From IMG/VR virus record IMGVR_UViG_3300025809_000016: 64,000 nt of DNA; one strand, given 5' to 3'. Below are positions 1-64,000 of the stretch, in pieces. Below the pieces are notes generated by a model that worked only from the letters and a program-made list of their open reading frames with translations, was not told where the DNA came from and searched no databases. Position 1 is the first letter of the stretch, and the number at the start of each line of letters is the position of its first letter. The stretch comes from an uncultured virus (IMG/VR IMGVR_UViG_3300025809_000016). Its lineage: Duplodnaviria > Heunggongvirae > Uroviricota > Caudoviricetes. The translations under genes and the position numbers were made by a program.

Positions 1-1
1 A

Positions 2-3000
2 ACTTATAGCTCTAAAGCAGTTAATAACTTACAAGTAGCTGCCGCAAGACCTTCTACTCTCCTGAGTAATAAAAGTGTTGAAAAAGACCTCCGAAACTTT
101 ATGAGAGCAGAGGCTAACAACACCGGCTCCATCCTGTCCCTTGTGGACTTTCGCGGAACCTCTATTCTAGGTAAGAAAGAAACTCGTAGAAGAGCTAATA
201 ACCAATTTGACGAAAGGAACGTTGGCGTTGACCCCCTAACGGGCGAGACTAAATCTACACTCATATACAACCCTGATTTTAAAGTATATCAGGAACGGCT
301 TGACTTCCTAGAAGGATCCAAGCTGCTTAAACCAGAACAAAAAGCATGGATAAAGAACTTCGCAGACTCCCTTGAAAACGATGGACTATCTGTCAATCAG
401 CAATCAGCAGTCGTAGAGAACCTTCGGGTTACCTTTGAACGCTTTGCTAAAGACAAGAGACCGTGGGAAAACCTTGCTGGAGTACTAAGAGCGGAGATGA
501 AGAACTCTGTTGTAAACACCTCTCGAATACTAGACAGACGATCTAAAAGCAGATCTCAGTTGTTCAGATTCGGAAAATCAGGTGACCAAGCCCAAGTACA
601 GATTCTTGGGGAATGGACAACGTTTGATGACATCACGGCTCGCGCCTTATCCAATCAGCGATTCGTAGACAACTACGCAGCCAATGAAGGCCTCGGATTC
701 GCACGTAAGCTATACTTGTCAGGTCGGTCTCCTTTGAGAACGTACTTCCCTAAACCCCCGGCGACCGCAGGGACTCTAGAGACTGTCAAGAAGAAAATGC
801 TTAAGCAAATAGAATCCTTACCCTTCGGTAAAAAGTTCTTAGACAAATACAACGGTGTCCCTTCGGATTCCGCTTTGACTAAGTTCTTACAAGCAGGTAA
901 CGAGAGAAAGAGAAGGTTCCTAGATTTGGAGTGGATATACGCCAAAAAGAAAGAAGACTTCCTCCAACGTTTCGTTACTCCTGCCTTTGCCAAGAAGCGT
1001 ACAAAGCTACTGTCTGAAATAACTAAAGATATTGCTACCGGGGTCTCAACAGATTACGATGCACTGTCTATACAAATAGGTAAGAAGATCTTTGAAGCTG
1101 AGAAATCTGACTTTGACATCTTCTTCCGTGCTCCTACTATCGCTAACTACCACAAGACAGGCTCAGAGGTGCTACAAGGGTTTAAAGACGCAGGCAAGAT
1201 CAAAGTAGGTCTAAGAGGCGTAACACGGAGAGGCATAAATGACTTAGAGTCAGGTCGCCCTCAAGTAGGCTCCTTTAAGGACACTATTTCCCGTGAGATC
1301 CAAGTTGTAGACCCTAATATGCTTCGTCTTCAGAGAGCTAACAGAGAGCTTAACTACGCTAGAAGAATAGGTATTACTCAGGACAGAGACAGACTTTATG
1401 TTAAAGCAGGCTCTACCAAATACTTTGATTCAAGAGGACGTAAGACCAGTCAAAGTCTTATTACTCGAAAAGCGGGTGGCAACTATGACCAGAACTTAGT
1501 AGACAGAGACTTCGCAGATATGCTCAACCATACTATGGATTTTGAGTGGGAAACAGACGTAGACATAGCATCTTTCTTTGATGATTTAGTCCGCTTCCGT
1601 GACCCCAGAGGGAAGGTCAAGTACTACGATGAACTGAACGGCTTTCGACAGATCATAATGCAGCGGGGTGAACAAGGCTCCGGTATGATGCAAGCGATTA
1701 AATGGCACAATGATAACAGAACTTCGTGGAGGAACTGGACGCAGATAGACGGCAGAGGACGGGTTTATACCCAAGGTTATTTACATCCTGCTGGCGGTGA
1801 GTTTGTTCGTCCGTTCTTAAACACGAAGGTTGCAAAGAACATATCACCAGAAGTAACAGATGAACTACGTATACAGCTAGGTACCCTCGTGGGAGAAGCA
1901 TTTAGCGTGCTTACTAACGAAGGTCGTATGCGGTCATTCAAGGCTAACGAGAAATCGTTCTTAGAGATAGGCAGGTTGCTAACCTCTAAGACTCAGAAAG
2001 ACAGGAACATAAGGGAGTTCTTAGAACATCCTTTAATCCGAGCAACAGAAGCAGAAGAAGTTCCTAAACTCGCTCGATTCGCCTTAGAATACTACCGCAT
2101 ACACAAACACGTAGATGGTGATTTCACTAATGAAAAACTACTAAGAACATACAAGACTCAACTCGGTAACGAGAATGACGCTTCCGCATCTGGAGCACAG
2201 GTGATTGCCTTATCAACGCGAGATAGAGCTTTAGCCAATGCCTCAAATGTATTAGCAACCGATCGAAAGAATCGGCTGTATGACTTAGTTGCAGAAAGAA
2301 CGATGTCTGATCCCGACTTCCAGAAGATCAACCCTCTTGGTAATGACCTCTCCTTTGGAGACATGGCGAAAGCTGCTAAAGGTCAATCAATGGTAGCCTT
2401 TTATGGTGCTGGACAGGCAACTCAAGCTGGTGCTATTGAACTAAAGCTAGCTAAGATTCTTACTCACAAAGATTACCTAGTAGTTACAGCTAAAGACCTT
2501 ACCGGATTTAATAAGTCGTTGGATCGATCTATTACTAACGCTACGGGTGATGATGCGTTGTCTGTGGCAACCGCTCTTAAGCAGCTGAAAACTGAAGTTA
2601 ACTACTCAATAAATAACAACGTTCCTGTCGGGAATCGCTTACTTTCACAGGTGAGAGATATCCATCCTGACTCTGAACTGTTCGTATCTAAGCTGACCAA
2701 TGTGAAAGGTAACATAGTCGGGCCTGCTCAATTTAGAGAGATTGCCCGAATCATGTCGAAACACCTTAAAGACATTGCTCCTGTAACGGAGAACTTCGTT
2801 TCCTTTTGGAAAGAGGTTGCGGAAGTTTACATCACTGAATCCAAGCTAGTAGATATACCTTGGGTTACAATAGATGGAAAAGTCCTTTTTCAGCGCTATC
2901 GTCCAACTGTCGAGGAGAGGATTACTTTTACGGATCCTGTGACAGGGAAGAAGGTAAGCAACATATATGAGGATTCAATAACAGATGACAAGCTAGTAGG

Positions 3001-3388
3001 TCGCTCGTCTATTATTGATGCCCGTAGTGGTTTAGGGGTAAACGGAAACCATATGAATGACGCAACCATTGTACGCTGGTTCCACTTGTGGGGCAAGAAG
3101 AACAATGTGTACACCGCTACAATTCACGATGGATTCTTCACCAACATATCTGATTCTCTTGCTGCAAAATGGCAACTGAGAGAACTCTATGCGAAAGCGG
3201 TAGAAGGTGACACACTGCTAAACACACTCAAAGAAATGAAAGCCCGAGGGCTATCTGAAGAGTCTTATGATCGACTTGTAAAGAAAGCAACTAGCATGGG
3301 ACTCCTCAATCCCGAAAATGGCATAACTGCCGCTGATATCATGGCTGACATCCCTGAAGGCTGGGACTGGTATGGTATTGGCCCGTAA
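2..3388 (+). CDS. Large T7-family single-subunit RNA polymerase, 5'-truncated by the window; candidate virion-packaged RNAP
   Basis: DGRGRVY motif, motif A ENDASASGAQ, motif B KGQSMVAFYG, NGNHMNDA and motif C TIHDGF. No stop codon in frame between 2 and the ATG at 101, so the gene probably starts upstream of the window. Confidence 0.9.
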   Translation, partial: TYSSKAVNNLQVAAARPSTLLSNKSVEKDLRNFMRAEANNTGSILSLVDFRGTSILGKKETRRRANNQFDERNVGVDPLTGETKSTLIYNPDFKVYQERLDFLEGSKLLKPEQKAWIKNFADSLENDGLSVNQQSAVVENLRVTFERFAKDKRPWENLAGVLRAEMKNSVVNTSRILDRRSKSRSQLFRFGKSGDQAQVQILGEWTTFDDITARALSNQRFVDNYAANEGLGFARKLYLSGRSPLRTYFPKPPATAGTLETVKKKMLKQIESLPFGKKFLDKYNGVPSDSALTKFLQAGNERKRRFLDLEWIYAKKKEDFLQRFVTPAFAKKRTKLLSEITKDIATGVSTDYDALSIQIGKKIFEAEKSDFDIFFRAPTIANYHKTGSEVLQGFKDAGKIKVGLRGVTRRGINDLESGRPQVGSFKDTISREIQVVDPNMLRLQRANRELNYARRIGITQDRDRLYVKAGSTKYFDSRGRKTSQSLITRKAGGNYDQNLVDRDFADMLNHTMDFEWETDVDIASFFDDLVRFRDPRGKVKYYDELNGFRQIIMQRGEQGSGMMQAIKWHNDNRTSWRNWTQIDGRGRVYTQGYLHPAGGEFVRPFLNTKVAKNISPEVTDELRIQLGTLVGEAFSVLTNEGRMRSFKANEKSFLEIGRLLTSKTQKDRNIREFLEHPLIRATEAEEVPKLARFALEYYRIHKHVDGDFTNEKLLRTYKTQLGNENDASASGAQVIALSTRDRALANASNVLATDRKNRLYDLVAERTMSDPDFQKINPLGNDLSFGDMAKAAKGQSMVAFYGAGQATQAGAIELKLAKILTHKDYLVVTAKDLTGFNKSLDRSITNATGDDALSVATALKQLKTEVNYSINNNVPVGNRLLSQVRDIHPDSELFVSKLTNVKGNIVGPAQFREIARIMSKHLKDIAPVTENFVSFWKEVAEVYITESKLVDIPWVTIDGKVLFQRYRPTVEERITFTDPVTGKKVSNIYEDSITDDKLVGRSSIIDARSGLGVNGNHMNDATIVRWFHLWGKKNNVYTATIHDGFFTNISDSLAAKWQLRELYAKAVEGDTLLNTLKEMKARGLSEESYDRLVKKATSMGLLNPENGITAADIMADIPEGWDWYGIGP

Positions 3389-3403
3389 CAAATGAACACT
3401 AAT

Positions 3404-3441
3404 GGATCTGTGATCCCTAACTTAATAAACGGCCTGTGGCC
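3404..3441 (+). promoter_or_regulatory. Twin C-UGU-G hairpins in the scaffold leader
   Basis: GGATC-TGT-GATCC (3404-3416) and GGCC-TGT-GGCC (3431-3441) directly before the AGGAA RBS. Confidence 0.45.
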
Positions 3442-3455
3442 TAGGAAATAACAAT

Positions 3456-4103
3456 ATGTCTGATGAATTGAATAACGAAGAAGGAAACGTAGCTCCAGCT
3501 GCAAGTGGAGAAGAGATTGCTGCAATGGTTGCCGCCCAAGTTGAAGAACAACTGGCTGGAATCAAGGGTAAACTTAATGACGCTTACAGTGCTCGTGATG
3601 AGGCTATCAAACGTGCTGTAACTTTCGAAGAAGAAAAGAAAGTAGCACAGATAGCACAACTCGAGGAAGAAGGCAAGCATAAAGAAGCAGGCGATTTACG
3701 CATTGCTGAGATGACTGCCCAACTGGAAATGGCTAGAAAGCAGAACACTGAACTTACCCGAGACAATGTCGTACGCGATGCTCTCAAGGGTATGGACTTC
3801 CGTAACGACACCGCAGCAGGGATGGCCTACAGCACTGTAGTCTCTCAGCTGGTACAGGACGAAAACGGATCTTGGGTTCACAGGACTGGAACTACCATCA
3901 CCGACTTCGCTGCCGCATTTCAGAAAGACGAAGGTAACGAGTTTCTTTTTAAACCAAAACAGTCTTCCGGGACTGGGCAACAAGCACCACAGGCCCCTAC
4001 TGGAGGCTTTGACACTAATAAGTCCATCAGTGAAATGTCTACCGAAGAAATACTTGCCGCATCTGCAGCTGGTCACTTCGATGGCAAGAACAAGTGGCTT
4101 TAA
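3456..4103 (+). CDS. Capsid scaffolding protein
   Basis: Acidic, coiled-coil, 215 aa, FLFK..SSG.G C-terminal motif, immediately upstream of the capsid gene. Confidence 0.75.
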   Translation: MSDELNNEEGNVAPAASGEEIAAMVAAQVEEQLAGIKGKLNDAYSARDEAIKRAVTFEEEKKVAQIAQLEEEGKHKEAGDLRIAEMTAQLEMARKQNTELTRDNVVRDALKGMDFRNDTAAGMAYSTVVSQLVQDENGSWVHRTGTTITDFAAAFQKDEGNEFLFKPKQSSGTGQQAPQAPTGGFDTNKSISEMSTEEILAASAAGHFDGKNKWL

Positions 4104-4150
4104 CTTTACACAACCTAACACTAACTTAATCAATCACGGAGACATTTCTA

Positions 4151-5338
4151 ATGTCAATCTCATCTGCCGCTTTCGGCACTCTGAACAAAGCAATCTCTGC
4201 ATACTCTGACGAACTGTACACACGCGCTAAGAAGCTTGTTGGTACGGAGCTTGTTGGTACTGATGCAAGCATCAATGCAAACGGCGAAGACTTCATCGGT
4301 CAGGTTCGCTTCTACAAGCCACTTGGCAACTACGCTGTCGGCGCAACTGGTGGAACTTCTGAAGACACTACCGGTGCTGCTAACGCTGTTGTTAACGTTG
4401 CTAGCCAAGACGAAGACTACGGAAAGACTTCTAACATCTCTACTGAAGTCCAGACTTACATCAAGACTGTCCGAACTCACGGCGCTAACGAATACATGGT
4501 CAGCTCTTTGATCTCTGGTCAAGAAGGTCTGAACAAGATCGCTCGTGACTTCGCTGAGACTCGTGCTGAAGACGAAGATCAGGCACTGCGAGCTTGTCTT
4601 GCTGGTGTTATGAACACTGAATTGAAAACTGCTAACGACCTAGCTGTCTCTAGCTATGCTGCTGCCTTCGCTGGTAACAGTGTTGATGGCGATCCTAGCA
4701 AAGCTTTTGCTTACGTTGCTGCTTCTTCTGACACTGTTGGCACTGGTTCTTCTATCGAAGCACTGGTTGATAACACTCAAGCTACCCCCGGTAAGCGAGT
4801 AGAACACATCATCCGCGCTATGGGCGCATGGTCTGACTACGCACCTTCTTTCGTCTACATGGTTATTTCTCCTGAAGTATACCTTGACGTTAAAGTTGCT
4901 AACTTGGTTGATGACGAGCGTGTTACCGATGGTAATATCTCTTTCGAAACTATCCTTGGTGGCGTTATCCGTGTTATCGTTTCACGGAACTTCTCTGCTG
5001 CTTTGGCTTCTGCTACTAACGCCGCTCTTTCTGGTGTTACTGCTATGTCTACTGTTAAAGTATCTTACATGATGCTGCCTAGCTCCGTATTCATGGCTGA
5101 CGTTCAGGTTGCTAACCCAGTTGCTGTTGATCGCAATGAAGGTGTTGGCATGGGCGCAGGTCGTACTACTGCTTGGTACCGTTGGGGATACGTAATGCAC
5201 GCACGTGGTTACTCTTTCACTGGTACACAGACTGCATTCGCATCTAACGCTTCCTACACTGGAACCGTTGGAACTCCTACTTGGGCTCGAAAAGCTGACA
5301 TCTTGAACCTCGGCATTCTGCCAATCTTCCACGCATAA
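4151..5338 (+). CDS. Major capsid protein
   Basis: 395 aa, strongly biased codon use, follows the scaffold; C-terminal R..YVMH.RGYSF...W.R resembles phage coat proteins. Confidence 0.85.
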   Translation: MSISSAAFGTLNKAISAYSDELYTRAKKLVGTELVGTDASINANGEDFIGQVRFYKPLGNYAVGATGGTSEDTTGAANAVVNVASQDEDYGKTSNISTEVQTYIKTVRTHGANEYMVSSLISGQEGLNKIARDFAETRAEDEDQALRACLAGVMNTELKTANDLAVSSYAAAFAGNSVDGDPSKAFAYVAASSDTVGTGSSIEALVDNTQATPGKRVEHIIRAMGAWSDYAPSFVYMVISPEVYLDVKVANLVDDERVTDGNISFETILGGVIRVIVSRNFSAALASATNAALSGVTAMSTVKVSYMMLPSSVFMADVQVANPVAVDRNEGVGMGAGRTTAWYRWGYVMHARGYSFTGTQTAFASNASYTGTVGTPTWARKADILNLGILPIFHA

Positions 5339-5358
5339 CTTATCAGGAGTAACTGACT

Positions 5359-5874
5359 ATGGCACTAGTAAAAGGAACCAATTCATACGTGACCTTGAAC
5401 GAAGCTGACAGTTACTTTGATGATCGCATGGATGTCTGTGAATGGACAAGTGCAACTGATGATCTAAAAGAACAAGCCCTTGTGACCGCTACTGCTTATC
5501 TCGATGAGTTAAGCTATGCTGGTCAAGTAGTCTCTTCGGAGCAAATGCTGGCTTTCCCTCGAACTGGGGTCTACACAGACCTTAGTCGGGGCGTTAGAGC
5601 ATACTTAAGTTCTACTTATACGTTTTTAGAGACTGATGAGACCGAAGCAAGTCTGAACAGAGACATACGTCTCCTACGAAAGGCTTGTTTCGAACTCAGT
5701 TTCCATATGGTAAGTAATGAAGGTGTTATGGATAAGTCCAGCACTTTTAAAAGCATCAAAGTTGGATCCATTGAGTTGGTCGGCGAAACTGCTGCTGAAA
5801 CCTTACCTTATAGTATTCTCAAACTCGTAAAACCAATGATGGCAAATAGTACTAGGTCTTGGGAAGGGTGGTAA
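5359..5874 (+). CDS. Head-tail connector (DnaT-like family)
   Basis: NSYVTL.EAD.YF...W......KEQAL..AT.YLD...Q.LAFPR signature. Confidence 0.8.
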   Translation: MALVKGTNSYVTLNEADSYFDDRMDVCEWTSATDDLKEQALVTATAYLDELSYAGQVVSSEQMLAFPRTGVYTDLSRGVRAYLSSTYTFLETDETEASLNRDIRLLRKACFELSFHMVSNEGVMDKSSTFKSIKVGSIELVGETAAETLPYSILKLVKPMMANSTRSWEGW

Positions 5875-5877
5875 GCT

Positions 5878-6228
5878 ATGTCAATACGAGCAAAAATCAC
5901 CCAAGCTGTCAACGCTGCTTTTAGTGCCGTTGGCGATCTAGCGCAAGATGTTATTCTTAAAGAAAGTTCTGAGGGAGTCTATGACTTCACTACTGGAGCT
6001 ACTGCTTCAACTGTTACAGAATCTACTGTTGTAGGTATTGTGATGGCTATGAAGGAGAAGCCTACAATAGAGAACATAGCTACCCCTATGTCAGAGGTTT
6101 ACATTAAGGAAGCAGACTTGCCTAACCCAAAGCTATACAGTGTAGTAAGCATTGCAAGCGTAGATCATAGCATTATTTCCTACATAGTAGAACCGGGACT
6201 TGTCACACTCAGGGTAACGGAGGGCTAA
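5878..6228 (+). CDS. Head closure/head-tail joining protein (putative)
   Basis: Position and size; G.YD..TG motif. Confidence 0.55.
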   Translation: MSIRAKITQAVNAAFSAVGDLAQDVILKESSEGVYDFTTGATASTVTESTVVGIVMAMKEKPTIENIATPMSEVYIKEADLPNPKLYSVVSIASVDHSIISYIVEPGLVTLRVTEG

Positions 6229-6229
6229 T

Positions 6230-6625
6230 ATGTCTAAATATGTAAATGTACAGCGGGACATAGAAGGCGTTTTCGCCACTTCCGCTTGGACAACTAATAG
6301 CATATCTGCATATCCTGTCAACTTTGCCATCCCTGCTAACATTGCTGAATTCGTCAAGATAGAAGTTCTTCCTTTGAAGAGTAATATCGATTACGGACGG
6401 TTTGGCATTTCGGGATTAGCGATTATCCAAGTTTACGTTCCTACCAATAAAGGTACGACACGTATACTTCAGATATCAGATTTACTAGATACCGTACTAC
6501 AAAACAAAACACTAGGGAATGGAACCCAGACTCAAGAGAGTCTCGTACAGATCCTAGGTCAAGATCCTGAAACTCCTAACCTCTTCAGAGGCGACTATCA
6601 GGTTCACTTCAACTTATACAACTAA
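6230..6625 (+). CDS. Tail terminator/completion protein (putative)
   Basis: Position before the tail tube; G..IIQVYVP...G pattern. Confidence 0.6.
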   Translation: MSKYVNVQRDIEGVFATSAWTTNSISAYPVNFAIPANIAEFVKIEVLPLKSNIDYGRFGISGLAIIQVYVPTNKGTTRILQISDLLDTVLQNKTLGNGTQTQESLVQILGQDPETPNLFRGDYQVHFNLYN

Positions 6626-6639
6626 GAGGTTTTTCTCTA

Positions 6640-7251
6640 ATGGCTCATATATCTTCTATCGGTGCGTCCAAGTTCACTACTCTGGACTACGTACTAAACA
6701 CTGCGAACAGCGACATCAGCACAGCTGCTGATCTGAACGACCTGTTCATCTCTAACCAAACTGCTATCCTTGCAGCTGACTCTCAGATCGACGAAGTTCC
6801 AGAATCTGCTGTAGTTCACGTTGGCAACATCCGTGAATTCCCTAGCTTGGGTTCTCCTGCAAACATCGTAAACGTTCCTGTTTACGGCGCTGCTGTTTCT
6901 TCACAGGTAGCTGGTCAGTCTGACAACGCTTCTTTGGAATTCTCTTTGAACTACGTTCCTAGCGATCACCACGCACTTGAAACTATCCGTAAGGCTGGTT
7001 CACGTTTGTGTTTCAGAGTTCGTTTAGCTGATGCTGACATCACTGTTGATGGTAACCGAGTTATCACTGCTGACAATCTTGACACTTTTGCTGACTTCTT
7101 CTTCTTCGGTAAGATCGCATCTTTTGAGATCCAGCCCGGACTGACTGACGCTCTGCAAGCTACAATGTCAATCGCTATCGACGGCGACTTCAATGGCCCG
7201 TTCAGCTTAGTTGCTGGTAGCGGCACAAGCACTTACGCACTTCCTGCTTAA
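6640..7251 (+). CDS. Major tail tube protein
   Basis: IREFPSLG.PANIVNVPVYG..SQV.GQSD pattern; biased codons; followed by a terminator. Confidence 0.8.
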   Translation: MAHISSIGASKFTTLDYVLNTANSDISTAADLNDLFISNQTAILAADSQIDEVPESAVVHVGNIREFPSLGSPANIVNVPVYGAAVSSQVAGQSDNASLEFSLNYVPSDHHALETIRKAGSRLCFRVRLADADITVDGNRVITADNLDTFADFFFFGKIASFEIQPGLTDALQATMSIAIDGDFNGPFSLVAGSGTSTYALPA

Positions 7252-7272
7252 GTACTGACTGTATTGAGTACA

Positions 7273-7300
7273 AGGGGATCCTTCGGGGTCTCCTTCTCTC
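7273..7300 (+). terminator. Intrinsic terminator after tail tube gene
   Basis: AGGGGATCC-TTCG-GGGTCTCCT hairpin then a pyrimidine run. Confidence 0.6.
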
Positions 7301-7333
7301 TACTATTCTTATAAACTAATGGATTAAATAATA

Positions 7334-7582
7334 ATGGATACCGAACGAACTACTCCATTTGATAAAGGTTTTGTAATCCAGACCACACTTCGGAACATGA
7401 AGAAAGATATAGACTTCAGTTCACGTAAGACGTTTGACAGATACAAAGACTTTCCAAATGAGCTCGACACTGCTCATAAAGAGAAGCGCACTGAGATCTT
7501 CGAGACTCTCGATGTACTAAACAAAATGCATAAACTGATTGACGAGTTCCAAGCGAACAACAGTCATCTGTTTGGCAAGTAA
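7334..7582 (+). CDS. Hypothetical protein in tail module
   Basis: 82-aa ORF in operon context. Confidence 0.6.
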   Translation: MDTERTTPFDKGFVIQTTLRNMKKDIDFSSRKTFDRYKDFPNELDTAHKEKRTEIFETLDVLNKMHKLIDEFQANNSHLFGK

Positions 7583-7628
7583 CATAACCTAAACTTAAAT
7601 ACAAACTAACACATACAGGATTATTAAA

Positions 7629-7931
7629 ATGAAGCAATTTATCGGACAAGTACAAACACGAACAGTTTCTTTCATGGACGGAGAAGTTGAAGTTAGAACT
7701 CTCACAGTTGGTGGTGCTAAAGCTATCGACCTGAAGACCAAAGAACTGGCTAAGAAGAAAGGCGCATCCGATATGGATCAGCTCGAGCTTCTGCGATTCA
7801 TCATTCGCACCTCAGTAGTAGGCGCAGAAGAGATGACTGACGAAGAGATTGACGGTTTCCCTATGACTGAACTAACCAAACTTGCTGAAGGCGTCATGGG
7901 CGTCACTGGTGCTCCAGAGGGAAAAGGCTAG
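7629..7931 (+). CDS. Tail assembly chaperone (gpG-like)
   Basis: Position; ends in slippery G-GGA-AAA at 7919-7925. Confidence 0.75.
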   Translation: MKQFIGQVQTRTVSFMDGEVEVRTLTVGGAKAIDLKTKELAKKKGASDMDQLELLRFIIRTSVVGAEEMTDEEIDGFPMTELTKLAEGVMGVTGAPEGKG

Positions 7932-8257
7932 AACCGGCTGATCTATGGCTGTATGATCTCGCTTTTCATTTAGGCATCCCTGTCTACTTGATTGAGCGGG
8001 ATATGCCAGCAGCAGAACTGCGTAACTGGGCTAAGTACCTTGATGCAAGACCTATAGGATGGAGGGCAGACAACGCTGCCGCTATGCAACTCTCCGCAGC
8101 TGGAGTGAAAGCAAGTGGCCACGAGTTGTTCAGTTCTCTCGCACAAATGAAAGTGTGGGAAGATGGAAGAGATGAGGAAGAGAAAGAGCGTATAGCGATG
8201 CAAAGCTCCTTATCCAAGTCTGTCTTCGGCGCACTCCTACAACAAGCTCACAAGTAA
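7919..8257 (+). CDS. Tail assembly chaperone -1 frameshift extension (gpGT-like)
   Basis: The -1 frame after GGGAAAA reads RLEPADLWLYDLAFHLGIPVYLIERDM... with no stop until 8257. Confidence 0.75.
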   Translation, partial: GKRLEPADLWLYDLAFHLGIPVYLIERDMPAAELRNWAKYLDARPIGWRADNAAAMQLSAAGVKASGHELFSSLAQMKVWEDGRDEEEKERIAMQSSLSKSVFGALLQQAHK

Positions 8258-8271
8258 TCAAGGAGGTCACA

Positions 8272-8673
8272 ATGGCAGTAGGTATAAAACTGTCGCTCAG
8301 AGGGGTTGATAAGACGTTTGCTAACCTCAACGAAGAACTTACCATGTTAGTAAACAACGCTCAAAGATCCTCCGCTATCGCTGCCACTGGTGCCTTGCAA
8401 ATTAAGACCCCCGTGGATACAGGTCGGGCCAGAAGTTCTTGGTCGGTAGGAAAAACAAACACTGCTAAAGACGCTGCTTTCACAGCACTCAGGTCAACAG
8501 CGGTGCTAGGGCCAGTCCCTAGTCGCACCATTGAAACTTTATACATAACTAACGGGACACCTTACATTCAGGAATTGAACCAAGGTAGTTCTGTCCAAGC
8601 ACCACCCCGGTTTATTGAGAAAACCCTCAATAAGTACTTCACGTTTACAGCTGGTTCTGTAAAATACACATGA
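8272..8673 (+). CDS. HK97 gp10-like neck/tail component
   Basis: TPVDTGRARSSW and N.TPYI..LN.GSS.QAP motifs. Confidence 0.8.
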   Translation: MAVGIKLSLRGVDKTFANLNEELTMLVNNAQRSSAIAATGALQIKTPVDTGRARSSWSVGKTNTAKDAAFTALRSTAVLGPVPSRTIETLYITNGTPYIQELNQGSSVQAPPRFIEKTLNKYFTFTAGSVKYT

Positions 8674-8679
8674 ATTAAG

Positions 8680-8733
8680 ATGCCCCTGATGGTTGACCTA
8701 ACAACATTAGGTTTAACTGACAGGGGCATTTTT
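8680..8733 (+). promoter_or_regulatory. Long hairpin before tape measure gene (terminator or RNase III-type site)
   Basis: ATGCCCCTG/CAGGGGCAT outer stem, GTTGACCTA/TAGGTTTAAC inner stem, T-run after. Confidence 0.55.
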
Positions 8734-8753
8734 ATGCTAAAGGAAACTTTATA

Positions 8754-11700
8754 ATGGCTATCGAAATTGAGGTAAAATCGAATTCGAGACAGGCAAGAGC
8801 AGACTTAGACCGGCTAAATAGTTCAGTTGATAAAATAAATACTTCCACCGAAAATGCAGGGAAGATGTTGAAGCGACTTGCCATCCAAGCAGGTGCTGCT
8901 TTCGCAGTCATCGGGTCTACACGAGCCGTAACTAATATCACAGACTCCTACCGTAGACTAGAGGCACGTATTGCTCTGACTACTAAGAGTACTGAAGAAC
9001 AAGTAAGGGCATTCAAGCAACTTAACGCTGTCGCCTTAGAAACACGCTCCAATCAAGAATCACTCGCAGACCTCTACTCTCGGATATCGAGAGCTACAGC
9101 TTCTCTTGGTGTAGAGCAAAAAGAAGTATTAAAGATCACCCGATCTATTTCACAAGCTATAACCATCTCTGGTTCATCTGCTGAATCCGCTAACTCTGCT
9201 ATTGTGCAGTTAGGGCAGGGACTAGCAGCTGGTGCTTTGAGAGGTCAGGAATTAAACTCTGTAATGGAACAAACACCTGCTGTAGCGCAAGCTATTGCTC
9301 GTGGGATGGGCATTACGATCGGTCAGCTAAGAGCCTTCGCCAACGAAGGAAAGCTCTCGGCACTAGCTGTTGTTGAAGCGTTATCTAGCCAGACAGCCTC
9401 TATTGATGAAGAGTTTAGCAGAATACCCATAACCTTCGCCCAAGCGTCACTTGTGATGAGCACAGGTATTGGTCGGATTGTGAACGAAGTAGATAAAGGT
9501 TTAGGAGTAACTACTAAGATCACGGATAGCCTTATGGCAGCAGGTCACTCGCTGAATGCTGCTGCTGAAGGTATCGGCCTTAATGCTATCGCCTTTAAAG
9601 AGTCGTTCGAGTCGATGACAAAAGGTGGTGCCGTACTAGTAGATTCTCTTAAACACCTCGGACGCGCTTTCCAAAGCTTAGCGGCTATGGCTATCGATCG
9701 GATATTCTCAACAAAGATGTTGCTTATGTTTCAATCTATAGGGTTTGCTGTAAGAGGGTTTGGCATTGCGCTACTCTACTTACTCGCGCCTCTGACTCGG
9801 ATAGCTAGTATAATAGACAGACTAGCATTCAAGATGGAAACCTTTGTTTCCCGCTTCGAACTTGGGCCAATTGAAAAAAGCATGCGTAGCCTCTCCCTTG
9901 GTTTCGGTAGTGCAATAGGCGAGATGGGTTTGGCAATCAACTTATTCATGGCTAAGAGTGGACAAATACTGTTCCTGTTCAGTCGGAAGATAGCATTTGC
10001 ATTCTTTAGTTTAGAAGCAAGCATCACTCAAACAGGTATCGCTTTCGGATTACTCGGCAAAGAATTAGGTCTTTCTTTTGGGCTTATGGGCCCAGCCCTC
10101 CAAGCTGTTGGTTCCCTACTAGAAAGCACCCTTGGTAAAATGGTAGGTAACATCGGCAAGTTCTTCTCTAAGGGTCTTATTGAAGAAATAGTAGCCGCCT
10201 TTTCTTTCTTGCAAGCGTATCTATCTAACATGGGCGGTAACGCTGCTGACGCTTTCTTAACTGGTATCTCAAAAAAGATGGGAATAGGTAAAGCGCAATC
10301 TTCTGTAACAGAAGCTCTCTCTGGACTATTCGGAAATTTCAAAGACGTATTTACAATGATGAATAAGGCACCTCTGTCGGGTCTTAAAAGTACTCTTAAC
10401 AATATTATGTCTGTGTTTGAGAATTTCACTGACAAAGTTGCTAAGTACTTCTTTGTAGTATACGATAAGGTAGTTGGTAACAGCTACTGGCCAGATCTGA
10501 TCGACGAAGTTGTAGCATACACTTCTAAGATAGCCCCTGCGCAAGAAGGTATCCGTAGCTTTACTGATAAAGTAAGTGGATTCTTCAAAAAGGGATTTGG
10601 GGACGTCAAAGGACTCTTAAGCTCTGCTGGTGCGGAAATCAAAATCTTCATTAAGTCATTCGTAGAGTCCCTTAAAACTGTAGAAGGCATCGCCCTCGCT
10701 ATTGCAGGCGTATTCTTATCGCTAGCAGCGGGAGTTGTCGGGCCAGTCTTTGCTGCGGTATTCGGAGCAGTGTCCTTACTGAGCAGCCTCCTTAGACACA
10801 GCTCACTTTCTATGGAACATCTTATAGAGTTCTCTGAATCATTAACTGATAAGATAAGAGACTTAGTAAACAACTTTGACTTGTTGAATGATGGACTGAG
10901 TTCCTTTGCTAGTGCAGCAAGCTCAATAGCTTCTAGCTCCCTATTCGCAGGGTTAGCGGAAGGGTTAAAGGGTATTCTTGTGCTGTTAAAGCCCCTTACC
11001 ATGCTGATATCTGACACGTTTGGTAGTGCCTTAGTAGGCGCTATTACAATAGGTCTCGCTTACTTAATAGCACCTATTGGTGTATTCGCTGCTATAATGG
11101 CGGGTCTTTTTGCTTCTGAGCTAACTACTGCTTTTGATTCAGTCTTAGGAATGTTCGGATCCAGCATGAGTTCTTTGCTAGGTAGTATTTCTGAAAACGT
11201 AGGTACTATCGTAGAGAAGTTGACAGAGGCTTTCGTCAGGCACATACCTTACATGGTTGGTCTTGTGTACGAAATTGGCTCAGGTCTCGTCCGTGGATTT
11301 CTTGACGGGGTACCCCTAATAGGTGGTGCGCTATCTAGCTTGTTTGACCTCATTAATGGGCTCACTCTTGGACTATTAGGTACTGCTGTAGGTGGTGGTA
11401 TTCTCTACATGCTATTTGCTCCTAAAGGTCTTAAAACAGCATTAGGCGCTTTGTTCACTTGGATCAGAACTGAAACAGCTGTGCTTTCTGGGCTACAATG
11501 GATAGGCACAAGTTTGATAGCGGAAGGAGTAGGCTTCGCTAAAATGCAATTCGCAGGATTATATGCATGGACTACGGGATTGTTTTCTAGAGCAAGAAGC
11601 TACTTCTCTGACATCCTTTTTGGAGCAGCAGGAAGAGCAGGAGCTGCAGCTGATGCTGCTTTCGCAACTGGTCTATTTAGCAACATATCTAACGCTGCTA

Positions 11701-14700
11701 ACGCTGGCTCTTTTGGTACTATGTTTAGAGGCGGGGGACTGCTAAAGAAGCTGCTAGTAGGTGCTGCGGGTCTTGCAGCCTTGTTAGGGATGACCGGCGC
11801 TTTCGCATCTGACGTTGCTGTTGAAGCTGAATCTAGCTTTATGAGCTCGTTAGGAGGAATGGATTTACTGGAGGGAGGTCTTATAGGCTTGTCACTCTTC
11901 GGTACCGCAGGTGTTACTTGGATTGCTGCTAAACTCGCAATGGTAACCTCCCCTGTATTAGCCGCGCTCACTGCTATAATGCTCCACCCTGTGTTCTTAA
12001 CTATCGCAGCTATAGTAGCAGCAATCACTGCTGTTGGTTTAATAGGTGCCTACTTCTTTGGAAAGGGTGATTCGTTAACTGACAAGATGGACAGTGCTGC
12101 TCATCAACTAGCTACGGTCTTTGGTCTGGCTGATAAGTATGTCAGCAAGTACAACCAAAAGGGTGTGTTAGAGTCTATAATGGGCGACTTCGATATAGAG
12201 GGTATGAATGCTGACCGTATGTTTTACGACCAGTTGGAAGACCCCAGTAAAGAGTTGGCTAAGCTAGGATCAGGTGCTCTTACCGGTGATCAGTTCCAAC
12301 AGCTATCTGAAGCTTCACTTGACGTTCAAAGAGCAATCGATAGTCAAGGTAGAAACCTCACAGGTACTATCGAGTCTGTCAACGCTAATGTTGAGGCCTC
12401 TAAGAAGATTGAAGCAGCTATTTTGCTTACTAACAAGATCTTGAAAGAAGCACAAACAGCTGCTATTGCAAGAGCAGAGCAATCTCTTAAAGACACAAAC
12501 AGAGTCGATGGACTCCGTGGCGTTGGTATAGAAGCTAGTTTCTTTGAACAACTAGGTAACGCCTTTGATGGTGTTCTCTCCGCTAACAATGCTCTTGGCT
12601 TTGGAAGACAAGAAACAGAATCAGAAGCTGAAAGCAGAGTAGATCAAGAGCGTAACGACGATGGGGAATTCACCCTAACAGCAGCTAACAATCTCCACAA
12701 TGCGTTAGATAAGTTTGCTGAAGATATAGACTCATTGTCACCTGCTAGCAAGCTGGCTATAGATAGTATGTTACAACTCAACGAACAAGTGAAGCAAGGT
12801 GCTTCCACTTACGCCGATCAGGCTCTAGACTTCTTTAGAGAAGCCAAGACTAGCTTCATAGGTTTCGTAACTAGTCAAAACACTGATAACCTAGCCGCAC
12901 AGGACGCTGAGTTAAACTCTCTCAACCGGACTAACGCAGAGGTACAAGAGGCGCAAGCGAACGCTATAACTATAGTAGCGCAAGTTGAGGCTCAGTTAAA
13001 CTTTACTAAGTTCAATGAGGAAGCTACTAAAGCCTTTAAGGAAGTAGGAAAGTCTGTTTCTGCTGTTGATCTAGGATTTCTTAGTGATAAGAAACGAAAG
13101 GAAGTAGGTGCTTTAGTACTGGCTTACAGAGACGCAGCCGAAGTTTTCGCTGACTCTACTACCGAAACCGGCGCTGCTAATGCTGCACTCTTAAAGGCAG
13201 CTACTGAAAACTTGCAGGAAGGCTTAGAGTCTGCCTCAGACAAAGTTTCTCGTAAAGTTAAGTCGATGGGTTTAGACATAAGTGAAAGCCAGTTTGCTAA
13301 CCTTGGTTTAGATCAGGCCAGTCGCATTAACGGTCTCTATTTGCAAATAGCGACAGAAGAGAATAAGATTAAAGGTCTTAAGTCTAATCAGGTTTTAGAG
13401 CAGCAAAAGCTGAACAAGAAGATCCAAGAGTACAAAGATATACTAGCAGGTATCCTAGTAGATACTCAAGGCATCAACGTTGCAATATCTAACGCTGGTC
13501 TGACTTACTCTCAAATCACCAACTCTTCAGATGCTCAATTAGTCGCAGTGGCTAATACAGCAAATGAAATTGCTGACATAGAGAGGAAACTAAGTCGCGT
13601 AGGCACAATCAGTGAAGCTAATGCTGCAGCTTATAGAGCCCAAGTAGTAGCTCTTAAAGAGCAACTTACTCTTCAGAACGAACAGATAGCTGCTACTCGC
13701 ACTATTGGTGAGTTAGTCAACGCTTCCAATCTTTCTCAAGATAACCTTCTTAGGCTTAGTGGTGAAGAACTTACCAACGCTCTTCAGATCGCAGAAGCGA
13801 AGCGTAACCTCGGTCTGGAAATTGCAGCCTTGGGCAAACTTGACGAAGAAAATCTCGCTGTGTATATAGCGAAGACTCAAGAGCTTTACGAGCAAGACCT
13901 TTTGATGAAAGGCTTACTGGATAGCACACGTACTCAGTACGAGCTAATCAATGGCTTATCTAACATAGGTTTCGCTGGCGGAATAGAAAGGTTCTATGAC
14001 CTCGGCCCTACTATGCAAGCAGGTCTTTTAGCCGCAAGTAAACAAGCTGAAAAACTCCAAGCTATAATGGACGCCCCTAATGCAACTAGCGCAGAGATAC
14101 AAGAGGCATTTCAACAACAGCTGCTATTAACCAAGCAGACTGAAAAGTTGAACGAAGTAATGGCTCGTGGTACTGAAGTTGCTGGTGCAATAAGAGACAC
14201 GTTTGCTGACTCTGTCAAAGACATAGCAGATGGTGTCGGTGGTCTTGGTGATGTCTTCAAGAACGTTATGAAGGAAATCCAAAGCACGCTTATTGACACT
14301 GCTATAGACACGCTGACCAATGCTGTATTCGGAACCGATGGTGGTTTTGAAGGCGCTATACAAGCGATGTTTGCTAAGGGTATCACACCTCAAGGCGAAG
14401 AAAGCGGTGGATTGTTTGGAAAAGCATCTAGCGCTATCGGTGGTATCGGTGGTGTTGCTAGCATTGGAGAAGGTTCAGATGAGGAAGGTCTCACTGAAGC
14501 TGCTACCGGTCTTGCTGGTTTCTCAGCATCTATCAAAGGAGCAGTAGGCGGCTTAGCCGAATGGGGAAGTGGTATACTTTCTTCTATCCTTAACTTCTTT
14601 GGTTTCCAAACAGCACAAACAGCTGCTACTGCGGTTACTGCTACAACTACTGGTGTCACCACTGCACTAAGTGCAGCAATGGTACTCGCTACTGCCGCCG

Positions 14701-15137
14701 CTACATCATTAGCTTCTGCTATGGCTTCCGCAGCGTTTACTTCTGGTATTCCGGGATTCGCTACAGGTGGTTACGTAAGTGGCCCCGGTACTGGTACTTC
14801 GGATAGCATCTTGGCACACTTGTCTAACGGCGAGTATGTTATGAATGCTAAGGCTGTTAAAGAGAATGGTGCGCTGATCGCTGCAATCAACAACGGTGAT
14901 GCTTTACCCAAGTTTGCCACAGGTGGATTAGTTGCCACTGGCCCCACGAATACAGCATCTGCTGCGTCTCAAAGAGCATTAGTCACTGCTGCCCCTTCGC
15001 AAGGTGGTCAAAGTCAACAAGTCATAAACCTGAATATCACAGGTGATATCTCTAGACAGACTAAGAAAGAAGTAATGAAAATGCTGCCATCAATAGCTGG
15101 TGGTGTCAACCAACACAATCGAGAAAATCAGAGGTAA
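8754..15137 (+). CDS. Tail tape measure protein
   Basis: 2127 aa, Ala/Gly/Leu-rich; AIVQLGQGLA.G.LRGQELNSVMEQ tape-measure motif; FATGG..SGPGTGTSDSI C-terminus. Confidence 0.93.
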   Translation: MAIEIEVKSNSRQARADLDRLNSSVDKINTSTENAGKMLKRLAIQAGAAFAVIGSTRAVTNITDSYRRLEARIALTTKSTEEQVRAFKQLNAVALETRSNQESLADLYSRISRATASLGVEQKEVLKITRSISQAITISGSSAESANSAIVQLGQGLAAGALRGQELNSVMEQTPAVAQAIARGMGITIGQLRAFANEGKLSALAVVEALSSQTASIDEEFSRIPITFAQASLVMSTGIGRIVNEVDKGLGVTTKITDSLMAAGHSLNAAAEGIGLNAIAFKESFESMTKGGAVLVDSLKHLGRAFQSLAAMAIDRIFSTKMLLMFQSIGFAVRGFGIALLYLLAPLTRIASIIDRLAFKMETFVSRFELGPIEKSMRSLSLGFGSAIGEMGLAINLFMAKSGQILFLFSRKIAFAFFSLEASITQTGIAFGLLGKELGLSFGLMGPALQAVGSLLESTLGKMVGNIGKFFSKGLIEEIVAAFSFLQAYLSNMGGNAADAFLTGISKKMGIGKAQSSVTEALSGLFGNFKDVFTMMNKAPLSGLKSTLNNIMSVFENFTDKVAKYFFVVYDKVVGNSYWPDLIDEVVAYTSKIAPAQEGIRSFTDKVSGFFKKGFGDVKGLLSSAGAEIKIFIKSFVESLKTVEGIALAIAGVFLSLAAGVVGPVFAAVFGAVSLLSSLLRHSSLSMEHLIEFSESLTDKIRDLVNNFDLLNDGLSSFASAASSIASSSLFAGLAEGLKGILVLLKPLTMLISDTFGSALVGAITIGLAYLIAPIGVFAAIMAGLFASELTTAFDSVLGMFGSSMSSLLGSISENVGTIVEKLTEAFVRHIPYMVGLVYEIGSGLVRGFLDGVPLIGGALSSLFDLINGLTLGLLGTAVGGGILYMLFAPKGLKTALGALFTWIRTETAVLSGLQWIGTSLIAEGVGFAKMQFAGLYAWTTGLFSRARSYFSDILFGAAGRAGAAADAAFATGLFSNISNAANAGSFGTMFRGGGLLKKLLVGAAGLAALLGMTGAFASDVAVEAESSFMSSLGGMDLLEGGLIGLSLFGTAGVTWIAAKLAMVTSPVLAALTAIMLHPVFLTIAAIVAAITAVGLIGAYFFGKGDSLTDKMDSAAHQLATVFGLADKYVSKYNQKGVLESIMGDFDIEGMNADRMFYDQLEDPSKELAKLGSGALTGDQFQQLSEASLDVQRAIDSQGRNLTGTIESVNANVEASKKIEAAILLTNKILKEAQTAAIARAEQSLKDTNRVDGLRGVGIEASFFEQLGNAFDGVLSANNALGFGRQETESEAESRVDQERNDDGEFTLTAANNLHNALDKFAEDIDSLSPASKLAIDSMLQLNEQVKQGASTYADQALDFFREAKTSFIGFVTSQNTDNLAAQDAELNSLNRTNAEVQEAQANAITIVAQVEAQLNFTKFNEEATKAFKEVGKSVSAVDLGFLSDKKRKEVGALVLAYRDAAEVFADSTTETGAANAALLKAATENLQEGLESASDKVSRKVKSMGLDISESQFANLGLDQASRINGLYLQIATEENKIKGLKSNQVLEQQKLNKKIQEYKDILAGILVDTQGINVAISNAGLTYSQITNSSDAQLVAVANTANEIADIERKLSRVGTISEANAAAYRAQVVALKEQLTLQNEQIAATRTIGELVNASNLSQDNLLRLSGEELTNALQIAEAKRNLGLEIAALGKLDEENLAVYIAKTQELYEQDLLMKGLLDSTRTQYELINGLSNIGFAGGIERFYDLGPTMQAGLLAASKQAEKLQAIMDAPNATSAEIQEAFQQQLLLTKQTEKLNEVMARGTEVAGAIRDTFADSVKDIADGVGGLGDVFKNVMKEIQSTLIDTAIDTLTNAVFGTDGGFEGAIQAMFAKGITPQGEESGGLFGKASSAIGGIGGVASIGEGSDEEGLTEAATGLAGFSASIKGAVGGLAEWGSGILSSILNFFGFQTAQTAATAVTATTTGVTTALSAAMVLATAAATSLASAMASAAFTSGIPGFATGGYVSGPGTGTSDSILAHLSNGEYVMNAKAVKENGALIAAINNGDALPKFATGGLVATGPTNTASAASQRALVTAAPSQGGQSQQVINLNITGDISRQTKKEVMKMLPSIAGGVNQHNRENQR

Positions 15138-15143
15138 ATAGAA

Positions 15144-15746
15144 ATGGCAACATATCAATTTCAAGGTCAAGATATTGTTGCCCCATTTCGTATAACTTCC
15201 AATGAACCCGCTCTCTCTACGGACTCTATAACACTTAGAGTTCGTAGGGTGACGCAGGGCGCTCAGAGGTGGGAATTAGATTTTGGGGTGGTAATGGAAG
15301 ACGCGTCAAGCTATCTAGCCGATATGGTTAGTACTTTCAACGAAACAGTTCAAATGGAAATGCCACAACTTAATGTTAGAGGAGAGACGATCTCTTCCGG
15401 TACTTCCACAACTGCCATAACAACAGCTGGTACTGGCAACGTAGGTAACACTACTGCCGTCAGTGTCACTGGTGCCAATGGTACCATAAAGAAAGGTCGC
15501 TTTGTTAAGTTCTCAGATCACGACAAAGTATACCTTGTAATAGCAGACTTTACCGGAACAGGGAATATAAGTCTCTATCCTAGCTTACGACAGAACGTTG
15601 TAGCAGGAACCACACTGCTGTATCGAGATGGTACAGACGCAATAACCTTCACCGCTTTTCGTGACATAGATAACCAAGCAGGCATAACGTTTGTAGATGG
15701 TATCCTAAGTGACGGAGGCAGTATCACACTAATAGAGGCACTATAG
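15144..15746 (+). CDS. Distal tail protein (putative)
   Basis: Directly after the tape measure; QRWE and G.FVKF..H.KVY....P.LR motifs. Confidence 0.6.
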   Translation: MATYQFQGQDIVAPFRITSNEPALSTDSITLRVRRVTQGAQRWELDFGVVMEDASSYLADMVSTFNETVQMEMPQLNVRGETISSGTSTTAITTAGTGNVGNTTAVSVTGANGTIKKGRFVKFSDHDKVYLVIADFTGTGNISLYPSLRQNVVAGTTLLYRDGTDAITFTAFRDIDNQAGITFVDGILSDGGSITLIEAL

Positions 15747-15748
15747 CA

Positions 15749-16303
15749 ATGAAAAGTACTCCAACTTCGATCCTTACGGGTCTCGCCGCAGACGTAGCAG
15801 AACCCTATTTGATTCTAGATATGGAGTTTGCTGCCTTTCATGTAAGGCTTACCAACTTACCTTTTGATGTATCAGTTGGTGGTAACACTTATGTTTCTGA
15901 CGGGGGGTTAACTAAGTTTTCCCCTCCTCAGTTAACTAATGTAGCAGACAAAGAAACATATCGTATAGAATTAATAGATTTTAATAATGAATTCAAATCA
16001 TACTTTGATAACAGTGCAATAGGGACAGATGTTACCGTCAGGTTAGGTATCACCGGTAACTACACAGATCTTGACACTGTATATAAAGGTAGAATCGATG
16101 CTACCCAAATTACTATGTCACCTTCAGACGGAACCAAAGATGCCATCATTGAATGCTCTTCTCCGTTTGGTGCCTTAGACAGAACAAACGAAAGGCTCTC
16201 AGATGATCAGACCCAGAAAGGCATTAATGCCACTGATACCTGCTTTGAGAACATATACAAAAACATAGAATCCATCCAAGTTAGATGGGGAAAGAAACCA
16301 TAA
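15749..16303 (+). CDS. Baseplate hub/tail protein (putative)
   Basis: Position; Y.GRID...S.F..L.R......Q....D.CF....I.WG pattern. Confidence 0.6.
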   Translation: MKSTPTSILTGLAADVAEPYLILDMEFAAFHVRLTNLPFDVSVGGNTYVSDGGLTKFSPPQLTNVADKETYRIELIDFNNEFKSYFDNSAIGTDVTVRLGITGNYTDLDTVYKGRIDATQITMSPSDGTKDAIIECSSPFGALDRTNERLSDDQTQKGINATDTCFENIYKNIESIQVRWGKKP

Positions 16304-16324
16304 TACTCAGAGGAGTAACACGTA

Positions 16325-19300
16325 ATGGGTCTATTTTCAATTATCGCACTCATAGTATCAGTAGTATCTTCTGCTGTACAAATGCGGAAGCAAAAGAAAG
16401 CACAGAAGAAAGCTAAAGAAGACGCATTAGACCGCGCAGGCTTTCAGATAACAGTAAAAGGAGACTCCGCACCGATCCCTATTGTCTATGGTAGGCAAAT
16501 GGTAGGCGGTGTCCTTGCCGATGTAGTTGTCAACAATGACTACGTTTGGGCAGATACTCCTAACAGAGATTCCGGATGGTCAGCAAGTACACAGATGCGC
16601 ACGACAAGCTGGGATCAGGACACCGATAGGCATAGGAACCACTTCCTTACTGCTCAGTACGCTATCTGTCAAGGCGACATCGAAGAGATCAAGTATCTCA
16701 AAGTAGATGACGTCCCTTATAACGACAAAGAGTTCACGCAGGAATACGGTGGACACTGGATCGTTGGTTACAACAGCGGTGGCACAGCTTGCCCTCTTGC
16801 TACAGCCAACGGTATGTTAGCAAACAACAAGTTCACCGATCTAGCTTTTGCTACGGGTGCCTTCAGGTTAGACCTTGAGAACCCTCAGTACTTCCAAATA
16901 CCAGAGCTGCAGTTCTTTGTTAAAGGTAAGAAGATTGCCGCTGTTACTGAAGCAGCTGGTGTGTACTCTTATGACCGTACTACGGGTCTTACATACAGCA
17001 ACAACCCTGCTTTAGTTCTCCTCGATTACCTCACTGGTGAATATGGAATGAACTTGGCGGCAACTGACTGTAATCTGAAGTCATTCTACGATGCCGCAGC
17101 TGTTTGCGCTCTAACCGTAAACCCTTTAGCTGGACTAGGTGCTGTAGAACGTAGAGGACGTATTTGGAAAGGAGATGCAGGCGGTAATGCTGGTAACCCT
17201 TTGTACCCCTCCACAGGAGCGGGTTCAAATTTTATGGGTATAAACTTCGCTGAGATACGAGCGCAGACAGACACCCTCGGCACTACCTACGCCTCTAACC
17301 TCGCAAGCCAAGGTTATGCAGGTCAGGTAACTACTTCTGGGCCCGGTCACTATGACATCGATTTCACCAATGTCACTTATAACTCAGGTGCGGACGAGCT
17401 ACGAGTACCCCTCGCAGACGTTACTGCTCAAGATGGTGCTACTGCTATAACTACCGCTACAGATATCCCACAGGTAGAGTTCTCTTCCATCTCGGACAAG
17501 ATTGCTACAGGTGTAGACTCCTTGCCTCTCTATGAGTGTAATATCACATTAGACCCTTCTCAGCCTGTAAGAGACAACGTTTCTGGTATTCTTAACTCAA
17601 TGCCTAACGCTGATCTCATATGGGCAGAAGGTAAGTTCAAGCTTAATCTGGAATACCACTTGACCCAAAGTGCCCTTATTGCAGCAGCAGAAGCTAACCT
17701 GATTGTCACAGATGACCTGTTAGCCAGAGCGGATATCACTACCATCTATGCCTCTGCTGATGTTAAGCTAAACCAAGCTTCAGTAAGGTATTCAGACGAA
17801 CAAGAAGACTTCAAATCTAATACACAAACGTGGCCACCTAGTGGTAGCACTGTACACAACACCTATCTCAACGAGGACAATGGGGTAGTTCTTAACACTC
17901 AGCTTGACGGTTTCGGTCTATCTGATCCGTATCACGCAATGGCGTTAGCTGAACAAACAGTAAGAGAGTCTCGTAGGCAAACCCAGTATGAGTTCACTAT
18001 GTACGCAGAAGGCTACGCATTAGAGCCCGGCGATGTCATCAAGCTCAACAGTGTAATCAATAACCTCGTAAGCGCAGATGACGTTATCAAGATAGAAAGA
18101 GTTTCTATTGACGAGAGCCTACTAGTCACGGTTACAGGTTCGCGTATACACGCTTCTGACTTTGCTTGGAACATAGCGGATAATATGTTGAGCCCTCTGG
18201 ACAGACACATTCCTTTCGGATTGTTTCCACCTGTCTTGACTAATACAGAGATAGCTGAAGCAGACCTTAGCACTAATACAGTGAAAGGCTATCGAGCACT
18301 CTCTGATGAGAACTCTGTATTCTTGAGGTTTGAACCCGGACTAAGCCATTCCTTCGATTACTATGAAATAGAATGGGCTAAATCTAGCAGTACTGACGAT
18401 GATGATTGGTTTGTTGCTGGTAGAACTAAGAACGAAAACTTTACCCTTATCGTAGGTAATCCCGCAGAGGACATCTACATACGAGCAAGGTCTGTATCGC
18501 AAACTGGAAGGCGTTCAGTAGCGTCTACTGTTGTGATTGGCCCTGTCAATATAGAAAACCCTTCAGCAACATCCTCTTTGAGCTTCCTCTGGGATACAAC
18601 AGGTATAACTTGGTCTCAGATAGCAGACCTCTCTTACACCTCCGCAGATGCTGACGCAACCCTTACCGTCTATAAAGGTTTAGGGGTATTCCCCAGACTG
18701 GCCTACACAGGTGTCCCTGCGGATCTCACCGATGGCAACTGGTGGGTAACCAGTGTTTCTAATACAGGAACATTCACTCGTACAGATTCTTCGTATAGTG
18801 CCGCAGGCTTCACCACTACCACGAGTGCCTTTACAGTCTCTGGTACCATAACTGTCAATGTTGAAGTAAACATGGGCGGGACTGTTAGTAGTGCTGCTTT
18901 GAAGCTCCCTGTCACAGGTAGTTTGATCGGCGCAACAGGTGCTGACGGTACTGATGGCAACAATGGCACTGATGGCACTAATGGCACCAATGGAACGAAC
19001 GGAACCAATGGAACCAATGGAGCCGTAGGAGCTAAATCTGCCTTTGCTACACTCTATACCACAACAGAGCAATCAACAGTCCCAAGTGCGCCAACAGCTA
19101 CAATCACGTGGGCCACCGGTGTTTTGACACCTCCTGCTGGTTGGAGTTTATCCGTGCCTACTGTAGACGGTGCTGAGACGTCTGGTAAGTATTACCATTC
19201 AAACGTATCGTTTAGTGAGGTAGCAGGATCAACCGCTACGACAACTACATCCGTAGGAACAACACCCTCTACTATCGTCAGCTTTTCAGGACTGGTAGTA

Positions 19301-19516
19301 TTTGGTGGAGCAGCAGCTGACATAAACGCAGGAGCTACGACTATCAACGGCGGTAAGATCACAGCTAACACTGTGGCTTTAAGCTCTATCAATCCGACTG
19401 GTTCTATTGTTGGAACTGACATTGTTCGGCTGACAGACAAAGGCATGGCTATCTTCTCAGGCGGTGTCTTGAGAGTGAAGCTCGGAGACTTGTCTGACGC
19501 GTTTGATGGTACGTAA
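16325..19516 (+). CDS. Central tail tip/host specificity protein
   Basis: IPIVYG, V.GKK, YSNNPALVLLDYLT..YG, LEPGDVI motifs, FN3-like region, C-terminal LRVKLG. Confidence 0.85.
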   Translation: MGLFSIIALIVSVVSSAVQMRKQKKAQKKAKEDALDRAGFQITVKGDSAPIPIVYGRQMVGGVLADVVVNNDYVWADTPNRDSGWSASTQMRTTSWDQDTDRHRNHFLTAQYAICQGDIEEIKYLKVDDVPYNDKEFTQEYGGHWIVGYNSGGTACPLATANGMLANNKFTDLAFATGAFRLDLENPQYFQIPELQFFVKGKKIAAVTEAAGVYSYDRTTGLTYSNNPALVLLDYLTGEYGMNLAATDCNLKSFYDAAAVCALTVNPLAGLGAVERRGRIWKGDAGGNAGNPLYPSTGAGSNFMGINFAEIRAQTDTLGTTYASNLASQGYAGQVTTSGPGHYDIDFTNVTYNSGADELRVPLADVTAQDGATAITTATDIPQVEFSSISDKIATGVDSLPLYECNITLDPSQPVRDNVSGILNSMPNADLIWAEGKFKLNLEYHLTQSALIAAAEANLIVTDDLLARADITTIYASADVKLNQASVRYSDEQEDFKSNTQTWPPSGSTVHNTYLNEDNGVVLNTQLDGFGLSDPYHAMALAEQTVRESRRQTQYEFTMYAEGYALEPGDVIKLNSVINNLVSADDVIKIERVSIDESLLVTVTGSRIHASDFAWNIADNMLSPLDRHIPFGLFPPVLTNTEIAEADLSTNTVKGYRALSDENSVFLRFEPGLSHSFDYYEIEWAKSSSTDDDDWFVAGRTKNENFTLIVGNPAEDIYIRARSVSQTGRRSVASTVVIGPVNIENPSATSSLSFLWDTTGITWSQIADLSYTSADADATLTVYKGLGVFPRLAYTGVPADLTDGNWWVTSVSNTGTFTRTDSSYSAAGFTTTTSAFTVSGTITVNVEVNMGGTVSSAALKLPVTGSLIGATGADGTDGNNGTDGTNGTNGTNGTNGTNGAVGAKSAFATLYTTTEQSTVPSAPTATITWATGVLTPPAGWSLSVPTVDGAETSGKYYHSNVSFSEVAGSTATTTTSVGTTPSTIVSFSGLVVFGGAAADINAGATTINGGKITANTVALSSINPTGSIVGTDIVRLTDKGMAIFSGGVLRVKLGDLSDAFDGT
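18929..19031 (+). repeat. Collagen-like G-X-Y (GTN/GTD) tandem repeat in the tail tip protein
   Basis: GATGADGTDGNNGTDGTNGTNGTNGTNGTNGAVG. Confidence 0.8.
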
Positions 19517-19531
19517 TCAATCACTCTATAG
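19517..19531 (+). promoter_or_regulatory. Phage RNAP promoter, class B (consensus YTGATCACWCTAWAG)
   Basis: TCAATCACTCTATAG, intergenic; variant of a six-copy motif. Confidence 0.55.
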
Positions 19532-19599
19532 CAGCAAAACAGAGGGGCCTTCGGGCCTCTTACCTCTTAAACTAACATACATTTAATAAGGAGACACTT

Positions 19600-21663
19600 A
19601 TGGCAAACATAACCACATCTATCACGCTTGCCATCGTTGGCAGCGGTGGAAACATTTCAGGACAGAACATTTACGGCTCTGAAACAATCAGCGTTACTGT
19701 AACGACCCCTGCTGGCCATGGGAGCTGGACAGCCAGTGAGTTTAGTAGTGCCATTTCTCTGTCTCCTTCATCCGGAGCTTCAGGCTCCACTTGTGTTATT
19801 ACTGCTCACGCTTCAAATACTGGCTCATTTAGTGCTTCATTCCAGTCCTCCAGTAGCTCAGGGGAAGTTACTGCTACTGGTGCTGTGTCAGGTTCTGTGT
19901 TAGCGAGTGTAAACGGAACAGTTCCCTCTGGTATCACTCTCTCTTATCAATCAGATGGTGAAGTCGTTGGAAGACATATCAAAGCCCTCGCATCCGGGGG
20001 TACGGGTACTCTCCAAGTCTCTGGTGATAACGTGACGTGGCAGACTAATGGATTTTGGTTTTACAGAAACCGAGGAAGCTCTCCTGTCTTCTACGCAAGG
20101 TCTCTCGGAATAGGGTCAGGGGCAACTCCAAGTGCGTCTTTGGGGCCGGTAGCTAATGGTCAAGTACCTTATCTGCCGCCTTCAACAGCATCAGGTAGCC
20201 TTGGTGGCCCTTATAATGTTTTATTTTCTCACGGAACAACATACACGTTCCCAAGCCCCGGTGTTCCTACCGGACACAACTTCAGTATTAGCTTCAACAC
20301 GATAAACTCAACAACGGTACCTTTACCTGCCGCAGCGGGTACTTACACGTTCTCTTTATATACTAAAAGACAAGTAGCGTATGGTGGAGATAACTCAACG
20401 TGGTCAAGCGGATACGCCTCTACGACAGTTACAAGAGCCGCAGAACCTACTACGGTTTCACCTCCTACTTCTATCACTTTCAATCCTTCAAATACTTTGA
20501 GTGCTACAACAAACGTAGTCCTCACTGCGTCAGGAGGTACAGCTGGCGGTACTTTGAACGTTGGTATCTCAGACTACGCAGCGTCTCCAAGGACACTCAG
20601 TTTGACCAGAGGAACCACCTATACAGCTTCTGCTTATAGAGAGCTTGGAGGGACAAATAGCTCTACTATCTCTCAATCATACACAGTGCCTTATCTACCA
20701 AATAGCTTTGGTGATTTATCTATTGGCACCACAGTATCGAATACTACTATAACAAGCACTACTACCACTCAGACAGCCGTGGTCACCAATGGCAACGCTA
20801 ACACTCAATACCGCCTTATCAAAAACGGTACGTGGATAAGCACACATAACTATGGCTCCACACCTTTCCAGATACCTACGGCACATTTGCCCACGGCAGG
20901 GAACACCCAAGTCTATAGCGTTGAAGGCAGGTTATTAGTATCGTCAGGAGGTGATGGAACTACGTGGTCTTCTACAGGCCATACGTTTAGCATCACACAC
21001 ACTTCCGCTACTTCTGGCCCTAATGCTTTCGACCTTGGCTCGGATGGTGTAGGTGTCCCTCTCTCTACTCTTATTTACTCTGACCTAACCCCTACAATAA
21101 CAGGGATGGTTAGCCCTACCTCTCATACAGTAACAGCGTCTGGAGCAGGATCGCCTGAAGTAAGTGTGGCAGGAGGCGCTTACGCTACATCAGCGACAGT
21201 GACAAACAACCAGACAGTCAGTCTTCGTTTTAGTTCCTCTAATACTTATAACACTGCTAACACGGCGACACTGACTATCAATGGTGTGTCCGATTCAGTA
21301 ACAGCAACTACTATGGTCGATCCCGGCACAGGTGGTAGTACTGGTACAACTGGTTCTAATGCTTATGGTTTAGAAGTAAGGAACAGCAGTGGCACTGTGA
21401 TCTTCGGGCCTGATTTTAGGTCAGGAAGAGCTATCAACTCTGGCACTTGGAGTGCCGCAGCAAATAGTAGTTCAATATCATACACTGTTGAAGGTATGAC
21501 AGCGAGTAATAGAGATACCATTGGTGTCCTCCTTGCTGTAACTACTGCTGGAGCCGCTGCCGCAGGGTTCTCACTGACAATACAATACGGTGCTGGTTCT
21601 TTCTACATTCAGAATAACAGTAGCACTGCTTATACTGGCAACTTTTTAGCTTTGAGGTATTAA
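19600..21663 (+). CDS. Ser/Thr/Gly-rich tail fibre/adhesin-like virion protein
   Basis: Beta-rich composition; C-terminal AYGL.V...G domain; tail module context. Confidence 0.65.
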   Translation: MANITTSITLAIVGSGGNISGQNIYGSETISVTVTTPAGHGSWTASEFSSAISLSPSSGASGSTCVITAHASNTGSFSASFQSSSSSGEVTATGAVSGSVLASVNGTVPSGITLSYQSDGEVVGRHIKALASGGTGTLQVSGDNVTWQTNGFWFYRNRGSSPVFYARSLGIGSGATPSASLGPVANGQVPYLPPSTASGSLGGPYNVLFSHGTTYTFPSPGVPTGHNFSISFNTINSTTVPLPAAAGTYTFSLYTKRQVAYGGDNSTWSSGYASTTVTRAAEPTTVSPPTSITFNPSNTLSATTNVVLTASGGTAGGTLNVGISDYAASPRTLSLTRGTTYTASAYRELGGTNSSTISQSYTVPYLPNSFGDLSIGTTVSNTTITSTTTTQTAVVTNGNANTQYRLIKNGTWISTHNYGSTPFQIPTAHLPTAGNTQVYSVEGRLLVSSGGDGTTWSSTGHTFSITHTSATSGPNAFDLGSDGVGVPLSTLIYSDLTPTITGMVSPTSHTVTASGAGSPEVSVAGGAYATSATVTNNQTVSLRFSSSNTYNTANTATLTINGVSDSVTATTMVDPGTGGSTGTTGSNAYGLEVRNSSGTVIFGPDFRSGRAINSGTWSAAANSSSISYTVEGMTASNRDTIGVLLAVTTAGAAAAGFSLTIQYGAGSFYIQNNSSTAYTGNFLALRY

Positions 21664-21664
21664 T

Positions 21665-22303
21665 ATGGCATACGGATTACAAATAACAGGTGCTAATAAC
21701 ATCACCCAACTGGATACACAGCTGACCTCTACGGTTCAACTCGTGGTATTCAGTGAAGGCGCGACCCTCACTAATAACGCAGCGATAGCAGGTTATACTA
21801 CCGGAGACTTCATAGTAGGCAGACCTACAAGCGGGAGCGGGGCTTTCTCATCAAACTTTGCGAGTAACCCTCCTACGCTTAATGTACCGGGGACTTATAA
21901 GATCCTACGGGCTGTTAGTGGCAGTGGTGCTACCTCAGAGACAGCAAACGGAACAGGGTATGGTCTCACAGTTTATAAAGCTGATGGGACTACCAAGGTC
22001 TTCGATTCCCGTAGCTCTGCGAACGGCTTTGGTATAGAAACCATATGGTCAAAAGCAGGTCTCTACGGGGCAAAACAAACATCAGGTTCTCTAACCACCG
22101 CAAATAACACAGTCAGCAGCACGCTAACCTCTAACACGATGGTGGGGCTGAACGGTGGTATGGGGAACCTAAACGGCTTTTGGTTTGACAATGTAGGCTC
22201 ACAGGTGTTGTATAACTCTTACATAGCCTTCGGGGGCTTCTTGGGCCTCGGTGATGTGCCGATAGCAAACTTTAGCGAAGTAATAGCAGGAGAATTCAAA
22301 TGA
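21665..22303 (+). CDS. Tail-associated protein
   Basis: MAYGLQI and YGL.V...DG...FDS motifs typical of small siphovirus tail-tip proteins. Confidence 0.6.
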   Translation: MAYGLQITGANNITQLDTQLTSTVQLVVFSEGATLTNNAAIAGYTTGDFIVGRPTSGSGAFSSNFASNPPTLNVPGTYKILRAVSGSGATSETANGTGYGLTVYKADGTTKVFDSRSSANGFGIETIWSKAGLYGAKQTSGSLTTANNTVSSTLTSNTMVGLNGGMGNLNGFWFDNVGSQVLYNSYIAFGGFLGLGDVPIANFSEVIAGEFK

Positions 22304-22758
22304 CAGTTTATGCGATAGCAATAATAGATGACCAAGGCGACTGCGGTGCGATTTATACACCCGGTGCCGTCTTTGATGATGAAGGGGTGTGGGCTAATGA
22401 CCCTACAAAGCGGGTTGTTCACATAACAACTCAACTTTCCGACAATGTCCTCTTTGCTAAGAATAACTTTTATAGTGAAGATGACGTATGGCTACCTCGG
22501 ACTGAGAGGCCCGGAGACTACTACAACTGGGTTAACTCTGTTTGGGTGGTAGATGCTGATAGGTTATCAGAAGAAATAAGACAACAGAGAGATACTCTAC
22601 TGTTCAAATCCGACTGGACACAAGTAGCAGACAGCCCTTTGACAGAAACACAAATAGCAAGTTGGGCAACCTATCGACAAGATCTGAGGGATGTTCCCAG
22701 CCTTAACACAGGTGTTAATCATCTGGATCAAGTAGCGTGGCCTACGCCTCCATCCTGA
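22300..22758 (+). CDS. Tail fibre assembly chaperone
   Basis: IR.QRD.LL..SDWTQ..DSPL.....W..YRQ.LRDVP......WP..P. Confidence 0.85.
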   Translation: MTVYAIAIIDDQGDCGAIYTPGAVFDDEGVWANDPTKRVVHITTQLSDNVLFAKNNFYSEDDVWLPRTERPGDYYNWVNSVWVVDADRLSEEIRQQRDTLLFKSDWTQVADSPLTETQIASWATYRQDLRDVPSLNTGVNHLDQVAWPTPPS

Positions 22759-22769
22759 TCACACTAAAG
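22755..22769 (+). promoter_or_regulatory. Phage RNAP promoter, class B
   Basis: CTGATCACACTAAAG at the gene boundary. Confidence 0.65.
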
Positions 22770-22846
22770 ATAACCACAAACAACGGGGTCACTAAGGCCC
22801 CTTCACTTCATAATTGCCCATCTGAGGATCGGCAGGAGAAGAACAT

Positions 22847-23326
22847 ATGGCACGCTCAACAAGCACCAGTTCAGGAAGATCACGAATAACAGCGCCTACC
22901 AGAGATGTCCTAACGGATGATGGTACCGCTTTAATCTCGCTAGTAAAAGGCGAACAAATACAAATAGAGTTCACAGCAGCTTGGATGACCAGCCTGTTAG
23001 GAGCTACGATTACTGCTAAGGTAGTGGAAGGAGACAACGATGTGTTAGGTACTAAACCTACACACGAAGCTCACCACGGTAGTCAACAATCAGCTATCAT
23101 AACCACATTGGAAGTGATCGATGAAATACCTACAGACAACGTTTTTAAAATAGTCTTTCCCGAAACACTAATAGCAACTTGGTCTACTGCCCCTCTTCCT
23201 AATCTCCCTGTATATGGCTTCTTTGGCATAGAGATAGCAGATGTGGGTGTTGGATCTGCTCAACAAATATGGAAGCCCGTTCGTGGCTTAGTAGAAGTTC
23301 TATACAGCCCCACGGAGGCAACCTAA
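22847..23326 (+). CDS. Virion structural protein (BppU-like, putative)
   Basis: Beta-rich 159 aa preceding a large fibre gene. Confidence 0.45.
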   Translation: MARSTSTSSGRSRITAPTRDVLTDDGTALISLVKGEQIQIEFTAAWMTSLLGATITAKVVEGDNDVLGTKPTHEAHHGSQQSAIITTLEVIDEIPTDNVFKIVFPETLIATWSTAPLPNLPVYGFFGIEIADVGVGSAQQIWKPVRGLVEVLYSPTEAT

Positions 23327-26300
23327 TGTCATATACTATCGATCTAAATAACCCCAAGTACAATGTTAGCCTCTCACGAGTAGGCGCACAAGGTGCCAAG
23401 GGTACATCCGTGTCCAACGTTGTTATCGATGAAAACGATGCACTGATGGTCACTCTTGTAGATGGTGCTGGTGTCGTTACTGAAACGATTAATGCTGGCA
23501 CTATCGTAGGTGTAGCTCCTGCTGACTTGACTGTCTTGTCTCACTGGACATTTGACCCTGTTAATCGAAAACTGATCTCAGACGTTGCTATTGAAACAAC
23601 CCTGAACTCTATCTACTTGGGTGAGCAGCACAAGATGTCTTCTGGTTCAGAGAACATCTACTTCACTAACTTAACCAGCGACATAAACTTCTTCCCTATG
23701 TGGGGTGGACTAAAAGACCAGAGCATTACTGTTAACCGTGATGCCACAGGTTTCATACCTCCAAGCGGACGAATATACTCAGATATGTTCTCCTTGCCTC
23801 TCGGTGGACAACCAAACCCTTTGACATCAACAGGCTATGCTGGTGATAACTACTTCGGTATCAACATCGCTGGACTAGGTATTACGACTGTTGCGGCAGA
23901 GCAAGTCAATGAAGACGTTCGTCTTGAATACCGTATTACTATTGCTGGCAATCAGGTGTATATGCAAGAGCTGCCTCGAAATGCTTTACGTTCGTCAGCT
24001 GCTTCCATTATCTACCCGAATGATGTTATCGAATGGTTCTTTGACCACCCTGTCGATGTTAGAGCAGGTACTACTTTGTTCGCAGAGATACACAAAGTAC
24101 GTAAAAGCGATGATGTCGATTTAGGTATCTTCCAAGTTCGACAAGGTGACACAGTAGATCCTAACACTGGATTGTACAGATACCAAGCAACAGTTCACAA
24201 TAGATTGTTCGAAGACAAAGATATCGAACTGATCTCCCCTTACCTCAAGTATAAGGCGATGGACTTCAGTGCAGATAGCACTGGTGGTGTCATCCTCCTT
24301 AAAGACTTAACATTGGCAGCAGGAACAGAACTTCTTATTCCTCACCCTGTTAACACGCTTCAAGCGATAGCTAATGGTACTGAGATACAGATCAAAGCTA
24401 AAGGTGGAGCAAAAGTAATCATCGAGTCTCTCCCAGTAACCGGCGTGAGCATCGGCGGTGTTCTTGTAAACTCTGTCTTGAACCTTGCTGTAACAGAACT
24501 AAACAACTTATTCACTAACACTCTCAGCTTTGCTTCACAAGGGAACCCTGTAAACAGCTTTGCCCTTAGTGGCAACAACCTAACTCTTGGTTTAACTGAC
24601 GGTACTTCTTACACAGTAGATGTTACTACATTAGGTGTAGATACTGACAACTTCGTATCCAGCGCTGCCTTGAACGGTTCTGATCTGGTTCTTACGATGG
24701 ACGATGCTACTCTTGTCACTGTTGATGCTACAACTCTCCTCCTTGACGAGAATGATGTAGTCCAAAGCGGTACGCTAGTTGGTGATGACTTAGTACTAAC
24801 CTTGAGCAACAGCCAAACAGTTACTATTGACGTAACAGCATTGGGCTTAAGCAGTAACGCCACAGTGGTTAGTGGTGCGATGAATAATGATAACATAACC
24901 CTCGATCTGACTATGAGCGATGGCTCCATAATCGGGATAGACGTAGCTAACTTAGTAGTCGATCCTAACACACACGTAAACTTCGGTAATGTTGTGGGTA
25001 ACTCTTTAATCATGTCTCTTACTGACGGTTCTAGTGTTACTGTCGATGTATCTACTCTCAACCTCGATTCTAACGATTACGTGGTTAGCGGTGGCCTTAA
25101 TGCTGACGGTATAAACATCGATCTAGTATTGAACAACGGTACTACGATCCAGTTGCCAGTAGCAGGTTTGGCTGTTGATAACGACACGGTAATCACAGGT
25201 GGCACAGTCTTAGGTACTGACTTACGTCTTACCCTTAGCACTGGCTCTATCATCATTGTTGACGCAACTGATTTCACCATTGACACTGATACCACGATTA
25301 CCAGCGGTGCTATGAATGCTGACGGTGTTAACATCGATCTGACCATGAGCGATGCGACTGTAGTTCAGATACCCGTAGCAGCCTTAGCAGTTGATACTAA
25401 CACTGTGGTTTCTAGTGGCCTAGTTAACGGCACAGATCTAGAACTCACACTTAGCAACGGCACAGTTATTGTTATTGATGCAACAGCTTTCACCTTGGCA
25501 GCGAGTGTCACCGTTGTTAGCGGTGCTATGAATGCTGACGGTATTAACCTTGATTTAACTATGAGCGATGCTACCACAATACAGGTAGATGTAAGTGACT
25601 TAGCCCTCGACACAAACACTGTTATTTCTAGCGGTGCTGTTGTAGGTACAGACATCCAGCTTACTCTTAGCTCAGGTGTTGTTGTTTCTGTAGATGCAAC
25701 TTCTTTGTTGTTAGACACTAATGACTTTGTGGCCAGCGGTGCTATGAATGCTGACGGTGTTAACATCGATCTCACGATGGACAGCGGTACTGTCATACAG
25801 ATAGCGGTAGGTGATTTAGCACTCGACACTAACAACTTTGTGGCTAGCGGTGCTGTTGTAGGTACTGACTTAGTCCTTACGATGAGTGATGCTACTACGA
25901 TTACTATTGATGCTACAACCTTGGCTACTGGATCAAGTACACAAGTGGCCAGCGGTGCTGTTGTAGGTACTGACTTAATCCTTACGATGAGCGATGCTAC
26001 TACGATTACTATTGATGCCTTGAATATGGTCAATGGTTCTACGATGACTGCTACAAATGACGACTGGTACATCTCTTATGGCACTAATGCCAACGATGTA
26101 GTGGCTGTCAATAACGCGGACAACACTATCAAGAACCAGCAGCCGTTTTACTTTGGTCAAGTATTGGCCAGAGGCTCGGAGTTCAGATGGAATCTAAACG
26201 TAGTGAACCAGCAGCGTTGGGGCATATGGGATGGAGCACAAGTGGCTAGCACCTATCAGGTTGCCACAGACATCAATAACTGGAATACTTGCTTTAACTT

Positions 26301-28140
26301 CTTGAATGGTGGTACTCGCTTTATAAATGGTACTAACACAGCTTTAATCACAGGTACTCAGTATGTACTGTCTGCGGGAGATCCCGTAGGAATCAAGTTT
26401 GATGAAGATGGTCACTTAACGTTAATTGATTACAGCGGCACTACCCCTGTTGATATAGCGAAGACGACTATTCCTTTATCTGTTACTGAATTCAATCTTC
26501 AATACGGAACTTGGCAGTATCAGGTGTTCCCTAATGGGATTATCTCTACAAGTGATTGGACTATCGTTCACGACTTTGCTGGTACAGAAGCAGGGATTGT
26601 TAACGGTATCTTAGACCACACAGTACTAAAGTCGAACCTTAGCATTCTCCCCGGTGAGAAGATCATGTTCATGCTAGATGAAGTAGGTCAAGGTGACCGC
26701 TTTGGAACTAACTACACATCAGCTTCTACGGGTGTTTCTACTGCGGAAGAGCAGCTCGATAACGAGTTCATCTACCAAACCAATGAAGCGATAGTGCTAG
26801 ACCCTAGTGTTGGTGTTTCAGACTGGAACGCTAACACATCAGCATCTGGCTACTTCTACTCTGCGAATTTGAACCAGTATAGAGCAGGCGGTAATGCTGG
26901 AACTATTCAGGGTATGCACTCACTGAGATACCTTGCTGACAATAGTATTGAAATCTATGATGAAGACGCAAATGAGGTCATAGCAACCGCAAAGCAAGAT
27001 GGTGATGGCAGTGCTATCTCTCTCTACTTCGGTGTAAGAGGAAACAGAGCTTATTACTCTATACCTGTTATCTCCAAGCAGTCTGTGGGTTCACTCTCTC
27101 AGCCTGAGCTAACGTTTGCTCCTGACATCTCTGATCAAGCTTTCTCTATTACAGAAGGCGCAGCATTTAGTCTCCAGATAGCTTTGGATGCTGGTTCTGA
27201 CATTGTGAATATGTATGGCGAAAGTGATGCTCCCTCTTGGGCAGTCTTAGGACAAACGTCTGGGCAGTTCATTGGTACAGCTCCTGCCTTCAATGGCACC
27301 TCTGACAGCTATGTTATCAACTGTAAAGCGGGTAACGCTATCGGTGGTATCGTTAACTTCACGGTGACTTTGAATGTAGCAGAGATTGTTTATACTAACT
27401 CTAAGTCTTTGAAGTTTAGTGCTAACTCAAATGCTTATTTAGCAGGCCCTCACGCTACCGCCAATTCGATGGCAAGATCGGGAAATGGCAGTGGGTCAGC
27501 AGACGCTTGGAGCCTGTCTATGTGGGTCAAGCCTTCAAGCTCAACTAATGTACAAACCCTGTTCTACTACGGCGGTGATGATCTCACCAATGAAGGTAGG
27601 ATAGAGGTACAGCAGTTTAGCGGCAATAACGTCATGTTTAAGTATGGTAGCGCGAATAACTACTTGTACTTTATTGGAGTGGGTAATTTCCCTACTAACC
27701 AGTGGAACCACATCTTAGTCACCTATAACGGTGGAGCTACGGGTGTTAACCAAGCTGACATTTCTACGTATCTGACAAACTTTACCTTCTCTGTTAACGG
27801 TGCTAATGGTGCGTCTCAAGTGCAACATGGTAACTACGGCTACGCAGGTAGTATCATAGCTGACAGGTTTAGGATTGGTAGATTAGGAGGCGGCACTAGT
27901 ACTCAGTATATCTCAGATGGTATCATAAACCAAGTAGCTATTTGGGGTACAGATGAGAGCGCTAACCTAGCCACGATCTATAACAGTGGTGCTACTCAAG
28001 ATTTGAGTTTGCTAACTTCTGCTCCTCTTCACTACTACGAAATTGAAACTAGTGTAACCACTGTTCCTGATCTAATAGGGACTGCTGATTTGACTGGGTT
28101 CAACTTTGCTACTTCTGATTTGGTAACAGACGCTCCGTAA
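23326..28140 (+). CDS. Large repeat-containing fibre/adhesin with C-terminal LamG/ConA-like domain
   Basis: ATG overlaps the upstream TAA; about 37-aa repeats; Ig-like segment; WSLSMWVKP...WNHI.VTY...G.INQVAIW LamG motifs. Confidence 0.75.
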   Translation: MSYTIDLNNPKYNVSLSRVGAQGAKGTSVSNVVIDENDALMVTLVDGAGVVTETINAGTIVGVAPADLTVLSHWTFDPVNRKLISDVAIETTLNSIYLGEQHKMSSGSENIYFTNLTSDINFFPMWGGLKDQSITVNRDATGFIPPSGRIYSDMFSLPLGGQPNPLTSTGYAGDNYFGINIAGLGITTVAAEQVNEDVRLEYRITIAGNQVYMQELPRNALRSSAASIIYPNDVIEWFFDHPVDVRAGTTLFAEIHKVRKSDDVDLGIFQVRQGDTVDPNTGLYRYQATVHNRLFEDKDIELISPYLKYKAMDFSADSTGGVILLKDLTLAAGTELLIPHPVNTLQAIANGTEIQIKAKGGAKVIIESLPVTGVSIGGVLVNSVLNLAVTELNNLFTNTLSFASQGNPVNSFALSGNNLTLGLTDGTSYTVDVTTLGVDTDNFVSSAALNGSDLVLTMDDATLVTVDATTLLLDENDVVQSGTLVGDDLVLTLSNSQTVTIDVTALGLSSNATVVSGAMNNDNITLDLTMSDGSIIGIDVANLVVDPNTHVNFGNVVGNSLIMSLTDGSSVTVDVSTLNLDSNDYVVSGGLNADGINIDLVLNNGTTIQLPVAGLAVDNDTVITGGTVLGTDLRLTLSTGSIIIVDATDFTIDTDTTITSGAMNADGVNIDLTMSDATVVQIPVAALAVDTNTVVSSGLVNGTDLELTLSNGTVIVIDATAFTLAASVTVVSGAMNADGINLDLTMSDATTIQVDVSDLALDTNTVISSGAVVGTDIQLTLSSGVVVSVDATSLLLDTNDFVASGAMNADGVNIDLTMDSGTVIQIAVGDLALDTNNFVASGAVVGTDLVLTMSDATTITIDATTLATGSSTQVASGAVVGTDLILTMSDATTITIDALNMVNGSTMTATNDDWYISYGTNANDVVAVNNADNTIKNQQPFYFGQVLARGSEFRWNLNVVNQQRWGIWDGAQVASTYQVATDINNWNTCFNFLNGGTRFINGTNTALITGTQYVLSAGDPVGIKFDEDGHLTLIDYSGTTPVDIAKTTIPLSVTEFNLQYGTWQYQVFPNGIISTSDWTIVHDFAGTEAGIVNGILDHTVLKSNLSILPGEKIMFMLDEVGQGDRFGTNYTSASTGVSTAEEQLDNEFIYQTNEAIVLDPSVGVSDWNANTSASGYFYSANLNQYRAGGNAGTIQGMHSLRYLADNSIEIYDEDANEVIATAKQDGDGSAISLYFGVRGNRAYYSIPVISKQSVGSLSQPELTFAPDISDQAFSITEGAAFSLQIALDAGSDIVNMYGESDAPSWAVLGQTSGQFIGTAPAFNGTSDSYVINCKAGNAIGGIVNFTVTLNVAEIVYTNSKSLKFSANSNAYLAGPHATANSMARSGNGSGSADAWSLSMWVKPSSSTNVQTLFYYGGDDLTNEGRIEVQQFSGNNVMFKYGSANNYLYFIGVGNFPTNQWNHILVTYNGGATGVNQADISTYLTNFTFSVNGANGASQVQHGNYGYAGSIIADRFRIGRLGGGTSTQYISDGIINQVAIWGTDESANLATIYNSGATQDLSLLTSAPLHYYEIETSVTTVPDLIGTADLTGFNFATSDLVTDAP
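24540..26030 (+). repeat. Tandem array of about 13 repeats of about 37 aa in the fibre gene
   Basis: V.SGA..G.DL.LT.SD.T.I.ID.T.L units; DNA repeats such as AGCGGTGCTATGAATGCTGACGGT. Confidence 0.85.
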
Positions 28141-28159
28141 TACTTTTAGATGTAAATAT

Positions 28160-28194
28160 ACCCCCTTAAGGATCACTCCTTTTGGGGGTTTTTT
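28160..28194 (+). terminator. Intrinsic terminator ending the structural region
   Basis: ACCCCC..AAGGA-TCAC-TCCTT..GGGGGT followed by a T run. Confidence 0.8.
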
Positions 28195-28198
28195 ACGC

Positions 28199-28269
28199 TA
28201 AAAAGGGCCAAAAAAGTGAGAAAAAGGACGTATCTATAACGGAAGAATAAAAAGTAAAGCTAATCAAAA
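28199..28269 (+). promoter_or_regulatory. Class A promoter-like repeat, copy 1
   Basis: About 70 nt nearly identical to 28650-28721; core AAAAAGTGAG-N9-GTATCTATAACGGAAGAAT. Confidence 0.65.
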
Positions 28270-28283
28270 GGAACCAAGAAGAT

Positions 28284-28652
28284 ATGATTCACCAAGAAGT
28301 AGCAGCAATGTTGTTAAGCCTGTGTATGCAGTTAACCCTTGCGGGTTGCCCTGCACTCGTTGACTCACCGAAAGTACTTAAGCACCACTCACCCTCCGCA
28401 ACAATGATGTTCGCGGTTTCACAAACCCGGATAACAAAGGAAAAGAGGTACTACGTTTACTACTCACAAGCTTCTATAAAGGGCTTGAACCGAATGGAAA
28501 TACGTGGTGTCTTGGTACACGAACTGGCCCACTACATTTTGTATGTGGAGAAAGGATTGGACACCTCAAAGCATCAACGTCCGTTCCGAACTGAATGTCG
28601 CATACTCGCTAAATCGGCAGGAGAGGTAAGAACTTCTGTTTGTAGGCCTTAA
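28284..28652 (+). CDS. SprT-like zinc metalloprotease domain protein
   Basis: VLVHELAH...H..PF...C. Confidence 0.7.
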   Translation: MIHQEVAAMLLSLCMQLTLAGCPALVDSPKVLKHHSPSATMMFAVSQTRITKEKRYYVYYSQASIKGLNRMEIRGVLVHELAHYILYVEKGLDTSKHQRPFRTECRILAKSAGEVRTSVCRP

Positions 28653-28721
28653 AAAGGGCCTAAAAAAGTGAGAAAAAGGACGTATCTATAACGGAAGAAT
28701 AAAAAGTAAAGCTAATCAAAA
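28650..28721 (+). promoter_or_regulatory. Class A promoter-like repeat, copy 2
   Basis: Direct repeat of 28199-28269. Confidence 0.65.
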
Positions 28722-28762
28722 CCTTGTACTATCTATTAAAACTAAACCTAAAGGAATAAATC

Positions 28763-28870
28763 ATGAGCACTATCATCGCAGTAGTTGGAACATTCGTAGT
28801 AGTAAAGTTCGTATTAACAGTAATCATTAACGTTGCGCTTCTTGCAATAGTTAAGTTCTCTAAATTTTAA
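28763..28870 (+). CDS. 35-aa hydrophobic peptide
   Basis: MSTIIAVVGTFVVVKFVLTVIINVALLAIVKFSKF, preceded by the repeated leader and AAGGAA RBS. Confidence 0.55.
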   Translation: MSTIIAVVGTFVVVKFVLTVIINVALLAIVKFSKF

Positions 28871-28921
28871 TCTTAGCCCTTAAACTAAATCTATTAAAAC
28901 TAAACCTAAAGGAAGTATATT

Positions 28922-29326
28922 ATGTATAACGTAAGCACTATCACTATCAACACTTTTAACACAACTGCCATCAACGATTCAATCAACTACAAAGTTGCAG
29001 CGATTCGAACAATGGCTATCACTAACTTTAAGAAGGTATTTAAAAGAAGCGTCAACTGGGTAGCATCCTCAGTTATGGGTTCTAAAGAACGAGCGGAAGT
29101 AACTATGTTTGTAGTTGCCTCTGTGTTCTCAGCACTGGCAATGATGGCTACAGTACCTGTTGTAGGTGTTGTACCCGCACTTGTTATCTCGTTTCTTGCT
29201 TCACACATGATGGCAGAACTGACAGCAAAAGTAAGTATTGTTGCTGTCGCTGTAGTCGTAAGTACCGCCCTTGCTACTGTAGCTGCTCTTGCTGCAATCG
29301 TAATCGGTGTTGCTCACTTCGTATAG
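28922..29326 (+). CDS. Hypothetical membrane protein
   Basis: Several hydrophobic segments; repeated leader upstream. Confidence 0.7.
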   Translation: MYNVSTITINTFNTTAINDSINYKVAAIRTMAITNFKKVFKRSVNWVASSVMGSKERAEVTMFVVASVFSALAMMATVPVVGVVPALVISFLASHMMAELTAKVSIVAVAVVVSTALATVAALAAIVIGVAHFV

Positions 29327-29380
29327 TAAGAGCCTAATATTAACCTTTAACAGTTTTGGGGAAGTCAAATAATCCCTAGC

Positions 29381-29484
29381 TAGCTCCTTTTCGAACCGCA
29401 TCTACCGGATGCCGTTGTTAAGTTGAGCGTGAGCTATAAACCTCTTTGTTCGAATCCTAGCTAAAGGCAGGGTTGCTCAAAGAG
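29381..29484 (+). ncRNA. Candidate structured RNA with possible double pseudoknot
   Basis: Stems TAGCTC/GAGCTA, GCATC/GATGC, CTCTTTG/CAAAGAG, AATCCT/AGGGTT; cross-pairings TTCGAAC/GTTCGAA and TTGAGC/GCTCAA. Confidence 0.4.
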
Positions 29485-29493
29485 AAGAAGACA

Positions 29494-29550
29494 GTCGAAA
29501 CACTTATAGTGTCTGTAAGGATTAATCCCCTTGCACTGATGAGACAGATT
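29494..29550 (+). ncRNA. Type II hammerhead ribozyme, copy 1
   Basis: gtc-GAAA-cac-ttata-gtg-TC^-tgtaagg-attaatcc-ccttgca-CTGATGA-gac; loop AATC can pair with 3' GATT; predicted cleavage after C29513. Confidence 0.9.
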
Positions 29551-29592
29551 CTTAACTAAATCTATTAAACTAAATCTATTAAGGAATTAAAT

Positions 29593-29796
29593 ATGTTTTT
29601 ACTTGAATATGTTATGCACGTAGTAATTGGTATCATGTTGATCGGTGGTGTTTTCGCTTGTATAGGAACACTCACTGTTGCTCTTCACTCAGTATGTAAG
29701 GTGATCGGTATGATTCGTGATATCCTTCTTCACCATTGGTTTGCTACATTTGTAGCTTTCTCTGTAATCTATTTTGGAGTAACATCTATTCAGTAG
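29593..29796 (+). CDS. Small membrane protein
   Basis: Two hydrophobic segments; leader repeat and RBS. Confidence 0.6.
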   Translation: MFLLEYVMHVVIGIMLIGGVFACIGTLTVALHSVCKVIGMIRDILLHHWFATFVAFSVIYFGVTSIQ

Positions 29797-29933
29797 AGAC
29801 AGTGCCTGAGTTATTATTCCGAGGGTTTAGTAGGTCTCAGATCACGGTTTACACTAAGGAATTCTGTTCTAATACAGAGTTTGCTTGCTCAAATCTTTTA
29901 CAAGTGGCTTACTTATACGGGAGTTTAAATGAA

Positions 29934-30383
29934 ATGAAGTTTGATGTAGTAGTAGGAAACCCTCCCTATCAGGGAAGTGGCAATGCTCAATTGTGGGCAG
30001 AATTCGTAAGGATTGCTATAGACCATACTGAGGATAACGGAGTTATCAGTCTCATCCACCCACCGGGTTGGAGAACCTATGATTCCAAAAACAAACTTGC
30101 TGCGGAGATGTTCCAGTACGACATTACGAGTATCACTATGCGTAACAAGGCTGACACTAATGTGCTCTTCAATGGTGCGGCAGCAATCTGTATGAGCCAA
30201 CGTCAAGCAGTAAGAGAAGTAATGCTAGAAGAGTTCCGGTATCTGATCAACAACATGCAGAACTGGCCCGAAGACTTCTTTGAGTGTGAGCAAGGTCAAA
30301 GCCAACTAGCCTACGAAGAGTTAGTTGAGCTTGTCCAGTATGCAATCAAAGACCTTAACGCTAAGGGGCTGCAGAGTGAATGA
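29934..30383 (+). CDS. N6-adenine DNA methyltransferase catalytic (motif IV) fragment
   Basis: MKFDVVVGNPPY...LW..FV......G..SLIHP..W; no SAM-binding motif I; GGGAG RBS upstream of 29934. Confidence 0.7.
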   Translation: MKFDVVVGNPPYQGSGNAQLWAEFVRIAIDHTEDNGVISLIHPPGWRTYDSKNKLAAEMFQYDITSITMRNKADTNVLFNGAAAICMSQRQAVREVMLEEFRYLINNMQNWPEDFFECEQGQSQLAYEELVELVQYAIKDLNAKGLQSE

Positions 30384-30633
30384 TATCGTGATGCAGTTCA
30401 GTCAGGTGTTTGTACTCGCTTCTTCACTAGTTGCTTGTACGTTAATCACTAGTACAGACCCGAAGAGAAGGATACAAGCTTTTGCTTTGTTCCTAATATC
30501 AACAGTGCCAGATGTGTACATCTCTGTAGTATGCGAGTTATGGGTGTTCGTAGCCATAGCTCCTTACTATGTAGGTTTAAATGTCTGGGGTATCAAAAAT
30601 AATCTTAAACTAATAAAGGAAAATAAAGTATGA
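30376..30633 (+). CDS. Small multi-TM membrane protein
   Basis: Three hydrophobic segments; start uncertain. Confidence 0.5.
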   Translation: MNDIVMQFSQVFVLASSLVACTLITSTDPKRRIQAFALFLISTVPDVYISVVCELWVFVAIAPYYVGLNVWGIKNNLKLIKENKV

Positions 30634-30775
30634 ATGATAAAATACAGATAAACACAAAAGGGCAAACAGACATTTACGAGACAGATGGGATCACAACGGT
30701 CACTAATAGTCTCTACACAATCACCGTTTACCCAGATGGTGACATAGAAGTAGTTGCACATGAGGAAGATCAAGT

Positions 30776-31222
30776 ATGAAGACACTCGTAGCACTAATAG
30801 CACTAATGTCCTTCGGGGCTTACGCTGATCAAACTATAATCAAAGGAGTAAGTAATGATAACAAGACTAGTACAGATAGTAGTGTTGACCTACGTTATTA
30901 TATGGGCGCTTATGGTAATAAAAGGGCCTCTGTTATTCGCGATCTATCCCGTAGCTCTGGAAGTTACAGTGCTGATGGCACTGCTGGCATTAGTGCTACT
31001 GGTGATATTGCTGATAAAAGAAGTGGCATTGGTGACAATGGGCTTGCTAAAGCTGTTGCTGCCGCGAAGTTGGTTCGAGAAGCCGGGGCTTGGAACACCA
31101 AATTCAATTACAACCGTAGGGAAGTAGCACTGTCTTTAGGTACACCTAAGAACGATAAAACCCTTAAGCTCTCTCTAGATTCTAAAGGTAAAGCAGCCTT
31201 TGGTTTCCAGATGAGCCTATAA
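30776..31222 (+). CDS. Exported protein with YadA-like C-terminal anchor (putative)
   Basis: Signal peptide MKTLVALIALMSFGAYA; G.A.A.A helix then beta strands ending AAFGFQMSL. Confidence 0.5.
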   Translation: MKTLVALIALMSFGAYADQTIIKGVSNDNKTSTDSSVDLRYYMGAYGNKRASVIRDLSRSSGSYSADGTAGISATGDIADKRSGIGDNGLAKAVAAAKLVREAGAWNTKFNYNRREVALSLGTPKNDKTLKLSLDSKGKAAFGFQMSL

Positions 31223-31350
31223 CATAACTTTAAATAAAAGGATAAGTAAATGAGCGTATTAGCACCAGTAGCATTAGTATTAGCAATCTTGATCACAGCA
31301 GTAGTAATCGGTTATGTAGTAAGAGATGTACTAAAGGAGCAAAGGTAACA

Positions 31351-31641
31351 ATGAAATTTAGCGAGTATCAGGACAACGCAGTTAGATTTAAGAAGTTCCA
31401 AAAGAGTTCAGATGATTTCTTTATTGGATTGTCAGCAGAGGTAGGTGAGTTAATGTCAGAGCGTATGCGTGAGAATCGGATTGACCGAACACCACGAGGA
31501 CGCAAAGAGATCAAAGCTGAACTCGGGGACATCTTGTGGTACGTCACTGCTATTGCAGATGAGTACAATCTGGATCTTGAGGACATAGCTAACTATAACA
31601 TCTTTAAACTGGAGCAAAGAAAGGCAGGAAAAAGTGAGTAG
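31351..31641 (+). CDS. MazG-like nucleotide pyrophosphohydrolase
   Basis: EYQ..A, GL..EVGE, ELGDILWY....A......LEDIA..N..KL..R. Confidence 0.88.
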   Translation: MKFSEYQDNAVRFKKFQKSSDDFFIGLSAEVGELMSERMRENRIDRTPRGRKEIKAELGDILWYVTAIADEYNLDLEDIANYNIFKLEQRKAGKSE

Positions 31642-31666
31642 AAGTCTGTATCTATAACGGAAGAAT
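31629..31666 (+). promoter_or_regulatory. Class A promoter-like repeat, copy 3
   Basis: AAAAAGTGAG-tagaagtct-GTATCTATAACGGAAGAAT; same boxes, different 9-nt spacer. Confidence 0.65.
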
Positions 31667-31721
31667 TAAAAGAAGTAACCTTAAACTAAATCTATTAAAA
31701 CTAAACCTAAAGGAATATATT

Positions 31722-31829
31722 ATGTTTTTACTTGACTGTATTGCAATCGCTGTTGTTGTTAGTGTAATCGTAGCTGGTACTGTTGTTATCGGCGGTGTTG
31801 TCTTTCTATTAATAGAAGGGAGCGTTTAA
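31722..31829 (+). CDS. 35-aa hydrophobic peptide
   Basis: MFLLDCIAIAVVVSVIVAGTVVIGGVVFLLIEGSV after the leader repeat; N-terminus resembles ORF 29593. Confidence 0.55.
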   Translation: MFLLDCIAIAVVVSVIVAGTVVIGGVVFLLIEGSV

Positions 31830-31984
31830 GCAATGAAAGATTTCGCAACTAACGAAGCAGTTACAGATGTGCTTATCAAAGCCCTAGCGGTAGTAGTGGT
31901 AATAAGTCTTACCAACCTATACTGTGTGCTTTAAATCAAACCTTAAACTAAATCTATTAAAACTAAATCTAAAGGAAATATATT

Positions 31985-32293
31985 ATGTGTAATAAAGACC
32001 CAAGAGGTTGTACGAGTTCGTGTACTTTTGAGAGTGATTGTCGTTGTGACAGACAGTGTCGTTGTGACAAGCGGTGTAGAATGGAATCAGAAAACAAGAA
32101 TGTAATCCTCGCTGTACTGGTGATTAGCTTTGTTTGTTGGATCCTCAGTATGACTATCTGGGTTATTGGCCCAGTAGTAGTCCTTGCCGGGTTCGTCTAT
32201 GCTTCATACAAAGCAGTTCAGTGCATGAAGAAAGCTAACGCTGCAGCTCTTGCAAAGATGGAACGAATGAAGAAAGCGTGGAAAGAGTCTTAA
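31985..32293 (+). CDS. Membrane protein with Cys-rich N-terminus
   Basis: Eight Cys in the first 31 aa, then two TM segments. Confidence 0.65.
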   Translation: MCNKDPRGCTSSCTFESDCRCDRQCRCDKRCRMESENKNVILAVLVISFVCWILSMTIWVIGPVVVLAGFVYASYKAVQCMKKANAAALAKMERMKKAWKES

Positions 32294-32331
32294 ACTAAAT
32301 CTATTAAAACTAAATCTAAAGGAAGTATAAA

Positions 32332-32544
32332 ATGAAAACATTATTGAAAGCAGTAGTAGCACTAGTATTCGCAGTAACTATAACCCTTGTACCTATACTG
32401 ATAGTACTAGATATTAACTCCAAGAACTCTGAAGTAAGTAAAGAAGACACTTGTCGCGCCCTAGAGGAGATGAGAAGCCTTACCAAAGATCACAAGAAAG
32501 GTATCGAAGATTTCTCTTGGATGAATTGTGAGCAATACCTGTAA
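32332..32544 (+). CDS. Small single-TM protein
   Basis: N-terminal TM segment; leader repeat upstream. Confidence 0.6.
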   Translation: MKTLLKAVVALVFAVTITLVPILIVLDINSKNSEVSKEDTCRALEEMRSLTKDHKKGIEDFSWMNCEQYL

Positions 32545-32576
32545 ATCTATTAAAACTAAACCTAAAGGAATATAAC

Positions 32577-32867
32577 ATGATCCAGAAACTATATCACGGC
32601 TGTTCAGCAGCTAACGTTGAAGAAGTAATGAAGAACATCAAAGTAACTGCTCGTGGGTTTCATATGACACCTGATATTGAGATTGCTAAAGAGTATGGTT
32701 CCAAGGTTGTCTGCTTCGAAGTAGAACCTTTTGAATCACACGTTGGCACTCTTAACAAAGGTGGCAGCTTTGAAGAAGACATTAAATCAGGTATAGAGTA
32801 TGTATTGAAGAACGAATACCACTTGGTATCCTTCTACAAGAACCTCGAAGACCTGTATGTTGTTTAA
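32577..32867 (+). CDS. ADP-ribosyltransferase-fold protein (putative)
   Basis: LYHGCS...GFHMT.D.EIA.EYG...EYVL matches the H-Y-E ART layout. Confidence 0.55.
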   Translation: MIQKLYHGCSAANVEEVMKNIKVTARGFHMTPDIEIAKEYGSKVVCFEVEPFESHVGTLNKGGSFEEDIKSGIEYVLKNEYHLVSFYKNLEDLYVV

Positions 32868-33051
32868 CCCTGTCACTAAGGAGGACGTATGTCAAAGTTA
32901 GAGGAAAACGTAGTCTACGAATTCCAAAACTGTATACCACCGGGATGGCATGAGCTCAGTGTAAGATACGAAACCAATATGTTTGGTGAGCGAATAGCGT
33001 TCATTAAGTGTATCTCTGAAAAACCTATATCTATTAAATAAGGAAGTAATT

Positions 33052-33417
33052 ATGTATTGTTCAAATTGTGGTACTAAGAACGAAGAAGGTCAAGCTGTAT
33101 GTAGTAAGTGTTTCTTTGCTATCAAGTCTAACGTCAAGTCTCCCAAGACGGACACGGGTGAAGGCTATGACATCAAGGACTCTAACGGTAAATCTAGGGT
33201 TGTAGCAATGGTATTCGCTTGGTTCTTAGGAGCCTTCGGTGGTCATTGGTTCTACCTTGGTAACGAGAAGCGTGGTTGGATAACTTTGATAGCAGGTGTG
33301 GTAGGGTTGGTATTAGTGCTACCCCTGTTCATAACAGCTATCCTATCCCTCGTTCACTTCATTAAGTTAGCTACCATAGCTGACACAGCAGCATTTGATG
33401 AGTTTAGCGCTGAATAG
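33052..33417 (+). CDS. Zinc-ribbon plus TM2 domain protein
   Basis: MYCSNCG..C.KC; KSR.VA..AWFLG.FG.H.FYLG. Confidence 0.85.
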   Translation: MYCSNCGTKNEEGQAVCSKCFFAIKSNVKSPKTDTGEGYDIKDSNGKSRVVAMVFAWFLGAFGGHWFYLGNEKRGWITLIAGVVGLVLVLPLFITAILSLVHFIKLATIADTAAFDEFSAE

Positions 33418-33426
33418 GAGATTCAA

Positions 33427-33642
33427 ATGAACTATGAAGACAGAGAGACATTAATAAAAGAAATCACAGAACAGATTGAAGAGATTATGGCTGACGAAAA
33501 AGAGGAGATATTCCCTGCGCTAAATGATATGGTCAGGTACTTCTCTGTTTGGTTTCTAGCCGCAAATAGTGAAGACTTGTCCTATTCAGAAAAGACAGAT
33601 CTAATATGGATAGCGGTAAGACGAGCGAGTGTTACCCTGTAG
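33427..33642 (+). CDS. Hypothetical protein
   Basis: GGAG RBS; stop codon abuts the hammerhead. Confidence 0.6.
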   Translation: MNYEDRETLIKEITEQIEEIMADEKEEIFPALNDMVRYFSVWFLAANSEDLSYSEKTDLIWIAVRRASVTL

Positions 33643-33701
33643 TCGAAACATCCTTCGGGATGTCTGTAAGGAATAATCCCCTTGCACTGATGAGACAGAT
33701 T
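33642..33701 (+). ncRNA. Type II hammerhead ribozyme, copy 2
   Basis: gtc-GAAA-catcc-ttcg-ggatg-TC^-tgtaagg-aataatcc-ccttgca-CTGATGA-gac-a-GATT; stem III differs from copy 1 but keeps pairing; predicted cleavage after C33664. Confidence 0.92.
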
Positions 33702-33726
33702 CTTACTTTTAATAAGGAATACCTAT

Positions 33727-34014
33727 ATGATGAACCAATCTACTGTACCTGCTGACTTCTCAACTATCTTTGAGACTGTTGCTGATATTAAAATAGATTC
33801 AAACTCGGTGTACGATGCTGTAAGTAAGTTAGGCCTTGACCTTGCTATTGAGAGAGAAGCTAAGTTGCAACTGTTTTTCAACATTAAGAATAACAGGCAA
33901 AAACTTAACATCGATCCAGAGCAAGTATCCTCTCTCGTAAAAACCATTTATGGTTATATGGAAGAAGACTACCTTGATCAAGTTATAACTTCTTTCGAAG
34001 CGGAGTACAAATAA
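33727..34014 (+). CDS. Hypothetical protein
   Basis: AAGGAA RBS just downstream of the hammerhead. Confidence 0.65.
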   Translation: MMNQSTVPADFSTIFETVADIKIDSNSVYDAVSKLGLDLAIEREAKLQLFFNIKNNRQKLNIDPEQVSSLVKTIYGYMEEDYLDQVITSFEAEYK

Positions 34015-34226
34015 TGTTAACCATAAACAATGCAGTTGCAACAACTCTTACTACTACACCTAAAATGGAAAATACTATGGATGCTAAAAGATTCGATTCA
34101 ATGTCACTACGCCAGAAAGCTTACTACCCCTTCACCGATGAAGAGTGGAGCGCAATGGATAAAGGTATGAAGAAGAGAGTCTTTTTTGCTCGTAAGAAGT
34201 TTAAGGAACAGCAACAACAATCGTAA
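34014..34226 (+). CDS. Hypothetical protein
   Basis: TAATG coupling to the upstream gene. Confidence 0.5.
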   Translation: MLTINNAVATTLTTTPKMENTMDAKRFDSMSLRQKAYYPFTDEEWSAMDKGMKKRVFFARKKFKEQQQQS

Positions 34227-34232
34227 CACCCC

Positions 34233-34339
34233 TCCCCTGCGCTACGCAGAATTTAAAAGGCACTATGGATGATCTTGATTGATCACTCTATAGCACCTTT
34301 TAAATTCGCGTAGCGCAGGGGAACCCACTCTTTTTTTTT
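34233..34339 (+). promoter_or_regulatory. 90-nt inverted repeat containing a class B promoter (34279-34293), followed by T9
   Basis: TCCCCTGCGCTACGC/GCGTAGCGCAGGGGA, GAATTTAAAAGG/CCTTTTAAATTC; TTGATCACTCTATAG in the loop and 3' arm. Confidence 0.75.
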
Positions 34340-34363
34340 GTTATACTAAGGAAGTAAACTTTA

Positions 34364-36634
34364 ATGCGAGAAGAAATAATTGCGAGCCTGTCAGAAAGAC
34401 TACTCACAGCTAAAGACGGTCGTAGCCATGTACATTGGTTGTGGGCGCACCTTACTAAAGACGGAGCAGATCCTGCTATTCTTATCGAGCAAATCTACAA
34501 GCTGGTTGTAAGTAAGGTTGTAATAGGTGTGATCCAAGGAGCATCGATGACATCGGTAGCAGTATCTATCGGTTCATCAATACGCCTTATGGTCAAAGAG
34601 GAACCTCTAAAGGAAGAGACCAAAGCCGCTGTACACTTAGGTGTCAAAGTATTGGAAGCCTTCTGTGTACAAGGAAACCCCAAGGGCATAGATCTCTTGG
34701 ATATTAAACTAATGAACAGAGGTAGGAACTCTGGATCAAAAGATAACGCAGTATACGCGCTCACCTGTACCAACGAAGAGAACCTAGAGACTATCATCCT
34801 CGGTGAGGACATAGAGCAATCTCCTGAGTTCCCTCTGCTGGAACCCGCAATGGACTGGGTAACATCATTCCATCCTGACCTTCGGGTCTCTATGATACGA
34901 GGTGCTTCATCACGTACACTTAAGAGGATGACACCACTGTCTGCCCCTCGAGTATACGCCGCATTGAACAAGATGCAGAAGACACCTTACCTTATTAACC
35001 AGAAAGTATTTAAAGTATATGAGAAACTTCTATCGACACAATCGAAAGAAGAAATGCTCAAGCGAGACTATAAGCTCTCTCCTGACTCCCCGTTTAAACA
35101 CGAGAAGGAAGAGATGGTTTCAAGTCGAGCGGGTATGTATCTTGAAGCTGAGTTCATTAAGACAATGGCTAACAAGATTGGCACTAGAGACTTCTATCAG
35201 GCTTACAACTGTGACTTTCGTGGTCGCATATATCCGATGACACCTTACTTGAACGAGCAAAGCTCTGACAACGCTAAGGGTTTAATTAGGTATCGTGAAG
35301 CGGTTCCACTGGGAGAAGACGGCGCTTACTGGATGGCTGTGCACACTGCTAACTGTATCGGAGAGGACAAACTTGAACTCGATGACAGAGCGCAGTATGT
35401 AGTAGACCGTCTAGACGAGATTTACAGCTGGGCAAAAGACCCACTTGTGAACATAGGTTGGATGAAGACAGACAAACCGTGGTCAGTGTTAGCTATGGCA
35501 TTCGAGTGGCATCAGTTGCACTATTGGGAACATCTTGGTGGTAACGACCCCGAAGATTACCTTTGTCCTGTACCAATCTTTATCGATGGCTCCAACAACG
35601 GTGTTCAACATTTGACCGCTTTGTCACTTGATCACTCTATAGCACCCCTCGTTAATCTTGTACCAACAAAGATGCCCGGAGACGTATATATGTATGTCGC
35701 CGATAAGACTTGGGAGGCACTAGATGTCCTGATGGAAGCTCTGGATCACCCTGTGAAAACAGAGATGCCACGCTTGCTTGAGGAGATCAAGAACATCAAG
35801 CTCAAAAGAGAACGTGCTGAAACAAAGGAAGATAAGAATGCTGCTTACGAAGAACTTGACGAATGGCGAAAAACCAACCGCGAGTACGAGAAGCAGATAT
35901 TTATACCCTTCTGGAGTATGTACAAAGATGACCGTAAGCTACAACGAAAGAGTGTTAAGCGACCCGTAATGACTTTAGGCTACGGAGTTACAAGACAAGG
36001 CGTAAGGGATCAGATATTTGATGATACCAAAGGCCTGTCTGAAGAACTCAAGTTTAAGGATAAGTCGTGGTCTAACCCTTTTGCTGACTTACTTAGAGAT
36101 ACTATGCTTGCCAAGCTCAAAGGCCCTGCGGATATGCTCAAGCTCTTTCAAGACTTAGCAAACCGAGCCAATGACAAAGGTGAGTTCTTGTCGTGGAATG
36201 TTCCTATAACGAACTTCCCCGCTGTGCAAGAGTACCTCAAGACCAAGGAAGATCGTATACGAGTACGCTTCTGCGGTGCTAACAAAGGTAAGGGTATTCA
36301 ACTTACTATACAACCCAAAGAAACTGGGAAGCTAGACAAAAGAAAGCAGGCAACAGGTGCTGCTCCTAATATCGTTCATTCGTTTGATGCCGCGCATCTT
36401 ACAATGATCGTCAACGCACCAGACTTCATTGTTACCACGATACACGACAGCTTCGGTTGTCATCCGGGTAACATGGGAGATCTGTTCAGGATCACGAGGG
36501 AAACCTTTGTTGAGTTCTATACGTCCGATCCGCTAGCTCAACTGCTGGCACAGACAGATAGCCTTGACATATTTCCAGAACGTGGCAACCTCGACTTAAC
36601 AGCTGTGCTTGATTCCGATTTCGCATTCTGCTAA
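34364..36634 (+). CDS. T7-like DNA-directed RNA polymerase (second RNAP)
   Basis: DFRGRIYP, DGSNNGVQH (motif A), RKSVKRPVMTLGYG (motif B), PNIVHSFDAAH, IHDSFG (motif C), C-terminal FAFC. Confidence 0.97.
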   Translation: MREEIIASLSERLLTAKDGRSHVHWLWAHLTKDGADPAILIEQIYKLVVSKVVIGVIQGASMTSVAVSIGSSIRLMVKEEPLKEETKAAVHLGVKVLEAFCVQGNPKGIDLLDIKLMNRGRNSGSKDNAVYALTCTNEENLETIILGEDIEQSPEFPLLEPAMDWVTSFHPDLRVSMIRGASSRTLKRMTPLSAPRVYAALNKMQKTPYLINQKVFKVYEKLLSTQSKEEMLKRDYKLSPDSPFKHEKEEMVSSRAGMYLEAEFIKTMANKIGTRDFYQAYNCDFRGRIYPMTPYLNEQSSDNAKGLIRYREAVPLGEDGAYWMAVHTANCIGEDKLELDDRAQYVVDRLDEIYSWAKDPLVNIGWMKTDKPWSVLAMAFEWHQLHYWEHLGGNDPEDYLCPVPIFIDGSNNGVQHLTALSLDHSIAPLVNLVPTKMPGDVYMYVADKTWEALDVLMEALDHPVKTEMPRLLEEIKNIKLKRERAETKEDKNAAYEELDEWRKTNREYEKQIFIPFWSMYKDDRKLQRKSVKRPVMTLGYGVTRQGVRDQIFDDTKGLSEELKFKDKSWSNPFADLLRDTMLAKLKGPADMLKLFQDLANRANDKGEFLSWNVPITNFPAVQEYLKTKEDRIRVRFCGANKGKGIQLTIQPKETGKLDKRKQATGAAPNIVHSFDAAHLTMIVNAPDFIVTTIHDSFGCHPGNMGDLFRITRETFVEFYTSDPLAQLLAQTDSLDIFPERGNLDLTAVLDSDFAFC
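35628..35642 (+). promoter_or_regulatory. Class B promoter motif inside the RNAP gene
   Basis: TTGATCACTCTATAG(CACC), 19 nt identical to the copy at 34279. Confidence 0.55.
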
Positions 36635-36702
36635 GTACGTACTAAACTTCACTAGAAACGCCCATACGGGGCAAACACTAAACTTATAAGAGAATATTAA
36701 AC

Positions 36703-37203
36703 ATGACTACATCAACTATAGTAATCCGTAACACTGAACTTTTCTGGGCAAAGCTTGACACTCCAGTAGACCCTTTTGACCACGGCCCACGATGGGAAAT
36801 CCAGATTCGAACTCGGGATAAAGAAGTCAGAAGCGAATGGGAAGGTCACGGATTCAAGGTCACTTTGAAAGAAGACGACAATGGTTCTTACTACCAAGTA
36901 AACCTTAATCGTAAAGCTTTCACTAAGAAAGGTGACCAGAGAGATCCAATCAAATGTGTTGATGCACAGCTGATGCCTCTTGACGGTGCCACTATTGGCA
37001 ACGGTTCTATCGGTAATGTTCAGATCGAAACTTACGCTTGGGACTTCAAAGGTAAGTCCGGAACAGGTTTCTCTGTCAAAGCTATCCAAGTAACTAAGCT
37101 CGTTGAGTTTAAGCGCTCTGGTGGTGGTATTGAATTCGAGATCGAAGGCGAGACCGAGATTGTTGTACCAACTGACAGCTCTGATGATGATAACGAATGG
37201 TAG
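36703..37203 (+). CDS. T7 gp2.5-like single-stranded DNA-binding protein
   Basis: IGNGS.G.V and AIQV.KLVE motifs; acidic tail ending in an aromatic residue (DDDNEW). Confidence 0.8.
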   Translation: MTTSTIVIRNTELFWAKLDTPVDPFDHGPRWEIQIRTRDKEVRSEWEGHGFKVTLKEDDNGSYYQVNLNRKAFTKKGDQRDPIKCVDAQLMPLDGATIGNGSIGNVQIETYAWDFKGKSGTGFSVKAIQVTKLVEFKRSGGGIEFEIEGETEIVVPTDSSDDDNEW

Positions 37204-37218
37204 TAGCTAAATAATTGT

Positions 37219-37254
37219 GCCTCTAGGGAGAAGTTTTCCTTAGAGGCTTTTTTT
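37219..37254 (+). terminator. Intrinsic terminator
   Basis: GCCTCTAGGGAGA/TTTCCTTAGAGGC stem followed by T7. Confidence 0.8.
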
Positions 37255-37273
37255 ATCGAAAAGGAAAAATCGT

Positions 37274-37720
37274 ATGAAAAGCAGTGTATACCTAGCAGGC
37301 CCGATGGAAGATGCATCAGTAGACGCAATGACAAGATGGAGAAACAAAGCTACTTACTTGCTAGAGATGGCAGGACTTGAAGTGCTTGATCCTACTAGAC
37401 GAGTATCGTTTCACGATCAGCTACAAGGTGGTGACGTAAACTTAGAGCAAGAGATTCGCAATATGAATATCTCTAAACGCATCTTTAAACAAGACCTACA
37501 GGATATCGCAGACTCACGAGTGGTCATAGCGGATGTTCGAAGGTCATCAGGAAGAGGTACAGGAACAAGTATGGAACTAATGTTTGCTCATACCAAGAAT
37601 AAGATCATTATTCTCTGGGCAGACCAAGCAGATTACCCTCACCCGTTCATAGATAGTCTCTATACAGAGAAGCACTATGATCTTCTAGACGCAGTAGACG
37701 CTGCTACTACTTACTACTAA
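37274..37720 (+). CDS. Nucleoside 2-deoxyribosyltransferase family protein
   Basis: VYLAGPM, WR, LDP, D..DI..S, GT.MEL..A. Confidence 0.85.
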   Translation: MKSSVYLAGPMEDASVDAMTRWRNKATYLLEMAGLEVLDPTRRVSFHDQLQGGDVNLEQEIRNMNISKRIFKQDLQDIADSRVVIADVRRSSGRGTGTSMELMFAHTKNKIIILWADQADYPHPFIDSLYTEKHYDLLDAVDAATTYY

Positions 37721-37734
37721 TAAGGAATGTACTT

Positions 37735-38100
37735 ATGAACATCTCACTCTATGATAGCTTTGTAGAACACCTTAGTCTCAACCCTAAAGCAAACTTTGAC
37801 CACCTCCTTGAAGGCTCAGAAAACGATGTAACAGGCTGGATGAAAGATGGAAGATTTGTTCTTGAGTTCATTAACTCGTTTGGGAAGAAATCTCTTGCAG
37901 CAGGTCACTTCTTTAAGATAGGCAGGTATGTCTTTGCTTATGGAGTTGCAGCTGGCTACAGTACTCACAAAGATGGGCGCACTTGTGTTGCCTTTGGTTC
38001 CATTGATAAGAAGACTAAAACGGTTACATTGAGGCTCCCTGCCTTCGATGCTAACTACCTTAAAGTACAACTAAAATACCGAACTAACCTCTATACATAA
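37735..38100 (+). CDS. Hypothetical protein
   Basis: RBS and operon context. Confidence 0.6.
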   Translation: MNISLYDSFVEHLSLNPKANFDHLLEGSENDVTGWMKDGRFVLEFINSFGKKSLAAGHFFKIGRYVFAYGVAAGYSTHKDGRTCVAFGSIDKKTKTVTLRLPAFDANYLKVQLKYRTNLYT

Positions 38101-38116
38101 ATAAGGAAGTAACTAT

Positions 38117-38386
38117 ATGCCATACATACAAGAAGAAGACCGAGCCCAACTAGATAGAAGGCTCATTACTACAGCTGGTGAGTTGCAGTATCAGATAGCA
38201 GAGCTCATTGCTGAATACATGTCAGGTATGCCATTACGGTACCAGACGATGAACGATGTGATGGGTGCCTTGAACGGTGCTAATCTAGAGTTCTATCGCA
38301 GGGTAGTAGCACCTTACGAAGACAAGTGCATCGAGAAGAACGGCGATGTCACCTATGGCAAATATGACACAACGAGAGGACAATAA
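38117..38386 (+). CDS. Conserved phage hypothetical protein
   Basis: MPYI...R..GEL.Y...EFYRRVVAPYED.....NGD, a recurrent phage family. Confidence 0.7.
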   Translation: MPYIQEEDRAQLDRRLITTAGELQYQIAELIAEYMSGMPLRYQTMNDVMGALNGANLEFYRRVVAPYEDKCIEKNGDVTYGKYDTTRGQ

Positions 38387-38389
38387 TTA

Positions 38390-38833
38390 ATGAATGTATT
38401 CTTTATAGATCGAGACCCCGATGCAGCAGCGAAAGCAATGATTAACAAGCACGTTGTAAAGATGGTTTTAGAGTGCGCACAGCTTCTGTCTACTTGTCAC
38501 AGAGTATACGGAGATGAGCGAGAGATCTTGTACAAAGAAACACATAAGAACCATCCGTGTGCTGTGTGGATTAGAGAGTCCACTCTTCACTACGATTGGG
38601 TCTATGAGCATATGATGGCCTTGGGTCGTGAATACTCTAGACGCTACGGAGGCAAGACACACTTGTCTATAACTAAGCTAGCAAAGATACTTAAGAAAGC
38701 ACCAAAGAAGATGAAGAAATGTGGCTGGAGCGATCCACCTCAGTGTATGCCAGAGGAGTACCAGAAGGCTGACACACTAGCGGCTTACCGCGCATACTAC
38801 CAATTCAAACGTGATACTATCGGAGATAAGTAA
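38390..38833 (+). CDS. Pyrimidine-dimer DNA glycosylase-like protein
   Basis: MNVF..D.DP..AA...KHVVKM.LE.AQLL, H.NHPC..W.R, PPQCMP, AYR.YY. Confidence 0.75.
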   Translation: MNVFFIDRDPDAAAKAMINKHVVKMVLECAQLLSTCHRVYGDEREILYKETHKNHPCAVWIRESTLHYDWVYEHMMALGREYSRRYGGKTHLSITKLAKILKKAPKKMKKCGWSDPPQCMPEEYQKADTLAAYRAYYQFKRDTIGDK

Positions 38834-39690
38834 TGAATATAACAGACGTAAATGTATTAGCAGATACGCAGCAGAAGGCCATCTCACGACTAATGGATGA
38901 CACCTTTGGATACGATACTGTAGGTCAGATGATGATGGATATAAGATCTAGTGGTAAGGATCTTCTTAGTTATGGAGATCTATACTTTGACGCTGGTACT
39001 CCTCAGAGAGAAGCGGATCTACGGTTGGAACAGATGAGAGGTACTATGGCGAGGATCCGCGATGTGGCCCCTCCTATGAGCTTCACTGAGTTCCACGGAA
39101 GAAACCCTGTGCATCAGTATGAAGCAGCAGAGTATTATCTTTCGCTCGAAGGTGAGCCTGATGATCACGATGATGAGTTCTTACCTGAAGATGCTGATAG
39201 CGAATATGAGGACGATGTAGTCGATGTAGCCTTGGCTGTTGGCGATGTAGAGTCTTACACTGAGTACTGGGGTGAGCGTTGTGATCCTGTTGACCTCCGT
39301 TGCAGCTCTTGTCAGGCGTGGGAACGCTTTGATGCTGCTCGACTTGAAGAAAAGGAAGATGAAATGGTAACAGAAGCAGATGTAATCAACGACATGATTG
39401 CTGCTGATAAAGCAGAGTGTACGGCAAATGATACGATCTCACAGGCAGTCGCTGGTAACCACTACAACGATGTCATTCCCGGTATGCAGTATATGGAACT
39501 TATGCAACATATGCTTGAAGGTAGAGAAGGTGTTAATGCTCACTTGATGGGCCAGACCTACAAATACCTTATGCGTGCTGGTAAGAAGGATGATGAGACT
39601 CAAGATTTAAGAAAGGCCCGATGGTATATCAGCTGCTTGATTAAGCTGTTAGACACCGGTGAAATCGATGTTCATAATAACGATCAATAG
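38833..39690 (+). CDS. Acidic protein with C-terminal DUF3310-like domain
   Basis: HY...G..YKYL.RAGKKD...QDL.KA.WY. Confidence 0.7.
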   Translation: MNITDVNVLADTQQKAISRLMDDTFGYDTVGQMMMDIRSSGKDLLSYGDLYFDAGTPQREADLRLEQMRGTMARIRDVAPPMSFTEFHGRNPVHQYEAAEYYLSLEGEPDDHDDEFLPEDADSEYEDDVVDVALAVGDVESYTEYWGERCDPVDLRCSSCQAWERFDAARLEEKEDEMVTEADVINDMIAADKAECTANDTISQAVAGNHYNDVIPGMQYMELMQHMLEGREGVNAHLMGQTYKYLMRAGKKDDETQDLRKARWYISCLIKLLDTGEIDVHNNDQ

Positions 39691-39699
39691 GGAAAGCGT

Positions 39700-40422
39700 A
39701 TGGGTATTTCAAAGCTAGAAAGAGTTATTACAGCACAACGTTGGTGTGGTGAGAGGTTAGTAAAGAACATCGGTGAGCTCTTCAAGACTGCTGATGTTCT
39801 TCTAGCAGGCGGTATGGTGAGAGACTGGTACTTCCATAGAGAAGGTAAGGACTATGATATCTACATCGAGATGCCAGAAGGTCTAGGTCAGACAGAAGCG
39901 TTTATGATGTTAGCAGGTTCGGGTATTCTCGAGAACGCTAGTATTATGGAGAAGGGTGATGAAGGTGGGCAAGGCTACGCAGATGCTGCTGTTGAGATGG
40001 TGGTAGAAGGTATAGCAACAGAAAGCCACTCTAATCATCTACCAGCACCTGCTGAAGGTGATCCGGATCCTCTTACTCACGTTCAAGTTATCTTTATTAA
40101 ACACTTCACTGTGCCTGTAGTAAATTACGTCAGAGATTTCTTCTGTTGTTCTTTATCGAAAGCTTGGATGAACATCAACGGAAACACTTCTTACCACGAA
40201 GACTTTGTTGATAGCATCAGAGACAAGAGGATCACCTTTAACTGGGATTATGCAGCGAGTGAGATCAACTTGAAATACGTGAAGAAGATACTAAAATACT
40301 TCCCTGACTACGACACTGACGAGGACACACTAGGAAACTTTAGAAGACAACTAAGCGTGAGTTACATGAGCGACCTGATTCACTTACGCGAGATGCTGCA
40401 TAATGCAAAGCTGACCAAATAG
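39700..40422 (+). CDS. Nucleotidyltransferase (CCA/poly(A) polymerase head-like)
   Basis: AGGMVRD......KDYDIY. Confidence 0.75.
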   Translation: MGISKLERVITAQRWCGERLVKNIGELFKTADVLLAGGMVRDWYFHREGKDYDIYIEMPEGLGQTEAFMMLAGSGILENASIMEKGDEGGQGYADAAVEMVVEGIATESHSNHLPAPAEGDPDPLTHVQVIFIKHFTVPVVNYVRDFFCCSLSKAWMNINGNTSYHEDFVDSIRDKRITFNWDYAASEINLKYVKKILKYFPDYDTDEDTLGNFRRQLSVSYMSDLIHLREMLHNAKLTK

Positions 40423-40430
40423 GAGCAAGT

Positions 40431-41830
40431 ATGAGCAAGAAATATGTATGGGATTTAGAAGCTAACGGCCTGTTAAAAGGCAATAAGCTAAGTGAAGCAG
40501 CAAATAAGATATGGATGATTGTCGCTACAGATCTTGAGACAAAGGAGACATTCGTCTTCTGTGATCACACTGAGGACAAGACTGCCAAGCCTTTGCTGGA
40601 CTTTAAGATATTGTTTGATGATGCGAAGGAGCTTATCGGACACAACATTATCAACTATGACTTCCCTGTACTGAGAAAGATCCTCGGATGGGAGCCTAAC
40701 AAAAAGACAGTAATCAGAGATACCCTCTTGATGTCACAGATGTTAGACTACATGCGATTTGGCGGGAGACACAGCCTCGAGTTATGGGGTAATCACCTTG
40801 GAGTTCAAAAGCCTGTTCACGAGGATTGGCTTAACTTCAGTGAGGATATGGTTCACCGTTGTAAAGAAGATGTCAAGATCAACGAGAGGGTATACAGGCT
40901 ACTTGCGAGAGAGCTTACTAATTACCTGAAGGCGAGCAAGACACCTCAGTATATGAAGACTAGTCTACGTGTTGAGCATAGGATAGCTGAGTTTCAAGCA
41001 CAAGCCTCCCGTACCGGTTGGGTGTTTGATATGAAGCGAGCCTTAGAGCTTGAAGCAGAGATGATCAAGGAGCTAGAGGATACTAGGGCAGAGATTGAGC
41101 CTAGGATGCCTATGCGCTTGAAGATCTTAGACAAGGAGGGTTCTAAGAGTGAGTTCAAGGTTCCTGAGTATAAGAAGAACGGTGACTACTACGCGAGTAC
41201 AGTTGCTCACTTCCAAGCCGAAGGATCACACATCATTAACGCTGATGAGGCTAAGACTACCAGACCTCTAGACGGCCCTTTCTGCCGTGTTAGATACTTG
41301 GAAGCAGACTTGGGCTCGATTGACTATCTTAAGACGTACTTGTACGGTCTTGGATGGGAACCTCTTGACTGGAACTGGGAGAAGAAGGATGGTAAGTTTG
41401 TCAAGAAGTCTGCAAAGCTCTGTCCTGAATCACTAAGGGCATTAGGGCCAGAAGGCGCTAGGATTGATGACTTCACTACCACGCGCTCTAGACTCGGTAT
41501 TCTCCGTGGTTGGATTGCTAACACAGACCCAGAGACTAACAGGATATGCGGTGAGATGTTCACTATTGCTACTCCTACAGGTCGAGCACGACACAAGACG
41601 ATCGTTAATGTTCCTAGTCCCAACGCTGCTTGGGGTAAGGAGATGCGTGGTCTCTTTGGTTGTAGACCGGGTTATAAGGTAGTAGGCTCAGACTCCTCTG
41701 GTAATCAGTTTAGGGCTCTTTGTCACTACATCAAGAACGACGAATTCACCAATGAAGTTATAAACGGTGATGTTCACCAGAAGAATGCTGATGTTTTAGG
41801 TTGTGACAGACCTACAGCAAAGCCGTGGAT
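40431..41830 (+). CDS. Family A (T7-like) DNA polymerase, exon 1
   Basis: DLEANG ExoI, GHNII.YD ExoII, HSL..WG, TGR..H..VNVP, DSSG motif A, start of motif B RPTAKPW. Confidence 0.95.
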
Positions 41831-42504
41831 TGGTAATAGGTCTACGTTAAATTATGTGAACTCAGGGAACATCTCGTAAGAGACAATCCTGAGCCAAGCC
41901 AAGTAAGGAGTTTGTATGGGTTACCAAGAGAAAGTATGTACTGAATGTGAGGGGTCTTTTAAACCTTATGTTCACAACCAAAACAAGTGTGACGGTTGTC
42001 TTGATGTGATCCGAACTAAACCCTGTAAACTATGCAGTGAAACCTTCAACCCTACCACAATACGAGAGGACTATTGCTCGACAGGCTGCAGAAATGCACA
42101 GAATATGATAGGGAGGAAGAGAGCAGGTTACTACACACGAGAGGTGTACTTACAGTATCGATCTGTGAGTGAATGCCAGATCTGTGGAAGTGAAGGCTTC
42201 GCCATGCAAGGCGGAGATGAATCTTCTAAGCTATGTTTAGATCATAAGCATGGTACAGATTTCGTGAGAGGTAAGCTGTGTCACAATTGTAACAGGGCGC
42301 TCGGTCTTTTTCAAGACAACCCTGAGTTGCTTAAAGTTGCAGCTAAATACTTGGAAGGTGCAGAGACTATCCTGAAAGGGAGTACACTCAAGTGAGTGGA
42401 AGCGCATAACGCCGCAAGGTGATGATATAGTCCGGTCTGCATGGTGACATGCAGCAGTTCATAAGAGAACGGGAGCAGCCTAACGCACTGCTTCGAACAT
42501 CCCG
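41831..42504 (+). mobile_element. Group I intron (IA2-like), 674 nt, in DNA polymerase motif B
   Basis: P1 CGTGGAT/GTCTACG with U.G at the splice site; P3 TTATGTG/CGCATAA; P4 TCAGG/CCTGA; P7 GACTAT/ATAGTC with P7.1 and P7.2; terminal G; splicing restores AKPWIYAFLFG. Confidence 0.93.
41916..42395 (+). CDS. Intron-encoded homing endonuclease, EndoVII-type His-Me finger
   Basis: C.IC...LCLDH.H....VRG.LC..CN..LG...D; N-terminal CxxC repeats; AAGGAG RBS. Confidence 0.88.
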   Translation: MGYQEKVCTECEGSFKPYVHNQNKCDGCLDVIRTKPCKLCSETFNPTTIREDYCSTGCRNAQNMIGRKRAGYYTREVYLQYRSVSECQICGSEGFAMQGGDESSKLCLDHKHGTDFVRGKLCHNCNRALGLFQDNPELLKVAAKYLEGAETILKGSTLK

Positions 42505-43003
42505 CTATGCCTTTCTCTTCGGAGCAGGGTTAGAAAAATTAGGGCTCATCCTTACGGGGAAGAGAGACAAAAAGGCTGGTGGCGAGTCTAAGAAGAAGTT
42601 CGTAAACTCAATTCCGGGTTTCAAGCTTCTTATTGACAAGCTGAATACTATCGTACACGGCTCTGAAGCAAGAGACTCACGCGCTAGCATCCCTGCCCTT
42701 GATGGTCGCAGGATCTATCTTGACTCTGGTCACAAAGCACTTAACTATCTCCTGCAGTCTGCGGAAGGTATTACGTGTAAAGCTGCTGTTGCATACACGA
42801 TGGATAAGTTTAAAGAAGAGGGCATTGATGCCGAACCTTTGATCTTCTATCACGATGAACAACAGTGGGAAGTAAGAGAAGACCAAACAGCTAGAGCTGC
42901 TGAAATCTGTGAAGAAGCATTCCGCGAGGCCCCTAAGTGGTTCGGCGTGACATGTATGGATGGGGAAGCAATGGTTGGCGATAACTGGTATGAAACACAC
43001 TAA
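42505..43003 (+). CDS. Family A DNA polymerase, exon 2
   Basis: YAFLFG, LDGR, ALNYLLQS, HDE motif C, NWYETH; spliced CDS is 1899 nt (632 aa). Confidence 0.95.
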
Positions 43004-43104
43004 ATCTGATATAAAGGAAAATACTATGAGTAATAATACTACAGTTACATTAAAAGATGCACCTAAATCTTTTTGGGACAGCTTAGGAAAAAAGGAGAAA
43101 ATGA

Positions 43105-43521
43105 ATGGCTGAAATAAACGAGCAGAGAACTAAGAAGAGAGCCAAGGAGACAGGCGAAGTATTTACCCCTCCTTGTGAAATTGCACGTATGCTCTCTACT
43201 TTAGATTCTTCTGTATGGAAAGAGAATAAGACCTTTTGTGATCCCGCAGCAGGAGACGGCAACATCGTTGTCAGCATCCTTGCTTGGAAGATTGCAGAAG
43301 GTCACGATCCTACAGAGGCACTGAGGTCAGTGTATGCAGTGGAGTTAATGAAGGATAACTGGACTACAATGAGGAGGAGATTGATACGACTGGCGGGGGA
43401 TGATGCTCTGCACCGAAGTATTATAATGAACAATATTGTATGGGCGAACACCCTTGAATACGATATGCTCTTTGATAAGGATAATGATAACCGGAAAGAA
43501 ACCGCTCGACTAGAAAACTAA
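43105..43521 (+). CDS. N6-adenine methyltransferase SAM-binding (motifs X, I-III) fragment
   Basis: GEVFTP, FCDPAAGDGN, YAVEL..DN, NI...NTL; ends before any NPPY. Confidence 0.75.
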   Translation: MAEINEQRTKKRAKETGEVFTPPCEIARMLSTLDSSVWKENKTFCDPAAGDGNIVVSILAWKIAEGHDPTEALRSVYAVELMKDNWTTMRRRLIRLAGDDALHRSIIMNNIVWANTLEYDMLFDKDNDNRKETARLEN

Positions 43522-43542
43522 ACTAATATAAAGGAAAATACT

Positions 43543-43824
43543 ATGAACACTACTGAAAGAGAAGCAATGATAGCACAAGCAATGGGTGATTTTAGCAGTA
43601 GATCGATGCTGTTCTGCCTAGATAATACTCTCTTCCTAAAGTGGGAAGCTTCTGTAACTTCTATAACTGAGTGGAAAGACAACGGACACGGCGATAATCG
43701 CTACACGAAGTATGTGTATGATTACAATGACTCTGCTTTCTACGAGTTGGAAGTATTGATTGAAGACGGAAAGATAGAGTACCAAGGCATGGGTACACAA
43801 ACCCCTTACTCTAAGAAGGGCTAA
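43543..43824 (+). CDS. Hypothetical protein
   Basis: Strong RBS. Confidence 0.6.
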   Translation: MNTTEREAMIAQAMGDFSSRSMLFCLDNTLFLKWEASVTSITEWKDNGHGDNRYTKYVYDYNDSAFYELEVLIEDGKIEYQGMGTQTPYSKKG

Positions 43825-43827
43825 CTT

Positions 43828-44214
43828 ATGACCCTACTAGCACCTGCGATAATGTGTCTAGCCCTTAATATCTACTTTGAAGCGAGAGACCAATCCTACG
43901 AAGGACAGGTAGCCGTTACAGAGGTGGTATTCAATAGAGTTGCCGATGGTCGGTGGCCTAACGAACCTTGTGCTGTAATAACACAAGAAGGGCAATTCAG
44001 CTGGTATACCCAAGGCCAAACCACCTTTGACATAAAGGAGAAGAAAGCTTGGAAATCAGCTGTCAACCTTGCTCACGAGCTGTACGTAGATGGTCACCCA
44101 GTGTCTCTTACAGATGGTGCGGTATTCTATCACGTTAAGCGAGAAGAGCATCACCACGATGATGTAATCCAAATAGGAGATCACGTATTTCTAAAGACCT
44201 TACGAAGACGATGA
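43828..44214 (+). CDS. Cell wall hydrolase (SleB/Hydrolase_2)
   Basis: CLALNIYFEAR, VV.NRV, QFSW, GA.FYH, IG.H.F. Confidence 0.92.
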   Translation: MTLLAPAIMCLALNIYFEARDQSYEGQVAVTEVVFNRVADGRWPNEPCAVITQEGQFSWYTQGQTTFDIKEKKAWKSAVNLAHELYVDGHPVSLTDGAVFYHVKREEHHHDDVIQIGDHVFLKTLRRR

Positions 44215-44525
44215 AAGACACGGTGTCAATCGAGATGGTGTGGATGAAGGTAGATGGTGTTGCCTTCCGAAGCATTAACGAGCGACCTTATTATGCCCAA
44301 GGGATGTACTGCCTGAAGAATCAGGTGGCTCGTCTTGAAGGCTACAAATTCTTAACGGAGTGGACTATAACAGACTTAAGTACTAAGAAGGTGTTGGCTT
44401 CTAGCAAACCTATCTCACCAGAGACACAGGCGTTAGAGTTATATGAGGTACACAAGAGTTACGCTAAAGTAGCTCGAATATTAGGGGTTCACCCAACCAC
44501 AGCTAGAACGTGGTGCAACAAATAA
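44211..44525 (+). CDS. Protein with C-terminal helix-turn-helix
   Basis: SYAKVARILGVHPTTARTW. Confidence 0.6.
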   Translation: MKDTVSIEMVWMKVDGVAFRSINERPYYAQGMYCLKNQVARLEGYKFLTEWTITDLSTKKVLASSKPISPETQALELYEVHKSYAKVARILGVHPTTARTWCNK

Positions 44526-44533
44526 GGAATACT

Positions 44534-45241
44534 ATGAAGATATTAATTGATGGCGACATACTAGCATTTGCAGCAGCTTCGGTACATCCCGATGACAAGC
44601 GTATGGCAGTAGCGAAAGTGAGATCGCTGGTAAAGACAAGCACCGATGCCTGCTTTGCCGCTGAAGATGAAGGCGAAATCTATGTCAAGGGAGATTATAA
44701 CTTCCGCGATGAGTATAGCTTCTACAAGGCTAACCGAGCGGGGTCTGTTAGACCTGCTACGTTGGAACCTGTAAGAGCAGTATTGGCATCGATGGGCACT
44801 CAGTCTCACGGAGGTGAAGCTGATGACTTTATTGTTATCCGTGCTCAAGAGTTATTCGATAAAGGTGAAGACTACGTTATATCTAGCTTGGATAAAGACC
44901 TCAAGCAGATGCACGGAAAGTTTCATAACTATCGTACAGGTGATTTCATAGATGTCACAGAGGAGCAAGGTTTGTTCTGGTTACATCAACAGTGCATCAC
45001 TGGTGACTCTACTGACGGTATTCCCGGTATTCGAGGGATAGGCCCGAAGAAGTCTGAGAAGTTTTTACAGTTACACAAAGTAGAAGACCGACCGCCTGCT
45101 ATTCTTGAACTCTATTATGAGCACTTCGGATCCAGAGACCAAGCCTTCGAATCATTAGAAGCTTGCTGGAACTGTGTGTATATGAGAAAGAGAATGGAAG
45201 ACGTTAAAATCCTACCATTACCAAAGGAGTTTTCACTATGA
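44534..45241 (+). CDS. 5'-3' exonuclease (T7 gp6-like)
   Basis: LIDGD, NFR...YKANR, EADD, DKDL.Q, GD.TDGIPG..GIGPK. Confidence 0.93.
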   Translation: MKILIDGDILAFAAASVHPDDKRMAVAKVRSLVKTSTDACFAAEDEGEIYVKGDYNFRDEYSFYKANRAGSVRPATLEPVRAVLASMGTQSHGGEADDFIVIRAQELFDKGEDYVISSLDKDLKQMHGKFHNYRTGDFIDVTEEQGLFWLHQQCITGDSTDGIPGIRGIGPKKSEKFLQLHKVEDRPPAILELYYEHFGSRDQAFESLEACWNCVYMRKRMEDVKILPLPKEFSL

Positions 45242-45555
45242 GTTATGTAAACAATAAAGAAGTAATAGAACTAGGCGTGTTTAGCTATGACCACTACCAG
45301 ACCGCTTATGACGCAGCGGTGAGCGGGGCTATATACAACTTTGATTTGGGAGATGGTAAAGCTGATACCCATAGAAGTCTTATTGCAGCTGCGCTAGTAG
45401 GTGGTGAATGTTTGTGTCATGAGGCACCTTTAGTACCTTGTGCTAGGTTCTCGGGCGGTGAGTGGCTGAAGATTAACCCCGTAGACTTACATGATCGGAA
45501 ATATAAGATCATGGATGATGTACTTGCCGAGTTTGGCCTGATGCGAGTAGGCTAG
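45238..45555 (+). CDS. Hypothetical protein
   Basis: Overlapping operon context. Confidence 0.55.
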   Translation: MSYVNNKEVIELGVFSYDHYQTAYDAAVSGAIYNFDLGDGKADTHRSLIAAALVGGECLCHEAPLVPCARFSGGEWLKINPVDLHDRKYKIMDDVLAEFGLMRVG

Positions 45556-46133
45556 TGGCTATTGCCAAGAAGAAGGGTGCTGCGAAGCCTAAAGCTAAAA
45601 CAAAACCTAGAGTTAAGACACCTAAATTTATACCAATAAAGGAAAAGATGAAGAAGGATATGGGACACTGGAGCTATACAGGAGCTGATATAGAGCTGTC
45701 TGCTAACTTCGGGTTTGTGTATCTAGTAATCAACAAGACGAAAAACAAGTACTACATCGGTAAGAAGCAGTTCTGGGCTTATAAGAAGAACAGCTATGTA
45801 AGGAAGGGCAAATCACTATGGAGAGCTTACGGTACATCCTCTGAACACGTTTGTGAGGACAGACGACAAGGAGATGTTATGGAGTTCCATATGCTAGGTG
45901 TGTTTGAAACTAGAGCTTGGTGTAACTACACTGAAGCTTGGTTACAGATGGCGCTATGCTCTATCACAGACAGAGATAGTATAGGCGAGCGCAGATGGTA
46001 TAACAACCAAGTAGCAGCTATTAGATTCATACCTAAGCTAGATCCAAAACAGCACGATACGATGGAGACCACGCTCAAGAGAGCAACTAAACTAATTAAA
46101 CTAGAGAGGAAAGAAGATGTCAAAAATATCTAA
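45555..46133 (+). CDS. GIY-YIG-like endonuclease
   Basis: FGFVYL..N......YIGKK, W..Y..SS, YN..V. Confidence 0.75.
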   Translation: MAIAKKKGAAKPKAKTKPRVKTPKFIPIKEKMKKDMGHWSYTGADIELSANFGFVYLVINKTKNKYYIGKKQFWAYKKNSYVRKGKSLWRAYGTSSEHVCEDRRQGDVMEFHMLGVFETRAWCNYTEAWLQMALCSITDRDSIGERRWYNNQVAAIRFIPKLDPKQHDTMETTLKRATKLIKLERKEDVKNI

Positions 46134-46323
46134 TAGAGTCGGAGCATCGGCAGGCGCAGTGGTAATGACAAATGTATTGTACTCCATATGGATTATGATA
46201 GACGTTGTAACAGGTAGAGAGTTAGACCTATCGGATGCTATGTCGTTAGGAGGAACCCTGATGTTCGCCTTTATACTAGTAGCTAACAGCGTTGTAAAAG
46301 GTTTAGCAGATGAAGAAGACTGA
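46117..46323 (+). CDS. Small two-TM membrane protein
   Basis: Two hydrophobic segments. Confidence 0.5.
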   Translation: MSKISNRVGASAGAVVMTNVLYSIWIMIDVVTGRELDLSDAMSLGGTLMFAFILVANSVVKGLADEED

Positions 46324-47986
46324 GAAGAGCCAGTTCCTAGGTCACGGATCTTGTGACAAGTGTGGTTCTACAGATGCAGTGGGGATCTACGAGGTAGGCC
46401 CCGCTACCTGCTTCAACTGTGGAGCGGTGCATCCGAACCCAATAGAAGCTAAGAAGAAGGAAGGCAACAATATGGCAACAGAAGTATTAGACTTTACCAA
46501 GATGGATGACAAGCCACCTAGAATACCCTTATCGGAAATAGCCGACTATTCTGTAAGAGGTTTCAAGGATCGAGGAATCCCCAAGGTAATAACAGAGTTC
46601 TTCGGTGTTAAAGCCGGAGTCAATTCACAAAACGAGGTGATAGAGCATTACTACCCTTATGGCATTAGGGAAGTTGTAGGTTACAAGGTAAGAGAGTTGC
46701 CTAAGAAGTTCAGTGTCATCGGTAAGCTCGAAGGCCTGTTCGGTCAGAAAGAGTTCAACGGTGGTAAACGATTAGTCATTACGGAAGGCGAGATGGATGC
46801 TATGGCAGTTGCCTATGCTACTCACCAGAAGTATAACACTATCTACCCTGTAGTATCCTTGCCTAGCGCAAGTGGTATGAAGGCACTCTTGGAGCAACGT
46901 GATTGGGTTCGATCCTTTGACGAAGTTGTCCTGTTAATGGATAATGACGAAGCGGGTCAGAAAGCACTCAAGGAAGCTTGTAAGATAATAGGTGTTGATA
47001 AGGCTAAGATCGGTAGGCTGAGAACTAAGGATGCTAACCAAGAGCTTCAGGAACACGGCTACACAGCTATCATGAAGGCTATTTGGGATGCTCAACCTTA
47101 CGCACCAGCTGGCATAGTTCAAGGAGATGCATTATGGGATCAATTCGTAGAGCGTGAGCTTATCGAGAGTGTTCCGTATCCACCTTGTCTAGCTGGTCTT
47201 AACCACCGCATTCGTGGTGTTAGGATGGGTGAGGTAGATCTGTATACCTCTGGCACTGGTTCCGGTAAGTCAACCCTGATCAAGGAAATCATCTTACATC
47301 TCCACCAGACTACTGAAGACAAGATCTCTATGATCTCTCTTGAGGAAGGCCCCGGTGAGACTGTAGAGAAGTTCTTGAGTATGGAGCTAGGTACTGATCT
47401 TCAAGATGACAACGAGGTGTCTGAGGAAGACAAGAAGGCTGCTTTCGATCGGGTGTTTGCTGATGGAAGGATATCTATGCTTGACCACCAAGGTTCAGTA
47501 TCAGATGGTAGCTTGATGGAGAAGATAGAGACTATGTGCCTTATGGGTAGTAAGTATCTTATCCTCGATCACTTAACCATTGCGGTATCCGAGGCTGAAG
47601 GTAATGCTAACGAGGCTGTCGATAAGGTCATGAGTGACTTATTGAAGATGGCAAAGAAGTATAACGTTTGGTTCGGTGTTATCTCTCACTTGCGTAAAGT
47701 AGGTGCGGGTCAAGGCAAGACATTTGAGGAGGGGAAGTTACCCTCTATGGATGACATCAAGGGTTCTGGTAGCATCAAGCAGATTGCTTTCCAGATTATC
47801 GGTTTCGCAAGAGACCTCACTAGCGAGAACTTAACCGTGAAGAACACCATCAAGATCAGAGTCCTGAAGAGCCGTATAAACGGTAACACAGGTAATGCTG
47901 GCGGTGCTTTTTATAACTCAGAAACTGGTCGTCTCTCGTATGTTGAGAGCGTGGCTGAAACTGTATTTGTTGAGGAAGACCTATGA
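46310..47986 (+). CDS. T7 gp4-like primase-helicase
   Basis: Zn finger C..CGS.D..C..C, TOPRIM ITEGE.DA and D.D.AG, Walker A GTGSGKST, ILDH, SHL.K, GSG.IKQ. Confidence 0.96.
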   Translation: MKKTEKSQFLGHGSCDKCGSTDAVGIYEVGPATCFNCGAVHPNPIEAKKKEGNNMATEVLDFTKMDDKPPRIPLSEIADYSVRGFKDRGIPKVITEFFGVKAGVNSQNEVIEHYYPYGIREVVGYKVRELPKKFSVIGKLEGLFGQKEFNGGKRLVITEGEMDAMAVAYATHQKYNTIYPVVSLPSASGMKALLEQRDWVRSFDEVVLLMDNDEAGQKALKEACKIIGVDKAKIGRLRTKDANQELQEHGYTAIMKAIWDAQPYAPAGIVQGDALWDQFVERELIESVPYPPCLAGLNHRIRGVRMGEVDLYTSGTGSGKSTLIKEIILHLHQTTEDKISMISLEEGPGETVEKFLSMELGTDLQDDNEVSEEDKKAAFDRVFADGRISMLDHQGSVSDGSLMEKIETMCLMGSKYLILDHLTIAVSEAEGNANEAVDKVMSDLLKMAKKYNVWFGVISHLRKVGAGQGKTFEEGKLPSMDDIKGSGSIKQIAFQIIGFARDLTSENLTVKNTIKIRVLKSRINGNTGNAGGAFYNSETGRLSYVESVAETVFVEEDL

Positions 47987-48372
47987 AAAACTTGATCACT
48001 CTAAAGACCGAAATGAATAACGCAACTGAGGCTCTTGAGTCTTTTATTACTATCTGGAAAGGTGCGACCAACGAGGAGCTGGATGCGGGTGATTACCGAG
48101 CCCACCTTCGCTTGTTCTCTCGGGATTATACTCGGAAGTTTCTTGCCTACGAAGAGGGTCTAAGGAACCTCTACGCTACGGAGAAGGCAGAGGAGGATCT
48201 GATTCGTACAAGGATACAAGAGAATATTGATATGGCTAAGAAAGAGATAGTGGAAGCAAAGAGCGACCTCGCGAATGCTAAGGCTGCTTATATTGATGCC
48301 AAGCGTGGTCTCGATTGGGCTCAGTGGCATTTGAAATCGCAGGAAGAAAGTTTAGAAGACCACGATAAATAG
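47983..48372 (+). CDS. Coiled-coil hypothetical protein
   Basis: Operon context. Confidence 0.55.
   Translation: MKNLITLKTEMNNATEALESFITIWKGATNEELDAGDYRAHLRLFSRDYTRKFLAYEEGLRNLYATEKAEEDLIRTRIQENIDMAKKEIVEAKSDLANAKAAYIDAKRGLDWAQWHLKSQEESLEDHDK
47992..48006 (+). promoter_or_regulatory. Class B promoter motif
   Basis: TTGATCACTCTAAAG. Confidence 0.55.
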
Positions 48373-48389
48373 ATAAAGGAATATATAGT

Positions 48390-50132
48390 ATGGCTAATAA
48401 AGATTTAGTAAAAGATGTAGCAGCACTTCACCGTACACTAGTGATCCTTACTGGTGTTCTATCTAGCGAACCGGACTTTATGTCTGAGCACGCTTACTAC
48501 GAGTTTCTACTAGACACCTATAAGCACAATGTAGGTAAGCCGTTTCCTGTTGGAGACTTCCCAACCTACGTATCTGCGGATATGACCTACAGCCTTCTGA
48601 TTGAACTCCTAGACAACTGGGAAGCTTCGTTAGATTGGCCTGCGGTTATGGTAGCAGCGCCTGTAACTTATGCAGCTATGACTATGATGGCTGATGAAAT
48701 CGGAACAGCAGCAGAAGCTTTGATGCAGTATAGTAATGCAGTACCTACTAAACCTAAAGCAACTAAGAAAGGAAGAACTACTTTGATACCAAACGCTAAA
48801 GCAGAGAAGTTAGTAAGCGATTTCCTTAATGGGGATTACATATCTTCGTTATTCATTACTCACCCTGCCTCCGTTAAGTCTCAGAGAGGGTCGCAGACTA
48901 TTGATACGTATGGCGAGTACTGCCTGTCACGTAACAAGTCTACAGCGTTCGTTGATGATGAAGGTAAATCAACAGTGTTCTTGGATAGAGCAGAAGCGTT
49001 ACAGATCTGGTTTGCTACACAGATAACCCACTATGCTTCCTTCTTGCGAGGAGACACTGCTGGTCGGTCTAGGGAAGATGCAGAGGAAGCTGAGTTCATC
49101 GGCAACCTTCTTGCTGGCGTCCACACTGGCAAGTCTGGCTCTACTGAGAAAGACTGGTCTATTGGTGCTTCTGTTAATGTTACCTTCACAGGTGTTAACT
49201 TGCCGGGTGTTGCTCTTAGAGTAGAACCTGTGCAGTTCACGCAGATGGAGATTCAAGGAATGGCAGCACAGGTGAAGGAGCTAAACAAGATTGCCAAGCA
49301 AGCTGAAGGTCTCGGGGCTACTCCTGATTCCGTGGCTCACTCGGAGGGCATCATTGTTAAGATTCCTACACACTTTAATAAGTTCGAGAAGGTAGTAACT
49401 TTCAGTACTTACAATCTAAGTCTAGTAAATATCGATAGACCAGCTGAAGACCTCGTAAAGCAGATAACGACAGCACTTAGCAAGCCTGCTTCAGAGAGGC
49501 CACCTTTGATCTCTTGTCTCTTCCACGGTGTTCCCGGTTCTGGTAAGTCGCAGTTCGCGAACTACCTCGGTGAGCAGCTTGGCTTACGAGTAATTAAGAA
49601 GACTTACGCTGATATACAGAGCATGTATGTTGGTGAAGGCGAGAAGAACCTCTCTGAAGCGTTTGCGGAAGCGACACAAGAGGGTGCTATTCTCCTGATT
49701 GATGAGTTGGATTCGATTGCAGGTAACCGTCAGAACGCTGATAAGAACTATCAGAAGACTATGGTGAACCAGCTGCTTACTGAGCTTGACGGCTTCAAAG
49801 GTATCTTTATTGCTACCTCTAACTTCCAAGAAAGTCTCGACCCAGCAGTACTACGCCGCCTCTTCCTTAAGCTTGAGTTTAAGTTTATGAATGAGCAGCA
49901 GGTGCAGGATTGTTTCGAGTTGTACTTTCCGAAGTTGAAGAAGTCTAAGATTGGTTTCATTGATTACCTGACACCGGGTGACTTCCACGCTATCCGTGAG
50001 GCTAGCATGTTTGATGTTAAGAAGCCTACGGTTAAGCGAATAAGAGAGTTGCTTAATGCAGAGGTGTCTTTGAAGAAGAAGACACTAGGCGCGGTGATGA
50101 AGGCCGAAAGGAAAACAGGATATGATCTGTAA
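48390..50132 (+). CDS. AAA+ ATPase with large unknown N-terminal region
   Basis: GVPGSGKS, YVGEGEKN, LLIDELD, NQLLTELDGF, LDPAVLRR. Confidence 0.9.
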   Translation: MANKDLVKDVAALHRTLVILTGVLSSEPDFMSEHAYYEFLLDTYKHNVGKPFPVGDFPTYVSADMTYSLLIELLDNWEASLDWPAVMVAAPVTYAAMTMMADEIGTAAEALMQYSNAVPTKPKATKKGRTTLIPNAKAEKLVSDFLNGDYISSLFITHPASVKSQRGSQTIDTYGEYCLSRNKSTAFVDDEGKSTVFLDRAEALQIWFATQITHYASFLRGDTAGRSREDAEEAEFIGNLLAGVHTGKSGSTEKDWSIGASVNVTFTGVNLPGVALRVEPVQFTQMEIQGMAAQVKELNKIAKQAEGLGATPDSVAHSEGIIVKIPTHFNKFEKVVTFSTYNLSLVNIDRPAEDLVKQITTALSKPASERPPLISCLFHGVPGSGKSQFANYLGEQLGLRVIKKTYADIQSMYVGEGEKNLSEAFAEATQEGAILLIDELDSIAGNRQNADKNYQKTMVNQLLTELDGFKGIFIATSNFQESLDPAVLRRLFLKLEFKFMNEQQVQDCFELYFPKLKKSKIGFIDYLTPGDFHAIREASMFDVKKPTVKRIRELLNAEVSLKKKTLGAVMKAERKTGYDL

Positions 50133-50541
50133 AGAAGACCTCTTCATGATGGACATTGCTGTACGAGTGTCTGAGGAGTCCAGAGACGAGAAAGTAAGTG
50201 TCGGTTGTGTCATCGCTAAAGATAGGAATATTCTTGCGTATGGCTACAACGGCACCCCCTCCGGATACCCGAACGAGATGAGAGATGTACACGGTGCAAC
50301 CCTGTCCTGCGTAATACACGCAGAGCAGAACGCCCTTGCGAAGCTAGCCAAGTCTACCCAATCGGGAGAAGGTGCTTCTGTGTACACTACTCTCTTTCCC
50401 TGTATGAACTGTGCTATGTCATTAGTTCAAGCAGGGGTAACCCACATATACTACCAAGACCACTACAAGAACATGGATGCTCTGGAATTGTTCAGCGCAC
50501 TAAATATAAACGTAACAAAGTTGGAGAACCACCTTGAGTAA
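50122..50541 (+). CDS. dCMP deaminase
   Basis: GYNG.P, HAEQNA, PC..C. Confidence 0.93.
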   Translation: MICKEDLFMMDIAVRVSEESRDEKVSVGCVIAKDRNILAYGYNGTPSGYPNEMRDVHGATLSCVIHAEQNALAKLAKSTQSGEGASVYTTLFPCMNCAMSLVQAGVTHIYYQDHYKNMDALELFSALNINVTKLENHLE

Positions 50542-52402
50542 CCCCACCTACCGGGCATTCACGCCTTATGAGGAATTCATCTATCTGAGCCGCTATTCTA
50601 AGTGGCGAGATGAAGATAACAGAAGAGAAACTTGGCCTGAAACTGTTGATCGTGTAGTTGACGCTTTCCAGAGACAGACAAACAGTAATAAAGACATCCC
50701 TTGGGGAAGTATCCGTCACGCCATACTGAACAGGGACGTTATGCCCTCAATGCGCGTTATGATGGCTGCTGGCCCTGCCCTAGATAACAACCACATCGCT
50801 GCTTACAACTGTGCTTACACAGACATTACAAGCTACGCCACCTTTGCTGAGTGCCTGTATGTTCTTATGCACGGTACTGGACTTGGTTTCGGAGTTAGTA
50901 AGAAAGCTATCGATAAACTAGACGTAGTAGCCCCTTGCAACGGACGTAAGATCAACTATAAGATTGATGATTCCAAAGAAGGCTGGAGAGACAGTGTAGC
51001 AGTTGCTTGTGACCTAATCCCTAAAGGGTATAAGGTATACTTCGACTACAGCGCAATCCGACCAGAAGGCGCACGATTGAAGACATTCGGTGGCAGAGCT
51101 AGTGGCCCAGAGCCTCTTAAACAGCTTCACCAACATCTGATATCCGTGTTCAGTGATGCTCGTGGTAGATCTTTGTCTACTAAAGAAGCACACTCGATTG
51201 TATGTAAGATAGCAGAAGTAGTAGTAGTTGGTGGCGTAAGACGGTCTGCCCTGATTAGCTTGTCTGACCTCGATGATCGAGAGATGGCACTTGCTAAGTC
51301 AGGCGACTGGTGGATTCAGAACGGTGAATTCGGTCTCGCTAACAACAGTGCATTATATCACAGCAAACCATCACAACAGGAGTTCGCAACTGAATGGCAA
51401 ACCTTAATCGATTCAGGGTCAGGAGAACGAGGAATATTCAATCTTCAATCCGCGTACAGCAAATGCATCGAAATAGGGAGGAAGCCCCTAATAGCAGGAG
51501 TGAACCCGTGTGGGGAAATACTTCTGAGGGATGGTCAGTTCTGCAACCTGTCGGAAGCAGTGATTCGACCGGAAGACACGATAGACACACTAGCAGCGAA
51601 AATTAAGATCGCTTCTATCATCGGAACTATCCAGTCTACCTTTGATGTCTTCAATGGCCTCAGTGATAAGTGGACTATTAATACTAAGGAAGAAAGGCTC
51701 CTCGGTGTCTCTATGACTGGTATTATGGATAACCCATTAACTAACGGTAAAGACGACGGCTTGGATTACAGGCTGGCAATATTGAGAGCACATGCTAGAG
51801 ATGTTAACATTGAATACGCTGAGATCTTGGGTGTCAACCCTTCTACAGCTATTACAACTGTTAAGCCTTCTGGTACTGTATCTCAGCTGTGTGGTGTCTC
51901 TTCTGGTATCCACCCTGCTCACGCTAATTCTTATATTAGACGAGTAAGGAACGATAAGAAAGACCCCTTGACACAATTGATGATTGCTGAAGGTGTTCCC
52001 GGTGATACCGATGTTATGAACCCTAAGACACATGTCTTTGAGTTCGGCATTGAGCGACCTGATTCACTAACGCGAGATGACTTTACTGCTATCGAGTTCT
52101 TAGAGATCTGGAAATCATATAAAGTACATTGGACAGATCACAATCCAAGTGTTACAGTAAGCGTACACGATAGTGAGTGGCGTGCAGTAGGTGATTGGGT
52201 GTTTGAGAACTTCGATATTGTAGGTGGCTTAAGCTTCTTACCTTTCGATGGTGGCACGTACCAACAAACACCTTACGAGACTTCTACCGATCTGCCTGTT
52301 GCAGTGAAAGTGGATTACACTAAACTTCCCGAGTACGAGAAGCAAGATAGTACGACCGGAGACCAACAGCTGGCTTGTAGCGCTGGGGTCTGTGAGATAT
52401 AA
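50534..52402 (+). CDS. nrdJ: Class II (B12-dependent) ribonucleotide reductase
   Basis: RETW.ETV.R, PSMR, YNCAY, FGGRASGP, GGVRRSALI, NPCGEI, CNLSE, TTVKPSGT, C-terminal C....CEI; no beta subunit nearby. Confidence 0.9.
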   Translation: MSNPTYRAFTPYEEFIYLSRYSKWRDEDNRRETWPETVDRVVDAFQRQTNSNKDIPWGSIRHAILNRDVMPSMRVMMAAGPALDNNHIAAYNCAYTDITSYATFAECLYVLMHGTGLGFGVSKKAIDKLDVVAPCNGRKINYKIDDSKEGWRDSVAVACDLIPKGYKVYFDYSAIRPEGARLKTFGGRASGPEPLKQLHQHLISVFSDARGRSLSTKEAHSIVCKIAEVVVVGGVRRSALISLSDLDDREMALAKSGDWWIQNGEFGLANNSALYHSKPSQQEFATEWQTLIDSGSGERGIFNLQSAYSKCIEIGRKPLIAGVNPCGEILLRDGQFCNLSEAVIRPEDTIDTLAAKIKIASIIGTIQSTFDVFNGLSDKWTINTKEERLLGVSMTGIMDNPLTNGKDDGLDYRLAILRAHARDVNIEYAEILGVNPSTAITTVKPSGTVSQLCGVSSGIHPAHANSYIRRVRNDKKDPLTQLMIAEGVPGDTDVMNPKTHVFEFGIERPDSLTRDDFTAIEFLEIWKSYKVHWTDHNPSVTVSVHDSEWRAVGDWVFENFDIVGGLSFLPFDGGTYQQTPYETSTDLPVAVKVDYTKLPEYEKQDSTTGDQQLACSAGVCEI

Positions 52403-52409
52403 ATGAGTG

Positions 52410-52445
52410 ATTCCCCTGACCCCTAAAAAGGTTGGGGGATTCTTA
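52410..52445 (+). terminator. Terminator-like hairpin after nrdJ
   Basis: TTCCCCTGACC/GGTTGGGGGA stem. Confidence 0.55.
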
Positions 52446-52518
52446 TGTTAAATAAACCGAGGCGCAATGCCTCTATAAATAAACGCCTACCGCAACGGTG
52501 GCTAAAGGAATTAGATTA

Positions 52519-52755
52519 ATGAACAACAATACATTCAACGCAGTAAGCAACGCCGTCCTAGAACTAGCAAAGACTCCAGAGGCTGAAGCTTTTCTGCAAG
52601 TCGCTACAGGAACAATAGGAACCCTCGTAGCTAAGACAGCTCTACAAGCAGTAACAAAGACTCCAGTAGGTATGGCAGTTGTCGGTGTAGCCGCAGCAAG
52701 CGCTCTCGCAATAGCCGTCTACAAGAGTTCAAAGGCACCAATAGAAGTAGAATAA
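52519..52755 (+). CDS. Small Ala-rich membrane-associated protein
   Basis: AAGGAA RBS, hydrophobic C-terminal half. Confidence 0.55.
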   Translation: MNNNTFNAVSNAVLELAKTPEAEAFLQVATGTIGTLVAKTALQAVTKTPVGMAVVGVAAASALAIAVYKSSKAPIEVE

Positions 52756-52837
52756 ACCGCAATTCAGGTGCAAAGCCTATCTATTGAATACCAACCTAAT
52801 CGTTTTAAAACAAAATAAACTTACAGGAATAGACTAT

Positions 52838-53872
52838 ATGAACATTACAAACGCTATTACAATCGTAGAACAAATGCTTACTAACAACCTGTCTTTGAAG
52901 AAAGGCGCAAGCAATGCAGCATACCTCGTACCAATGCTTTGGTCACTTCCCGGCGAAGGCAAGACAACTGCTATTGAGGACTTAGCAGAGAAGATGGGTG
53001 CAGACATCCGAACAGTGATTGTTGCTGGTTATGATCCTGCTGAGTTAGGCGGCTTCCCTGTTATTGATAAAGAGAACGAGCAGTATGTACGCTTTGCTCC
53101 TTTCTTTATGAAGAACTTTGCTGAAGACAGGCCTACAATCTTGTTCCTCGATGAGCTCCCACAAGCATGTACTTCAAGTCAGAACATCGTGGCACAGTTG
53201 GTCAATGAGCGCCGTATTGGTGAGCACAACTTACCTCCTCAAGTCGTAATTGTTGGTGCAGGAAATCCGATGGCAGCAAGGGCTGGTACGAACCAATCCC
53301 CTTCACATCTGAAATCTCGTCTCACACACTTAGACATTGAAACGGATCACGTTGGCTTCCGGAAGTATGCTCTGACTAAAGGCTTCAACCCTGCTATTAC
53401 CTCTTACATCAATGATCGCCCTGAGTGGCTTCAGAAGTTTGATGCTAATGTTAATGCTTGTCCATCACCACGTTCTTGGGAGCGAGTTAACTCCTTGCTA
53501 TCCTTGAACCTACCTGATGGAATGAAGCGTGATGCAATACAAGGTCAGCTAGGTGCTGGTGCAGTAACAGACTTCTTTGGTTACCTAGAGATGTTTGAGC
53601 ATCTGCCATGTGTAGAGACCGACATTTTCCCATCACCGGAGACTGCTGAGATCCCTACACGACCAGACCACCTGTACGCACTATGCAGCAACATTGCTCA
53701 TAAGGCCACAGATGACACTGCTGAAGCTTTGATCACCTACATCAAGCGTTTCCCTTCTAAAGAGTTCGCCGCATTCTGTGTGCGTGACTCATTGGCTCGG
53801 ACTCCTACATTGATGAAAGTACCAGTTGTCCAGACTTGGATGGCTACAGAAGGTCGTGACTTACTACTATAA
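52838..53872 (+). CDS. MoxR-like AAA+ ATPase
   Basis: LPGEGKT, LFLDEL, AGNP, PSPRSWE. Confidence 0.88.
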   Translation: MNITNAITIVEQMLTNNLSLKKGASNAAYLVPMLWSLPGEGKTTAIEDLAEKMGADIRTVIVAGYDPAELGGFPVIDKENEQYVRFAPFFMKNFAEDRPTILFLDELPQACTSSQNIVAQLVNERRIGEHNLPPQVVIVGAGNPMAARAGTNQSPSHLKSRLTHLDIETDHVGFRKYALTKGFNPAITSYINDRPEWLQKFDANVNACPSPRSWERVNSLLSLNLPDGMKRDAIQGQLGAGAVTDFFGYLEMFEHLPCVETDIFPSPETAEIPTRPDHLYALCSNIAHKATDDTAEALITYIKRFPSKEFAAFCVRDSLARTPTLMKVPVVQTWMATEGRDLLL

Positions 53873-53886
53873 AGGAGAAGTAAAGT

Positions 53887-55101
53887 ATGGATGCACAATT
53901 AAAAGTTAGTAGAGCAGTAACCCGTCTTGCTTGTACAAACCCGTTCTTCGGGTCTTGTCTAATGCAGTTGGGAACTATAGAGGATCCTACTTGTTCTACT
54001 ATGGCTACCGATGGCACAACTGTGTACTGGGGTAGGGCCTTTGTAGATACGCTGACTGAGGAGGAGGTAAGGGCTGTGTTGTGTCACGAGGTGATGCACG
54101 TAATCCTTATGCACTGCCAAAAGCAGCCTGCACGATACTCTGATTTTAAACTTACTAACGTAGCTATGGATTACACGATTAATCCTGAGTTGCGGAACAG
54201 TGGGCATGTGTTGCCCAAGGGTGTCTTGTTCGATGAGTCTGGAAAGACTGCAGGTTGGACTTGGCAGGCTATCTACTTGTTACTGGAGGAAGTAAAGAAA
54301 CAGCAGGAGGGTGAAGGTCAGCCCTCTGAGGGTGGAGAAGATGGAGAAGGCCTAGATGGTTTCACAGCTTCAGAAATAGAAGCGATGGCTAATGACATAG
54401 CCAATGCTGAAGACCACGTAGGGCCATCTAAGAAGTCGGATTCTGAAACAGAGACCACTAAGCAGAAGATACAGGATATGGTTGTCAAGGCTGTTACTAC
54501 TGCTGAAGGCTCTAAGACTGACTTGCCTGCGGGTATGGAACGTATCTTAGAGGAGATCAGAGAGCCGAAGCTGCCTTGGAATGAATTCTTCCAGAACAAG
54601 GTAAGAGCAAAGTTCCCAGATGATTTCACCTATCGTAAACCTAACAGGAAGTTCTTCGCAGATGATCTCTATCTGCCGACTATGTCAGGTGAGCGAGCAG
54701 GGACAATCGTGTTAGCTTTGGACACCTCTGGATCAGTACGTGATGAGGAGTTAGCCGCTTACTGTGGAGAGGTCAACTGTATTATTAATGATCTTAAACC
54801 AGAGAAAGTATACCTGATGACGTCTGATTGTAGGGTAGCACAGGTACAGGAATTTGAAGGTGACATGTGGTTTGATGTCGCTGACTTTAAAGCGTTAGGT
54901 GGTGGAGGTACTTCTTTCAGACCGGTATTCGAATACTTGGATGAGAAAGAGATAGCTGTAGACCAACTAATTTACTTTACTGATATGGGTGTGTATGCCT
55001 CGGATTACCCGACAAAGCACCCTGATTTTCCTGTTATATTTGTATCAACTGAACCAAATCAAACAGCCCCATTTGGGGATGTAGTCTACTTAGAACTATA
55101 A
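53887..55101 (+). CDS. DUF2201-type metallopeptidase plus VWA domain protein
   Basis: T.ATDG, HEVMH...H, DTSGS MIDAS, GGGGTSF.PVF, FTD. Confidence 0.88.
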   Translation: MDAQLKVSRAVTRLACTNPFFGSCLMQLGTIEDPTCSTMATDGTTVYWGRAFVDTLTEEEVRAVLCHEVMHVILMHCQKQPARYSDFKLTNVAMDYTINPELRNSGHVLPKGVLFDESGKTAGWTWQAIYLLLEEVKKQQEGEGQPSEGGEDGEGLDGFTASEIEAMANDIANAEDHVGPSKKSDSETETTKQKIQDMVVKAVTTAEGSKTDLPAGMERILEEIREPKLPWNEFFQNKVRAKFPDDFTYRKPNRKFFADDLYLPTMSGERAGTIVLALDTSGSVRDEELAAYCGEVNCIINDLKPEKVYLMTSDCRVAQVQEFEGDMWFDVADFKALGGGGTSFRPVFEYLDEKEIAVDQLIYFTDMGVYASDYPTKHPDFPVIFVSTEPNQTAPFGDVVYLEL

Positions 55102-55111
55102 GGAATATTAT

Positions 55112-56257
55112 ATGAATAGTCTTAACATATCTAGAGATTTAGAAGCACAAAGCTACTTCGCAAGCACTATCCAGCCTCTCTGTGCTCTAATTAATCAGCT
55201 GAAGTTCTCTGAAGTCTTTGATAACGAAACGGGGAAGGTATTACCCCATATCGCGAAGGATCTGTCAATCGCTGAGATATCCGCAAGAGAGCATTTAGAG
55301 ATAGTCTGCTATCGCGAGAAAGTATCTGTAGACGCGGTATTAGAAATCATAGAGCGCAGGTTAGACCGTACTAGGGCTAAGTTTGCTGATATGTTTCCTA
55401 CTCCCGCAGATGCCCAAGATGACTTTCAGGCCATTGCGTCAGAGCTGTTTGACTACGGAAGCAGATATGGCTACCGGAGGTTTCTGATGCACGATGTAGA
55501 CTCTGAGCAAGTTGATGAGCTGTTGCTACTCTTACCTAGAGATGGTGCTACTGTGAAGCAAGGCTTGGTAGGGCTTTACGTGAAATCTCTTAAGTCTCTG
55601 ATCAAAGCGCTTGTAAGCTTCACTGCTATAAAAGAGCTGATGCCTACTTACCGTGAAATAGCGGTAAAGCGGAATGAGACCTTTCGAAAGCTTACTAAAT
55701 CCAAAGAAGATCTGACGGATGGATTTTTCGGGTCTTGGTCTCTATCAGGTAGGATAAGCATGAGACGCGAACCTACTTCAAAGATAGAGTTGACTGAGCT
55801 AAGAAGAAATGGAGCAAGACGTGTCTCTGTCAGCGATGAGTCTCTGGATAATATGGGAGCTAGTAATATTAAGATCGCTGCTGACGCTCTATCTTTCCGG
55901 ACTAAGAAGACAGTGATTACAGATGTAAGGGAATGTAGCGTTGAGGAAATTGCAGCTGCTGGTAAGAAGATGAAGTTCAAAGGTAACACAAGTGACGTAA
56001 GGGTCTACGAGATAACACAAGGCTTCGCTATGGACACTCTTGCATTAGAGACCAATGCTTCTCAAACTCACGGTCTTAACACTCGACTAGAGAAGATGAA
56101 GAGGAACACTATTGACCTTAGAGGTTACTTTATTACAGTACAGGAAACACCTACGATGCATTTCCAATCTGTGACGTTATCGATCGGTCGAGGCTTAGGC
56201 TCTACCACGAAGCGCATAGTTGGCGAAGTAATGGACACACTGACTCTATCATTCTAA
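55112..56257 (+). CDS. Hypothetical protein (381 aa)
   Basis: Long ORF with RBS. Confidence 0.75.
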   Translation: MNSLNISRDLEAQSYFASTIQPLCALINQLKFSEVFDNETGKVLPHIAKDLSIAEISAREHLEIVCYREKVSVDAVLEIIERRLDRTRAKFADMFPTPADAQDDFQAIASELFDYGSRYGYRRFLMHDVDSEQVDELLLLLPRDGATVKQGLVGLYVKSLKSLIKALVSFTAIKELMPTYREIAVKRNETFRKLTKSKEDLTDGFFGSWSLSGRISMRREPTSKIELTELRRNGARRVSVSDESLDNMGASNIKIAADALSFRTKKTVITDVRECSVEEIAAAGKKMKFKGNTSDVRVYEITQGFAMDTLALETNASQTHGLNTRLEKMKRNTIDLRGYFITVQETPTMHFQSVTLSIGRGLGSTTKRIVGEVMDTLTLSF

Positions 56258-56272
56258 ACTAAGGAAATAACT

Positions 56273-56551
56273 ATGTACACTATTACTCACACACATGCAC
56301 AGATGAGCGCACTTCTTAACCAGAGTGCTAACGCTGAAATCCAGTTAACCAGTAAGATAGCAGACCTGTTATCATCTCGCTCGGCGGCAGTTTCCTTCAT
56401 CCAGACTACTCAGCTCCAGTCAGTTGTGAACTCTAATCAGCGTTCTATTTATGCGATGGACTTGCAGCTCACTCAGGCTAGGAAGGAGTTAGATGTGGCG
56501 CAGTATAACTATTACTACGCTAGTAAGCAGTTAGCTACCCTAAACAACTAA
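56273..56551 (+). CDS. Hypothetical protein
   Basis: RBS. Confidence 0.6.
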   Translation: MYTITHTHAQMSALLNQSANAEIQLTSKIADLLSSRSAAVSFIQTTQLQSVVNSNQRSIYAMDLQLTQARKELDVAQYNYYYASKQLATLNN

Positions 56552-56567
56552 ATCAACTTTTATCAAA

Positions 56568-56582
56568 CTGATCACACTAAAG
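56568..56582 (+). promoter_or_regulatory. Phage RNAP promoter, class B
   Basis: CTGATCACACTAAAG, intergenic, identical to the copy at 22755. Confidence 0.7.
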
Positions 56583-56618
56583 AACAACCAACTTAATATA
56601 AATCAAAGGAATACAAAT

Positions 56619-56912
56619 ATGAGTAATGATACTTTACGAGCACAAACAATCGAACTGATGACTGGCTTTATGATGGATAACATCTATGCTGGGCAGAATA
56701 TCGATACAACTGAACTCCAGAACACTGCTGCACTGTACTACGACTTGGTTCTTGGTGCAAGGGATGCTATTGCTGCCGAGAATGTAATCAAGGAGAAGCA
56801 AGCGGTTGACGCGGTCAAGGCCGGTTATGTCGATGCTTCCAATCCTACACAGGTGGACTTGATGGGTGGTGCTCGGGCTGTAGAGAAATCTACGTTCTAT
56901 AAAGGAGAGTAG
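56619..56912 (+). CDS. Hypothetical protein
   Basis: RBS after the promoter motif. Confidence 0.65.
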   Translation: MSNDTLRAQTIELMTGFMMDNIYAGQNIDTTELQNTAALYYDLVLGARDAIAAENVIKEKQAVDAVKAGYVDASNPTQVDLMGGARAVEKSTFYKGE

Positions 56913-57091
56913 TATGGGTTTCCAAGACCAAATGGCTGAACTGAGTAGGCGCATTGTCTCTTTGGAACAGCAGGTGATCTTCTTAAAAGGAGAGATAGCA
57001 CTGAGAGATCAGAGAGCTATGAGTGAAGAAGGTGTTGAGCTGCTTAAAGCGGTTGAGCAAATGAATCAGGAAAGAAGGGAGCAAAAGTAGT

Positions 57092-57415
57092 ATGAGTGAA
57101 CACACTTGTCTAGATGTGGATTTCGACGTGACAACAGGGAGCCGCTGTGTTGCCTGTAGAGAACGTTCAGAAGCTCACACAGTATGGTTAGCCACTAGGG
57201 AGTTTCCTGTCTTTGACCACAGCCCTGCTGATGTGATCAGGTACATTCACGAAGGGGAGATGGAGATACAAGCGAGGATTATCGACAGTTTCCGTGAGAA
57301 GTATTGGGAGCAGAACCGCAGGTGTTATGAACGTGATACTACGATAGCTAAGCTAAAGAAGGACATCCTAGTGTTAGAACAAGCCATCGACTGGTTTGTA
57401 AACTCTAGTGAATAA
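57092..57415 (+). CDS. Hypothetical protein
   Basis: Operon context. Confidence 0.55.
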   Translation: MSEHTCLDVDFDVTTGSRCVACRERSEAHTVWLATREFPVFDHSPADVIRYIHEGEMEIQARIIDSFREKYWEQNRRCYERDTTIAKLKKDILVLEQAIDWFVNSSE

Positions 57416-57737
57416 GGCAGAAGATTTTAAGCCTGCTTTACAGTACAGTACAGAAGAACTTATTAAGAGGTTACGTCTGAACATCATACTTCACTCTTGT
57501 GTCTATTATCAATTTGATGAAAGCATATGGAGTGATTTCGATTTCGACAGTAAGTGTAAACAGTTGGTCGCGCTATTAGCGGATCAGCCTAATACTTACA
57601 GTGACCGCTTCGATAAGTTCTTTGTAGACTGGGATGGAGAGAGTGGCTTTCACTTCCCTCACCGAGATCCTTGGGTGTACAGTAAAGCAGAAGAATTAAT
57701 CAGACTAAACAAACTATATACAACAGGAGAGAAATAG
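57408..57737 (+). CDS. Stand-alone NAD-dependent DNA ligase subdomain Ia-like protein
   Basis: H...YY......SD..FD.....L..L....P. Confidence 0.6.
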   Translation: MNKAEDFKPALQYSTEELIKRLRLNIILHSCVYYQFDESIWSDFDFDSKCKQLVALLADQPNTYSDRFDKFFVDWDGESGFHFPHRDPWVYSKAEELIRLNKLYTTGEK

Positions 57738-58134
57738 AATGGGATTATTCTTTGTAATAGGAGCCGTCTTCTTTGGCGCGCTTCTTATACCAGTTTATGT
57801 AATTGATCTATACACTAAAGGGGAGAGGTAGGTGGATGACGGTACCTTTTACTGCTTACTTTATATCGCCTTTGTAATAGCTCTGTCAGTATATGAGATA
57901 TCTAAAGAGGATTAAAACTATGGAAATGAATGAGATGGTAATGTGTTTCGGGTTTGTCTTACTGACCCTCACGAGTGTCATATCAGTACCTTTCGTAGCA
58001 TCGTATGTACTAACGTTGATTAGCAGGCCACATTACCGCAAGTGTTGTAGGTGTGAAAAGCTTAAGCCGTTAGAGTTAACGCATATGCTGTGTGAGGATT
58101 GTATAGATGAATTAGTTAACACAGAGGAATACTA

Positions 58135-58542
58135 ATGAACATAGACATATTAACATCCGTACTTGAGCACGAAGGTTTCAGAGAGAAGCCTTACCAATGT
58201 TCAGAAGGTGTTTGGACTATTGGACACGGGTTGACATACTTGACCGAGAGTGAGTCTGAAGAGATTGTAGCTAATCGCTTAGAAGACTTGTACGACAGAT
58301 TAGAAGAGAAGCACACCTGCTTAGAGAGCTACAAGTACGGCACGAGGGTGAGGATCCTCAATGTCCTTACTGAGATGGCATTCCAAATGGGTTGGACTGG
58401 CCTTCATAAGTTCGTTAAGATGTTTGAAGCTATCTCTAACCACGACTTAGGTCTGGCAGCAGTAGAGATGTTAGATAGTAAATGGGCTAAGCAGACTCCC
58501 GGTCGAGCTAATGGTCTTGCACGTAAACTAAGAACCGCTTAA
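58135..58542 (+). CDS. Lysozyme/endolysin (T4-like GH24)
   Basis: HEGFR..PY.C..G..TIG.G, MAFQMG...L.KF, A.EMLDSKW..QTP.RA. Confidence 0.92.
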   Translation: MNIDILTSVLEHEGFREKPYQCSEGVWTIGHGLTYLTESESEEIVANRLEDLYDRLEEKHTCLESYKYGTRVRILNVLTEMAFQMGWTGLHKFVKMFEAISNHDLGLAAVEMLDSKWAKQTPGRANGLARKLRTA

Positions 58543-58557
58543 ATAAGGAATACTAAA

Positions 58558-58797
58558 ATGAACACAACTATAATCACTAAGCAAAACCCTTTCGGTGGAG
58601 AGCCTCGAACGATCGAAGTCAACCTATCACCAGAAGCGTATGAGCAAGCAGCAGCAGCGTGGAAAGGAGGTTTGTTAATACAACAAGCATTCCCCACCTT
58701 GTCCGCTGATGATCGTGAGTTTATTCTTACCGGACACACCCCTGAAGATTGGGAAGACATGTTCGGAGAGGATGATGAGGAAGACGATTACATTTAG
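58558..58797 (+). CDS. Conserved phage hypothetical protein
   Basis: W..G.LIQ.AFP.LS.D.REFI.TG. Confidence 0.7.
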   Translation: MNTTIITKQNPFGGEPRTIEVNLSPEAYEQAAAAWKGGLLIQQAFPTLSADDREFILTGHTPEDWEDMFGEDDEEDDYI

Positions 58798-58847
58798 GTA
58801 GTACCCGCAGTATCTAAACTAAAAATATATTATTAAGGAAGTAAACT

Positions 58848-59408
58848 ATGTACAATGAATCACAGCAGGTCGGACAACTTCTTACAGACAGCGCTATCAT
58901 TATGCTGACAGACGGTTTTGAGCAGGACACTATTATGCCAATCGTGGCTAGAATAATGGCTTACAACCTGATGCCTAAAGAGCTTCAGCCTGAGTTCATT
59001 ACTATGGTTATTAACTCACCGGGTGGCTCTGCGCACTCTTGCTTCCACTTGATCGACATTATGAAGACCTCTAAGATCCCAGTGCATACTGTTGCTATGG
59101 GTATTACAGCGTCTTGTGGTGTTCTTACTTTGATGGCAGGAGCGAAAGGTCACAGGTCTGTAACACAGAACACTTCTATCTTGAGTCATACTTGGTCTTG
59201 GGGCGCAAGTGGTACTTCATTCGCTCTGGAAGCTGCTAACGTTGAGTTTGAACTTAGCAACCAAAGGATGATGGCTCACTACAGGAAGTGTACTGGTAAG
59301 TCAGAGAAGTATATTACTAAACATCTGGTTGGCCCGACTGATAGTTGGTTGACTGGAGAAGAAGCAGTGAAACACGGATTAATTGACTTTGTAACGGAGA
59401 CTTACTAA
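58848..59408 (+). CDS. ClpP-like protease
   Basis: INSPGG, AS.G, H, D.WL..EEA...GLID. Confidence 0.9.
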   Translation: MYNESQQVGQLLTDSAIIMLTDGFEQDTIMPIVARIMAYNLMPKELQPEFITMVINSPGGSAHSCFHLIDIMKTSKIPVHTVAMGITASCGVLTLMAGAKGHRSVTQNTSILSHTWSWGASGTSFALEAANVEFELSNQRMMAHYRKCTGKSEKYITKHLVGPTDSWLTGEEAVKHGLIDFVTETY

Positions 59409-59625
59409 TATGGAAAATATGATTGAAGGTATTGAGTGCATTGGCGAATTTGATTCTCACACAGAAGGTTGTGTAATCACCTTAACAGATCAGACGATCT
59501 ACATTTACCAGAACGAGTTCTTCCTGACATGTTGGGAGGAGGCGATTGAAGAACTGAAGATGGTGTTCAGGTTTGAAGATGGCGAACTACTCTCTCTTGA
59601 CACACTAAGCTACTAAGGAACCTAA

Positions 59626-60177
59626 ATGACTAATGAATACGAAGACCCGAGTTTATCATCGGATGCCCCCAGCATTGACCCTAATGCCACGGAGCCTAAA
59701 GCAGTAGAGGGTGCTCACGGAGGCAAACGCCCCGGTGCAGGTCGCCCTAAAGGAAGTAAGAACCAGTTCTCTAAGCACTCGGTAGATCGACTGAAAGAGC
59801 TTGAGTTCGACCCAATGGAAGCTATGGTAGATCTCTATCACGAGACAGCAACGATCATTGCCGAGATGGAAGATGTCAACCACCCGAGACGGTATAGCGC
59901 ACCCGCGTTAGCTGCCTTGATCATTAATAAACAGAAGGTTATCAACGACTTAATGCGATACGGCTACCGACACGTTCCTGAAAAGATCGAGGTAGAGGCT
60001 GTTGAGAAGCAACCGTTCCAGATCAACTTTACAGGCGTGACCCCTAAGGCCGCTGTTGTTATTGAGCAGTTGGACACAGTAGATGTTGAGCTCCAGCCTG
60101 CTAACTTTGACAGTGATGTTGGAGTAGTAGAAACTGTTGAAGACAACTCTGCCCCTGATGAAGATAAAGAAGACTAA
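59626..60177 (+). CDS. Terminase small subunit-like protein (putative)
   Basis: HGGKRPGAGRPKGSKN motif; acidic tail. Confidence 0.5.
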   Translation: MTNEYEDPSLSSDAPSIDPNATEPKAVEGAHGGKRPGAGRPKGSKNQFSKHSVDRLKELEFDPMEAMVDLYHETATIIAEMEDVNHPRRYSAPALAALIINKQKVINDLMRYGYRHVPEKIEVEAVEKQPFQINFTGVTPKAAVVIEQLDTVDVELQPANFDSDVGVVETVEDNSAPDEDKED

Positions 60178-60236
60178 TAATTAGGCCGAAAGGCTTTTCC
60201 CTATTGATACACTAAACTAACTACGAGAATATAACT

Positions 60237-60572
60237 ATGAAAACTATTAACAAGCAAGTACAATCACAAACATCTTTCAACTTTGACCAGCGCACTATCT
60301 CTGATTTCAACTCTTCAGAACTCGCTCAGTTGGCGCATGACTATTTGTCGTTGATCGCTAATGGCAAGGGTGCCAGCTTTGGCGCAATTGCTGCGGGTCT
60401 TGGTATTAACTACCGAACTGAAAGTCGTGTCTACAAGCTCCTCTTTGCTGTATTAAGGAAGATGGGTGCAGATGGCAGGCTCGATATGTTCCGGTCTGAA
60501 ATTGGTAATCGTACTATCTATATGTCTAATGGGAGCTACAACGCTAAGCCTGTTCACTACTCAGCAACTTAA
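60237..60572 (+). CDS. Hypothetical, possibly winged-helix protein
   Basis: ASFGAIAAGLGI helix pattern. Confidence 0.5.
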   Translation: MKTINKQVQSQTSFNFDQRTISDFNSSELAQLAHDYLSLIANGKGASFGAIAAGLGINYRTESRVYKLLFAVLRKMGADGRLDMFRSEIGNRTIYMSNGSYNAKPVHYSAT

Positions 60573-60586
60573 AGGAACCAAACACT

Positions 60587-60862
60587 ATGATCAATGAACA
60601 CCCCTACTTTAGTGAAGAATACCTCGCAGCAGCAGCTTTAGCAGCTCAGATCAGGATGGATACAGAGGCCTTGACATATGCTAAGAACGCTGCTATCGTG
60701 GACAAGAATGCAACCTTGCGCTTTATAGCGTATAACACACACAACGTAGGGAAAGCCGTGTACAACAAAGTATTAGCGGAGTATGAAGCAGCAGAGACTA
60801 AGTCTTCTAACGCTTATATGGCAGCTAAGATGACTGCCTTCAATCGATTATTAGGAGAGTAA
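60587..60862 (+). CDS. Hypothetical protein
   Basis: RBS. Confidence 0.55.
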   Translation: MINEHPYFSEEYLAAAALAAQIRMDTEALTYAKNAAIVDKNATLRFIAYNTHNVGKAVYNKVLAEYEAAETKSSNAYMAAKMTAFNRLLGE

Positions 60863-61540
60863 ATGTATTTCATATCAGCACCTTTCGGAAACTATATAAA
60901 GACGAAAAGCACTATCAGTGTTACAGGTAGCTGGACTCTTGAGCCTCGTCCGGGATTAGTAAAGCAAGTCGTGAAGACCTTACGCTATACTAAGACTGGA
61001 TGGAGGAACAAGATTGGCTTACGTAACAAAGGTATTGACTACGCTGTAGCAAGACACAAACGAGGAGATGTGATGAGCCTCGCAGCAGGAGAAGATTGGC
61101 TAGGCCTGTATGAGAAGGTAAGCCCTTATGCCAGTGTGGAGATTAATATCAGCTGTCCTAATTTGGATAAGCAGGTAGGTCAACTGGTGGAGGGTTATGA
61201 TCTCTGGCCTAAGACAGATCGTGAGTGGTGTATAGCTAAGATCTCACCGTTGGCAGATGAGGCCCTCGTTGATCAGTTGGTATACGCAGGCTATACGACT
61301 ATCCACGCAAGCAACACACTACCTTCTGATAAAGGAGGTCTAAGTGGTAAGCTGCTGGTACCGTATACTATGAGGCTATTAGACTACATTAATAAGAACC
61401 ATCCCCACGTAGAGGTCATAGCTGGCGGCGGTGTCACTTGTGAGCAGGATGCAGAGGACTATATGAACGCAGGTGCGGATCATGTCAGCCTTGGTACTGT
61501 TTGCTTTACCCCTTGGAAGATAAAAGGAATAGTAGGATGA
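60863..61540 (+). CDS. Dihydroorotate dehydrogenase-like flavoprotein
   Basis: N.IGL.N.G, EINISCPN, KISP, SNT, GGLSG, I.GGGV, AGAD.V..GT. Confidence 0.85.
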   Translation: MYFISAPFGNYIKTKSTISVTGSWTLEPRPGLVKQVVKTLRYTKTGWRNKIGLRNKGIDYAVARHKRGDVMSLAAGEDWLGLYEKVSPYASVEINISCPNLDKQVGQLVEGYDLWPKTDREWCIAKISPLADEALVDQLVYAGYTTIHASNTLPSDKGGLSGKLLVPYTMRLLDYINKNHPHVEVIAGGGVTCEQDAEDYMNAGADHVSLGTVCFTPWKIKGIVG

Positions 61541-61741
61541 TGCACTTAATAGCAGTAGCGGCCTTTAACCTGTTGGTTATCGTCGCAGTAATCGGGGTTG
61601 TAATAGGCCCTTTCTATGCACGTAAACTTTACAAGGAGAAACAACTATGATAATGTTGATACTACATGTTGTAGCAATTTGTACTATGCCAGCAGCGTTA
61701 TTCGTAACGATACCGCTTCACATACTGATAGTGTCTGTCTC

Positions 61742-61873
61742 TTGAGACTCTTAGTGGCAGTAGTGTTAGTGTTGCTAGTGGGCTGCGCATCACCCTCTCC
61801 CTTTGTATTAGGGGAAGAGGTTCAACCACCAACAGGCTGTAGAGAAGGCCGAGAACGAGGAGTAGACTGTTGA
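61742..61873 (+). CDS. Small lipoprotein
   Basis: Hydrophobic signal and LVGC lipobox; TTG start assumed. Confidence 0.5.
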   Translation: MRLLVAVVLVLLVGCASPSPFVLGEEVQPPTGCREGRERGVDC

Positions 61874-62265
61874 GTAATGTAAGTAAGAAGCTACTACAGA
61901 AGATCTTGAGGAATGTACATTTCAGGTTTGACTACACCTATGACGATGACCAGTATGGCGGTGAGCACTGGCCCGATGTGGATATGCTAGGCGGTATTCC
62001 TACTGGTCGAGATGAGTTCAAGGATGACTGTGATGGTTTCGCCTTGATGTGTCGTGCTAAGTGCAGGGAAGAGGGTATACGTAGTAGGTTGGTATTCTGT
62101 AGGACTAGTAACGGAACAGGACATTTGATCTTAGAGGTCGATGGCTATTTGTTAAATAACATACACAAGTGGGTTATGACTGCTGATCAGTTGCCTGACT
62201 GGGAGTTCATTAGTATTAGCGGATTCGAAACAGGAGACCCTTGGCATAGAATTGTAATGGATTAA
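61870..62265 (+). CDS. Transglutaminase-like cysteine peptidase
   Basis: Y..D..QYG.E.W, DCDGFA, GH.IL.V. Confidence 0.7.
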   Translation: MSNVSKKLLQKILRNVHFRFDYTYDDDQYGGEHWPDVDMLGGIPTGRDEFKDDCDGFALMCRAKCREEGIRSRLVFCRTSNGTGHLILEVDGYLLNNIHKWVMTADQLPDWEFISISGFETGDPWHRIVMD

Positions 62266-62321
62266 ACTATAAGAGATAGGACATGGACGAGCATATAATG
62301 AACCAATACAAGGACTAGTTA

Positions 62322-62750
62322 ATGTATACATACAAAGTAGAGATAGTAAGAGTAGTAGACGGAGATACAGTCAGGGTCGATATTGACCTCGGCTTCGATA
62401 TGTGGATGAGGGATGTATCTGTACGCTTAGAAGGTATAGACACTCCGGAATCCAGAACTAGTGATCCAAAGGAGAAGTATTACGGTCAACTGGCTAAAGA
62501 AGCACTGGAGGACATCATGGACAATCGTGAGATCTTCTTGAACGTCTCTGGAACTGGTAAAGATAAGTATGGTCGTATCTTAGGATACTTCTTGTATAAG
62601 TCTGACGATGTAAACGCTAATAGCATTAATGCACACTTGGTAGAGATGCACCACGCTGTCTCTTATTACGGACAGAACAAAAACACTATCAGGGCATCTC
62701 ATATGCTTAACAGACGAAAGCTAGAAGAAGCGGGGTATGAAGGATGTTAG
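62322..62750 (+). CDS. Thermonuclease (SNase-like)
   Basis: VVDGDT, VRL.GIDTPE, DKYGR.LG. Confidence 0.92.
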   Translation: MYTYKVEIVRVVDGDTVRVDIDLGFDMWMRDVSVRLEGIDTPESRTSDPKEKYYGQLAKEALEDIMDNREIFLNVSGTGKDKYGRILGYFLYKSDDVNANSINAHLVEMHHAVSYYGQNKNTIRASHMLNRRKLEEAGYEGC

Positions 62751-63361
62751 CAGATATCGGGATGTTAGTCTTGGCAGTAGTGGTTTTGCTGGTAAACTTA
62801 TACGTGGTAAAGGTAGCTATATTTGATGAAGATGAATGAAGAAGATTCGGGATACGAGTTTACAATAACTATAATCGTTTACACTTGTACAGCATTGGGC
62901 TTTATTGCAGGGCTGTTAATAGGAGGAACACAATGAGCAAGGATAGAGTAAAGGACATGAATGATCTACGAGTAAGGATCCAGAAGATGAAGAAGTGGTT
63001 TAACGATAATAAGGAGTTCATCGTTGACATCGCTAAGTCTGTTGTGCGAATCATCAAACAAAAATACAACGAAAGGAAAAACAAGAATGCTAAGTGATTG
63101 TAACATTTACCAGATATCTCAGAGTGTTAATAATGACATCGGTGCCATTGTTGAAGCTCGGGTGATCGCTCGATCTTCTTATGAAGCAGCTACTCTCCAT
63201 CCACGTGGTGGGACAGCTGTGTTAAGAAGGGAACAGTGGAGACGTTATGCTTCTGATGATCAATGGTGTGCTGTTCAAGACGTCTCAGTGAGGCTTGTGG
63301 GTATCGCTTGTTCTAGTGCTAAAGCTGGTAAGGTTATTATGATTGCTAAGGGTAGAGGAGT

Positions 63362-63664
63362 ATGACAGAAGAAGAGAAGGCTAAAGCCAGAGACGAGAAG
63401 AATATGGACATCGTGATCAGGTTTGCCAATGATATGCACAGTGTCTCTTTTGATGAGCTCTATATGGCAGACAGAGAGGCCAACTATGAGTTACGCAATC
63501 AGAAGGTCAGGCACAGTTATTTCTGCGCTATGAAGGCAGTAGGTAATACTACTCAGGAGATAGTAGATAGCTGTGAGATAGACTTGCTCAAGGCTGAAGG
63601 AGTCAAGGGAGCAGTGACCACTATGCTAAAGGTTAAACATCAATACACACAAGAGGAAGTATAA
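63362..63664 (+). CDS. Hypothetical protein
   Basis: GAGGAG RBS. Confidence 0.6.
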   Translation: MTEEEKAKARDEKNMDIVIRFANDMHSVSFDELYMADREANYELRNQKVRHSYFCAMKAVGNTTQEIVDSCEIDLLKAEGVKGAVTTMLKVKHQYTQEEV

Positions 63665-63939
63665 TGAGCTGGGACTTAGTATTAGATTTTGCAGAAGATG
63701 AAAGTAAGATCACTGTAACACAACTGGCGAGATGTCTTGCTAAGTCTGAGGAGGATTTAGAATACGCTAGGGAGATGATGGATCTAGTCAAGAACAAACG
63801 TGGTGAGTTCAGCAACAGTGTCTATATAGAGGCCTGTAGGGTTCATCGTGATCTTTATAGGTTAGTCGCATCGTTAGGGATTATGCTCGAGCACAAACAA
63901 CTAGTAGATGACTATGATGCTAAAGGTGAAGATAGTTAG
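63664..63939 (+). CDS. Hypothetical protein
   Basis: TAATG coupling to the upstream gene. Confidence 0.55.
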   Translation: MSWDLVLDFAEDESKITVTQLARCLAKSEEDLEYAREMMDLVKNKRGEFSNSVYIEACRVHRDLYRLVASLGIMLEHKQLVDDYDAKGEDS

Positions 63940-63956
63940 GTAACGTAAATATGCCC

Positions 63957-64000
63957 CACACAACACTATCTTTGCCTAATGGCATTGATGGTGTTGTGTG
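63957..64000. promoter_or_regulatory. Long hairpin at the window edge
   Basis: CACACAACACTATC/GATGGTGTTGTGTG with inner TGCC-TAAT-GGCA. Confidence 0.55.

Follow-up and report, generated by a model that had tools for sequence, protein, structure and literature searches.

The window analysed here, a 64,000-nt stretch of an uncultured Caudoviricetes genome (IMG/VR IMGVR_UViG_3300025809_000016), opens inside a plus-strand reading frame that extends from position 2 to 3388 and encodes 1128 amino acids, in agreement with the first-pass annotation, which had described an ORF of over 1120 residues open at the window edge. Alignment with P0005, a complete protein of 1484 amino acids to which the ORF is identical at 1128 of 1128 residues, identifies it as the C-terminal part (aa 357–1484) of a fusion between a MuF-type head protein and an RNA polymerase (RNAP); the first 1068 nt of the fusion gene, including the MuF core, are located upstream of the window. 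Genes for the head scaffolding protein (3456–4103, plus strand; phrog_206) and the major head protein (4151–5338, plus strand; phrog_247) lie downstream, as had been claimed, and are followed by those for an adaptor, a tail terminator, a major tail protein and a tape measure of 2127 amino acids. In L001, a relative whose locus is 96% identical, a portal ORF (387–2024) precedes the fusion ORF (2501–6955), and in the roseophage DSS3_VP1 the order is portal, tRNA and gp108, with the major head protein two genes downstream. The fusion gene thus occupies the slot between portal and scaffold to which it had been assigned. That the phage is a siphophage is borne out by its genes, which are Naomviridae-like and of siphovirus type, and by its cultured relatives, the roseophages DSS3_VP1 and DSS3_PM1, for which the available text of their description gives a siphovirus morphotype (PMC8323127).

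Megablast of positions 1–8000 of the window against phages returned no match, and the nearest record (G001), a fragment of 23 kb, lacks the fusion gene. The stretch is present in marine and seawater metagenomes and parts of its relatives in three metatranscriptome runs, where contigs over 27800–36700 are 90–99% alike; these are contigs only, without starts, ends or strand, and carry no information on transcription.

The first-pass annotation had guessed that a MuF domain is fused upstream of the window and had proposed a search for Phage_Mu_F there. In P0005 this domain (PF04233) is present at aa 143–248, with 56.4 bits against a cut-off of 29.6 (E 5.9e-15). The second Pfam domain, PF00940 (RNA_pol), scores 29.2 bits in the window ORF (P0001; cut-off 22, E 5.6e-7) and 28.3 bits in P0005, in which no other Pfam domain was found; the window ORF also matches PHROG 414 'RNA polymerase' with an E-value of 8.8e-25. 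A match to phrog_241 spans aa 1–466 of P0002, a full-length relative, and places the end of the gp7/MuF-like 'head morphogenesis' module at 2–331 (plus strand) of the window, where the alignment of relatives contains an invariant basic motif, RRRANNQFDERN (nt 185–220, plus strand). A helical linker (332–616, plus strand) leads from the head module to the polymerase fold, whose matches begin at about residue 206 of the model, and a complete T7-like single-subunit RNAP fold occupies 617–3385 (plus strand; model aa 206–1127 against T7 aa ~30–883). An N-terminal domain, palm, fingers, thumb and a specificity-loop hairpin can be recognized in the predicted model. Judged by sequence, the fusion protein is composed of three parts, namely a MuF/SPP1-gp7-type module of about 466 residues, a short helical linker and a T7-type RNAP of about 920 residues. 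Complex prediction between the portal (4-sequence alignment) and MuF aa 1–360 (32-sequence alignment) gave a score of 0.00, which counts neither way on binding.

All four catalytic motifs named in the first-pass annotation were located in the ORF, on the plus strand. DGRGR (aa 583–587, nt 1748–1762) is part of a DxRGRxY element (1748–1768; D583, R585, G586, R587 and Y589) that aligns with T7 D421–Y427. D726 of motif A (DASASGAQ, aa 726–733, 2177–2200) aligns with the catalytic Asp in T7 DGSCSGIQ, and motif C (IHD, aa 1041–1043, 3122–3130, with H1042 and D1043) aligns with T7 IHDSF. These three of the four motifs were aligned to T7 by HMMER, and motif B (K793-x7-Y801-G802, aa 793–802, 2378–2407) was placed by pattern; its tyrosine corresponds to the ribonucleotide-selecting position of T7 RNAP. 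D583, R585, G586, R587, Y589, D726, K793, Y801, G802, H1042 and D1043 are invariant in 32 of 32 sequences, at identities down to 46%. The AF2 model has a pLDDT of 85 and a pTM of 0.76. From its sequence and predicted fold, the fusion polymerase therefore looks active and complete. The idea that the domain is an inactive relic, whose sole role is that of bulky head cargo or a DNA-binding plug, could draw on the low Pfam score of the window ORF and on the strong divergence from T7 RNAP (13–16% identity), but the invariance of all catalytic residues in the 32 relatives and a predicted fold that is complete from the N-terminal domain to the C-terminus make it very improbable; the interruption of the polymerase-coding part in two relatives is also counted against it.

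Kinship of the polymerase was judged by fold scores, deep nodes of a tree being deemed unreliable at 10–16% identity. In VIA-align, T7 RNAP (8dh5_M) superimposes on the model with a Z-score of 28.4 and an rmsd of 3.9 over 516 aligned residues (model 213–1126, T7 35–882) and mitochondrial RNAPs reach a Z-score of about 25, whereas the N4 mini-vRNAP (2po4) reaches 16.0. Foldseek of the model gave an E-value of 2e-18 over about 1030 columns, and among BFVD structures the T7-like RNAPs match at E ~1e-19 and the N4-like virion RNAPs at ~1e-10. Phrog_2166, used as a test of closeness to the N4 mini-vRNAP, matched the window ORF at only E 8.8e-4. Kinship with N4 gp50 was therefore rejected; being closer to the T7 and mitochondrial RNAPs, the enzyme is better described as an analogue of the N4 strategy than as a relative of gp50.

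The same combination of PF04233 and PF00940 is found in L001, L002 and DSS3_VP1 gp108. Among 27 relatives selected from 127 representatives, all carry MuF and 18 carry PF00940 too. Matches to the polymerase part extend over at least 229 clusters at 90% identity. The fusion protein of EBPR siphovirus 1 is 32% identical. A further lineage of MuF-RNAP fusions, more similar to T7, is represented by P0236 and P0249 (PF00940, E 1e-25), for which neither a locus among viral contigs nor a full-length match among isolated phages was found. The only annotation given to the fusion protein in DSS3_VP1 and DSS3_PM1 is that of a minor head protein; RNA polymerase is mentioned 0 times in the main text of the DSS3_VP1 paper, whose supplement enters the gene simply as minor head protein-like. 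A search of the openly accessible literature found no published description of the MuF-RNAP design.

The window also encodes a second, free T7-like RNAP (RNAP2), a canonical enzyme of 756 residues confirmed at the position given for it by the first-pass annotation (34364–36634, plus strand; PF00940, E 1e-75), which is presumed to be the middle/late polymerase. It is barely alignable with the fusion polymerase (BLASTP E 0.15, 18% identity over 204 aa). The specificity loop of the fusion polymerase seems more conserved than that of RNAP2, but this apparent difference looks modest compared to the overall identities and is given no weight as evidence. Directly upstream of the RNAP2 gene there is a hairpin of 90 nt (34233–34340, plus strand; −62.8 kcal/mol, z −12.2) followed by T9. 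Since this very stable terminator-like structure separates the early genes from the RNAP2 gene, a relay between the two polymerases cannot be simple read-through. A motif of the TGATCAC[T/A]CTA[T/A]AG type, here termed class M/L, is present in the apical part of the hairpin; motif search located one copy at 19517–19535 and further copies starting at 22758, 34282, 35631, 47995 and 56571, all on the plus strand. These T3/SP6-like promoter candidates vary from genome to genome, reading TGATCACTCTATAG in the window, GGGGACGCTAAAG in G009 and G002, ACCTGACCTTTAAG in G016 and GGGTGCGTTAAAG in DSS3_VP1.

A different motif heads the early region. This class E motif is a conserved element of about 35 nt, AAAAAGTGAGAAAA-N7-ATCTATAA, of which motif search identified a first copy (AAAAAAGTGAGAAAAAGGACGTATCTATAACGGAAGAA; 28207–28251), a candidate promoter of the MuF-RNAP, and a second copy (28658–28702), and nhmmer a more diverged third copy (31629–31673, E 0.0072), all on the plus strand. 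The late (tail) operon ends, immediately ahead of the early region, in an intrinsic-terminator-like hairpin with a T run (28163–28197, plus strand). For an exact 18-mer of class E, 3 occurrences were counted in the window where 0.07 would be expected. Although its proteins are only 37–47% identical, DSS3_VP1 carries two copies of class E where its early region begins, and at least 134 IMG/VR stretches contain the pattern. Among 97 instances from 80 parsed loci, 95 have an identical span of 28 nt; positions fixed by the search pattern are necessarily invariant, and the unspecified positions are 84–100% conserved. The motif is located upstream of the RNAP2 gene and in the same orientation in 7 of 7 genomes examined, five of which had been picked for carrying it. 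The fusion is encoded by 13 of 18 long contigs with class E and, among the 7 with a completeness of at least 90%, by 6. Of the five contigs that lack it, four are 63–85% complete, and G008 has a completeness of 95%. No class E motif was found, with up to 3 mismatches allowed, in the records of EBPR siphovirus 1 and L002 (26.6 kb), both of which are incomplete. Direct terminal repeats, which may be assembly artefacts, are called by IMG/VR for G009, G018 and G019; only the ends of G018 coincide with the late/early junction, and its class E motif lies 804 nt in from the left end.

Assignment of class E to the MuF-RNAP has to be weighed against recognition by the host. A perfect TATAAT lies inside class E in 99% of the instances parsed and is followed 6–7 nt downstream by conserved A's; a host sigma-70 −10 element with its start site would have the same appearance. 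The fusion might accordingly be packaged while host RNAP reads the early region from this TATAAT, the upstream GTGAGAAAA box serving another factor and the carried enzyme acting, for example, in genome pull-in by transcription or in the synthesis of a primer or a short pre-early RNA; the terminator-like hairpin ahead of the RNAP2 gene would suit such an arrangement as well. However, no −35-like hexamer was found for class E at any spacing of 16–18 nt and no TG extension, and conservation over about 35 nt at fixed spacing, across phages with 37–50% identical proteins, exceeds what a sigma-70 promoter needs. The core of the motif, ATCTATA followed by a purine, resembles promoters of the T7 family and the second promoter class of the phage itself. 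The early region is devoid of good sigma-70 promoters, with 14 weak matches against 20 expected. In addition, the cultured relatives have dU-DNA according to the available text of their description (PMC8323127), and the other known dU phages are host-RNAP-independent in the consulted part of a review (PMC7598289). Reading of the early region by the host enzyme thus appears unlikely, and recognition of class E by the MuF-RNAP is the assignment that the sequence favours.

Evidence regarding the place of action of the fusion polymerase comes from its cysteine composition. No cysteine is present in the 1128 residues of the window part or in 32 of 32 aligned relatives, and the last 1120 residues are cysteine-free in 112 of 113 full-length relatives, whereas RNAP2 has 8 in 756 residues here and 7–10 across six genomes. 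The same signature is seen in phage N4, in which the injected proteins gp50, gp51 and gp52 have 0 cysteines in 3500, 644 and 150 residues, respectively, and the subunits of the non-virion RNAPII have 4 and 9. The structural proteins of the window phage are cysteine-poor in general, and the signature therefore says 'virion-like' and not specifically 'ejected'. If the polymerase was undelivered, it could be a late cytoplasmic enzyme that boosts late transcription, possibly freed from MuF by the head protease, with MuF alone in the capsid. The position of the gene within the late head cluster and a ClpP-type prohead protease encoded at 58848–59408 would agree with this, but a cytoplasmic role would hardly account for the cysteine loss in 112 of 113 relatives when the free RNAP retains 7–10, all 27 of the 27 representatives sampled keep the MuF fusion, and no third promoter class was found that such an enzyme could use. 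We regard this possibility as quite unlikely, more so than reading of the early region by host RNAP.

Taken together, it is probable that a MuF-anchored, packaged RNAP starts the infection and that the second phage RNAP takes over, which is the best explanation of the whole. We infer that the fusion RNAP is packaged, ejected and directed to class E promoters; a packaged and ejected enzyme fits the zero cysteines, the conserved class E motif and the genome-specific middle/late promoters. The capsid-loaded, injected and early-transcribing RNAP suggested by the first-pass annotation is likewise backed by the cysteine-free signature and by a class E motif distinct from the middle/late class. The fusion gene, positioned among the head genes, would be expressed late together with them, and through its MuF module a few copies of the protein would enter the procapsid at the portal, by analogy with SPP1 gp7 and MuF-cargo fusions. 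On infection, the cysteine-free polymerase may exit the capsid along with the DNA in the manner of N4 gp50, and would start at the one to three conserved, double-stranded class E promoters in the low-GC early region behind the late-operon terminator. The early transcripts would include, or lead to, the RNAP2 gene, and RNAP2 would then transcribe the middle and late genes, including the fusion gene itself, from its genome-specific promoters. Host RNA polymerase would then be dispensable throughout the cycle, which fits the dU-substituted DNA of the cultured relatives.

Virion-borne RNAPs are known from N4-like podophages, crAss-like phages, jumbo phages and one Thermus siphophage. N4 gp50 is, like the fusion, a T7-superfamily single-subunit RNAP encoded among late virion genes, capsid carriage of the fusion being presumed, and in both phages a few early promoters lie upstream of the gene or genes of a second phage RNAP (gp15/gp16, at 4.6–6.7 kb of the N4 record). 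The early promoters of N4 are three in number and are DNA hairpins; in the conserved class E core no inverted repeat could be seen, and many relatives have a dyad just downstream of it. Moreover, gp50 is a protein of 3500 residues in a short-tailed phage, while the fusion has 1484, carries a MuF head module and would have to exit through a long tail. The available text on gp50 describes its own N- and C-terminal regions for injection and encapsidation and a fused zincin peptidase (PMC5512222); this architecture of about 3500 residues with a central polymerase and a zincin peptidase is not found in P0005. With T7 RNAP the fusion shares a fold over nearly the whole chain, the catalytic motifs, the specificity-loop hairpin and the style of promoter, but differs in about 560 extra N-terminal residues including MuF, in its lack of cysteine and in being encoded among head genes and not among early genes. 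T7 RNAP is made after infection and is not packaged.

Other MuF/SPP1 gp7 cargo fusions also combine an N-terminal PF04233 and a portal-adjacent gene with a C-terminal enzymatic cargo that is thought to be delivered with the DNA, and the consulted part of a survey lists toxins, RNases, RelA/SpoT, PRTase and others among the cargo types (PMC5512222). Unlike these, the cargo here is a whole transcription enzyme of 920 residues, and the same part of the survey reports no RNAP among MuF fusions and N4-like virion RNAP modules only in N4-like phages (PMC5512222). The Thermus phage P23-45 is, like the window phage, a siphophage with an RNAP fused to a virion protein, and in the available text on it this RNAP transcribes the pre-early genes, including that of a second, non-virion RNAP (PMC10770324); the P23-45 enzyme is of the two-barrel, cellular type and resides on the tape measure, whereas the fusion is T7-type and on a head protein. 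The dU-DNA jumbo phages PBS2/AR9 and phiR1-37 have virion and non-virion RNAPs and are host-RNAP-independent, again in the consulted part of the review (PMC7598289). Two phage polymerases are common to them and the window phage, whose cultured relatives also have dU-DNA, but the jumbo phage enzymes are multisubunit and cellular-type in genomes of over 200 kb, in contrast to the single-subunit enzyme described here.

The chances seem about even that the whole globally abundant marine long-tailed lineage (Naomviridae and kin, some with dU-DNA) is fully host-RNAP-independent, with a MuF delivery tag that carries a 165-kDa cysteine-free T7-type RNAP through a siphophage tail and one nearly universal, double-stranded promoter of about 35 nt, unlike that of the second polymerase. 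If true, the virion-RNAP strategy would have been invented independently for a third time, by a new route in which a T7-type enzyme is delivered on a MuF head module, and the range of MuF cargo would extend from small toxins to a complete transcription machine. One small genome would hold a naturally orthogonal pair of T7-type polymerase/promoter systems, and biochemistry would gain a compact, well-defined polymerase–promoter pair. The proposal is directly testable, because cultures exist of DSS3_VP1, of DSS3_PM1 and of the host of both, Ruegeria pomeroyi DSS-3. Hundreds of 'minor head proteins' from metagenomes would receive a new annotation, and the onset of transcription in the dU-DNA roseophages would be explained.

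On the plus strand of the window, an ORF that is already open at the first bases runs until a stop codon at 3388 (2..3388) and encodes 1128 aa. A motif search located DGRGR (aa 583-587), DASASGAQ (aa 726-733), K-x7-YG (aa 793-802) and IHD (aa 1041-1043), the four catalytic motifs that the first-pass annotation had read in a long ORF starting at the window edge. The ORF matches Pfam RNA_pol (PF00940) with 29.2 bits (cut-off 22) and PHROG 414 'RNA polymerase' with an E-value of 8.8e-25. Protein search with this polymerase part retrieved P0005, a protein of 1484 aa assigned to the window's own genome; from residue 357 to 1484 it agrees with the window ORF at every position (1128/1128). In addition to RNA_pol, Pfam finds Phage_Mu_F (PF04233) in P0005 at residues 143-248 (56.4 bits, cut-off 29.6), so that the MuF fusion suspected upstream of the window is present in the N-terminus. 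The same domain architecture is found in L001 (an IMG/VR locus 96% identical), in L002 (74% identical) and in gp108 of the roseophage DSS3_VP1 (47% identical), which is annotated as 'head morphogenesis' or 'minor head protein-like'. The match to PHROG 241 'head morphogenesis' spans residues 1-466 of the full-length fusion, so that the head module extends over the first ~110 aa of the window ORF.

The fusion gene is positioned in the late cluster. Portal gene lies immediately upstream of it in L001 and DSS3_VP1, and in the window it is followed directly by the genes for scaffold and major head protein, as had been proposed for the slot between portal and scaffold. Further downstream are Ad1 adaptor, tail terminator, major tail protein, a 2127-aa tape measure, and then distal tail protein and large tail proteins reaching 28140. 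This structural module is of the siphovirus type and contains no sheath gene, in agreement with a long-tailed phage. A separate, canonical T7-like RNAP of 756 aa (RNAP2; PF00940 E 1e-75) is indeed encoded at 34364-36634. The fusion is thus real, and the first reading is supported as far as the sequence reaches. The last late gene (23269-28140) encodes a 1623-aa protein with internal repeats of ~105, 216 and 432 nt (families D1, D2, D7 and D11) and no family match. It probably serves as a fibre or decoration protein composed of tandem domains.

The MuF-RNAP design is widespread in marine metagenomes. At least 229 clusters of a 90%-identity protein collection match the polymerase part at E <= 0.001; of the 120 matches listed, almost every one has a length of 1450-1600 aa and precomputed hits to both Pfam domains, and their source names, where given, are 'SPP1 gp7 family head morphogenesis protein' or 'minor capsid protein'. 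Using phmmer on 1.84 billion representatives, 127 matches at E <= 0.001 were obtained, none longer than 2073 aa. Domain scanning of 27 of these, picked as the longer and more distant ones, revealed MuF in all 27 and PF00940 (E <= 0.001) also in 18. Among isolated phages, the fusion protein is present only in DSS3_VP1, DSS3_PM1 and EBPR siphovirus 1. Two of the 27, P0236 and P0249, join MuF to a far more canonical, T7-like RNAP (PF00940 E 1e-25) and suggest a second lineage with this design. Another variant, P0160, keeps MuF and a region matching residues 351-707 of the window protein, while its C-terminus consists of NTP_transf_2 and GNAT domains without a polymerase core. From these variants, MuF-polymerase fusions therefore do not appear to be one lineage.

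Some of these genes are interrupted. In the relative G018, interruptions of ~0.8 kb each affect the genes of both MuF-RNAP and free RNAP (G018:C1:50225-54394 and 6467-9409), and in EBPR siphovirus 1 (L166, JF412302, 2999-8372) the annotation divides the fusion into gp47 and gp49, which flank the HNH endonuclease gp48. Homing elements or introns are the likely cause of these interruptions in the polymerase-coding parts. In the window, the family A DNA polymerase is also split (40431-41879 and 42449-43003), with an endonuclease VII/HNH-like gene at 41916-42395 in between.

For the 1128 aa of the polymerase part, an AlphaFold2 model was generated from an alignment of 32 relatives picked from the 120 listed to span 46-76% identity (mean pLDDT 85, pTM 0.76). 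Foldseek against the PDB matched the model to T7 and mitochondrial RNAPs over ~1000 columns with E ~1e-18. Structural alignment with VIA-align placed T7 RNAP first (Z 28.4, rmsd 3.9, 516 aligned residues; model 213-1126 versus T7 35-882), with mitochondrial RNAPs at Z ~25. Membership of the N4 gp50 family was rejected, as the N4 mini-vRNAP reached Z 16.0 only. In BFVD, the top match was a DSS3-type homologue, with canonical T7-like phage RNAPs at E ~1e-19 and N4-like virion RNAPs at E ~1e-10. Residues of all four catalytic motifs are intact and invariant in 32/32 aligned sequences; three of the motifs are aligned by HMMER to DWRGRVY, DGSCSG and IHDSF of T7, and a specificity-loop-like segment precedes NGNHMND in the same alignment. 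With its complete T7-like fold and its invariant, T7-aligned motifs, the fusion polymerase is thus a divergent but whole T7-type RNAP which is apparently active. Its origin as a recent copy of RNAP2 was rejected, BLASTP between the two giving an E-value of 0.15.

Cysteine has been lost from the polymerase part, which contains none in the window protein and none in 32/32 aligned relatives. Among 113 full-length relatives (>= 1400 aa among P0005-P0123), the last 1120 aa are free of cysteine in 112 and contain a single one in the remaining protein. The MuF part carries two cysteines (C220 and C243 in P0005 numbering) in each of the 31 full-length aligned rows, the window row being without this part. 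Free RNAP2 has 8 cysteines (7-10 in six genomes). Cysteine makes up about 1.3% of residues in the window's replication enzymes and about 0.2% in its pooled structural proteins, and the tape measure (8754-15137) has none. The N4 virion RNAP gp50 (NC_008720) is likewise devoid of cysteine (0/3500), as are N4 gp51 (0/644) and gp52 (0/150), whereas the non-virion RNAPII subunits of N4 contain 4 and 9. The composition of the fusion polymerase is that of a virion protein, specifically that of the well-studied injected N4 polymerase, while RNAP2, its paralogue by fold, has the composition of a cytoplasmic enzyme.

All the genes of the window share one strand. Behind the end of the late operon at 28140 come a hairpin and T run (28163-28197), a low-GC (0.39-0.40) block of small genes at 28284-34226, and then RNAP2, genes for replication and nucleotide metabolism, lysis genes and a ClpP-type protease. 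A 70-nt repeat at 28200, 28652 and 31618 forms class E, a promoter-like motif heading the early region, and its 18-nt core is present in three exact copies (GTATCTATAACGGAAGAA; 0.07 expected by chance). In DSS3_VP1 the class E signal is found twice, again right behind a terminator at the start of the early region (AAAAAAGTGAGAAAACTAAGGCATCTATAATGA), although proteins of the two phages are only 37-47% identical. A degenerate pattern matched at least 134 stretches in IMG/VR, from which 80 loci (L013-L092) were parsed. The span is 28 nt in 95 of 97 parsed instances, where the pattern allowed 26-30 nt, and the free positions (A -1, A 9, A 11, A 16, G 18, TGA 28-30, AA 34-35) are 84-100% conserved; positions fixed in the pattern cannot vary and are given no evidential weight. 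With a profile of 79 unique instances, 1-3 copies are detected in each genome: three in the window and G018, two in DSS3_VP1 (plus a partial one), G009 and G016, and one in G002 and G015. Class E is upstream of the RNAP2 gene and co-oriented with it in 7/7 genomes, at 0.9-6.7 kb in six and 16 kb in G015. Because selection of the five G genomes was based on class E, its position in them is evidence and its presence is not. The fusion protein is encoded on 13 of 18 motif-bearing contigs > 42 kb (6/7 among those >= 90% complete).

The main caveat is a reading of class E by the host sigma-70 polymerase, since TATAAT lies inside 99% of the parsed instances. However, class E lacks a -35 element at any allowed spacing, its conserved block is ~35 nt long, and sigma-70-like matches in the early region fall below those in shuffled sequence (14 versus 20 +/- 4.5) and are all weak.

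Several other elements were observed in and around the early region. A short dyad (e.g. GATAC-N-GTATC) follows the class E ATCTATAAT core in many relatives (L013-L092) and is absent from the window copies. Directly behind the first class E copy, the first early gene (28284-28652) encodes a member of the SprT-like metalloprotease family (PF10263, E 8.3e-7); the early genes at 29736-30383 and 31351-31641 encode a fragment of an Eco57I-type methylase and a MazG-like pyrophosphatase, respectively. At 33641-33704 (+) there is a type II hammerhead ribozyme (Rfam RF02276, 42.4 bits versus 37). A second copy at 29493-29553 (+), not reported by cmscan at E <= 0.1, shares with it the cores CGAAAC and CUGAUGAG and is 98% identical to it over 45 nt (repeat family D15). 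These ribozymes may cut early polycistronic transcripts. A leader of ~50 nt (CCTTAAACTAAATCTATTAAAACTAAACCTAAAGGAA..ATG; repeat families D3, D5 and D8) precedes small early genes seven times between 28731 and 32585, and shorter CTAAACTAA-like elements are also present upstream of middle and late genes; the leader may be a translation or processing signal.

A second motif class, M/L, has the form TGATCAC(T/A)CTA(T/A)AG and occurs at 19520, 22758, 34282, 35631, 47995 and 56571, all on the plus strand of the window and none on the minus strand. By its sequence, it looks like a promoter of the T7/T3/SP6 type. Class M/L varies by genome (TGATCACTCTATAG in the window, CCAGGGGACGCTAAAGAGAGA in G009 and G002, AATACCTGACCTTTAAGA in G016, ATAGGGTGCGTTAAAGA in DSS3_VP1) and is scattered across middle and late genes, whereas class E is near-constant and limited to the head of the early region; the two classes may belong to different polymerases. 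The simplest assignment would be class M/L to the more variable free RNAP and class E to the fusion polymerase. Immediately upstream of the RNAP2 gene, a near-perfect 90-nt hairpin (-62.8 kcal/mol, z -12.2) with T9 (34233-34340) holds a class M/L motif in its apical part, and may act as both attenuator and autoregulatory promoter. RNAP2 expression may therefore need partial read-through followed by self-amplification.

SPP1 gp7 enters the procapsid at the portal, and the same route has been proposed for MuF-cargo fusions (PMC5512222). By this model, the MuF module would bring the fusion protein into the procapsid at the portal, and the polymerase would leave the capsid along with the DNA. The ejected polymerase would then initiate at class E, and the free RNAP would take over at class M/L.

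The fusion is a variant of two known kinds of protein, virion RNAPs and MuF cargo fusions. A survey of polyvalent and MuF-fused proteins describes PBECR, 2H, RelA/SpoT, PRTase and zeta-kinase cargoes, and in its account the virion RNAP modules of the N4 type are confined to N4-like phages (PMC5512222). We found no description of a MuF-RNAP fusion in full-text searches of openly accessible articles. The main text of the DSS3_VP1 paper has 0 occurrences of 'RNA polymerase', and the entry for DSS3_VP1_028 in its supplementary gene tables reads only 'minor head protein-like', that for DSS3_VP1_056 'RNA polymerase' (PMC8323127).

The cultured relatives are siphoviruses with capsids of 47-55 nm and tails of 230-240 nm, in whose DNA dU replaces dT (PMC8323127). 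The window encodes a dCMP-deaminase-family protein (50122-50541) that is 38% identical to the DSS3_VP1 enzyme, which has been characterised as a dCTP deaminase (PMC12697855); an HD-type dTMP phosphatase was not found within the window. The other dU phages known, as summarised in a review, are jumbo phages that have both virion and non-virion multisubunit RNAPs and infect independently of host RNAP (PMC7598289). The MuF-RNAP proposal is directly testable in a cultured phage-host pair and, if true, Naomviridae would have solved the dU-phage problem convergently, by carrying a T7-type polymerase.

Follow-up and report, generated by a model that had tools for sequence, protein, structure and literature searches.

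Hammerhead ribozymes located before phage genes were already described in 2011 for phage and prophage genomes by Perreault et al. (PMC3088659), with type II members (Rfam family Hammerhead_II, RF02276) that share the conserved core, an open stem II of 2–3 bp and loop-closed stems I and III. In most type II hammerheads, loop I also pairs with the bases right after stem II, forming a pseudoknot of at least 4 bp (PMC3088659), a feature that RF02276 shares with the locus described below, where it has 4 bp. For prophage hammerheads that occur in clusters around genes or small blocks of them, cleavage was demonstrated in vitro as well as in E. coli, and Perreault et al. proposed that they process transcripts into operon- or gene-length mRNAs (PMC3088659). 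The same work includes triple hammerheads around ardA in Agrobacterium tumefaciens, and the haloviruses HF1 and HF2, in which a hammerhead precedes the first gene of an early polycistronic transcript, near the start codon; in HF2, the 5' end of this RNA was mapped at ≤3 nt from the cut site. In addition, three type II hammerheads encoded in the chromosome of Desulfovibrio vulgaris, near phage-like genes, cleave in vivo, as detected by cyPhyRNA-seq (PMC8782182).

Cuts between cistrons, hairpins at the RNA ends and separate fates of the resulting messages are also found in two systems that resemble the presumed working of the locus described here without being homologous to it, RNase III processing in T7 and RiboJ. 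In T7, the early mRNA is processed at long hairpins by a host protein, RNase III, so that the new ends carry 5'-phosphate and 3'-OH groups, and RiboJ is a synthetic, engineered insulator.

The window analyzed here, a 64,000-nt stretch of DNA from an uncultured marine phage, contains two type II hammerheads, HH1 and HH2, whose elements are compiled in Table 1. The conserved core is complete in both of them (CUGAUGA ... GAAA ... GUC, C17), as judged by the core positions C3 U4 G5 A6 N7 G8 A9, G12 A13 A14, A15.1-U16.1 and H17 given in the methods of PMC3088659. Model alignments revealed the type II topology, in which stem II is open while loops cap the other two stems, and stems I and III were also predicted by ViennaRNA in the two cases, although the z-scores of the motifs alone (-1.10 and -1.38) were not significant. 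The core-adjacent pairs 10.1-11.1, 1.1-2.1 and 15.1-16.1 are G-C, U-A and A-U in both, and each motif has a 4-bp pseudoknot formed by AAUC and GAUU. Reading of the sequence thus agreed with a preliminary description of this DNA regarding core, stems, pseudoknots, cut sites and the 4151-nt stretch between the predicted cuts (29514-33664).

Table 1. Features of the two hammerhead sites and of their gene context, in window coordinates.
Feature	Position	Strand	Basis or details
HH1, type II hammerhead	29491..29559	+	R1 55.4 bits; RF02276 31.5 bits; sequence
HH1 stem II	GUC 29494-29496 with GAC 29543-29545	+	sequence
HH1 GAAA	29497-29500	+	sequence
HH1 stem III	29500-29504 with 29508-29512, loop UAU	+	short: 5 bp, 3-nt loop
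HH1 C17	29513; predicted cut C29513 / U29514	+	sequence
HH1 stem I	29514-29520 with 29529-29535	+	sequence
HH1 CUGAUGA	29536-29542	+	sequence
HH1 pseudoknot	loop I AAUC 29524-29527 with 3'-tail GAUU 29547-29550	+	sequence; columns covary in relatives
RBS and first gene past HH1	29581..29796	+	AAGGA 29581-29585, ATG 29593, 67 aa
Block between the cuts, ~14 small ORFs	29593..33642	+	ORF calling, PHROGs/Pfam
Promoter-like 70-nt repeat, third copy, within block	31618..31687	+	
Gene 5' of HH2, 71 aa	33427..33642	+	
HH2, type II hammerhead	33639..33710	+	RF02276 42.4 bits; R1 69.3 bits; sequence
HH2 stem II	GUC 33642-33644 with GAC 33694-33696	+	sequence
HH2 stem III	33648-33653 with 33658-33663, loop UUCG	+	6 bp
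HH2 C17	33664; predicted cut C33664 / U33665	+	sequence
HH2 stem I	33665-33671 with 33680-33686	+	sequence
HH2 CUGAUGA	33687-33693	+	sequence
HH2 pseudoknot	AAUC 33675-33678 with GAUU 33698-33701	+	sequence; covariation
RBS and 95-aa gene past HH2	33714..34014	+	AAGGA 33714-33718, ATG 33727
Single-subunit (T7-type) RNA polymerase gene	34364..36634	+	phrog_414, E 6e-138

The search with RF02276, for which the curated gathering score is 37 bits, recovered HH2 as the sole gathering-level match in the window, whereas HH1 remained below this cut-off, even when scored on a 111-nt query, and was absent from the output for a 501-nt query at E ≤ 10, being removed by the filters. The stem III of HH1 is unusually short for the family. 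A covariance model of our own (R1), trained on 31 unrelated hammerheads from viral contigs and run on both strands of the full 64 kb with filters off, ranked HH2 (E 2.5e-18) and HH1 (E 3.4e-14) far above the rest. As the third of the 18 listed matches reached just 12.6 bits (E 0.17 for 64 kb), the window contains exactly two hammerheads, at the positions originally proposed. No further ribozyme classes were found in it at the Rfam gathering level.

The covariation analysis was carried out on an alignment (A3) in which the copies of the window were joined by related ones of phage CRP-7 and of viral contigs, 12 in all. Compensatory changes on both sides were present in 14 of the 20 pairs, pseudoknot included, and pairing was seen in 96.2% of the cells, cell counts that are inflated because the alignment includes near-identical rows and was fitted to the structure of the model, which leaves the pseudoknot outside. 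None of 500 shuffled controls attained any of the five measures, and controls with slid registers showed 27–44% pairing. The three core-adjacent pairs were 100% paired in the 12 relatives. In the pseudoknot, three of the four pairs showed changes on both sides, the outer pair varying among A-U, G-C and U-A, and 85.4% of the helix was paired, with the unpaired cells belonging to the copies of loci L150 and L151, where the pseudoknot is shifted by one column. Compensatory changes were found in each of the three stems and in the pseudoknot, in line with the selection on structure suggested earlier, and this comparative evidence indicates that HH1 and HH2 are real type II hammerheads whose structure is under selection.

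Both hammerheads are on the plus strand, among plus-strand ORFs, and each one lies in a gap preceding an RBS, as the preliminary description had noted, with AAGGA and ATG downstream; in the case of HH1, an A/U-rich leader repeat sits between ribozyme and RBS. The block between them encodes, among others, an Eco57I-type methylase domain, a MazG protein and a TM2/zinc-ribbon protein, and carries a copy of a 70-nt promoter-like repeat also present at 28200-28269 and 28652-28721, with a core (GTATCTATAACGGAAGAAT) that has three exact occurrences vs. 0.01 expected. The gene for the T7-type RNA polymerase, whose product gave a tblastn match of 37% to the Naomviridae phage DSS3_VP1, starts 0.65 kb downstream of HH2. 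The two sites do flank this block, but saying that they bracket the early genes is loose wording, since small early-type genes are located upstream of HH1 too (28284-29326).

With its two hammerheads, both on the coding strand and both in gaps between genes of a single phage cluster, the locus belongs with the clustered hammerheads that flank genes in phages and prophages, and it resembles the triple hammerheads around ardA in being multiple, on the coding strand and between genes (PMC3088659). It differs from the prophage clusters in that there are just two ribozymes, separated by 4.15 kb and ~14 ORFs, and in that the carrier is an uncultured, lytic-type marine phage with its own RNA polymerase, as well as its relatives, instead of a prophage. 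The haloviral hammerhead is likewise located in an early region, close before a start codon, but it belongs to an archaeal virus, has a variant core and shows no sequence homology to the present ones (PMC3088659), and those of D. vulgaris, although of the same ribozyme type and also linked to phage genes, are chromosomal (PMC8782182).

We consider it probable that HH1 and HH2 are functional, cut the early RNA and likely uncouple the downstream message from the upstream one in stability and translation. Both would belong to early RNA transcribed rightward in a marine tailed phage carrying its own T7-type RNA polymerase, and each one most likely cuts itself during transcription, after C29513 and after C33664, respectively. 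The stem III hairpin would then close the upstream RNA, whose terminal 2',3'-cyclic phosphate would at HH2 be 22 nt beyond the stop of the preceding gene, and the downstream RNA would have its 5'-OH on the very first nucleotide of the stem I hairpin, such end groups being the textbook products of hammerhead cleavage (PMC8782182), as previously pointed out for this locus. From the new 5' ends to the next RBS there would be 67 nt (HH1) and 49 nt (HH2), and the separated message past HH2 would comprise the genes for the 95-aa protein, a 70-aa protein and, further on, the RNA polymerase. In the centroid structures obtained with ViennaRNA, the predicted 3' products present the stem I hairpin from nucleotide 1 and an unpaired RBS, which is consistent with the hairpin-capped mRNAs that had been postulated. 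What the sequences show are the motifs, their conservation and covariation, and their placement relative to stop codon and RBS; cleavage in vivo, as well as consequences for the stability or translation of mRNAs, we infer. Self-processing of polycistronic phage RNA is a plausible idea, and one that predates the present case (PMC3088659), and the earlier comparison with RNase III processing in T7 is an analogy.

The placement of the ribozymes relative to genes was surveyed in 143 distinct pattern matches from viral contigs in comparison with random places. A Shine–Dalgarno sequence and a start codon followed within 57 nt in 122 of the 143 hammerheads vs. 514 of 2208 random places, and a long ORF ended 4–8 nt before CGAAAC in 102 of the 143 vs. 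42 of 1989. This distance places the stop codon inside the 5' strand of stem II or immediately next to it. Both rules are obeyed by HH2, where the TAG that ends the 71-aa gene (33640-33642) runs into the 5' edge of the ribozyme. This tight packing of stop codon and stem II may be functional beyond mere compaction, acting as a translation-sensing switch that would time message separation: a terminating ribosome would cover stem II, GAAA and half of stem III, so that folding and cleavage would have to wait until no ribosomes are left on the upstream cistron. We regard such a switch as a speculative and rather unlikely addition.

HH1 departs from the stop-codon arrangement typical of the family, being preceded by a 164-nt non-coding gap. 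A structured RNA or tRNA remnant in this gap was rejected, as ARAGORN found no tRNA, Rfam matches were at chance level only, and the fold z-score of -1.44 was not significant. A gap without ORFs, unlike the arrangement in 102 of the 143 family members, could also mean that a primary transcript begins in it and that HH1, near its 5' end, strips the triphosphate leader to leave a 5'-OH hairpin start. The homologous hammerhead of the cultured Roseobacter phage CRP-7, which infects strain FZCC0042 (570-633, 50.1 bits; predicted C17 junction after position 593 of MK613349), is likewise preceded by a gap of ~250 nt, and the early transcript of HF2 has its 5' end at the hammerhead site (PMC3088659). 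However, no sigma-70-like site was detected in 28924-29500, the promoter-like 70-nt repeat is missing from the gap, and the conserved 24-mer 5' of CRP-7-type hammerheads is unlike a reused promoter because it has a single occurrence in the CRP-7 genome, allowing ≤3 mismatches, for which reason it was dropped as a candidate promoter. Leader stripping at HH1 is an unlikely explanation.

The distribution of the hammerheads among relatives was patchy. Among five related loci keeping the gene downstream of HH2, only L150 and L151 had a hammerhead at the site; in L145, L148 and L149 none was found before the homologue of this gene, even with filters off, and the hammerhead is, by this comparison, dispensable at the HH2 site. 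In L150 and L151 the ribozyme precedes a homologue of the 95-aa gene (27% over 83 aa, E 1e-8, in BLASTP against that of L150) and differs in stem I, stem III and pseudoknot, with its position before the homologous gene being kept. On the HH1 side, the search for loci related to the methylase-like protein yielded none, and tblastn of the ORFs adjacent to HH1 against 19 loci gave no match. The nearest record (G001), which does not cover 27000-37000, showed no hammerhead. Four DNA contig runs (X2, X3, X4 and X11) corresponded to a mosaic population of related phages and contained, at both hammerheads, repeat-induced joints that go back 4151/4190. Among the sequencing runs listed for the region 28100-34400, none was recorded as RNA.

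This patchiness is what would be expected if the ribozymes cleave but are passengers, that is, portable cassettes of hammerhead plus leader that recombination carries from one marine phage to another and around genomes, hardly or not at all to the advantage of this phage. HH1 and HH2 are identical in 44 of 45 nt from the 3' strand of stem III to the tail (family D7), yet their stem III sequences are unrelated; modules have been swapped between copies in other contigs, where the median identity of the 3' half was 0.775 within a locus (20 pairs) vs. 0.67 between loci (400 pairs); and the 64-nt CRP-7 hammerhead was the sole blastn match of the 5.1-kb region among 50,697 phage records. In contrast, the fact that all helices have undergone compensatory changes shows that the ability to fold has been selected for over the long term, the ribozymes of L150 and L151 have diverged in sequence but still precede the same gene, and the tight packing against stop codon and RBS holds across the family. 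A passenger role is, in our view, improbable.

Finally, the two cuts would release a 4151-nt piece that was initially presented as a substrate for circularization, with ends that an RtcB-type ligase could join to give a circular mRNA. RtcB joins exactly such ends, 2',3'-cyclic phosphate and 5'-OH (PMC8782182), and circles had also been considered by Perreault et al. for the prophage clusters (PMC3088659). However, no RtcB, RNA ligase or polynucleotide kinase was found among the ORFs of the window with PHROGs and Pfam, the ends lie in separate hairpins with no predicted element bringing them together, and the internal promoter-like repeat, as well as weak terminator-like sites at 29743 and 31775, argue against a uniform 4.15-kb species. 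Moreover, Perreault et al. sought spliced or circular products in those systems, and none was detected (PMC3088659). The unit between the cuts is single-copy coding DNA with no tandem repeat, in contrast to viroid-like RNAs and retrozymes, whose repeat unit is small and mostly non-coding. We consider a circular mRNA highly improbable, and this part of the preliminary description was not upheld.

In conclusion, as hammerheads in this arrangement were described in phage and prophage genomes in 2011, HH1 and HH2, which in our preferred reading would separate early messages by self-cleavage, constitute a new example of a known phenomenon and leave existing knowledge unchanged. To the many phage lineages with type II hammerheads before genes they add one more, that of siphophage-like genomes from the sea which encode a T7-type RNA polymerase and are distant relatives of Naomviridae. 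Regarding the role of bacterial and phage hammerheads, a review states that "additional work is needed" (PMC6765202). The accessible text of the CRP-7 paper (PMC6918029) contains no occurrence of the word "hammerhead"; being cultured and carrying a homologous ribozyme, this phage offers a tractable system in which that role may be addressed.

Reading of the sequence confirmed, each at its described position, all the motif elements attributed in the preliminary description to two type II hammerheads, HH1, with a short stem III, and HH2 (full core, GUC triplet, stems, and pseudoknot). A search of the window at the Rfam gathering level returned a single RNA family, Hammerhead_II (RF02276), at 33641–33704 with 42.4 bits (cut-off 37), and no other ribozyme class. 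HH1 was absent from the Rfam listing of a 501-nt search at E ≤ 10, which was a filter loss; with the Hammerhead_II model applied to 111 nt, it scored 31.5 bits (E 3.4e-5), the deficit being due to its short stem III. In the Rfam comparison that had been proposed as a check, HH2 passes the cut-off and HH1 falls below it. A generic core pattern scan of viral contigs gave at least 134 stretches, and a covariance model (R1) was built from the 31 distinct matches of the commonest length among those listed, in a gap-free alignment with the textbook structure imposed. An unfiltered R1 search covering the 64 kb in both orientations scored HH2 at 69.3 bits and HH1 at 55.4 bits; the third-best of 18 listed matches reached 12.6 bits. 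The window contains exactly two hammerheads, and both are almost certainly real ribozymes.

A degenerate 39-nt pattern gave seven matches in six viral contigs, plus one in the cultured Roseobacter phage CRP-7, where the hammerhead at 570–633 reached 50.1 bits with Rfam. More distant copies were found in L150 and L151, two contigs related to the phage by RNA polymerase (39.8 and 36.6 bits). Pair counts over 12 R1-aligned copies, after manual addition of the pseudoknot, showed pairing in 96.2% of 235 cells and both-sided changes in 14 of 20 pairs, although this alignment was fitted to R1 (the pseudoknot lying outside the model) and several rows are close relatives. None of 500 shuffles matched any of five measures, and slid registers paired at 27–44%. 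The argument that the stem III difference (cac/gtg versus catcc/ggatg) reflects selection on structure is therefore right, and more broadly backed by these counts.

The surroundings were compared using 143 distinct pattern matches from viral contigs (L010–L143), among the matches listed, including about 17 without a clean stem III that are possibly due to chance. A Shine–Dalgarno-like motif and a start codon followed within 57 nt in 122 of them, compared with 514 of 2208 positions chosen at random within these loci (123/145 among the matches listed when duplicates were removed on the longer string), and a long ORF ended 4–8 nt before CGAAAC in 102/143, against 42/1989 (2%). In this layout, the ribozyme occupies the entire intergenic gap. 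HH2 conforms to this layout, as the stop codon (TAG, 33640–33642) of the 71-aa ORF upstream lies inside its first bases, with AAGGA 13 nt and ATG 26 nt past the pseudoknot. HH1 is followed by a related copy of an A/U-rich leader, AAGGA, and ATG, and is preceded by a 164-nt ORF-free gap in which no promoter-like site, tRNA (ARAGORN), Rfam family, or significant fold was found. This gap holds the tRNA T-loop sequence GTTCGAATCC at 29449–29458, rejected as part of a tRNA, with no ARAGORN call and unpaired flanks.

Copies in one contig often have one module in common and the other different. HH1 and HH2 agree at 44 of 45 positions in their 3′ part (29510–29554 versus 33661–33705), and in L005, L047, L043, and L094, same-genome copies share the 3′ half or stem III while the other module differs, which suggests recombination between hammerhead copies.

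Homologues of the 95-aa gene downstream of HH2 were detected in the polymerase relatives L145, L148, and L149 (tblastn) and L150 (BLASTP E 1e-8), and L151 has a gene that resembles it by eye. A hammerhead lies immediately upstream of this gene in L150 and L151, and in L150 the upstream stop codon again falls within its first bases. In L145, L148, and L149, only a short gap precedes the gene, with no hammerhead even with filters off; none was found in L144, L152, L153, and L154, nor, with default filters only and too little upstream DNA present, in L146 and L147. Being present in L150 and L151 and missing from other relatives, the HH2-site element is dispensable, yet its position is kept where it occurs.

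All long ORFs of the window lie on the + strand (table below). The small genes are presumably early, because they lie upstream of the RNA polymerase gene, and the polymerase-like protein of the structural module might be a virion-carried polymerase for them. The RNA polymerase shares 37% identity with its counterpart in the Naomviridae roseophage DSS3_VP1 and 40–78% with 11 IMG/VR contigs; the DNA runs in which the stretch occurs come from marine or seawater metagenomes. The RNA polymerase gene is uninterrupted here, unlike in the closest relatives, L145 and L146, where it contains a group I intron (at 5571–5856 in L145; RF00028, 86.5 bits). An endonuclease VII-like ORF (41916–42395) separates two pieces of the family A DNA polymerase gene (40431–41879 and 42449–43003).

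Features of the window around the two hammerheads
Feature	Coordinates	Strand	Evidence or remark
Structural module	up to 28140	+	scaffold, major head, tail, 2127-aa tape measure (PHROGs, Pfam)
RNA-polymerase-like 1095-aa protein, within structural module	101–3388	+	PF00940 E 5e-7; phrog_414 E 8e-25
Terminator-like hairpin	28163–28194		
70-nt repeat	28200–28269; 28652–28721; 31618–31687		
Small-ORF run	28284–34226	+	
SprT-like early-type gene	28284–28652	+	upstream of HH1
Early-type genes	28763–28870; 28922–29326	+	upstream of HH1
A/U-rich leader, 26 nt	28731–28756; 28889–28914; 31690–31715; 31952–31977; 32299–32324; 32545–32570		ends AAGGA; before six early genes
HH1	29491–29559	+	predicted cut 29513/29514
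Related leader copy	29554–29585		after HH1
HH2	33639–33710	+	predicted cut 33664/33665
Single-subunit RNA polymerase	34364–36634	+	phrog_414 E 6e-138
Replication and nucleotide-metabolism genes	after RNA polymerase gene	+	PHROGs, Pfam

The core of the 70-nt repeat, GTATCTATAACGGAAGAAT, is exact in 3/3 copies (0.01 expected). Its depth in seawater contigs is about 300, and C28240 is a T there, converting TATAAC to TATAAT. The repeats are candidate early promoters, in which no good −35 box could be made out; the A/U-rich leader is possibly a shared translation-initiation region. At 32871–33021, 149 nt are missing from seawater contigs of three runs, which have 9 other letters in their place and lose a 50-aa ORF (32889–33041); the early region is mosaic across the population.

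HH1 and HH2 had been described as bracketing a 4.15-kb block of early genes. Since early-type genes precede HH1 and the third repeat copy lies inside the 4.15-kb block, they do not mark the limits of the early region as a whole, and the 4151-nt RNA between the cuts need not be the main species. Its closure into a circle by an RtcB-type ligase is unsupported and very improbable, with the repeat at 31618 internal to it; spliced or circular products were considered by Perreault et al. 2011 (PMC3088659), who detected none.

Processing of mRNA by HH1 and HH2 is the best available reading and a reasonably probable one, judged from sequence. Analogies are offered by T7, whose early mRNA is processed by RNase III, and by the synthetic RiboJ insulator. 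The mRNA-processing idea is not new, most of it being covered by Perreault et al. 2011 (PMC3088659). They described natural type II hammerheads with the pseudoknot, demonstrated that hammerheads cleave both in vitro and in E. coli, suggested that transcripts are cut into mRNAs of operon or gene length, and considered an early transcript of a halovirus with a 5′ end mapping to a hammerhead site. Olzog et al. 2021 (PMC8782182) observed in vivo cleavage for three type II hammerheads located close to phage-like genes, and a 2019 review held that the purpose of hammerheads was still to be defined (PMC6765202). The one practical gain is the homologous hammerhead of the cultured phage CRP-7, in which the function could be tested.
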